From a virus, in IMG/VR virus record IMGVR_UViG_3300004209_000001, positions 1 through 32,535 of that record: DNA of 32,535 nt; one strand, written 5' to 3'. Numbering within the stretch: the first letter of the stretch is position 1; each line of letters begins with the position of its first letter. Both the position numbers and the translations under genes were made by a program. Under the pieces are notes generated by a model, which was given only the letters and a program-made list of their open reading frames with translations, was not told the DNA's origin and did not search any database. This document shows positions 1 through 32,535 of this stretch, piece after piece.

Positions 1-566
1 TCTATTATGTCAAGGAAAAGTCTGGATCTTAGCCTCGTATCCATATCAAAGAGCTTGTCTTTGTAGTTGGTGATGAGAACTATGCAGTTTCTGAGTATCT
101 TCTGATTGATGAAGTATAGGAAGTCAAGATCTTCTGCCTTGTCGATCTCATCAAAGATGAAGACTGCTGACTTCTGATTCATGTTCTCGGCAATAACCTC
201 AAAGAGTTCAATGCCTTTCTTATTCTGTGTAAAAGGATAGTCGAGTTGCTGGCAGATACATAAAGCCACTTTGTAAGTTGTATTGTTCTCCCAGCAATTA
301 ACATAAACAGGGATGATGAGGTCTGTTTCCTGCTCCAGTTCAGTTATAACGTGATTGCATGCCAATGTCTTGCCGATGCCTGATGATCCAAAGACTAAAA
401 CATTGCTTCCATTCTTGCTATTGAATAAGGGTTTTATGCAGTCAGCTATTGCGAACTGCTGGCTTTCCCTGAACTTGACAAGCTTTGGCTGATAATCAAA
501 GTCCAAAACCTGTTCGTTCTTGACAAGCGATTCCCCTGATTGAAGCATATTTTTGAATAGAGCCAT
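1..566 (-). CDS. cdc6: Orc1/Cdc6-family AAA+ replication initiator (N-terminal part; runs off the window edge), probably a host gene
   Basis: Manual translation from ATG at 566: MALFKNMLQSGESLVKNEQVLDFDYQPKLVKFRESQ...NVLVFGSSGIGKT (Walker A)...VYVNCW...AVFIFDEID (Walker B)...IVLITN (sensor 1)...RLRSRL (Arg finger). The frame is open to base 1. Not in the ORF track because it is truncated. Confidence 0.93.
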   Translation of the reverse strand, partial: MALFKNMLQSGESLVKNEQVLDFDYQPKLVKFRESQQFAIADCIKPLFNSKNGSNVLVFGSSGIGKTLACNHVITELEQETDLIIPVYVNCWENNTTYKVALCICQQLDYPFTQNKKGIELFEVIAENMNQKSAVFIFDEIDKAEDLDFLYFINQKILRNCIVLITNYKDKLFDMDTRLRSRLFLDII

Positions 567-589
567 CTGTATCCTTTTGAAATATCTGA

Positions 590-610
590 GAGTTCTATAA
601 ATACTTTGTG
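590..610 (-). promoter_or_regulatory. Archaeal BRE/TATA promoter of cdc6
   Basis: Minus strand reads CACAAAGTATTTATAGAAC, with TTTATA at 601-596 about 30 nt upstream of the cdc6 ATG and AAAGGA just before the ATG. Confidence 0.6.
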
Positions 611-702
611 TGCCATTGTCAAGTGCAGGCAGTTTCAAAGGGAATTATTCACGAGCCATAGACGACACACGCTTAAACCCTATATGGCTGGACTTGACAA
701 AA

Positions 703-1029
703 TTACCTGCGAAACAGGTTAAACAGCACAGAAACTGTTATTGAAATAAAGGTTACAACTATGCCCAAAATAGCTATAATTCTGCCAAAAGTCTGCTGAT
801 GCTCTTTCTTATGTTCTTCAAATTCGCACTTGACATTCTGCAGGTTTTCAGCGTATCCTTTGGTGCTTACTTTAAGGTCCGTAATGCTTGATCTGATGTC
901 TCCAAGCTCCTTTCTAAGCTCCTTTTGACCATCTTTGATGTTGGACATATCTGAAATTAGGACTTCTGTCCTGCTGTGCATCTCTGTAATCATCTCAGTG
1001 CATTTGCCACTAAGTCTTGGGTTTGCCAT
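703..1029 (-). CDS. Coiled-coil protein with C-terminal transmembrane helix (XhlA/holin-like lysis-module protein)
   Basis: Heptad-rich body followed by IIAILGIVVTFISITVSVLFNLF and a basic RR tail; last gene of the late operon. Confidence 0.55.
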   Translation of the reverse strand: MANPRLSGKCTEMITEMHSRTEVLISDMSNIKDGQKELRKELGDIRSSITDLKVSTKGYAENLQNVKCEFEEHKKEHQQTFGRIIAILGIVVTFISITVSVLFNLFRR

Positions 1030-1034
1030 TACTG

Positions 1035-1553
1035 TTACTCCTTCAAGCCCTTCTTTGAAGCTTGAAATGTGTTAGGGTGCATTAAAATAACCTCCTCGGG
1101 AATAGAGGTGGATTGCAGTATTTTCTTTTCTTTAGCAATCAACAAGTTTTCATTTGATGACCCGTAGACTTCGGATTGTTGAATGAGATTGCTAAATTGA
1201 TTTGATAATGATTTCATGATTACTCGTTCATACACCGAGACAACATGATTGTTCAGCATAGTAGCAAGCATTCTCATGCTTTCTTTAGGATATTCTCTAA
1301 ATGAATCCAGGTGCTGTCTGCAATCGAGTTCGCCAAGAAAGATTTCATCCCTGACAGAACATTCAGAAGTAATTTTTATGCCAATCCCTTCTTTAGGAAG
1401 TTCGTAGTTGATTCTCATATCTTGAGAAATTGCTGGAAAACGATCTTTCAATGCAAGTTCTATATCTGAAAATAACTTGTTGATGAAATCTTTTTGTTCA
1501 TCAGTCCAATTTCCAGTTTCTATGAACTCCTTCTCAAATGAATTATTTCCCAT
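1035..1553 (-). CDS. Hypothetical protein, possibly a truncated HK97-capsid-fold protein
   Basis: 172 aa with RBS GAGGT. Segments LPKEGIGIKITSE, VYERVIMKSL and PEEVILMHPNTF resemble capsid motifs of 16620-18202 (by eye only). Confidence 0.6.
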   Translation of the reverse strand: MGNNSFEKEFIETGNWTDEQKDFINKLFSDIELALKDRFPAISQDMRINYELPKEGIGIKITSECSVRDEIFLGELDCRQHLDSFREYPKESMRMLATMLNNHVVSVYERVIMKSLSNQFSNLIQQSEVYGSSNENLLIAKEKKILQSTSIPEEVILMHPNTFQASKKGLKE

Positions 1554-1567
1554 CTAAAATACCTCAA

Positions 1568-1720
1568 TTAAGGAGTCATAATTTCATTATATCTGTCAAT
1601 GATTGACTGATAATATGCTTCCTCATCAGATCCTGTTGTTGTTTGAGATTTAAGAGACTCTAACTTATTGACTGCAACCTGCATCGCTTGTTTGGATATT
1701 CTTCTTTGATACATTCTCAT
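1568..1720 (-). CDS. Small 50-aa protein directly after the tail fibre (possible fibre-associated or chaperone protein)
   Basis: Manual translation MRMYQRRISKQAMQVAVNKLESLKSQTTTGSDEEAYYQSIIDRYNEIMTP. RBS GAGGTG upstream; fills the gap between two genes; below the ORF-track cutoff. Confidence 0.7.
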   Translation of the reverse strand: MRMYQRRISKQAMQVAVNKLESLKSQTTTGSDEEAYYQSIIDRYNEIMTP

Positions 1721-1724
1721 CGTC

Positions 1725-4364
1725 TTACACCTCATTATCTATGAACAAACCATATTCAAGGAACTGAGCTGCAATATCTTTCGTTCCATCTGGTGTCCAA
1801 TAGAATTTTATTTTGAATGCATTCAGAGGTTGATTTGCCAAAGGTATTCCAACATAAGTGTCTATCTTCTGGTTTTCTAATATTGGCACATCAGTGGAGC
1901 TTAGCACATCAAACTTCATTAGGTCCAATAGATCAAGCGCTCCTCTTCCCTCTACTTTTGCAGTTACATAGACTCCTTTGACATTCTCCACACTGAAAGT
2001 CTTTGTCTTTAAATTGAATCCTATTTGTTCTCTTCCTGTCTGTGCATTTGCATAATCCACAATGTAAAATGCATTGTTAGTGCTGTCCCACATTACTATG
2101 CTACTTTTTCCCATTGCACTGACCCCACGACGACCTGAGAAGCTACCTGCAGCTACTGCTTGTCCAGGAGTAGTTATTCCACCTTCAATTTTGTAAGTTT
2201 TGTCGTGATAGCTGTAAAAACAAGTCTTGCTTCCGTATGATACTGCATAACCTAATCTTTCTATATCGTTCGTTTGTGCAGATTCAACATTGCTTTCCAC
2301 TAAGATTCCTCTTTGAAGCACGTTATCTCCTATGTTGTAATTTTGCCACCAGTCTGCATTTTGTCCAGCCTCAATGTAAATCACTCTCATATTGTATTCT
2401 GCATCTCTGTAAGGTATCCACATTCTGTCTTTATCGTTGCAGATGGCGTGACTGTTGAAATATCTTGGATATCCATTTGTGTTTGTGTTGTTGCTTCCAT
2501 TGTAATAATCTCTATATCCCACAAAGATGTCTCCATTATCCAATACTTTTACAGGCCATCTTCTCCCTTCAACATAGAAGTTGCTTGTCTGATGTCTCCA
2601 TGTCATTTGATAGATATATCCGTTTGTTGGTATATATCCAACTCCATAAACATAGTAATTTGTATCCAACATATCTCCTGTCCAGATTACTCTGAAATTT
2701 TTATCAAAGAGAACAGGTTGCCTATGGTGACCCCAGTCAGTAAATCTTTGTCCTCCTAAGTATGCAAGGAATCCTCTTAGACTTGGCACGTACTGCAAAC
2801 TATGTACCATATACCAGTTCGCAAATCCTGAGTTGGCCTCATCAAGTGCGTTGATCCATTTGACAACATTCAAATTTTCATCTAAGACCATTATATCTAC
2901 ACTTGAAGTAAATCCTAATTTAACATTAGCTTTGTAGACGGGAACATAGAGATAATTATCGTCGTGAGTCCAATGCAATGGGTGACCGCACCATGTTCCG
3001 CTATCTTTATAGAAGCTGTGGGAACGAGTTCCTGTTGGATCTGTATCATTTGGGTTTGCCATCCAATCTTGAGCCCAAATTTGAGCGTGGATCTTAGCTC
3101 CTGTTTTAGGATTAATGCTTGCAATACCCCAACCCAGTTCTCCATAGACTGCATATCTTAGCCATGTGAGTATTTTTCCTTTCCAATAATATGTTCTTGT
3201 TTTCCAGTCAAAGTTTGAGTTTCCACTTACATCAGGTAATCCTGAAACATTGACTTGTCCTCTTGGAAAATCAATTGCTTCCCAAAAGCCATGCATGTTT
3301 TCTCCATCATTTACCACTTCAATTGTGTCGTTTAGTCCATTTCTATCCCAGAACTTGTCCACAAGCATATTGGTAAACGGAATTTCTGTTGGTAAACTCA
3401 TAAGTGCATTCTGTTCCAACTCATTTAATGCAAGCTGTACTATCTGACCTTTTATTGTCGTCAATTCATTCTTTGTCTTATCTGCATTCACAGCAAATGA
3501 ATTGGGAATCCTAACATCGAAAATATTTGAATTTGTTATTGCAGTAAGCCCTGCTGGAACTGTGATTATTGCCAAAGCATGTTTATTTGCTGGTAAATCT
3601 GGTGGTTCAACAGGATTCTGACTTTGAGGAGTTCCCTGCACTAATTCTATTTTGCCATTTTCGCCAACAACAATAAGATCTTTTCTTTCATTGTTTGGGT
3701 CGGCTGTCGGCACTAGGATGTGTGTGTCAAACTCCACAAAATCAAAATAGAATATGCGAGTTCCTGCAGTCCATTGTAGTCCATCAAACTCGAAGATTAA
3801 GGATTGAAATTTATTCTTTTGAACATCATTTGCAGGAAGATCTACAAGTATTCTATTCCATTGTCCTGAAGTTAGAGATGCAGCCGATATCTGAGTCAAT
3901 ATGAATTCGCTTCCATTGTTTTTGTATTTGATATAAAGGTCGTTACTCATAGCAGCAACAGGATAAAATCTTAAAATCAGTTTGTTTCTATATTTTATAT
4001 CAAGAGAATCATATTCTTTGTAGATTCTGTTTTTGAATTGACTTGTTCCGTCATGATTCCAAGTCATTTTTAGAGATTTAGAGCCTTCAAATACAATAGA
4101 TGTTCCTTCAGTAAGGGCTGTGTGTTCTGCAGATTTCCAACTATTTACTCCACCTTCAAAATTATCCTGAATATGATCTGCCCATGTTTGTCTTATATCG
4201 TTGATCCAACATTGTCCTCCACTTGGAATGTTTACTATCATATTTTCAAAAGGTAAAACCTTGAAAGAATTCTCTGAACTAACTCCAAACACTCTGTATC
4301 CTCTGTTGATATTTTCTACTGCAGGAGCCCAAGCAATTTCATTATTTTTTATTTCGTAAGCCAT
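1725..4364 (-). CDS. Tail fibre / receptor-binding protein (anchor domain, carbohydrate-binding-like module, coiled coil, aromatic-rich beta region)
   Basis: Start moved to ATG 4364 (RBS GAGGTGA). Contains ADPNNERKDLIVV...GTP...PPDLP...LAIITVPAG...IFDVR, typical of phage minor tail anchor domains; last large gene of the tail module. Confidence 0.75.
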   Translation of the reverse strand: MAYEIKNNEIAWAPAVENINRGYRVFGVSSENSFKVLPFENMIVNIPSGGQCWINDIRQTWADHIQDNFEGGVNSWKSAEHTALTEGTSIVFEGSKSLKMTWNHDGTSQFKNRIYKEYDSLDIKYRNKLILRFYPVAAMSNDLYIKYKNNGSEFILTQISAASLTSGQWNRILVDLPANDVQKNKFQSLIFEFDGLQWTAGTRIFYFDFVEFDTHILVPTADPNNERKDLIVVGENGKIELVQGTPQSQNPVEPPDLPANKHALAIITVPAGLTAITNSNIFDVRIPNSFAVNADKTKNELTTIKGQIVQLALNELEQNALMSLPTEIPFTNMLVDKFWDRNGLNDTIEVVNDGENMHGFWEAIDFPRGQVNVSGLPDVSGNSNFDWKTRTYYWKGKILTWLRYAVYGELGWGIASINPKTGAKIHAQIWAQDWMANPNDTDPTGTRSHSFYKDSGTWCGHPLHWTHDDNYLYVPVYKANVKLGFTSSVDIMVLDENLNVVKWINALDEANSGFANWYMVHSLQYVPSLRGFLAYLGGQRFTDWGHHRQPVLFDKNFRVIWTGDMLDTNYYVYGVGYIPTNGYIYQMTWRHQTSNFYVEGRRWPVKVLDNGDIFVGYRDYYNGSNNTNTNGYPRYFNSHAICNDKDRMWIPYRDAEYNMRVIYIEAGQNADWWQNYNIGDNVLQRGILVESNVESAQTNDIERLGYAVSYGSKTCFYSYHDKTYKIEGGITTPGQAVAAGSFSGRRGVSAMGKSSIVMWDSTNNAFYIVDYANAQTGREQIGFNLKTKTFSVENVKGVYVTAKVEGRGALDLLDLMKFDVLSSTDVPILENQKIDTYVGIPLANQPLNAFKIKFYWTPDGTKDIAAQFLEYGLFIDNEV

Positions 4365-4393
4365 ACCATTCACCTCATGTTTCTTTCTTTATG

Positions 4394-4741
4394 TTATTTT
4401 ATTTCAATCACGATATCAATCAGCCATTCGAGTAAGGCAGATTTGTTTTCAGCAGGAAAATTTGTGATGACAAACAAATTTCCTCCACTTGGAGAATCGA
4501 GTAGACCAAGTTCTGAGAAATCATTTCCATTCCCTTCGCTTGATCCGATGAAGCATTCAAAATCTATGCTTCCTGTTTCATCGTCAATAGTTTTGTCTGT
4601 GACATCTTTTCTGAATACTTCCTGACCGAGATTTGTCGCAAACTCAGTATCGGTATTTAGTCCAGTGCCCATCGCAAAATGAGTTACTTGACTTTTTAAT
4701 GCTTCAAGCAATTGCTGTTTTCCTGTGTTTGTCAGTACCAT
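4394..4741 (-). CDS. Tail-tip / tail-collar protein resembling the N-terminus of P2 gpH-like fibre proteins
   Basis: LTNTGKQQL...THFAMGTG...ELGLLD...GNLF motif; position between hub and fibre. Confidence 0.65.
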   Translation of the reverse strand: MVLTNTGKQQLLEALKSQVTHFAMGTGLNTDTEFATNLGQEVFRKDVTDKTIDDETGSIDFECFIGSSEGNGNDFSELGLLDSPSGGNLFVITNFPAENKSALLEWLIDIVIEIK

Positions 4742-4746
4742 TTTTC

Positions 4747-5208
4747 TTACTCGATTTTTATTGTGTATTGATAGACTATCTTGATGTAGCTCGTCTTATT
4801 GATGCCTTGATGCGTAAATCTTGAGAACATTCTGTTGTCTGCAAAGAACATTCCAATCTCTGAAAGAGTATTTCCATTTCCTTCTGTAAAATCAACTGTG
4901 AGCTGATATCTTACTTCTTTCACCGATGGATAGCCAACACTATCGAAAGCTTTTGTAGAAACTCCAGTTGTGAAATTAACTGGTGTTTGAAGTCCTGTGT
5001 CTGCTTCAACTGTTGCATTTGTTCCTGTTCCTATCTTGAAATAATTTATCAGGCTCGTGTATGATCCATTGATGTGTTTAAGCATTGATTCAATGCCCAA
5101 ATTCACAACCTTGTTCATCGTCTGTGAATTGATGACTCTGCCTTCTTTGTCTACTACGAGAATTTTTACTTCTCCTTTTGCTTTTAGAATATCTTTTTGG
5201 TTTACCAT
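4747..5208 (-). CDS. Tail-tip / tail-collar protein, paralog of 4394-4741
   Basis: VVNLG...NYFKIGTG...EGNGNTLSEIGMF...MFSR, with the same motif order as its neighbour. Confidence 0.65.
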   Translation of the reverse strand: MVNQKDILKAKGEVKILVVDKEGRVINSQTMNKVVNLGIESMLKHINGSYTSLINYFKIGTGTNATVEADTGLQTPVNFTTGVSTKAFDSVGYPSVKEVRYQLTVDFTEGNGNTLSEIGMFFADNRMFSRFTHQGINKTSYIKIVYQYTIKIE

Positions 5209-7754
5209 GTTGCCTCACTCCATTTTGATCTTGTGTTCACGACTGAAATCTGATTGTTTAGCGAGTTGATATTTTCAATTCCAATAAATTCTTCTGCAAT
5301 CAACGATTCAGTTTCTGTTTTGCTGTAAGTGCTTGATTGCTGTTCTTGTTGGAATTTTATCCATCCGTTTTTGCTCCAATATTTCAGCGACCATCCATTA
5401 AACTGTTCTGACCAGGAGAGTTCTGCAAAGATCTTGTCTGATGATGCGATGCTTGATGATTCAGTTCTGTTCTGAATATCTTGTTGTGCAAGTCCTCGAG
5501 GAATATTTCCCCAGTCGTCTTTGCTCCATCCTCTTACGCTCCAGAAGAAGCCATCCTCAAGTTCGTTGAATCTAAGGGATGTCCTGTCTTCTGCTGTAAG
5601 ATAATCTTTTATTTCTTTCAAGATAATATTTTCTGTATGTCCATAGTCGATGACTGGCTTCTTATTCCATGATGCTCTGCTGTAGATGAATTCATTGTCA
5701 AAGTCACTCAAGAATTCCTGTGCAAGAGATAACTTGTCATTGACATGTAATTGATCTATCTCTGACTTGTCATAAGGTGTTATTTGAGTGGATTCTTCAA
5801 TTCCTGTTCTGCTCCACACATAATTCATGCTCCACATAGGCACATGCAGAGAGTAATTCTCTTTGAGAGATAATTCAAAGGAATTCTGCTCGGTAATACC
5901 AATATTCTCATATGCAATTTTATCAAATATTCTCTGTGATGGAGCTCCTGCAGGAGTTGTCTTTGTAAAACCCATCTTTGACCAATAAGGTGGACTCCCT
6001 CCATTCAAACTCCAAATTGTTGCAGCACTATAATTAGAATGCAGTGATAATCCAAACGATAAATTATCAAGATCTTGTTTTATGTTGTCAATTACTTCTT
6101 TCAAAATTGTTGGTGTCGGGATTGTGAATTCTGTTTTTCCAGAGTATGCATTTTGAGTCCATTCATTGTAACTGAATACGAGAATCTTATTTAGTTCAGG
6201 ACTGAAAATTACTTCAAGATTTAACTCATGCTCTGCAAAGTAAGAAGTGTCTTTATAGACTACATCCTTGTCGCCATATTCGAAGAATGTTTGAAATGAT
6301 GAAGTATTATCAACACCCCAATCATTATGATTCCATACTCCTTCCTTGCTCCATGTAAACCCTTCAAGTAATGATCTTTTCTTTGCAGTTATCCTCTTAA
6401 TTCTAATAGTTATTGTGTCCTCAAATGTCGTGAGCTTTGTGACTACTTCGACATCTCCTTTCAATAATTCCTCAACTTGTTTTAATCTCAAGATGATATC
6501 TTTTAGAATGTTAGATCCTGTTTGTGTTGTTTGTGCAAGTTTAAGAGATGAAGTAAATCCTTCTCTTTTAGAGAAAGAATAAGAGCATTCCAAAACTTGC
6601 ATAGAATGATTTATTCCTTTTGAAAGATCTTTGACGGTGATTACTTCTCCAACATTAAAATCAACACTTGCAGGAGCATCTGCTTCTGCAATGAATAAGG
6701 GCTTTCCATATTGCTTAATAAATTCTCGTGCATACTTCTTGGCTTCTGATTTCTCTTTAATATTTTTATTCTTGATAAATTGAACTTTCTCTCCATATTT
6801 TTTTATTGATGCAAAGTCAGTCGCTTCCACTTTAATTGGAATATCATAGGTGTAATCAATTACAACTTGATCCATTAATGCAGGAGTATTGACGAGAGTT
6901 ACTTTCTTCTCGAAGAAATCAACAAAGAACTCTGGATTTTGAGAAATTCCCTCAACACCACCAATAAGATTTACTCCATTAACACTCACTCTTGTGTTAT
7001 GTGGTTTGAAGACGAGACTGTATTCTTTTGTTACTCCATTGCCTGTGAATCTTTGTGTTTTTGCAAATTCTCTTTTATCTCCTTCAACAATTACTCTGTT
7101 GGCCATCTGGCTTTTATCTTCAATAAAAACCAGTGTCTTGAGATTAACTCCTCTCTGCAAAACAAAATCTGATTCTATACTTTTTCTTATCTTGCAATGG
7201 AATTTTATTAATCCCTCTCCATCACTTGTCACCCAAAAATCAAATCCAATAAGTTCTGCAAGATATTCGATGATCTCGATAATTGGCTTATCTTCAAAAG
7301 CTATTTTCTCGACAATGAAATCATTATCATCAAAAGAATCAATATCCCAAGTGTACTCGGGAATCTTTTCAGAAAGTATATCTTTGATTATATCGACGGC
7401 TTTCTCTTGAGCAAATGCGTCTGTGATAAATCTATTTAGCATGAATGATGCAAAATCTTCTGCTTCCAAATCAAATTCTTCTTTCGTATTTGTTTTTTTT
7501 ATGCTCTGAACAAGCCCATCAAATATGAGTTTGAGATTGTTGGAATCATATCCTGCGAGAATCTTTATTTTTGCTGATGAATCTAATTGTTGCAGAATGA
7601 GTAAAGCATTATAGTCGACATTCAATGATGCAGTATTTGTTCTCGATGTAACTCCAAGATTTGAGTCCCATTTAGTCACATAACTACTTATTTCTTGCCA
7701 GCCATTTCCTACGTCAAGGAATGCTTTAAATTTTGGTTTATGCGACTCATTCAT
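5202..7754 (-). CDS. Baseplate hub / Tal-like tail-tip protein with Trp-Ser-rich C-terminal extension
   Basis: LIFDGLVQSI...LEAEDFAS...IIKDIL...IIEYLAELIGFDFWV...ANRVIVEG...KKYGEK pattern of gp27/Mu gpP-type hubs; follows the TMP and Dit-like genes. Confidence 0.75.
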   Translation of the reverse strand: MNESHKPKFKAFLDVGNGWQEISSYVTKWDSNLGVTSRTNTASLNVDYNALLILQQLDSSAKIKILAGYDSNNLKLIFDGLVQSIKKTNTKEEFDLEAEDFASFMLNRFITDAFAQEKAVDIIKDILSEKIPEYTWDIDSFDDNDFIVEKIAFEDKPIIEIIEYLAELIGFDFWVTSDGEGLIKFHCKIRKSIESDFVLQRGVNLKTLVFIEDKSQMANRVIVEGDKREFAKTQRFTGNGVTKEYSLVFKPHNTRVSVNGVNLIGGVEGISQNPEFFVDFFEKKVTLVNTPALMDQVVIDYTYDIPIKVEATDFASIKKYGEKVQFIKNKNIKEKSEAKKYAREFIKQYGKPLFIAEADAPASVDFNVGEVITVKDLSKGINHSMQVLECSYSFSKREGFTSSLKLAQTTQTGSNILKDIILRLKQVEELLKGDVEVVTKLTTFEDTITIRIKRITAKKRSLLEGFTWSKEGVWNHNDWGVDNTSSFQTFFEYGDKDVVYKDTSYFAEHELNLEVIFSPELNKILVFSYNEWTQNAYSGKTEFTIPTPTILKEVIDNIKQDLDNLSFGLSLHSNYSAATIWSLNGGSPPYWSKMGFTKTTPAGAPSQRIFDKIAYENIGITEQNSFELSLKENYSLHVPMWSMNYVWSRTGIEESTQITPYDKSEIDQLHVNDKLSLAQEFLSDFDNEFIYSRASWNKKPVIDYGHTENIILKEIKDYLTAEDRTSLRFNELEDGFFWSVRGWSKDDWGNIPRGLAQQDIQNRTESSSIASSDKIFAELSWSEQFNGWSLKYWSKNGWIKFQQEQQSSTYSKTETESLIAEEFIGIENINSLNNQISVVNTRSKWSEATW

Positions 7755-7761
7755 GTTTTCA

Positions 7762-8145
7762 TCAGTTACTAAATTCTGTCAGTACGATTGTAAATTCCCA
7801 TGGCTCTCCACCTTGTTCAGGAATATCTATGTCTGTGATGACATATCTTCCATTGAGATCATCCTCATAGCCTTCTGTATCAAGATAGAGAATTGTACCA
7901 TTGAGTGTGAGACTTCGTATGATTCCTTTATTCGATGCTTTTGTTGCATGACTTCCAAGAAGCTTTCCTGATAACACAACATCTCCGTCGCTTGATCCAA
8001 GAAAATGTCTGATGTTACCCCTCTTATTTGGAATTTCGTGTTCTATCCAGATCACTTTTGTCTTTGTTTCAAGCTTTGTAATTGCTCTGTCTACATTGTT
8101 GAATTCGAGCAATGTTTGTGTTTGATTTTGATCTAAGAGTTTCAT
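7762..8145 (-). CDS. Distal tail (Dit)/tube-initiator-like protein
   Basis: 127 aa immediately after the TMP with an ATGA overlap; HEIPNKRG...LGS...VVLSG...YVITDIDI...FTIVLTE pattern. Confidence 0.6.
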   Translation of the reverse strand: MKLLDQNQTQTLLEFNNVDRAITKLETKTKVIWIEHEIPNKRGNIRHFLGSSDGDVVLSGKLLGSHATKASNKGIIRSLTLNGTILYLDTEGYEDDLNGRYVITDIDIPEQGGEPWEFTIVLTEFSN

Positions 8146-11100
8146 ATTCTCACCAGTTGTCCGAGTTGTCTTGCTATGTATGCATCAATTTCAGAGAATA
8201 ACTTCTGTTTGTCAGATTCAGATCCTGCATTGAAGTTCTGTATGTTTACGCTAAATCCTCCTGCATCCACAGCAACACTTGGTGCTTGTGGAAGTGCTGG
8301 CCTTTCAAGTTTTAGAGGAGTTAATTGCACTGGAGAAAACTGATTCAATCTCTGAACATTGACTCCTTTGAATAAAGTCTCAGTTTGAGCAACTCTTTTA
8401 GTATTGCCTTTTTTATCAGTTACAGTTTTGTATGTTGTCCTTGTAATATCTCTTGACAATATATCTGCTGCTCTATTATATTCTGCAATTAACTTATTGA
8501 CGACACTTACAAGTTGATTGTAAAACTTTCCTAGATTTGTCAGGATTCCATTCATTGCTTTTTCTGTAACATCAATCACTGCAAGAAACATGTGATGCCA
8601 TCCTGAAACAAAAGCAGTATGAATTTTCAAGACGAGATTCTGCATAAATGCAGGAACTATTCTCAAGACATACAAATCTCTGATAAATACTGCAATGAAT
8701 TCTTTAAGCGAGGAAATCATACTCGCAAAGATTGGCTTGATGCTCGAGTCAAATACTGCAGCAGTGGCTTTCATTCCATCTGATAATCCTGTGAAGAATG
8801 CGGCTCCAAAGTTTCTTCCCATCTGAGATGCTTGTGCATTTGTTGGAAATACTGAGAGGACATCTGATTTTGATTGTGCAGAAGTTACAGGATCTTTGAA
8901 AGGCATAGTAAAATTTGATGCTGCCTGAATTCCTAAATCAGATACATCTATCGTGGCCTGCTTGAATGGTTGAACAGCACTTTTTGTTACGGATGCACTC
9001 TCTTGAGCAAGTGCTGAAGAACTTGCTTTTGCATACGATGTGACGGATACGGATTTTTGTTGGACATTGGTTTGAGATACAGTTGTTTTTTGTGCATCTT
9101 TTGTGAATCCAGTCAGGTTTCCGAGTACATTCTTGTCTAACTTGAAATCTTCTCCAATTGCTTTATTCAGAAGAGGAATCTTCTTTGCTACTTTGATAAG
9201 TTCATTGATTAAGTCGATAAATATGTTTATGATTGAGTCTATTGCACTGATAAATGATGTCAGAATAGACACTCCGATTCTTTTAGCTGCTTCTCCAACT
9301 TCATTAAATGCGGAGAATCCTTCATCCTTAAATCTCTTGAAAGCATCTGCAACAATAAAACCAAATTCAACAATTCCTCCAATGAGATCTCCTACAAAGT
9401 TGAGTATTGCTCCAATAGCTTTGAGTACACTTCCAACTATTGTCAAGACAAGTTTTAGAGGAGTAAATAAGAAAGATACTGCATTCTTGATTATTTCAAA
9501 TGTGTTGAATCCATGATCTCCTGCATCTCTTATGCTATTTGCAAATGGTTTGACAACAACGGCGACAAGGCTTGCGAGTATTTTACCGAGTCCATTGAAA
9601 GTTTCTTTGATGCCTTCCCAAATTGGTTTAATGAGAGTTCCTATGTCGATAAGGCTTTCTTTGATTCCTGCACCTATTGCTGTAAGAACTCCTCCGATGA
9701 ATCCAAATATTGTCCTGAAATCATCTCCGAGTCCTAAGAAGTTTTGTCTCACCTGATTTACGAACCCGATGATTGTTCCTATTATGGCCACAACAATAGC
9801 AGCTGCTACTCCTGCACTTACTCCGAGAGCACTACCAATTGCAGTGAATATGCTTCCAATGCTTGATCCAATAGTTCCAAGTTTTGCAAGAAATCCTCCT
9901 GTTGTAGCTGTCGCCGTTGTAGCTGCACTTCCTACTCCTGTGACTTTTGCAGTTATTCCAGCAAGTCCAGTCGTGAGTTTTGCTGTTCCTCCAGCAAGAG
10001 CACCAATAGCTTTTCCAGAAGATAACAAGATATTGATGAGTAATCCAAATCCACTGAAAATCTTGCTTACGACATAGATTATTGGTGTAAGAATCGGAGT
10101 TAATAATACAAATCCAGCTGCAACAGCACCAACAGTAGGCCCTATTTTTTCAAGGACATTTCCAAGACGAGAAAACATATTGCTTGCATTCTCAATAAGA
10201 TTGCTATTAAGGACTCTGGTGATGAGTTCTGCTCCTCCTTTTGCCACACTTCCAAGAACTCTACCGACAACTGTGCCAAAGCTTTCTGCTCCGCTTTGCA
10301 TTGATGAAAAAGCAGTGCCAAATGCTGATTTTAATCTGTCAAGAATGTCTGGCGTGAATACTTGTTTGAATCCTTCTCCGACTCCTTTCAAGAAAGACTG
10401 AATGAGCCTTATGACATTTACTATTTTATCAGCAAGTTTTTCTATTCCGTCTCCTGTTGAGAAGTCTTCTACTGCTTGCTGAATATTCTTTACTATGCTT
10501 GATAAATTGAGTCTTTGGGCTATTGCTCCCCCTATTCGGATAAATGAAGTTGTTACAGTATCTTGTAATTCTTCAAATGCACTTCCAAGATTTTGAAGAA
10601 GTGTTTTGTTCAGGGTTTGTGCATCTTGATTTAACGCATTGATGCTTAATAGAAAATTTTCAAAGTCAGCATCTGTTAGTTGTATAATCTCTCTGAAATC
10701 TTTGACGGAATCAAGAGGTAGGAAATCAGAAAGAACAGCTTCTATTGATTCGCTGTCAAGCTTTAATGCATTGACTTCACTTCTCATATTTCTAAATATA
10801 TCTCTTGCTCTCTCGTCAAGTTTTGAATTCTTTAATGCTTCATCAATGCCTTCTGGTACTTTTGTCGCATTATGAGTTAATTTCTCAAATGTAATTCCGA
10901 ACTGTCGTGAGAAGCTATCCTGAGCGCTAAGTGCAGCTTTAAGACTCGATTCGTCAAGAAGTTCAGTTCTTATCTCTGTTGATGCGATTGTTTTGAATAT
11001 TTCATTGAAGTTATCGAGTTCTTTTGTAAGTGTAAGAAATGCTCTTGCTCCTCTAACTTCAAAGATTTTGACAAGCGTTGTGGCTTTCTGAACTGTTGAT

Positions 11101-12251
11101 GCATCAATTTCTTGGAATGCATCGTTGAGTTGTTTAGTTGCATCTCTTAATCCAACAAATTCCTGCTGTCCCTCAGTAACTTGCTTTCTTAGATCTTGAA
11201 GTGTCTTTTCTTGTGCTTCAAGTGATTCTCTTAATTCAGTATTTTTTAGTCTTGCTTCATCAAAAGCTGACTGCAATCCACTGAGTGAACTTGATAATTT
11301 ATCAGGAGCTTTCGCTTCATCACCAAATGCTTTCATTTGTCTTTTGGCTTCTGCAAGTTTTGATCCAAGTAGTGCAAGTTCTATATCACTTTGTCTTACC
11401 TTGTCTTTTAATGAGCTGAATTCATCTCTTGTTGCTTGGATTGTTGCTTTTGCAGCTTGGCCAGCTTCATTTAATGTAAAGAAGTTTACTCCAAGATTCT
11501 CCATTGCTTCTGCAGAATCATCAGTCGGGCTAAGTAGCTGTAATAATGCCTGGTTTAATGATGTTCCTGCAAGACTTCCTTTAATACCTACATTTGCAAG
11601 TGTTCCAAGAGCAGCACTTACTTCTTCAAGGCTTATTCCAAGACTTGATGCAAGAGGTCCGACAATCTTTAATGCTTCTCCAAGATCTTGCAAGCTTTGG
11701 GCTGAGTTGGTGAATGTAGTCGTGAGAACTGTTGCAACACCATTCATATCCTCTGCATCTCGCTGGAATGAATTCATTGCTGCAACTGAGATGCTGACTG
11801 CTTCTGCCAATGAAACATTTCCTGCAGTTGCAAGTCCAAGAGTAGATTCTGATGCTCTTAAAATCTGGTTTACATTAAATCCTGCCTTTGCAAATTCTTC
11901 AAATGCTTGTGCAACTTCTTGTGCAGAGAAAGCAGTACTTGATCCAAGCTTGAAAGCTGTATCAGCAAGTTTTTTGAAGTCTTCTTCAGTGCCTCCAGCA
12001 AGCACCTGGACTCGTCTTATTTGTTTGTCGAATTCTCCAAAACTCTTGACTGCTTTTATTCCAATAGCTGTGACTGCTGTTGCTATTGCTGTAAATCCTA
12101 TGAGAAGTTTCTTATTGAAATCAGAAAATGTTTTGCCAACAGAATCAACGCCAGAGCTAAGACTATTTATTCCTGAATGTATTCTTGTCAGTGCAGGACT
12201 GACATTATCTTCGCCCTTGAAATTAATTCTGACTGATTCAACCATTGACAT
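8142..12251 (-). CDS. Tail tape measure protein (TP901-type core)
   Basis: 1369 aa, Ala/Gly/Ile-rich and amphipathic; STAFSAQEVAQAFEEFAKAGF...LATAG...GIKGSLAGTSL core; follows the tail chaperone. Confidence 0.93.
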   Translation of the reverse strand: MSMVESVRINFKGEDNVSPALTRIHSGINSLSSGVDSVGKTFSDFNKKLLIGFTAIATAVTAIGIKAVKSFGEFDKQIRRVQVLAGGTEEDFKKLADTAFKLGSSTAFSAQEVAQAFEEFAKAGFNVNQILRASESTLGLATAGNVSLAEAVSISVAAMNSFQRDAEDMNGVATVLTTTFTNSAQSLQDLGEALKIVGPLASSLGISLEEVSAALGTLANVGIKGSLAGTSLNQALLQLLSPTDDSAEAMENLGVNFFTLNEAGQAAKATIQATRDEFSSLKDKVRQSDIELALLGSKLAEAKRQMKAFGDEAKAPDKLSSSLSGLQSAFDEARLKNTELRESLEAQEKTLQDLRKQVTEGQQEFVGLRDATKQLNDAFQEIDASTVQKATTLVKIFEVRGARAFLTLTKELDNFNEIFKTIASTEIRTELLDESSLKAALSAQDSFSRQFGITFEKLTHNATKVPEGIDEALKNSKLDERARDIFRNMRSEVNALKLDSESIEAVLSDFLPLDSVKDFREIIQLTDADFENFLLSINALNQDAQTLNKTLLQNLGSAFEELQDTVTTSFIRIGGAIAQRLNLSSIVKNIQQAVEDFSTGDGIEKLADKIVNVIRLIQSFLKGVGEGFKQVFTPDILDRLKSAFGTAFSSMQSGAESFGTVVGRVLGSVAKGGAELITRVLNSNLIENASNMFSRLGNVLEKIGPTVGAVAAGFVLLTPILTPIIYVVSKIFSGFGLLINILLSSGKAIGALAGGTAKLTTGLAGITAKVTGVGSAATTATATTGGFLAKLGTIGSSIGSIFTAIGSALGVSAGVAAAIVVAIIGTIIGFVNQVRQNFLGLGDDFRTIFGFIGGVLTAIGAGIKESLIDIGTLIKPIWEGIKETFNGLGKILASLVAVVVKPFANSIRDAGDHGFNTFEIIKNAVSFLFTPLKLVLTIVGSVLKAIGAILNFVGDLIGGIVEFGFIVADAFKRFKDEGFSAFNEVGEAAKRIGVSILTSFISAIDSIINIFIDLINELIKVAKKIPLLNKAIGEDFKLDKNVLGNLTGFTKDAQKTTVSQTNVQQKSVSVTSYAKASSSALAQESASVTKSAVQPFKQATIDVSDLGIQAASNFTMPFKDPVTSAQSKSDVLSVFPTNAQASQMGRNFGAAFFTGLSDGMKATAAVFDSSIKPIFASMISSLKEFIAVFIRDLYVLRIVPAFMQNLVLKIHTAFVSGWHHMFLAVIDVTEKAMNGILTNLGKFYNQLVSVVNKLIAEYNRAADILSRDITRTTYKTVTDKKGNTKRVAQTETLFKGVNVQRLNQFSPVQLTPLKLERPALPQAPSVAVDAGGFSVNIQNFNAGSESDKQKLFSEIDAYIARQLGQLVRI

Positions 12252-12285
12252 TTACCCATAGTGTTTTACCCCGTCCTCGCAGGAA

Positions 12286-12459
12286 TTATTTCTTCCTTGA
12301 TTTCTTGATCTGCTTGTTTTTCTCCTTGATTTCTTCATTGTATGCTGATATCATGAAGTAAAACTGTGGCATTGTCAAGGAATGTATTTGTTCCCAGCTC
12401 ATCTGATAGTGCCTCAGAAGGATGTATATCAGTTTACCTTCTGAGGATTTGGAAAACTT
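12286..12459 (-). CDS. -1 frame extension of the tail assembly chaperone (lambda gpGT-like product)
   Basis: Open -1 frame overlapping the chaperone 3' end: KFSKSSEGKLIYILLRHYQMSWEQIHSLTMPQFYFMISAYNEEIKEKNKQIKKSRKK*, ending 34 nt before the TMP start. Confidence 0.7.
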   Translation of the reverse strand, partial: KFSKSSEGKLIYILLRHYQMSWEQIHSLTMPQFYFMISAYNEEIKEKNKQIKKSRKK

Positions 12460-12755
12460 TCAGATTTCCTCTGGGACATTTTATCAAGTCCTGATGCTTT
12501 GGATATTGCTTCTCCAAGAGCAGGAACAAATCCTAATGGCAGTTTGTCAATCTGATCATCCGTCAGTCCTGTTGCTATCTTGATCATTTCACGAGTCATT
12601 GTTGAATCATCAGTACCTTTTGATTGGATCTTGCTTACAGGTCCAAATGTGACTGGAGCTATTTCCATCTCTACAACTCCATCGTCATAAGGAACTTCGA
12701 TTCTTTTCTTTTCACCAGTCTTGTTTAACAAATCATTAATACTCAATTTTTGCAT
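12429..12755 (-). CDS. Tail assembly chaperone (gpG-like)
   Basis: Lies between tail tube and TMP; LTDDQIDKLP-type helical motif; start at ATG 12755 after RBS GGAGGTG. Confidence 0.75.
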   Translation of the reverse strand: MQKLSINDLLNKTGEKKRIEVPYDDGVVEMEIAPVTFGPVSKIQSKGTDDSTMTREMIKIATGLTDDQIDKLPLGFVPALGEAISKASGLDKMSQRKSESFPNPQKVN

Positions 12756-12757
12756 AA

Positions 12758-13084
12758 TCACACACCTCCAATTGTTTTTATCTCAAGTTTGGGTTTGGAG
12801 TGTTCCTCGACACTCTGTTTATTCACCAATAAACCCACTTGGTGTTCTACAGCTCTCAATCGTGCATCCATTCCATAGAGCATGTCGAAAGCTTTGGCTT
12901 TTGAAAGCAAAAGATGTATCCCCGCAGAATGTTTTCCTCCTGCATTCTTCTTGCAGTATTCAAAGAATTCCGCAACAACATCTTTGTGCATATTGTATAT
13001 CTTGATGTTGCGAAAGTCTGTTTGTTCAAACACTTCAGCGGATACCGCTTCACTTTCTTTTTTCATTGTTTCAGTCATAATCAT
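12758..13084 (-). CDS. Hypothetical protein, possibly a ribbon-helix-helix DNA-binding protein with coiled coil
   Basis: NIKIYNMHKDVVAEFFEYCKKNAGGKHSAGIHLLL has a strand-helix-helix pattern; tightly packed in the operon. Confidence 0.45.
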   Translation of the reverse strand: MIMTETMKKESEAVSAEVFEQTDFRNIKIYNMHKDVVAEFFEYCKKNAGGKHSAGIHLLLSKAKAFDMLYGMDARLRAVEHQVGLLVNKQSVEEHSKPKLEIKTIGGV

Positions 13085-13558
13085 TTACACAACTGCTTTT
13101 TTGATGTGGGTTATTGTCACATCTTCAGGTTTCACGTTGAAGCTGAATGTTTCTTCATAGATTCCTTCTGCTTCGTTGCTGAATTCGTGATCTGTTGCGA
13201 TACAGTCTTTGCATTCTATTTTCATCTGATTGCCTTTTGCATCAGTGTAGAGGAATTCTGCATCAAACTTGATCCTGTTAGTTCCAAGAGTCACAGTTGT
13301 GGTTGTGTCTCCTGTTGCAGGAGTATCTGCAGTTTCTTCAACATCGCCGAATAGCTTTGAGATGAATTGTGCATCATCTGTGATAAGGCTTAGGCTGCCT
13401 TCAACAAGATCAAGTGGCTTCTCATCAAATATTGTGAAATTGCCTATTGTCTTGATCTGCTCTACATCTCCGCTTGTTGACAAGCTCCATTCTGTCACGT
13501 TCTTGCTCTGAACTGTGTCGATCTTTATGCTTCCTTGAGTTCCGAAAAATATTGCCAT
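13085..13558 (-). CDS. Major tail tube protein
   Basis: 157 aa, beta-rich and acidic (VTEWSLSTS...VEGSLS...IECKDC...FSN...EETFSF); follows the terminator and precedes the chaperone; RBS GGAGG. Confidence 0.8.
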   Translation of the reverse strand: MAIFFGTQGSIKIDTVQSKNVTEWSLSTSGDVEQIKTIGNFTIFDEKPLDLVEGSLSLITDDAQFISKLFGDVEETADTPATGDTTTTVTLGTNRIKFDAEFLYTDAKGNQMKIECKDCIATDHEFSNEAEGIYEETFSFNVKPEDVTITHIKKAVV

Positions 13559-13579
13559 TGTTAATCATCCTCCTAGTTT

Positions 13580-14044
13580 TTATGCTCTGATTACAGGTCT
13601 TTGAAATCTAACTGTAATCTGTTTTCGAAGTATTCCTTCAGGTACTTCGGAATTGATTGATTTCATTCCTATACGTTCATAGTTGTGCAGTCCTGATACT
13701 GCCATCACATCTTGCATTGTTCTCAACACATCAACAATCTCTCGAGCAATAGCATCACGAAGCTTTGCTCCTTCAAACTGTTCATCATCACGTTCATATA
13801 TCAATCCAGATTTTATCCACACATTGATATCAATGTTTACTGATTGCATTTCATTTGTCGTGCCTACACTCATCTTTTTTGCTGGCTCATCATAATCAGT
13901 AACAGAGACTCTTGGATAAGATTCATTTCCTAAGTTTACTTTTGGAAAGTCAGGGTATATCCAGCTTGAAGTGCGAGAAGTATTGTAATCGTATAGGTTT
14001 GATCTCAGGAGTTCCTGAACTATGATTATTGGCTCTTTTTCCAT
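13580..14044 (-). CDS. Tail terminator / completion protein
   Basis: IYPDFP...YPRVSV...VNIDINVW pattern; synteny after the HK97 gp10-like gene. Likely start ATG 14044 (ORF track extends to 14122). Confidence 0.7.
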   Translation of the reverse strand: MEKEPIIIVQELLRSNLYDYNTSRTSSWIYPDFPKVNLGNESYPRVSVTDYDEPAKKMSVGTTNEMQSVNIDINVWIKSGLIYERDDEQFEGAKLRDAIAREIVDVLRTMQDVMAVSGLHNYERIGMKSINSEVPEGILRKQITVRFQRPVIRA

Positions 14045-14081
14045 TCTTGGCTTCCTCGCACTTGAAGATATGCCTGATCTT

Positions 14082-14444
14082 TTACTGATTGAATTTCTTC
14101 TTGATTGATGCTGTGACTTCATTTTCCACTCTTGGAAAATTCTTGTTCACTGCATTTCTCATGAAATGTTTTGGCTCGATAAATCTTGTCCCTTCTTCTT
14201 GGAATACACCGTAAAACACTCCGTCAGCGATGAATCCTGTTGTCTCATCTTCAAAACCAACATTGAGTGACGCTGATAGTATTCCTGTGTCTTTTGGACA
14301 GTTCTCGTATGCATCCCTGTGTATTACAGGGAGTACTTTTCTGATGCTTTCATGAACTTCTTTTTTGAAACCATCATCTTTGAGATCACTCATTTTCTTT
14401 CCTAATCGTGCAAGATCAGGACTGATTACTGTGATCTTTACCAT
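14082..14444 (-). CDS. HK97 gp10-like neck/tail-completion protein
   Basis: CPKDTGILSASL...YGVFQEEGT...PKHFMRNAV is the family signature. Confidence 0.88.
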   Translation of the reverse strand: MVKITVISPDLARLGKKMSDLKDDGFKKEVHESIRKVLPVIHRDAYENCPKDTGILSASLNVGFEDETTGFIADGVFYGVFQEEGTRFIEPKHFMRNAVNKNFPRVENEVTASIKKKFNQ

Positions 14445-14473
14445 TGCTTTAGAAATCGGTTTTTTTCTTTATA

Positions 14474-14875
14474 TTATTTCAGCCTTAGTTGAAGAAGACG
14501 ATAAATCACATTCTCCCCTACTGTTTTCACTGTTGATTTTACAATTCTGTATTCTTTATTGTCTTTCTTGATTGTATCTGTTTCTGCTGTTGGAATTGTT
14601 GATCCATATGCGTTTTTAGTGTAGCATTTGATGTCTCCAATCTTGAATTCTCCCTCTGGCCTAAAACTTTCTTCATTGCCTGTAATTTCTTGCCATACTG
14701 CTTTTATTATATGTTCCTGAAAAGAGTTTGAAACGAGGCTTCCGTAGTCTGAGTCTATTGTCTGGCTTTTTCTGATTAGAGTTACATCTACTCCTATGTC
14801 ATAATCTACGATCTTGTCAAAGTCTTCTGATTTGATTTCCATTGTATCAAGGTTGTTGTGGAGAGTTTCCACCAT
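14474..14875 (-). CDS. Head closure / stopper protein
   Basis: Beta-rich; position between adaptor and gp10-like gene; GEFKIGD...DTI...YRIV. The true start may be ATG 14842. Confidence 0.65.
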   Translation of the reverse strand: MVETLHNNLDTMEIKSEDFDKIVDYDIGVDVTLIRKSQTIDSDYGSLVSNSFQEHIIKAVWQEITGNEESFRPEGEFKIGDIKCYTKNAYGSTIPTAETDTIKKDNKEYRIVKSTVKTVGENVIYRLLQLRLK

Positions 14876-15326
14876 AGTTGGTTGTGGGAGCTGGACACCC
14901 TTTTACTACAGAGCCACCTACAAATCCACCTGCATCAACACCCAAGTAATTCTTTAATGCTGCAAGGCTTTCTTTTGCATGATTCTCGAAGATTTCTATT
15001 TCATCAATAGCTGAGGAGTCTATGTTCTTCTTATCTACTGAGAACTCTCCTATTCTGTATGAGATGCCTGCTGTTGTTGCTTTTCCAGGTCCGCTCATTC
15101 TTAGCAATAGTTTAATTGCCGATAGGTCTGTTGCTATCTGCTGGACTGTTGGATAAATGTATTCTGTTGTTTGGAATCCTTGTCCTATTCTTCGTGCAGA
15201 TAAGTCTATGAAATTGCTTGCTTCCCTAATCCATTGCTGGATATCACTATCTGAGATGTCAGAGGGGAGATTAACGCTTCCCACTCTTGACTTTACAAGT
15301 TCTGGTGTTGTGTATTCGTTTGCCAT
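14847..15326 (-). CDS. Head-tail adaptor / connector protein
   Basis: YTTPELVK...DSDIQQWIREASNFID motif and YRIGEFSV strand typical of gp6/gp15-like adaptors. Confidence 0.8.
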   Translation of the reverse strand: MANEYTTPELVKSRVGSVNLPSDISDSDIQQWIREASNFIDLSARRIGQGFQTTEYIYPTVQQIATDLSAIKLLLRMSGPGKATTAGISYRIGEFSVDKKNIDSSAIDEIEIFENHAKESLAALKNYLGVDAGGFVGGSVVKGCPAPTTNYGGNSPQQP

Positions 15327-15548
15327 TTATTTTGCCTGTTGTATTGCTTTCTCAATTCCCATCAATGCTGATACAGCTACACCTACATAGAGTGTGTATT
15401 TTGTTGGGAATAATTCTGGATTGTTCTGCAAGAACTCGACTGCAAATTGCAAAGCTGCAATAAGTACTGATGCACCTACTCCTTTTCCGAATCTTTTCAA
15501 TCCGTTGATTATTCTCTGTTTTGTGTCATATGTTGTTTCATCTGTCAT
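15327..15548 (-). CDS. Small two-transmembrane holin-like protein
   Basis: Start ATG 15548 after RBS GAGGTGA; two hydrophobic segments (GVGASVLIAALQFAVEFL; LYVGVAVSALMGI). Confidence 0.55.
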   Translation of the reverse strand: MTDETTYDTKQRIINGLKRFGKGVGASVLIAALQFAVEFLQNNPELFPTKYTLYVGVAVSALMGIEKAIQQAK

Positions 15549-15558
15549 GTTTTTCACC

Positions 15559-15714
15559 TCATACTTTTTCTTTTTTGAAGACAGCAACTACTTTGCCATT
15601 CCATAATTGGCTCATGAATACGAGTTCCCATCCATTATTTCCCTGATTATTTAGGTCGTCTTCTGATATTTCTTTGAGTCTTTTGTTTACGACTTTGTAC
15701 TTCCAATTAGCCAT
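15559..15714 (-). CDS. DUF4177-like small protein (51 aa)
   Basis: Manual translation MANWKYKVVNKRLKEISEDDLNNQGNNGWELVFMSQLWNGKVVAVFKKEKV fits the W.YKV...LN..G..GWELV...FK pattern; RBS AGGTGA; missed by the ORF track. Confidence 0.8.
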   Translation of the reverse strand: MANWKYKVVNKRLKEISEDDLNNQGNNGWELVFMSQLWNGKVVAVFKKEKV

Positions 15715-15716
15715 TC

Positions 15717-15953
15717 TTATTCACCTGGTGGCTCGATATCAATTGTCTTGACTGCAGTTCTTGATTCGAGAGCTATTTCTGATTCTGTAGGGTTTAATTC
15801 TATGAAGATTTTCTTTCTCTCAGCAACTCCTTGATTTTCAATAAGCCATTTTATGACTGTGCCTCTGCTGTCGAGACTGTGGATTATCAATGAGTTTTTC
15901 ACGTATTCAGTGAGTGATTCTATTTCTGTGATTTTGTCTTGAACTGTGGCCAT
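15717..15953 (-). CDS. Hypothetical virion-region protein (78 aa)
   Basis: Start moved to ATG 15953 (RBS GAGGA, just after the upstream stop); MATVQDKITEIESL... Confidence 0.6.
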   Translation of the reverse strand: MATVQDKITEIESLTEYVKNSLIIHSLDSRGTVIKWLIENQGVAERKKIFIELNPTESEIALESRTAVKTIDIEPPGE

Positions 15954-15957
15954 TGTT

Positions 15958-16620
15958 TTATTCCTCGTATCCTTCAAATCTTGCAAACATTTCTTTGCTT
16001 CCTCCTCCAAGATTTGTTCTTCTAAGTATGATCTTATGATTTCCATCGCCGAGAATCTTTTCTGATAAGTCAAATTTGTCTGAACTTCCATTCACGTAAA
16101 GCGTTGCTATCAATGTCAGCGTTATTCCATCTCCTGATGGATTGTCATATAATGTTACTCTGCATGCACTGTTTGAATCTTGACTTCCTGCAAGAAGTCT
16201 TCCTATCACAAGTTTCTTTCCATTCGTGATTGTATATGATGAGTCAACATTTCCTGAAACTGCTCCGAAGGCTGTTATTATTACAGGTGTTGTTTGGGGT
16301 GGGGGCGTGGTAGGAGGAGTTGCGACAAGTAGCCTTCCAGAGCCGTCTACAGACGCTTTTAGCAAAGGATTTGACGCATCTCTAATAATAAATGAGTCAT
16401 ACTGAATAAGATCATTCTTTATGTGTAATTTTCCGTCAGCATCTACTTTGGCACGATAATCATTTAGTGGATCTTTTATTGAGATAGTGTCAACATCTAC
16501 TGTGCCATTGATGTTTGCATTGATACTCCCGTCTGATTCTACTTCGATGGCGCTGAGCAAATCTCTCAATTCGGAGAGTAGTCCTTTCAATTGTTCAAGA
16601 TATTCTGTGTCGATTCCCAT
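15958..16620 (-). CDS. Putative head fibre / decoration protein
   Basis: Start ATG 16620 overlaps the upstream stop (TAATG). N-terminal coiled coil, two ~23-aa repeats, TPPTTPPPQTTP linker, beta-rich C-terminal domain. Confidence 0.55.
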   Translation of the reverse strand: MGIDTEYLEQLKGLLSELRDLLSAIEVESDGSINANINGTVDVDTISIKDPLNDYRAKVDADGKLHIKNDLIQYDSFIIRDASNPLLKASVDGSGRLLVATPPTTPPPQTTPVIITAFGAVSGNVDSSYTITNGKKLVIGRLLAGSQDSNSACRVTLYDNPSGDGITLTLIATLYVNGSSDKFDLSEKILGDGNHKIILRRTNLGGGSKEMFARFEGYEE

Positions 16621-17357
16621 TATTCTATCACCGCCACAGCGTTTCCATTCAGAACAACAGGTGCAACTCTCTCTCGCAGTAAGAATCCTTTCTTGCTTTG
16701 CCAAGGATCAGAGTAATCACTTATCTCAAGAGAGACTCTTTCAATAATCAGTCCAGCATTTGCAGAGTCAAGAATTATGACAATGTTTTCAGGCACTGAT
16801 GTATTGATAATGACTTCAATTGCATAAGCTAAGAGTTTCTCTTTTAGTTCATCTCTTTGTCTTAATGTTTCTGCAATTTGCGGATTAATAAGAATTGCAT
16901 CAGGATGGTACTTATTGTCTTCAATAAATTTTATTGCAGAAATGAAATTGTCAAGTATTGGCTTTTCTCTTACATCTTGCTTTGTCTCTGCAGTTATCTT
17001 TTTTCCTGCTCCTGCAATCAATGTTTCAATAACTATTTTATTCTCTATTTCTGCAAGAATAAAACTTTCCTTGATTGACTTTTGAAGCATTTCATTTAAG
17101 TCATTGTCTTCAAAACATTCCTCAGAAAATAGAATTGTTGCTTTAATGGTCAGAGGGAACACAACAACTGACTCGACATCAAAAAGAGATATTGGAGCTG
17201 TACCTAAAATAGGTACGATTGCACCGTTCACATTTTTGATCTTACTTATCTTTACTGCAGAGCCGTCAGTCTGTTGTTGCAGTCTTAAAACTCGTGGACC
17301 TATACGAAACTTCCCTGCTTCAAGCAGTACCTTAGCCTTGACAGTAGTTAGATCCAT
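16620..17357 (-). CDS. Second HK97-fold capsid protein (minor capsid / vertex-protein candidate), paralog of the MCP
   Basis: Collinear with 17396-18202: GSAVKISK vs GSALKIPK; VVVFP vs VVVTP; SDP vs TDP; RERVAPVVLNGNAV vs TERVAPAVLDDNAV. Own RBS AGGTGA. Confidence 0.85.
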   Translation of the reverse strand: MDLTTVKAKVLLEAGKFRIGPRVLRLQQQTDGSAVKISKIKNVNGAIVPILGTAPISLFDVESVVVFPLTIKATILFSEECFEDNDLNEMLQKSIKESFILAEIENKIVIETLIAGAGKKITAETKQDVREKPILDNFISAIKFIEDNKYHPDAILINPQIAETLRQRDELKEKLLAYAIEVIINTSVPENIVIILDSANAGLIIERVSLEISDYSDPWQSKKGFLLRERVAPVVLNGNAVAVIE

Positions 17358-17371
17358 GTAGAGTCACCTAT

Positions 17372-17378
17372 AAAAAAA
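17372..17378 (-). terminator. Oligo-T tract (T7 on minus strand) between the two capsid genes; candidate archaeal terminator/attenuator
   Basis: AAATTATTTTTTTATAGG in the 38-nt spacer after the MCP stop. Confidence 0.4.
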
Positions 17379-17395
17379 TAATTTGATGACCTATT

Positions 17396-18202
17396 TTACA
17401 AGGTCATCTTTGCGACTGCATTGTCATCAAGTACTGCAGGTGCTACTCTTTCAGTAATTGTTACTCCAGCAGCAAGATCTCGCAATGGATCTGTGAAGTT
17501 CTCTGTTGAGAGAGGTCTTCTTTCAACCAATACACAAGCTCTGCTGTCTAAAGCAAGAATTGTGCCTGGTTCTACTGCAGTGGTTTCAACTACTTGAAGT
17601 CCAGCAACATTTCCTATGATTCCTGTCTCGTCAAGCCTGTCAAATGCCTTATAGCCCTTACTGATAAGATCTTTTTCAAGCTTTGCCAAGTCATCAGGAT
17701 GTGCAACAAGCCATGCTGCTTTGTAGCTGTGTCTATTGACTCCATTTCTCAGGGTGACAACGTCTTCCTGAACAAATTGTCCTGCAGTCTTTGGCGAGAC
17801 TGTATTCGATGTGTTCATCAATACTCGGAAGATTTCTTCATCTTCTTTTCTTGCCACATCTTCTGCAGCCATGTCAGCTTTCAATCTGACAACATCAAAG
17901 GCAGAATCTTCGATGGCTTCTTTTGGAATAGCAAACGCTTTTCCGATCTTATATGGTGTTACAACAACTTCGTTGAAAGTGCTGACATCCATAGGGATTG
18001 CTCCCAGTTCTGGAATCACATATGCTTGTCCTGCTCCCATCTTAGGGATTTTCAGTGCAGATCCTTCACTCAGGGTTATGAGTTTCACGATCTTTCTTCC
18101 TACTCTTTCTCTGCCTGCAACCTTAAACACGTTGGAGTCGATGACTTCCTTGATGAGAGGTGCAGCGTCTTGGCTCGAAAATAGTTCTTGCATTGTTTTC
18201 AT
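17396..18202 (-). CDS. Major capsid protein (HK97 fold)
   Basis: PYKIGKAFAIPKEAIEDS, spine helix VARKEDEEIF, LVAHPDD, IGNVAGLQVVET; follows protease-scaffold-decoration; strong RBS GAGGAGG. Confidence 0.92.
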   Translation of the reverse strand: MKTMQELFSSQDAAPLIKEVIDSNVFKVAGRERVGRKIVKLITLSEGSALKIPKMGAGQAYVIPELGAIPMDVSTFNEVVVTPYKIGKAFAIPKEAIEDSAFDVVRLKADMAAEDVARKEDEEIFRVLMNTSNTVSPKTAGQFVQEDVVTLRNGVNRHSYKAAWLVAHPDDLAKLEKDLISKGYKAFDRLDETGIIGNVAGLQVVETTAVEPGTILALDSRACVLVERRPLSTENFTDPLRDLAAGVTITERVAPAVLDDNAVAKMTL

Positions 18203-18218
18203 TTTGCCTCTCCTCCTC

Positions 18219-18593
18219 TTATTTCACGATTTTTACAGGAATCTTCCTTGTCACTGGGCTACCGCCAGTCGAGTTGTCTATCTTCTCGTATGCTTTGGCC
18301 ACTGCGACTCCTGTGTTTTTTGCTTGCAGTGTTGCGTTGTCTTTGACTTCAAGTTCATCCCCGACATTCAGGATTGCTGAAGCTGCGACTGATACATCCA
18401 CATAGAATGTTCCGATGCATCCAATTGATGCAGGGTTTCCTTGTGGTGTGTCTTTTAGGCAGACTCCAAGTATGTCTGCTTGTGCAGATGCTGGCTGGAC
18501 TGTTAGTCCAACAAGCTGTCCTTTGGTAAGGTTTCCTGTTGCAACGAGCATGCTTGGATTCTTTCCGTCGTCAATCATGATATCATATGTCAT
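18219..18593 (-). CDS. Head decoration / cement protein (DUF2190/gpD-like)
   Basis: ATGNLTKGQLVG...ILGVCLKD...G pattern; directly upstream of the MCP. Confidence 0.7.
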   Translation of the reverse strand: MTYDIMIDDGKNPSMLVATGNLTKGQLVGLTVQPASAQADILGVCLKDTPQGNPASIGCIGTFYVDVSVAASAILNVGDELEVKDNATLQAKNTGVAVAKAYEKIDNSTGGSPVTRKIPVKIVK

Positions 18594-18606
18594 TTTGATT
18601 CACCTC

Positions 18607-19086
18607 TTAGTTCTCCATTCCCAGTACTGATGCAATTTCTTTTCGCTTGTCAGTTGCCTGGTTTGAATTGTTGATCAGGGACTTTCTGTCGCCTATGCTT
18701 TTGTGTAGATCAAGCATTCTTTTTGTCTGCTTTGCATATGCTTCAAATCCGCCCTTGTCGTCAAGTGCTCTCAGTTCATTGAGTCTTTGCTCTTTGTTTG
18801 TTTCAAGCACTCCAAGCTTTTCTTCAGCATCGATTATTTCTTTCAATGCGATGTCTCTTGCAGCTTGTTTTATCTGCTTGAGTTCAGTTGTTACTGTTTC
18901 AAAATCTTTCATCAACTTCTCGTGCTTTGCTGTCAGTTCCGAGATAAGTTTGTCCTTTGAAGATATTTCCTGATTTAGCATTGCAATATCTTGTTCTTTT
19001 GCTGCAAGCTCTTCAGCGGCTTTCTTCAATAGGGTTTTAGCCTGTTCAATTTCTTTGACTTCCGCCATTTTGATCATTGCCTCCAT
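18607..19086 (-). CDS. Capsid scaffolding protein
   Basis: E/K/A-rich coiled coil between protease and decoration/MCP. Confidence 0.75.
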   Translation of the reverse strand: MEAMIKMAEVKEIEQAKTLLKKAAEELAAKEQDIAMLNQEISSKDKLISELTAKHEKLMKDFETVTTELKQIKQAARDIALKEIIDAEEKLGVLETNKEQRLNELRALDDKGGFEAYAKQTKRMLDLHKSIGDRKSLINNSNQATDKRKEIASVLGMEN

Positions 19087-19666
19087 TTTCTATCGGGTTG
19101 ATTCTTGCATCTTTGCATGCAGGTTCATCAACAAGACTTAATTCTTTAAATTCGAGATTGCGAGCTATTTGGACTCCATTCTCCTCGACATTATCTATCA
19201 ACACACCAACACTCACAGATTCGATGAGGTTGTTCAGAAGTTTCTGAATTATGTCCCCATCGGTTACAATTGCTTCAAATTCTATCCATTTCTTTGGAAC
19301 TATCCATGTGGATTTGATTACTTTTCCAACGATGTCTCTCGTGCTGGTTGAGTGATCTATTCTCAAAGGTTTGTTTCCAAGACCGATATATGCTTTTTCA
19401 AGTTCTTCTGCTGGATAGAATATGCCATTCCATGTGCCTTCACTTATTGCAATTCCTGATATCCTCAGGTTTGAGCCTTCTGCAAGGACTTGATGGATCT
19501 TAAATTCAGAAAGATGTATGTGTTCAAGCTGTCGTGAAAGTGATTTAGTTACTTGGATCTGGCCGTTATTAGCGAGAAAATTCTCTATCATCTCTTTAGA
19601 ATCTTCCTTTTTCGTTTCTACTGAGTTGATGAACTCGTAAATTTCTTTAATAAGTAATTCAGCCAT
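19046..19666 (-). CDS. Prohead maturation protease (HK97/U35-like)
   Basis: ISGIAISEG...NGIFYP...PLRIDH (His)...SVSVG (Ser)...ELSLVDEPA. Confidence 0.88.
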   Translation of the reverse strand: MAELLIKEIYEFINSVETKKEDSKEMIENFLANNGQIQVTKSLSRQLEHIHLSEFKIHQVLAEGSNLRISGIAISEGTWNGIFYPAEELEKAYIGLGNKPLRIDHSTSTRDIVGKVIKSTWIVPKKWIEFEAIVTDGDIIQKLLNNLIESVSVGVLIDNVEENGVQIARNLEFKELSLVDEPACKDARINPIENGGNDQNGGSQRN

Positions 19667-19731
19667 ATGTTCTCAAATCTGTTTTTTTCTTAATATTATT
19701 TTAGTAGATGTTAAGAACGAGGGATAAATAC

Positions 19732-19765
19732 CGAAACATTCTTATATATTAGTATATTCTAATAT
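19732..19765 (+). promoter_or_regulatory. BRE/TATA promoter with overlapping 7-6-7 inverted repeat (candidate ArsR operator)
   Basis: CGAAACATTC-TTATATA (TATA 19742-19748); ATATTAG(19746-52)-N6-CTAATAT(19759-65); ATG at 19772 implies a near-leaderless mRNA. Confidence 0.65.
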
Positions 19766-19771
19766 GTTTAT

Positions 19772-20077
19772 ATGAATAAGATATATGAACTGCATGCTGA
19801 AATGTGCAAAGTATTTTCAAACCCTACAAGACTCGAGATACTCAATTTGTTAAGAGATAAGGAAATGTCAGTCACAGAACTTATTCAAAAAACAAATCTA
19901 AGTCAAGCAAACATATCACAGCATCTCGCAATCATGAAATATAAAGGAATTGTAACATCAAGAAGAAATGGGAAAAACATTCATTACAAAATTACAAATC
20001 CAAAAATTATAACTGCATTTGATATTATTAGAGAAGTCTTGTCCCAAAGATTAAAAAGCAGAAAAAATGGAGGATAA
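19772..20077 (+). CDS. ArsR/SmtB-family winged-helix regulator
   Basis: CKVFSNPTRLEILNLL...SVTEL...LSQANISQHLAIM...GIV...RRNGK. Confidence 0.93.
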   Translation: MNKIYELHAEMCKVFSNPTRLEILNLLRDKEMSVTELIQKTNLSQANISQHLAIMKYKGIVTSRRNGKNIHYKITNPKIITAFDIIREVLSQRLKSRKNGG

Positions 20078-20082
20078 AAATC

Positions 20083-20394
20083 ATGGAAAAAGACAAACAA
20101 ATTATGATCTGGATTCTTGCAGGAATAATAATCCTAATGCTTGTCTTCGGAAACTATTTTGGAACTGGAGGATATGGGATGATGGGCTTTGGTATGGGCT
20201 TCGGAATGATTTTTATGATACTATTCTGGGGCGCATTAATATGGCTCGTTGTAACACTTGTTAATCAGTCTCAATCCCACACCAATCAGAACCGAAGAGA
20301 TGAAGACGCAATTGAAATACTCAAACGAAGATATGCAAAAGGCGAAATCTCAAAAAAAGAATATGAAAAAATGAGAAAAGAACTCATCAGGTGA
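20083..20394 (+). CDS. SHOCT-domain membrane protein
   Basis: Two TM segments, a Gly/Met-rich loop, and C-terminal DAIEILKRRYAKGEISKKEYEKMRKEL. Confidence 0.9.
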   Translation: MEKDKQIMIWILAGIIILMLVFGNYFGTGGYGMMGFGMGFGMIFMILFWGALIWLVVTLVNQSQSHTNQNRRDEDAIEILKRRYAKGEISKKEYEKMRKELIR

Positions 20395-20723
20395 AAAATA
20401 TGAAAATAGGAATTGTCATTGGAACAAACGAGCCAGAAGTGGTCTGGAATGCATTTAGATTTGGGGTAACTGCATTGAAATCAAATCATGAAGTCAAAGT
20501 ATTTCTCATGAATAAAGGAGTCGAAGCAGAAGATATTAAAGATGAAAAATACGATGTCAAGGAACAGATTGAACAATTCATGACAAGTAATGGCCATATA
20601 CTTGCGTGTGGGACTTGCCTTAAAGCAAGACAAAAAGGAGAAAGTCAAGTGTGTCCTATATCAACAATGAAAGATTTGCTTGCAATGGTTGAAAGTTCAG
20701 ATAAACTTTTGACGTTCGGATAA
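20391..20723 (+). CDS. DsrE/DsrF-like sulfur-relay family protein
   Basis: WNAFRFG...VKVFLMNKGVE...ILACGTCLKAR...STMKDL...SDKLLTF; GTGA overlap with the SHOCT gene. Confidence 0.88.
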   Translation: MKNMKIGIVIGTNEPEVVWNAFRFGVTALKSNHEVKVFLMNKGVEAEDIKDEKYDVKEQIEQFMTSNGHILACGTCLKARQKGESQVCPISTMKDLLAMVESSDKLLTFG

Positions 20724-20724
20724 A

Positions 20725-22767
20725 TTATTCAGAATTCAATAAACTTACAACCCATCCACACCTGCATCGTGGATGAACTGGGATGATTCCTTCAGCTAAG
20801 TGGATAGAAATGTTTTGATTGCTTGATGATAATTCAATGCATTGTTCGCATGCATCTGGATTGACGGACATCTGCAGGTTAGCAACTCCGAGTTCTTTGA
20901 AAGATTGAATATTTCCCTCAATAAATGCTCTCTGTAGTTCTGTTCTTGCGATGAGTTCTGCTCTTGTTCCTATGCTGTTAAATCTGTCAGCAGTACCGCC
21001 ATATTTCTCAAAGATAGTCTCGATGTCTTCTTTTAGTTGTCTTGCTCCTTTCCTGGCCATTATGCCATCACGTATTGCTATTTGCGTGGCATTAAGAAGA
21101 TCCTCGTTCACTTTATTGGCTAATTGACTGGATCGTAAATCAAGAGCTCTGATAGCTTGTTCGTTAATTGTGCTTTTGACTTTTATTCCTGCAACTTGTG
21201 GATATTGTTTCTTGATAAAATTCTCTCCAAGTTTTATTCCTTGTTTGAATTTCTTTTTAGAATCGATGAATATGGCAGCAACAAGTGCATCTCTTTCAGG
21301 TCCTAGAAGTTCAGAATCAATAAGAATATCTTCTCTCGCCATGGATTGATTCTCATCTTGCGTATTGAAGTCTATTTCTTTGATTATCTTAGATCTTGCC
21401 TTATCCATTACTTTATTGATCTTGTGAGTTAGTATTTGCTGATCTGCGATGAATCTTGACCTTATGGGAAGTGATAATTCTTTGAGTATTCCTCCAAAAT
21501 CAAGTTCTTCTGTTATTTTGAAATGAAAGTCGGTGTCGGGAGTTATCATCAAATCCTTATCGTTTAGGAATTGAGAAAAAAAGTCTCCTGACTGATCAGG
21601 AAAGGGTTGCTCATCCTTGGGGGGTGTAGAAATAGGTTCTAAGCCCATATCCTGCCTGACTTCATCAGGAGTTAAAACGCCATATTTCAAGTAGATCTCT
21701 CGCTCTTGTGCAAGTTCAAGATCTGATTTAGTTTGTAATGAATTAAAGATCATAAATACAGGACATTCGTCAAGTCCAATTACTTTCGTGAATAATTCTT
21801 TGTGCAGTGTTTCTGCAACAAGGCTCTGGATTCCTGCGATGTATAAAAAGAAGTTTTCTTGTTGAGAAACTGATGATGATCTATTGCTATATTCTCCGCT
21901 TCCTAAGAGAATTGTTTGAGGAACACCTGTCCCTGCAACAATCTGGTCTATGAAATATTTAAGATAACTTTCTCCACCTTTTAGTCCTGGAGCTTCCAAT
22001 ACTTTAATGTCATAATAATAGGGCGTAACGAATTCTGATTTAGAATTTATCCGTTTGTACTTCTCTGATTCTTCAGTTACTTGATCTCCTGTTGGTTGAT
22101 GTTCACTATCTCCAAGCTTTACATGAAATTGTGGAAATCCATGACGATAAACTGCTTCTGCAAGTCCTATCTCTATGTTTCGTTTAGCTTCTATTATCTT
22201 AGCAAGTGGCTCAATTACGCCAGTGCCTGTAAGAGAATCAGCAATAGTATTAATCCTGAAATGAATTATTTGATTTGGAGCAAGGTCTATCTTCTTCGCA
22301 TTTACTGTCTGAACAAATCCTGTTATGTTTCCACTCTCGTCAAGATCCAACTCTCCTGTACTTTTCTTTTTGAAAGCGATTGTCTTTGGATCAATTAATG
22401 CAAGACCTACAACTTTCTTTTTGTCAGTTCTTGAATAAACAATTTCAAGATATGCATTTCCATAAATATGTAGATGCCTGACGATATCCGTTAATAGTTT
22501 TGGAAGTCCGACAGAATTATCAAGAGTTATAATCTTGTCTTTCATCTCTATATTTTCATCAGTGTTTTCAGAAAGAACGTATTCGTATCCTTTGGATATT
22601 GCGAATGTGCTTATGATATTGATTGCTTGAAATACGAGCTGGTCTGTTTTATAGATATTTTCAAGTTTTGAATAGTTTACACTACTGTAATCTATTGTCG
22701 TGGCTGTTTGTCTTACTCCCTCATTTACTTTGGAGAGCACCATTAATGCTTTGTTTTCATTCTCCAT
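20725..22767 (-). CDS. Portal protein fused to a C-terminal MuF (SPP1 gp7-like head morphogenesis) domain
   Basis: Portal: HLHIYGNAYLEI, LIDPKTI, IIHFR, GTGVI, GVPQTILLG, GVLTPDEVRQDMGL. MuF: RAELIARTEL...CEQC...IPVHPRCRC. Confidence 0.9.
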   Translation of the reverse strand: MENENKALMVLSKVNEGVRQTATTIDYSSVNYSKLENIYKTDQLVFQAINIISTFAISKGYEYVLSENTDENIEMKDKIITLDNSVGLPKLLTDIVRHLHIYGNAYLEIVYSRTDKKKVVGLALIDPKTIAFKKKSTGELDLDESGNITGFVQTVNAKKIDLAPNQIIHFRINTIADSLTGTGVIEPLAKIIEAKRNIEIGLAEAVYRHGFPQFHVKLGDSEHQPTGDQVTEESEKYKRINSKSEFVTPYYYDIKVLEAPGLKGGESYLKYFIDQIVAGTGVPQTILLGSGEYSNRSSSVSQQENFFLYIAGIQSLVAETLHKELFTKVIGLDECPVFMIFNSLQTKSDLELAQEREIYLKYGVLTPDEVRQDMGLEPISTPPKDEQPFPDQSGDFFSQFLNDKDLMITPDTDFHFKITEELDFGGILKELSLPIRSRFIADQQILTHKINKVMDKARSKIIKEIDFNTQDENQSMAREDILIDSELLGPERDALVAAIFIDSKKKFKQGIKLGENFIKKQYPQVAGIKVKSTINEQAIRALDLRSSQLANKVNEDLLNATQIAIRDGIMARKGARQLKEDIETIFEKYGGTADRFNSIGTRAELIARTELQRAFIEGNIQSFKELGVANLQMSVNPDACEQCIELSSSNQNISIHLAEGIIPVHPRCRCGWVVSLLNSE

Positions 22768-22798
22768 TTTTATTCAGCAGTTATTTTTTAGGAGACTC

Positions 22799-23122
22799 TT
22801 ATTTAACTAATATCAGAAGTCCGTTTTTTTCTTTATAATATTTCTTTACAAAGGAATCATCAAGCACATATAGTCTTACAAACCTGCTTCCTGAAACATT
22901 CTTATCCACATATGATTGAAAGACAGTAAGTGATGCCTTTACAGGAAATCGAGATAATATGTGACCGAGAGCTTTTGGATTCTTTACTCCGCTTTTTTGA
23001 TTAAACTTTGAAATGTACTCGTAGATATGGAATGCGCTTCTTTTTCTTGGATAGAAATAAAGTAGTGCTTGCATTATTTTCTTATCTCTTCTGCTTAGTT
23101 TTTCTGGATCGAACATTTTCAT
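22799..23122 (-). CDS. Small basic hypothetical protein (possible winged helix)
   Basis: Between TerL and portal; start near ATG 23122 after RBS GGAGGT; Lys-rich. Confidence 0.5.
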   Translation of the reverse strand: MKMFDPEKLSRRDKKIMQALLYFYPRKRSAFHIYEYISKFNQKSGVKNPKALGHILSRFPVKASLTVFQSYVDKNVSGSRFVRLYVLDDSFVKKYYKEKNGLLILVK

Positions 23123-23135
23123 CATTACCTCCTTT

Positions 23136-24608
23136 TTACCTGACAATGCTTGTGACAAATCCTGCGGCTTGACTTACTTTCTTTGCAGATTCTCCTGCAT
23201 AAACGAAAGCAATAGGAATATCAGGATGCACTCCTATCTCTATGATCTTGCCATCTTCAAGTGCAAAGCTTCTGAATTCCTGCTCGAGAATCTCGTATCT
23301 TTCCTTCGCCTCATCACTTCCATAAGGTATGATAACTTGATTGTTTTCAAACCAAGTCGTCATCCTTAATATCGCATTTGTTTTAGAGATAGAATTGTCA
23401 GTGTCTCTCGATCCTGTTCTTAGAAGTCTAATTGGAAGACCTAACGATTGAAGATCTTTACTTATGGCCATGATGCTGTTTTCTTCTAAGGCCATTATGT
23501 CATAATCGTAAATCGCATGTAATTCTCTTAATTTATCGACTTGTTGTTGTCCTGTTAATCCTTGAGCTCTGAAATAATTGCACAAGACAAATCTTCCATC
23601 GTGGAGTCTTGCGAGAGTTAGAAATACAGAATAGTTTGCATTCTTTCTTTCAGAAAACGCAAAGTCAGCACCGCAAGTAAGAAGCGTTACATTGAATCCG
23701 TATCTTTTAAGATCCTGCCTATTTCTAATCAAGTCAATAGAATCACTTCTTGCCCTTAGCAACCATTCTCTTTTGAATATGCTGCTCTGATCATCTATTG
23801 GATTAAGCATGTACTCGCACTGAAATCTTAAAGATCCAATAGTTTCTTTTATCCTCAATAATTCATCAAAGGATCTTCTTTTAGGAGAGAGAACTTTCTT
23901 TTGTTCAAAGTCAAGTATTGCTGGATATGCCTTGAAATTAAATTGCTTGTTAGATTTCAAATCAAAGAGTATATCTGAAAATCTGAGCGGAGTTCCTATA
24001 ACTGTGATATTGCCTTTCTTTGCTGTTGAACAATTGAATACTGCAGAATAAAACTTGTTGATTGTTTGCTTATCACTTAATGTACTGTCCTCTGTGATTA
24101 TATCATCACATACAATTCTATCAACGTGCAGTCCTCTCCATTTTCCTGCAATACTTCGAGCATGAATTATTGCATCATTCTTCAAGACTATTTTTTTGGA
24201 ATTCCAAGAGCTTAGACTGACATTCTTATCAGCTCCTTCTGGCTTAAACTCTGAATTAAGATAAGGACTAACATAGAAGAAGAACTTAATCCTGTCGAAG
24301 AGTTCATTGGTTTGATCCCCACTTACGCTTGCGATTATTTGCTCGTGATGAGTATCATATACTGCATAGTAAATTGTAATCCATACCGTAAACATCTCAC
24401 TTTTACTGTGTCCTCTTGGAGCTTCTATTGCATTATAAAGATGATCTTGCTCTTGTTCAAACCATTCCTTGTAGTAATCTTCTTCCTCGAAGTGCTGTTC
24501 CATATAAGGAGCGAGGTATCTCTTTACAAATCCTATGAAGTTCAGATAAATCGACTCTTTGAAACTGTCAAAGAGAGCTTTTTCAATTGGACTGTTTGGC
24601 AGATTCAA
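23136..24608 (-). CDS. terL: Terminase large subunit
   Basis: Walker A APRGHSKS, RGLHVDRIVCDDI Walker B, IGTP, nuclease GADFA; TTG start after GGAGG. Confidence 0.95.
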   Translation of the reverse strand: MNLPNSPIEKALFDSFKESIYLNFIGFVKRYLAPYMEQHFEEEDYYKEWFEQEQDHLYNAIEAPRGHSKSEMFTVWITIYYAVYDTHHEQIIASVSGDQTNELFDRIKFFFYVSPYLNSEFKPEGADKNVSLSSWNSKKIVLKNDAIIHARSIAGKWRGLHVDRIVCDDIITEDSTLSDKQTINKFYSAVFNCSTAKKGNITVIGTPLRFSDILFDLKSNKQFNFKAYPAILDFEQKKVLSPKRRSFDELLRIKETIGSLRFQCEYMLNPIDDQSSIFKREWLLRARSDSIDLIRNRQDLKRYGFNVTLLTCGADFAFSERKNANYSVFLTLARLHDGRFVLCNYFRAQGLTGQQQVDKLRELHAIYDYDIMALEENSIMAISKDLQSLGLPIRLLRTGSRDTDNSISKTNAILRMTTWFENNQVIIPYGSDEAKERYEILEQEFRSFALEDGKIIEIGVHPDIPIAFVYAGESAKKVSQAAGFVTSIVR

Positions 24609-25179
24609 TTGCAGCCCTCCATTCTTGCATCACTTCAGGATGTTTATTAAGAACTTTCAAAGTTACATCTTTGAATATTTGAAATTCTATCGAGAAATTA
24701 TTGATTTGTACATTGATGGTTTGTTCTTTTGGTGTTCGGTATTTAGTTTCTTTTATCTTGAGAAAAAGCAAGACAAAATTTTCCATCCTCTTTTGATCAT
24801 TCGCAGTAAGGTTTTTTAGATGAATCATCTGCATTTGTTTGTTGATAAAATCATCATATTCTTCTTCTGAAGTAAAAGTCAATGCAGACATTAAATGCAT
24901 ATAATTCGGGATGTCAATGATCTTGCACGCAGCTTTCGGATCTTCAGGTTTATACGCATTGCATCTACTTCTAAATATGCAATTATTACAATGAGGTATT
25001 CGTTTTGAATATCTTCCATCTACCATTGAATTGGATGAGTTTGCAATTCTTCTCTTTTCTGACATTGTTTGCCCACCCTTAACACTATCATCTTTTGTGA
25101 AGATGTGCTGTTTGCCATTGAATCTGTCCAGTCGTGAGTTCAGAGGGCTCGTCTGAGGGCTCGTTTCATTTTCCATCAT
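24583..25179 (-). CDS. Probable terminase small subunit with Cys cluster
   Basis: Directly upstream of and overlapping TerL; GGQ motif, HCNNC...RC...AC, VQINNF near the C-terminus; start near ATG 25179 (RBS AGGTGG). Confidence 0.6.
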   Translation of the reverse strand: MMENETSPQTSPLNSRLDRFNGKQHIFTKDDSVKGGQTMSEKRRIANSSNSMVDGRYSKRIPHCNNCIFRSRCNAYKPEDPKAACKIIDIPNYMHLMSALTFTSEEEYDDFINKQMQMIHLKNLTANDQKRMENFVLLFLKIKETKYRTPKEQTINVQINNFSIEFQIFKDVTLKVLNKHPEVMQEWRAAIESAKQSN

Positions 25180-25792
25180 TGACCACCTTACTTTCAGAAG
25201 CAACTAATCTTTTGCAGATTTCAACAAGTGCTTTATTCTTATCAGTAGCATTTTCTGCAAGATCTAAAGCATCCATTACAATCTGTTTTTCAGTTTCCTT
25301 TATGATAAAAGTTAGAACAACAGGAGCTTCTCTTTGCTCTTTCTCCTGCATTTCTTCTATTTGCTTCTGTACATTAGCAGGTAGGCCAAGAAGATCCATT
25401 CTATCTTTGAGTTCTCCCTGATTGAATACAGTGAGTTTCTCAATGTCTTGGAGAGTGTACCTATCATGTATTTGCTTGAACATTAAGGCTTCTTTGTATG
25501 GATTATGACTGCCGTGTATGTTAGCGTTTAAGGTATCAACCATCGCTTCTGTTACATCAATCTCATCAACTATACAATCCACTTCAGTATAGCCAAGTTC
25601 TTTGCAAGCTCTAAATCTGTGAGCTCCATCAACAATGATATATCTCTCACCGTTCTTTCTTACTTCAATCGGCTTTCTGAATCCCTTTCTCTTAATGTTC
25701 TGGACAAGTTTCAAGTAATGATTCTCATCCATCTCATTAGGATTGTACTCATTCTCATCAATCAAATTCACAGATATTTTTTCAGTTTTCAT
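25166..25792 (-). CDS. ParB/sulfiredoxin-fold protein
   Basis: ENEYNPN...LVQNIKRKGFRKPIEVR...YIIVDGAHRFRA. Confidence 0.88.
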   Translation of the reverse strand: MKTEKISVNLIDENEYNPNEMDENHYLKLVQNIKRKGFRKPIEVRKNGERYIIVDGAHRFRACKELGYTEVDCIVDEIDVTEAMVDTLNANIHGSHNPYKEALMFKQIHDRYTLQDIEKLTVFNQGELKDRMDLLGLPANVQKQIEEMQEKEQREAPVVLTFIIKETEKQIVMDALDLAENATDKNKALVEICKRLVASESKVVNDGK

Positions 25793-26736
25793 TTTGTCAC
25801 CACCAATATTTCTGTTGCAGTTTGCATCTGCTCATCACTTGCAGTGATAGCCCACTTGTGTTGTATTTCATAGAGTTCTGCAGGTCTATGCTGTTGCACT
25901 ATACTCAGAAGTTTTTGTCCATCAATTTGTGGACCGCCAAAACTGAAGATAACTTTTTTTATGTGCATTGATTTCTCAAGAAGTTTATGCAGGAACTTTT
26001 CTGCATCATCAGAGTTGAATTTACTTTTCTCAACATGGAGTTTCTTCTGTACTAAAATGCTGTCGAGTATGTTGTAAAATTCTTCATAACTCTGACTTCC
26101 TGCATAAGGTGGATCAAAATATATCGTATCACCCTGCACACCATCTAAGAAATCAAAAACATCTTTTTGATGAAGCTCGCAGTCTTTGCCATTATCAAAA
26201 ATACCATAGTTGATATGGTCTTTAATCTGTTGTAATGCTCTGACTGGCTTGTACATGTATTTTATGTGTGGCTTGATTACTTTGATATTGCATGTTTCCA
26301 AGTCTTTTGGAATCTTATTAGATAGCATTCCAAATGGTTTATATTTAGCCAAGAACTTAATCAAAAGAAGTTTTTGCAAATCAGTCTTTGCATTGGCAAA
26401 AGCATTATCTACAAACTGAACATCTTTTTCAAGCAAGAGATTTGGATAAGTATCTCTGATGAAATGATTATCAGTCTCCTTGAACAATGCAAATACATCA
26501 TAGTCGGTAAGTTTCGTGTTCTTGTTCTCTATGATTGCTTTGCCGACTATCCTTGACCGCTCAGAGATGTCATTGCAGATTACTTTGAATCCTCTTGCTT
26601 TCGCTAATAAGGAAACACTTCCTCCACCAAGAAATGCATCGATGAATACTTCTCCTTCAGCGTGGCTCATTATTCGTCGTGCAAGTTTTCTCTTTCCACC
26701 AAAATAACTAGGTAACGAATCATATCCTTTCCACAT
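25789..26736 (-). CDS. Dam-family (D12 class) N6-adenine DNA methyltransferase
   Basis: PSYFGGK, FIDAFLGGGSV (SAM-binding), VICND, IYFDPPY (catalytic); start ATG 26736 after GGAGGT. Confidence 0.9.
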   Translation of the reverse strand: MWKGYDSLPSYFGGKRKLARRIMSHAEGEVFIDAFLGGGSVSLLAKARGFKVICNDISERSRIVGKAIIENKNTKLTDYDVFALFKETDNHFIRDTYPNLLLEKDVQFVDNAFANAKTDLQKLLLIKFLAKYKPFGMLSNKIPKDLETCNIKVIKPHIKYMYKPVRALQQIKDHINYGIFDNGKDCELHQKDVFDFLDGVQGDTIYFDPPYAGSQSYEEFYNILDSILVQKKLHVEKSKFNSDDAEKFLHKLLEKSMHIKKVIFSFGGPQIDGQKLLSIVQQHRPAELYEIQHKWAITASDEQMQTATEILVVTK

Positions 26737-26737
26737 T

Positions 26738-26890
26738 TTACACACCTCCTTTTTCTTTCAAATATTCCTGCAGGAAAAAGGGAAAATTATCTTTCCTGTT
26801 TGGTGCTCTGATTCCTTTTTCTTTCGCCCATGTCATTATCACATCAAATGTTTCGGCATAGACGTATCTTCGTTTCAGATCTTTCATCAT
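26738..26890 (-). CDS. Small 50-aa protein, possibly RHH-like
   Basis: Manual translation MMKDLKRRYVYAETFDVIMTWAKEKGIRAPNRKDNFPFFLQEYLKEKGGV; ATGA overlap with the upstream ORF; missed by the track. Confidence 0.55.
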   Translation of the reverse strand: MMKDLKRRYVYAETFDVIMTWAKEKGIRAPNRKDNFPFFLQEYLKEKGGV

Positions 26891-27057
26891 TGTACATCAC
26901 TCTCCTTGCACAAAGGTTGTAGAGCTTCGACTATTTTCTCAAGTTCCACAATCTTTTCTTCATTCTCCACTATCTTCCTTTTCCAGGAAGTGTTATCTTG
27001 TCTGAATGCCTGGATGTCAGCTTTCAGACGGTCTTGCATTTGTTTTGCTTCTCCCAT
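26887..27057 (-). CDS. Small coiled-coil protein (56 aa)
   Basis: Manual translation MGEAKQMQDRLKADIQAFRQDNTSWKRKIVENEEKIVELEKIVEALQPLCKESDVQ; RBS GAGGTG. Confidence 0.6.
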   Translation of the reverse strand: MGEAKQMQDRLKADIQAFRQDNTSWKRKIVENEEKIVELEKIVEALQPLCKESDVQ

Positions 27058-27069
27058 TTTGTTTCCACC

Positions 27070-27270
27070 TCAGTCGATATCAAACTCCTTGGCCTTGCCT
27101 TTGAGTATGAACAGATTTGCTGTATCAATGTGAATTCTCAGAACATCGTCAGGTTTGAACGGCCCTCTTTTCTTTCCAGCAAGATCTTCAAACGATCTGA
27201 CTTTCTTGATGAATCGAATTGTCTTCATCTGTTTCTTTGGATCTGTGATGCCATGAATTTTGAGAATCAT
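27070..27270 (-). CDS. Stand-alone GINS B-domain-like protein (Gins51/Psf1 C-terminal domain)
   Basis: IRFIKKVRSFEDLAGKKRGPFKPDDVLRIHIDTANLFILKGKAKE matches the V+F...VP.F...DG..YGPF...DV..L....A..LI..G.A pattern; ATGA-coupled to the primase stop. Confidence 0.75.
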   Translation of the reverse strand: MILKIHGITDPKKQMKTIRFIKKVRSFEDLAGKKRGPFKPDDVLRIHIDTANLFILKGKAKEFDID

Positions 27271-28385
27271 TGTTGACACCCCTTGCATACCGCTCCACAG
27301 CCTATTGAGTCAAGAAATTCGTGAGTGTACTTGCAACTGACTTTTCCTGTTGTACTTTTTGCACTTGTTTGAATATTGAAATCTTGCAAGTATCCGCCGA
27401 GAACTGCATCATTCCAATCTTTTAGTTTTCTTACTTGATCATCATCGTTTTTGAAATGAGATGCGAGAATAAACAAAGCTCTCTTTCTTCCTTCCGATAC
27501 TTTTGCATATTCTTGACTTAGCAAAAATTGTATGCATGGCTTTGTTGTTGTAGCGACTGGCTTTGTAAAGAAATCATTTAAGTTAGCGTGTCGTACTTTT
27601 GGCTTTCCGATTCCTTTTAATTGCATAAATTCTTTGCATAGCTTGACGATATCTTTTGGAACTGTTAGCTTGAGAGCATTTGCATTATGGCAATAATCAT
27701 GGAATGGAAAGACTGGATATCCTTTGTTTTCTTGATTGAATATTGGTGGGACTAATTTTACTTCTTCAGGAGTATGTCCAAGAAATGTTTTGAATCCGAG
27801 TTTATGCAGACTGCCCTCGCTTCTTATCAAATGGTTTGTGTGATTTAGCTGGAAGTCAATGCAGAGGTCCTTGTAGTTCTTTTCGAGTTTCTTTGCAATA
27901 AATGTGGTGAATTGCTTGATGAATTTCTTTTTAGATCCGAAATGCTCGACTATCTTAATCTGTAATGGCATTTCAAGAGTGTCTTTTAATGATGAATAAT
28001 CTAGGAAGAAATGTGCATGCAGTCCTTTGTTTCCTGAATACCACACATAAGGAACATAATTTAATTCTTTGAGTAAGTGATAGATTGTTCTGAAGTGATA
28101 AACATTCTGCTCGTATTCTTTTGCATCAAAATCAAATACTATCTCATTATCAAGAAGTGTTCTATGGATTGTGTATGCTCTTAGTTTATTGTCTTGTTTT
28201 ATGTCATTCCATTCGACCCTTTTAGTGAAGTATCCTTCTTTGCTTTGTAGACTGACATTAAATTCTGTTATCTGATTTAATGTGTCAAGATACCACATTC
28301 TATGAAATCCTATAGATCTATTTTCTTCATAGATTGGCTCTCCAAGCCAATATTCATCTTCCCAAGGAGGTGAGAAAAGCATCAT
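27267..28385 (-). CDS. priS: Archaeo-eukaryotic primase, PriS-PriL fusion
   Basis: AEP motifs EIVFDFD, YSGNKGLH, CID...LIRSEGSLH; C-terminal KPCIQ...GRKRALFIL...SC...GC...C..C resembling the PriL Fe-S domain. Confidence 0.88.
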   Translation of the reverse strand: MMLFSPPWEDEYWLGEPIYEENRSIGFHRMWYLDTLNQITEFNVSLQSKEGYFTKRVEWNDIKQDNKLRAYTIHRTLLDNEIVFDFDAKEYEQNVYHFRTIYHLLKELNYVPYVWYSGNKGLHAHFFLDYSSLKDTLEMPLQIKIVEHFGSKKKFIKQFTTFIAKKLEKNYKDLCIDFQLNHTNHLIRSEGSLHKLGFKTFLGHTPEEVKLVPPIFNQENKGYPVFPFHDYCHNANALKLTVPKDIVKLCKEFMQLKGIGKPKVRHANLNDFFTKPVATTTKPCIQFLLSQEYAKVSEGRKRALFILASHFKNDDDQVRKLKDWNDAVLGGYLQDFNIQTSAKSTTGKVSCKYTHEFLDSIGCGAVCKGCQQ

Positions 28386-30442
28386 ATTCTCTCAACCTCT
28401 GCCCATTCGTAATGATAGAGAAAATCATTTTTCTCGACAATGAATCCACCTTGTATCAATAAAGAAAGATTGAAGTGCAGTCTTGTCTGATGCATTTCTA
28501 ATCGGCATTTCTCTTTAAGCGCCGTTGGTGTCGCTTTGAATCCAAGATTTGCAAGAGTTCGAAGAATGTAAACTCCTTCCTCAGGGATAAATTTAGATCT
28601 TACTTCTATTGGTATCTTTTGATCTTTGAGAAGTTCATCTATTGTTTGCTTAAACCAACTCTTGATAATTATTGACCAAACTAATTCTGCTTCTTGATAA
28701 TCTTCTTCTATTGCATTAAAATTTGAATCTCTTGTCGTTAAACATCTGACTTTGACAATTCCATCAAGCAAACATTCTAAGTGGTGCAAATATCTCGCTT
28801 CATACAATCCTCTAACAGTCTCACTTAGGAAAGGGACAAACTTATCACATAATTTTACAACTCGTTCTCGTTTGTATTGAGAATCAAAGCTTTGAAGATA
28901 ATCTTGAATACTTAGGAAATCATTTACTTCAATCCACTCTTTTGTAAGTTGAGTGTCTTCTTTCATCTTCTGATGAATGAATTTTACATGATCATCAGTC
29001 TGATAATAAATTAAGAATCTGCTCAGGAATGAATCATCAAACTTATCGACAAGACTGACGATATTATTTGTTCCAGCGATAGGATTAGTGGTTGCCATCA
29101 ATCGTGCAGTCATTGAAGTTCTGATTCTTCCTTGACCACTTCCTGCTTGCCTGTCTTTATGTTCAAGCAAGTCATTCATTCTACCACATTCATCTTCTTT
29201 CTCGTTGATGTTTAATCTAAGAATTCTGAAAAACTCGTCTACAATTACGAGTCTTGAAGCTTTTGCTAATGCTCCCATCTCTGGCCTGTTCTGTTCTTTG
29301 AAACTTGGAATGAGATATTTTAGCGTTGAAGAAGATCCTGCAACTATCTCCTGACTCTCTCCGCTTTTCTGATGAAGTGCTTCTAAGAAACTGCTTTTTC
29401 CCGTTCCCCTATCCGCTATCCATAGGAGATGCATCGGATATGCGGATGTGATTCCTTTCTTCTTGTGAAATAAGAAAGCTGCAATGAATTTGAGAAACCA
29501 TCGTGGATGTTCTAAGATCTTTATACCTTCTGCAGTCTTATGACTTTGAAGATATTCATAGAGCTTGTTTCCTGTAAGTTTTATTTCCTCGCATTTATCA
29601 AATAATTCTTTATGATTTGTTAATTGACAAATGTGACTGTTTGCAGTATGGACAAAGAATACAGGAAACTTGTTTAATAGGCGATAAGCATCTCCGATTA
29701 TTTTAGTATCTTCAACTTCAATGCTTAATCCATGAACGGTGTAATCGTCGAGATTCAGCTTTTCTGTACTAATTAAAACATATTCCTTTGTGTCTTTTGA
29801 TAAGAATCTGTAAAGATAAAACTCTCCGCTAATCTCATCTATAATCTTTGTTCTCTTCGGTATTTTTTGTCCAAAAACATATGCGACATAAGTTTTTTTA
29901 TCTGAATCTTCTTTTGGAGAAATCTCTGCTTTCCATGCAACAGGAAGTTTAATCTTCTTTTGTTCTATCTCTCCAATTACCTTCCCATCTATCCTGTGTT
30001 TATTGGAGATAGTAAATATTAGTGGTTTGTTTTGTGTATCTTCAAAGACGAGTCTTGCAAGATTCTTGACTTGTTCATAGTTTAATGGCTCTGATACTTT
30101 TATTATGCTGTTCTGTGTATTTTTTGCAATTACTGACTGCAAGAATGGATCTTCTATTCCATTCTCCTCTGGAATTGATCTATGAAGTATGTTTGTTGAT
30201 TTGTAATATCTAAAAAATTCTATTGCTTTCTTGAAATCTGCTTTATGTTTTTCTTGTATTGTTAGAAGAAACTTTTCTATTTCTTCAATGACTTTGATAT
30301 TGTTCTTGATGTTTAAGTCTGATGTTGATGGATTTATTTCATAGCTTAACTTAATCAGCACTCCATGAATGTCTGCTTTCTCTTCTTTGCTTACATTCAG
30401 TTTGTCTATGTTTATGAGTTTGAATATGATTTGTTGATCCAC
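28382..30442 (-). CDS. mcm: MCM-family replicative helicase (divergent)
   Basis: Walker A IADRGTGKS, GALAKASRLVIVDEF, ATTNP, Arg finger LSRF, sensor-2 helix EARYLHHLECLLDGIVKVR, C-terminal wHTH. Likely GTG start at 30442 after GAGGT (track start 30487). Confidence 0.85.
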   Translation of the reverse strand: MDQQIIFKLINIDKLNVSKEEKADIHGVLIKLSYEINPSTSDLNIKNNIKVIEEIEKFLLTIQEKHKADFKKAIEFFRYYKSTNILHRSIPEENGIEDPFLQSVIAKNTQNSIIKVSEPLNYEQVKNLARLVFEDTQNKPLIFTISNKHRIDGKVIGEIEQKKIKLPVAWKAEISPKEDSDKKTYVAYVFGQKIPKRTKIIDEISGEFYLYRFLSKDTKEYVLISTEKLNLDDYTVHGLSIEVEDTKIIGDAYRLLNKFPVFFVHTANSHICQLTNHKELFDKCEEIKLTGNKLYEYLQSHKTAEGIKILEHPRWFLKFIAAFLFHKKKGITSAYPMHLLWIADRGTGKSSFLEALHQKSGESQEIVAGSSSTLKYLIPSFKEQNRPEMGALAKASRLVIVDEFFRILRLNINEKEDECGRMNDLLEHKDRQAGSGQGRIRTSMTARLMATTNPIAGTNNIVSLVDKFDDSFLSRFLIYYQTDDHVKFIHQKMKEDTQLTKEWIEVNDFLSIQDYLQSFDSQYKRERVVKLCDKFVPFLSETVRGLYEARYLHHLECLLDGIVKVRCLTTRDSNFNAIEEDYQEAELVWSIIIKSWFKQTIDELLKDQKIPIEVRSKFIPEEGVYILRTLANLGFKATPTALKEKCRLEMHQTRLHFNLSLLIQGGFIVEKNDFLYHYEWAEVERI

Positions 30443-30541
30443 TTTTATGACCTCATTTTTTTGATAGCTATCGCTATCTTCGAGCATTGTTGTTCTTTTC
30501 TTGGGCTTGTTATGTTACCACTAACGAGTTAAGTGATACGA

Positions 30542-30605
30542 AAAACGGGGGAGAGCCACTGTTTTCATTTTCTTTTTCTGATTGCGTATCTCTCTCCCCT
30601 GTTTT
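30542..30605. repeat. 14-bp inverted repeat with G-strings and a 36-nt spacer
   Basis: AAAACGGGGGAGAG (30542-55) and CTCTCCCCTGTTTT (30592-605), 13/14 complementary. Confidence 0.8.
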
Positions 30606-30638
30606 CAACACCACTGAACCTGCAAGTAGTGACATTAT

Positions 30639-31124
30639 TTATCCCTCAATCTTTTCCTCAACGACACCTGGTTGCTCGTCTTCCCATGGATTCACATCGT
30701 TGATAGTGCTTGCTTTGGTTTTCTCTGTCTTGTTTGTTGCTGGATCAGTCCAATCGTATTCGTAATCCTCAACCAAGACTTCTGCTTCTGCTCCAATAAA
30801 GTCATTTGTGTCCAGTCCTTGATTGGAGAATTTCCATCCAAGTGCCATGAACACTTGTGTGATGTTGCTATTCGGTGTTATTGCAGTCCTGTAGCTTCCA
30901 TCATCTTGCTTGTATTCCGAATAGACTTCTGTTGCAAGTTGCAAGAATTTGCCATTTTTCTGATAGCGCTGGTCGATAATGTCAAATATCAGGACAATCT
31001 TTTTTCCAAACTTGCTTTCATTCTTCTTTGGCCTGATTTCTGTTAGTCTTGCGTGATAGAATCCTTTCTTGATGTATGGCCGTTTTTGTGGTACGGCAAC
31101 CTTATCTGATGCTTCAAGTTTCAT
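30639..31124 (-). CDS. Phage single-stranded DNA-binding protein (DUF669-like)
   Basis: IKKGFYHARLTEI...IVLIF...LDTNDFIGAEAEVLV; acidic C-terminal tail; directly upstream of MCM. Confidence 0.7.
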   Translation of the reverse strand: MKLEASDKVAVPQKRPYIKKGFYHARLTEIRPKKNESKFGKKIVLIFDIIDQRYQKNGKFLQLATEVYSEYKQDDGSYRTAITPNSNITQVFMALGWKFSNQGLDTNDFIGAEAEVLVEDYEYDWTDPATNKTEKTKASTINDVNPWEDEQPGVVEEKIEG

Positions 31125-31303
31125 TTTCTTGACCTCCTTTCATCCTTTTTTGGCTTGTCTACTCTTTCAATGCCAAGATCTTCCATGAAGTCGTCGACTT
31201 CTCGGTTGTCTTTTTGTTTCTGGATCTTGTCTTTGGTCTGCTTGTTACGTTTCTGCAGCTCTTTTCGGATTTCATTCTGCTGAGTCATCGTAATCATCCT
31301 CAT
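31121..31303 (-). CDS. Small highly charged hypothetical protein
   Basis: ATGA overlap with the SSB start; K/Q/D-rich. Confidence 0.5.
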   Translation of the reverse strand: MRMITMTQQNEIRKELQKRNKQTKDKIQKQKDNREVDDFMEDLGIERVDKPKKDERRSRK

Positions 31304-31544
31304 CAGAAATGCCTTCCACGAGCTTTTGTCGTAGCTTGCTGTAGCCTTTGAAGTAGCTCTCAGCTCTTTGTAGAATTCTTGCAGTTATTTCTGCTTCCGA
31401 TAGTGCCTGGGCACCTTTTATGAGGTGTATCTCGACATCTATTGCCTTCTTAAAACAGACTTGAAGGCGTATGTCTTGGTCTTTTTTTGCCCATTTATCG
31501 GCTTCGCTTTGCTGGTACTTTTCGACCGTTTGCATGTCTTTCAT
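31272..31544 (-). CDS. Hypothetical early protein with acidic tail
   Basis: RBS GGAGG; first gene of the minus-strand operon; ends DEDDYDDSAE. Confidence 0.65.
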   Translation of the reverse strand: MKDMQTVEKYQQSEADKWAKKDQDIRLQVCFKKAIDVEIHLIKGAQALSEAEITARILQRAESYFKGYSKLRQKLVEGISDEDDYDDSAE

Positions 31545-31789
31545 GGTTTTTCCCTCCTGGTTTTTTCGGTCTCATCCCAGACACTTCGGAGGTCCAAAAC
31601 CACAGATTTTCCACCAGAAATATAGGTCAAAAATGCTTCCTGTGGAACTTCTGTTTTGTTGGACTTGCTATGGCTGCTTTGCAGAAATTCGAAGGTTTTA
31701 GCCTCTATAATGGTCAAAACCGTTTTCCTAACTGCAAAGTGACCTTATAGCGGTTTTTAGAAAATGCGCCATAACTACTGCTTAGTAGC

Positions 31790-31803
31790 GAAACATTTAT
31801 ATA
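31790..31803 (+). promoter_or_regulatory. Archaeal BRE/TATA-like promoter upstream of the right-hand gene
   Basis: GAAACATTTATATA, very similar to the cassette promoter at 19733-19748. Confidence 0.5.
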
Positions 31804-31882
31804 CAAGCTTACCCATTAATAGGTTAGGTGGTTTTAGAAGCCATCGATCTATAATATAATAAAAAACGACCAAGGTGAGAAA

Positions 31883-32535
31883 ATGGTAACATCATTGGAA
31901 AGTATCTTTGATCCAAAAGTGCTGGAAGCAGACAAGAAACAGGTTGAATCAATCCAGTCTGTCGTTCATATGCTAGGCGCAAGGCGAACTATGGGTTCAC
32001 TTGAGAAACACATGAGCCCGGCTCAGAAAGAAGCTTATAGCAAGATGACGGAAGTAGAACAGATCAAGTATCTTGCTGAGAACAACTGGAAACTTGAAGA
32101 TGGAGAGGCACAGAAGAAAGTCGCCGAAGATGTTGTCGGTTCATGGCTTGAATTCTTCTTAGGCGAGATCGGCATGGCTGGTGATTATAAGGCAGCTAAA
32201 GGCGTTCTCGCAGGCAATGGATCACTCGAAGAGAAGAGAAAGGCTGCTCGAAAACTTATGCTTGGAAAACAGGCAGGCCAGAGCTTCTTCGGTTTTGAAT
32301 ATGATCGTATGATCGAGACAATGGAATCGGGCGCAGATCCTCAGCTCGGACTGAGAGTCGCGCAGCAGGCTACCCAGTATAGGGACCACACACTCAAATC
32401 AGAACTCCTTGAAGCGACAAGCGATGAAAAAATCAAAGAAGGCCTTGCTTACGTAGCAACAAAGAAGAACGACTTCAATGCAGATGCTGCTTTCCGCGGA
32501 ATGAAGAAAGAAAAAGCTGGAAGGTTCATACTTAA
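31883..32535 (+). CDS. Hypothetical helical protein, probably host (runs off the window edge)
   Basis: Manual translation MVTSLESIFDPKVLEADKKQVESIQSVV..., open for 217 codons to the end; RBS AGGTGA; visibly more GC-rich than the viral genes. Confidence 0.75.
   Translation, partial: MVTSLESIFDPKVLEADKKQVESIQSVVHMLGARRTMGSLEKHMSPAQKEAYSKMTEVEQIKYLAENNWKLEDGEAQKKVAEDVVGSWLEFFLGEIGMAGDYKAAKGVLAGNGSLEEKRKAARKLMLGKQAGQSFFGFEYDRMIETMESGADPQLGLRVAQQATQYRDHTLKSELLEATSDEKIKEGLAYVATKKNDFNADAAFRGMKKEKAGRFIL

What the first reader, a model, noticed from the sequence alone, without database searches (positions are those of the whole stretch)
27070..27270. Stand-alone GINS B-domain protein coupled to the viral primase
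Seen: a 66-aa ORF consisting only of a GINS B-domain-like sequence (GPFKPDDV core), overlapping the primase stop (ATGA). Known: in Thermococcus the Gins51 C-terminal B domain binds GAN (Cdc45/RecJ) and the PolD DP1 subunit, and priS-gins51 adjacency is a conserved chromosomal arrangement. Inference: without the helical A domain it cannot join a GINS tetramer. It may be an adaptor recruiting host GAN/PolD to the viral MCM (the virus has no polymerase), or a decoy that uncouples the host replisome. Either would be a little-characterised takeover mechanism.
Basis: partly seen in the sequence, partly recalled or inferred. Interest (0 to 1): 0.85.

Follow-up and report, generated by a model that had tools for sequence, protein, structure and literature searches.

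The report
Stand-alone GINS B-domain in archaeal provirus
A tailed provirus of small DPANN archaea carries a 66-residue gene, joined by overlapping stop/start codons to its own primase and helicase genes, that encodes only the small docking domain of the cellular replication factor GINS; it is probably a plug linking this polymerase-less virus's replication enzymes to the host replisome.

Summary
ORF 27070-27270 (-) encodes 66 aa and overlaps the stop of an AEP primase gene by ATGA. That primase gene in turn overlaps an MCM-like AAA+ gene.

**Domain identity.** Alone, the ORF matches Pfam Gins51_C only weakly (E 0.12). The family evidence is stronger:
- 8 of 9 close homologues match Gins51_C, the best at 5e-9.
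- The family profile finds the C-termini of cellular Gins51 proteins.
- An AlphaFold model (pLDDT 83) superposes best on T. kodakarensis Gins51C (Z 8.7, rmsd 1.5 Å).
- No A-domain is found in the window.
- dN/dS is about 0.12.

**Host and virus.** The window is a roughly 32-kb tailed provirus. A collinear copy lies in a 421-kb contig of a Woesearchaeota-type DPANN genome. That genome has its own Gins51, a GAN orthologue, PolD and MCM. The virus has no DNA polymerase.

**Other A-less B-domains.** They also sit beside, or are fused to, unrelated mobile-element primase-helicases (D5-like, Prim-Pol).

**Function (inferred).** The protein is most likely a docking subunit that connects the viral helicase-primase to host GAN and/or PolD (confidence about 0.45). 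The main rival is a PriS-CTD-like primase accessory acting in trans, because PriS-CTD is a known homologue of the B-domain. A decoy role is less likely. I found no published description. I class it as a new variant of a known kind.

The parts
27070..27270 (-). 66-aa stand-alone Gins51-type B-domain ORF. Residues 1-14 are a disordered N-terminal peptide. Residues 15-62 form the beta-beta-beta-alpha-beta domain. The acidic tail EFDID is conserved.
27267..27270 (-). ATGA stop/start overlap between the primase and the B-domain ORF, implying translational coupling
   Evidence: the same 4-nt overlap appears in the gene calls of relatives
27277..27282 (-). SD-like GGGGTG, 6 nt upstream of the ATG at 27270, inside the primase's last codons
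   Evidence: read
27271..27288 (-). Possible N-terminal extension from the alternative ATG at 27288, giving a 72-aa form
   Evidence: most relatives are called from the overlapping ATG
27267..28385 (-). 372-aa archaeo-eukaryotic primase. The catalytic part carries the motifs FDFD and SGNKGLH. The C-terminal Cys-rich part is PriL-CTD-like (PCIQ...GRKRALFIL).
   Evidence: 26% identity (E 3e-6) to a host fused PriS-PriL primase in G316
28382..30487 (-). 701-aa divergent MCM-like AAA+ helicase; 4-nt overlap with the primase start
26887..27057 (-). 56-aa coiled-coil ORF, always directly downstream of the B-domain gene; function unknown
26738..26890 (-). 50-aa conserved small ORF, next in the same operon-like string; function unknown

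Best explanation
**Shown.** The ORF is a real gene under purifying selection. It encodes a free-standing Gins51-type B-domain of about 50 aa plus a roughly 15-aa flexible N-terminal peptide. It is made from the same translationally coupled string as the provirus's MCM-like helicase and its AEP primase. The virus is a roughly 32-kb temperate tailed virus of a Woesearchaeota-type DPANN archaeon and encodes no DNA polymerase. Its host has Gins51, a GAN (RecJ/Cdc45) orthologue, PolD (DP1+DP2) and MCM.

**Inferred.** The protein is the small docking subunit of the viral helicase-primase. It is held on the viral enzymes non-covalently; in some other elements it is held covalently through a flexible linker. 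It offers host replisome proteins the surface they normally find on the tethered B-domain of Gins51, namely GAN by beta-strand addition and/or the N-terminal domain of the PolD small subunit. This would bring the host replicase to a viral fork that does not use host MCM-GINS.
For: 1. Domain identity is supported by profile and by fold.
2. In T. kodakarensis, isolated Gins51C (aa 138-188) is sufficient to bind DP1N and GAN at once, on opposite faces (PMC9023282).
3. Host G236 has a full-length GAN orthologue (5ghr_A, E 4e-67; DHH+CID+DHHA1), DP1 followed by DP2, and its own Gins51 and MCM.
4. No polymerase is found in the provirus.
5. MCM-like, primase and B-domain genes are conserved with 4-nt overlaps in all relatives.
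6. A-less B-domains recur with unrelated mobile-element primase-helicases:
   - a D5_N/DUF5906/Pox_D5 gene overlapping a 51-aa B ORF in an IMG/VR virus;
   - a Prim-Pol+Zn-ribbon gene two genes upstream of a 56-aa B ORF;
   - a D5-like protein with the B-domain fused to its C-terminus behind a low-complexity linker. That tethering resembles Gins51, not the packed PriS-CTD.
7. dN/dS is 0.12.
Against: - No binding was tested.
- The viral domain is only 16-48% identical to host Gins51 B-domains and is not closer to its own host's copy.
- In the window's clade, the near-universal Tyr of YGPF is Arg and the LP motif is IH.
- A 50-aa domain would need a further surface, or its N- or C-terminal peptide, to hold on to the viral enzymes.
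- The first 109 residues of host DP1 did not align to solved DP1 chains, so a DP1N domain in this host is not shown.
- Nearly identical proviruses sit in MAGs whose Gins51 B-domains differ greatly. This argues against fine-tuned mimicry of one host.
Confidence: 0.45

Rival explanations
1. Primase accessory acting in trans. The ORF is the functional equivalent of the PriS C-terminal domain, a known B-domain homologue, made as a separate subunit. It would stabilise or regulate the viral primase, or primase-helicase, and have no host partner.
For: [quoted passage not shown] The ORF lies exactly where a CTD would be and is translationally coupled, which implies stoichiometric production. The common denominator of all A-less B-domains found here is a primase, not an MCM. 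S. solfataricus PriS-CTD (1zt2_A 274-328) matches the model at Z 6.1.
Against: By sequence the family matches Gins51 C-termini, not PriS. hhalign gives 94% with host Gins51 and nothing with host PriS, and the 112 profile hits are Gins51-like. By fold it is closer to Gins51C (Z 8.7, rmsd 1.5 Å) than to PriS-CTD (Z 6.1, rmsd 4.3 Å), although the model's alignment was dominated by Gins51 sequences. In the D5-like fusion the domain hangs from a low-complexity linker at the helicase end, far from the primase domain.
Confidence: 0.25
2. Decoy. The free B-domain titrates host GAN and/or PolD away from host Gins51, uncoupling the host replisome during lytic growth.
For: Isolated Gins51C binds both partners tightly in T. 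kodakarensis (PMC9023282). The viral protein lacks the A-domain that would tether it to GINS.
Against: The strict co-translation with the primase and helicase, and the existence of covalent helicase-B fusions, fit a constructive part of a replication machine better than a soluble inhibitor. A polymerase-less virus needs the host polymerase rather than its sequestration. The element is temperate.
Confidence: 0.1
3. GINS-core or helicase binder. The B-domain docks on the A-domain core of host Gins51, or on the viral MCM-like ring, as a minimal GINS-like activator.
For: In GINS tetramers, B-domains pack against neighbouring A-domains (PMC2861644, PMC3114041). The gene lies in the same coupled string as the MCM-like gene.
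Against: Other examples lack any MCM-like gene. In known CMG structures the Gins51/Psf1-type B-domain contacts Cdc45/GAN and the polymerase B-subunit, not MCM (PMC9023282).
Confidence: 0.1
4. Decaying remnant of a captured gins51 gene with no function.
For: It is short and lacks the A-domain.
Against: dN/dS is 0.12 over 13 alleles. The frame stays intact and the overlap is conserved across relatives whose primases are only 57% identical.
Confidence: 0.02

Closest known systems
Gins51 C-terminal (B) domain of archaeal GINS (T. kodakarensis; PDB 3ANW, 5GHR/5GHS, 7E15; Pfam PF22090)
   Same: The family shows homology at profile level, and the fold is the same (Z 8.7, rmsd 1.5 Å over 54 residues). 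The core motifs are kept: K-x-hydrophobic-R-F, the GPF hairpin and the A-x-x-L-I helix. The domain size of about 50 aa equals the fragment that suffices to bind GAN and DP1N.
   Different: There is no helical A-domain and no linker to a GINS core. It is virus-encoded and co-translated with a primase. Identity to cellular domains is about 30-45%. The window's clade has lost the Tyr of YGPF and the LP motif, and has a conserved FD(I/L)D C-terminal tail.
PriS C-terminal domain of archaeal primase (S. solfataricus 1ZT2; Swiatek & MacNeill 2010)
   Same: It is the same fold family and sits directly after a Prim-type catalytic gene. The arrangement looks like the 'Prim ORF + B-domain' intermediate those authors proposed for the origin of PriS-CTD.
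   Different: It is a separate polypeptide. Its sequence and model are closer to Gins51C than to PriS-CTD. The viral and host primases here carry a PriL-CTD-like domain instead of a recognisable B-type CTD.
Psf1 B-domain in eukaryotic CMG
   Same: It is the same fold (Z 5-7). In eukaryotes this domain docks Cdc45 and the Dpb2 N-terminus, the role proposed here.
   Different: It is eukaryotic, part of a four-subunit GINS, and never free-standing.
Polymerase-docking C-terminal tails of viral replicative helicases, e.g. T7 gp4 (my own knowledge; analogy only)
   Same: A small flexible element on a viral helicase-primase that recruits the polymerase.
   Different: It is not homologous. In T7 the tail binds the virus's own polymerase, whereas here the proposed target is the host's.

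Membership tests
GINS B-domain / Gins51_C (PF22090) | Profile match to the family model | tested here: met
   The window ORF alone is below the cut-off (12.7 vs 27 bits). Family members P0009 and P0010 score 36.9 and 32.2 bits, and 8 of 9 members match. The reverse profile finds Gins51 C-termini. hhalign to host Gins51 gives 94%.
GINS B-domain / Gins51_C (PF22090) | Small fold of a three-stranded sheet, a hairpin and one helix | tested here: met
   AF2 pLDDT 83.4. 5ghr_B Z 8.7/rmsd 1.5 Å and 3anw_A Z 8.3 head both the Foldseek-based and the Foldseek-independent searches. Caveat: the alignment used for the model was mostly Gins51 sequences.
GINS B-domain / Gins51_C (PF22090) | Binds GAN/Cdc45 and the polymerase small-subunit N-terminal domain | not testable with these tools
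   No complex prediction or biochemistry was available. The host does have a GAN orthologue and PolD DP1.
Gins51 / Psf1 / Sld5 subunit of the GINS tetramer | N-terminal helical A-domain (Pfam Sld5) that builds the tetramer core | tested here: not met
   The ORF is 66 aa. Sld5 gives no hit in the six-frame window at E<=1. The neighbouring small ORFs have no Sld5 hit. It is therefore not a GINS subunit, only its B-domain.
PriS C-terminal domain | B-type domain attached to, or directly following, the Prim catalytic domain | tested here: inconclusive
   The position after the primase gene fits. 1zt2_A CTD matches at Z 6.1, rmsd 4.3 Å. The sequence profile does not match host PriS and matches Gins51 instead.
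Archaeo-eukaryotic primase (the neighbour gene) | Catalytic motifs DxD and SGxGxH, with similarity to PriS | tested here: met
   The motifs FDFD and SGNKGLH are visible in the translation. LigD_Prim-Pol E 0.0016 and PHROG primase E 0.0019, both sub-threshold. 26% identity (E 3e-6) to a host protein with DNA_primase_S + DNA_primase_lrg. The PriL-CTD motif is shared with host PriS.
MCM helicase (the upstream gene) | MCM P-loop domain above the Pfam cut-off | tested here: inconclusive
   18-20 bits against a cut-off of 23.3. The nearest ESM Atlas clusters are viral, with PF00493 in 34-84% of members (score 0.94-0.95). The host's own MCM scores 308 bits.

The most novel reading that the evidence does not exclude
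Archaeal viruses and other mobile elements have repeatedly taken the Gins51 B-domain alone, free-standing or fused by a linker, as a portable 'replisome plug'. It would let non-cellular helicase-primases (MCM-like, D5-like SF3, Prim-Pol) seize host GAN/PolD while bypassing GINS and host MCM. The primase-ORF-plus-B-ORF pair would also be a living example of the intermediate proposed for the origin of the PriS C-terminal domain.
Probability: 0.35. Interest if true: 0.8.

Novelty: new variant of a known kind. Interest (0 to 1): 0.62.

Why it matters
How archaeal viruses that carry their own helicase and primase but no polymerase obtain the host replicase is an open question. A 66-residue protein homologous to the cellular docking site for GAN/Cdc45 and the polymerase B-subunit gives a concrete hypothesis, testable with four or five recombinant proteins.

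It also shows that the B-domain circulates as an independent module among mobile-element primase-helicases. It provides natural material for the proposed Gins51-to-PriS-CTD evolutionary route. And it adds a replication module to the very little that is known about viruses of DPANN archaea.

Tried and rejected
- **Single-sequence searches gave little.** Single-sequence phmmer against PDB gave only a spurious SAICAR synthetase hit. The shallow family profile against PDB gave nothing.
- **The first AF2 run was discarded.** It used 9 sequences, reached only pLDDT 60.7 and predicted wrong helices.
- **PHROGs** had no family for the ORF.
- **Host assignment from a neighbouring S3Ae gene was weak.** On relative L016 it gave only 33-36% hits to DPANN MAGs. 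Searching the primase in that phylum settled the host.
- **IMG/VR pattern scans found little.**
  - The family profile found one further contig.
  - Cellular-type B-domain patterns found none.
  - P0089 found none.
  - These scans are pattern-limited and do not show rarity.
- **Host mimicry was not seen.** Viral B-domains are not closer to their own host's Gins51C. Net charge differs by viral clade (+6/+7 vs 0 to +2) with no consistent contrast to hosts.
- **The T. kodakarensis V170 position is uninformative.** V170D abolishes DP1N binding there, and the viral family has an invariant Asp at the equivalent position. Hosts have Lys or Glu at it, so nothing follows.
- **The att site was not found.** A 14-nt repeat lies at the left boundary and 46 kb away, but the interval contains a host Dnd island, so it is probably chance.
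- **No tRNA genes** were found.
- **No integrase or polymerase** was found among the ORFs scanned.
- **Some long profile hits are repeat-protein false positives:** P0011, P0100 and P0108.
- **Literature searches** for a virus-encoded GINS or B-domain found nothing. Earlier scan notes also held nothing.

Full report
**What is in the sequence**

On the minus strand, ORF 27070..27270 encodes 66 aa. An upstream ATG at 27288 would give 72 aa. Bases 27267-27270 read ATGA on the coding strand, so the start codon overlaps the TGA of the preceding 372-aa ORF. A GGGGTG Shine-Dalgarno-like motif lies 6 nt upstream. The 372-aa ORF in turn overlaps by 4 nt a 701-aa ORF (28382..30487). The motif GPFKPDDV is at residues 36-43.

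**Is it a GINS B-domain?**

Taken alone, the ORF gives only a sub-threshold hit, and the only Pfam family hit is Gins51_C (E 0.12). The evidence from relatives is much stronger.

- Eight close homologues exist in metagenomes (59-97% identity).
- Of the nine family members (these eight plus the window ORF), eight hit Gins51_C, the best at 5.4e-9.
- A profile of the family, searched against 1.84 billion representative proteins, returned 112 hits.
  - Two are further viral relatives. Both exceed the Pfam cut-off (36.9 and 32.2 bits).
  - Most of the rest are 190-250-aa proteins matched at their extreme C-terminus. Those tested carry Gins51_C, several together with the Sld5 A-domain.
- An AlphaFold2 model built with this deep alignment has pLDDT 83.4, above 90 for residues 15-62, and a beta-beta-beta-alpha-beta topology.
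- Foldseek and two VIA-align runs, one of them independent of Foldseek, put T. kodakarensis Gins51C first:
  - 5ghr_B: Z 8.7, rmsd 1.5 Å, 54 residues;
  - 3anw_A: Z 8.3;
  - other GINS B-domains follow at Z 5-7.
- Caveat: the model's alignment consists mainly of Gins51 sequences.
- No A-domain is detectable anywhere in the window (Sld5, E<=1).

The gene is under purifying selection. Median dN/dS is 0.12 over the 50-codon core among 13 distinct alleles.

**Neighbours**

The 372-aa protein is an archaeo-eukaryotic primase.
- The motifs FDFD and SGNKGLH are visible.
- It has sub-threshold Prim-Pol and PHROG primase hits.
- Its C-terminal Cys-rich domain shares the PriL-type motif PCIQ...GRKRALFIL with the host's primase.
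- It is 26% identical (E 3e-6) to a host protein that carries DNA_primase_S plus DNA_primase_lrg.

The 701-aa protein is only MCM-like.
- It scores 18-20 bits on the MCM P-loop model, below the cut-off.
- Its nearest ESM Atlas clusters are viral ones in which 34-84% of members carry PF00493.

The rest of the window is a tailed-virus genome.
- It encodes a large terminase, a portal fused to a Mu-F-like domain, an HK97-type capsid protein, a cement protein, a tape measure and tail proteins.
- It also encodes a D12 methyltransferase and a ParB_N protein.

**Host and provirus**

A relative (L016) sits next to an archaeal S3Ae gene. Searching the primase in 401 genomes of the phylum that holds a 'Candidatus Woesearchaeota' MAG found it in 7 genomes.

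In G236, window 1..31801 is collinear with C2:242162..210221 at 90-97% nucleotide identity, inside a 421-kb contig.
- On one side lie proteasome alpha, Rrp4 and a RibD_C gene.
- On the other side lie a Cdc6-lid AAA+ gene and then a Dnd/defence island.

The element is therefore an integrated virus of roughly 32 kb. I found no DNA polymerase and no integrase in it.

The host has:
- its own 212-aa Gins51;
- a 470-aa GAN orthologue with DHH + CID + DHHA1, matching 5ghr_A at E 4e-67 over its full length;
- PolD DP1 followed by DP2;
- a bona fide MCM;
- a fused PriS-PriL primase.

**Conservation and recurrence**

The gene string is kept on about 20 metagenome contigs and in six proviruses, down to 57% primase identity. 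Its order is:

MCM-like → primase → B-domain → 55-aa ORF → 56-aa ORF → methyltransferase → ParB → terminase

The primase-to-B-domain junction keeps its 4-nt overlap in these relatives.

Across the host phylum, 384 of 401 genomes have Gins51_C, nearly always once and in a roughly 200-290-aa frame. This tally includes six genomes flagged as unpublished: G363, G248, G325, G399, G336 and G247. No other claim here rests on them.

Independently of this family, A-less B-domains occur in four other settings:
1. A 51-aa ORF overlaps the stop of a D5_N/DUF5906/Pox_D5 primase-helicase in IMG/VR virus 3300023220_001050.
2. A 56-aa ORF lies two genes after a Prim-Pol + CHC2 zinc-ribbon protein.
3. A B-domain forms the C-terminal domain of a D5-like protein, behind a low-complexity linker.
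4. A 60-aa ORF overlaps a 214-aa gene whose nearest Atlas clusters are AEP primases. This is a weak lead only.

A cellular priS-(98 aa)-gins51 cluster is present in G316.

**How it probably works**

In T. kodakarensis the isolated 51-residue Gins51C binds both GAN and the DP1 N-terminal domain, on opposite faces. GAN binds through beta-strand addition (PMC9023282).

This virus lacks a polymerase, while its host has GAN and PolD. The viral domain is made together with the viral helicase and primase. In another element the domain is tethered to a helicase by a flexible linker, just as it is tethered in Gins51. From these facts I infer that it is the docking subunit that plugs the viral helicase-primase into host GAN and/or PolD. 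My confidence is about 0.45.

Several points weaken this reading.
- Nothing about binding was tested.
- The domain is only 16-48% identical to host B-domains and does not track its own host.
- Some near-universal residues are replaced in the window's clade.
- A DP1N domain in this host is not demonstrated.

**Main rival**

Swiatek and MacNeill showed that the PriS C-terminal domain is a B-domain homologue. They proposed that it arose from a Prim ORF next to gins51 by loss of the A-domain (PMC2861644). The viral gene pair looks like that intermediate, so the ORF could simply be a primase accessory acting in trans (0.25).

Against this:
- Sequence affinity is to Gins51, not PriS.
- The fold fits Gins51C better than 1zt2 PriS-CTD (Z 8.7 against 6.1).
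- The fusion to the helicase end of a D5-like protein does not suit a primase-packed domain.

A decoy role (0.1) and a role binding the GINS core or the MCM-like ring (0.1) are not excluded. A dead remnant is contradicted by the selection test.

**Novelty**

Full-text searches found no report of a virus-encoded GINS or B-domain protein. The large survey of dsDNA-virus replication proteins (PMC4889955) does not contain the word GINS. The domain and its cellular role are known. Its free-standing viral form and its repeated link to mobile-element primase-helicases appear to be new. I class it as a new variant of a known kind.

Noticed in passing
window 19772-20723 (+): A three-gene cassette lies on the opposite strand, between the head genes and the portal gene. 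It encodes an ArsR-type HTH (E 5e-16), a SHOCT-domain protein and a DsrE/DsrF-like sulfur-relay protein (E 3e-10). It looks like a moron or auxiliary gene set in a DPANN virus.
   Followed up: partly
window 3-638 (-), continuing in G236:C2 (L061:525-1646): The ORF running off the left end is the N-terminal part of a 373-aa AAA_22 + Cdc6-lid (Orc1/Cdc6-like or NACHT-like) ATPase. In G236 it is followed by a PD-(D/E)XK nuclease, an SF2 helicase, a CARF-HTH protein and a complete Dnd (DndB/C/D/E + cysteine desulfurase) island. It is unclear whether the ATPase is viral or host.
   Followed up: partly
window 31802-32535: Homology to the G236 provirus ends sharply after GAAACATTTATA at 31801. The last 730 bases, including a 217-aa open-ended ORF with no Pfam hit, differ from the G236 flank. 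No integrase, tRNA or convincing att repeat was found, so the mode of integration is unexplained.
   Followed up: partly
G236, G165 and G012 (loci L035-L037, L042-L044): Proviruses with 92-100% identical primases sit in genomes whose own Gins51 B-domains are very different from each other. This means either a broad host range across divergent DPANN lineages or mis-binned viral contigs in some MAGs.
   Followed up: no
L066:1114-2487 (G236) and L041:970-2280 (G316): The host primase in this phylum is a single 437-457-aa polypeptide with DNA_primase_S followed by a DNA_primase_lrg (PriL C-terminal) domain. The viral primase has the same fused layout.
   Followed up: partly
proteins P0018, P0055, P0076 and P0117 (one search hits): Other odd B-domain architectures appeared among the hits. 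There are tandem Gins51_C domains at the N-terminus of 188-279-aa proteins, one of which ends in a predicted membrane anchor. There is also a 370-aa protein with an internal B-domain. Their contexts were not examined.
   Followed up: no
window 20725-22767 (-): The portal protein carries a C-terminal Mu-F-like domain (residues 558-670), so it is a portal fused to a head-morphogenesis domain.
   Followed up: no
L075 (G321:C87): The host gins51 is followed at once by a 137-aa frame ending in a nearly identical second B-domain. This is a tandem partial duplication or an assembly artefact.
   Followed up: no
L016:175-2972: In one relative, the replication module abuts RimK-type ATP-grasp, RimB-like protease, ribosomal protein S3Ae and pentapeptide-repeat genes. 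These are host flank or viral cargo; which one is undecided.
   Followed up: partly
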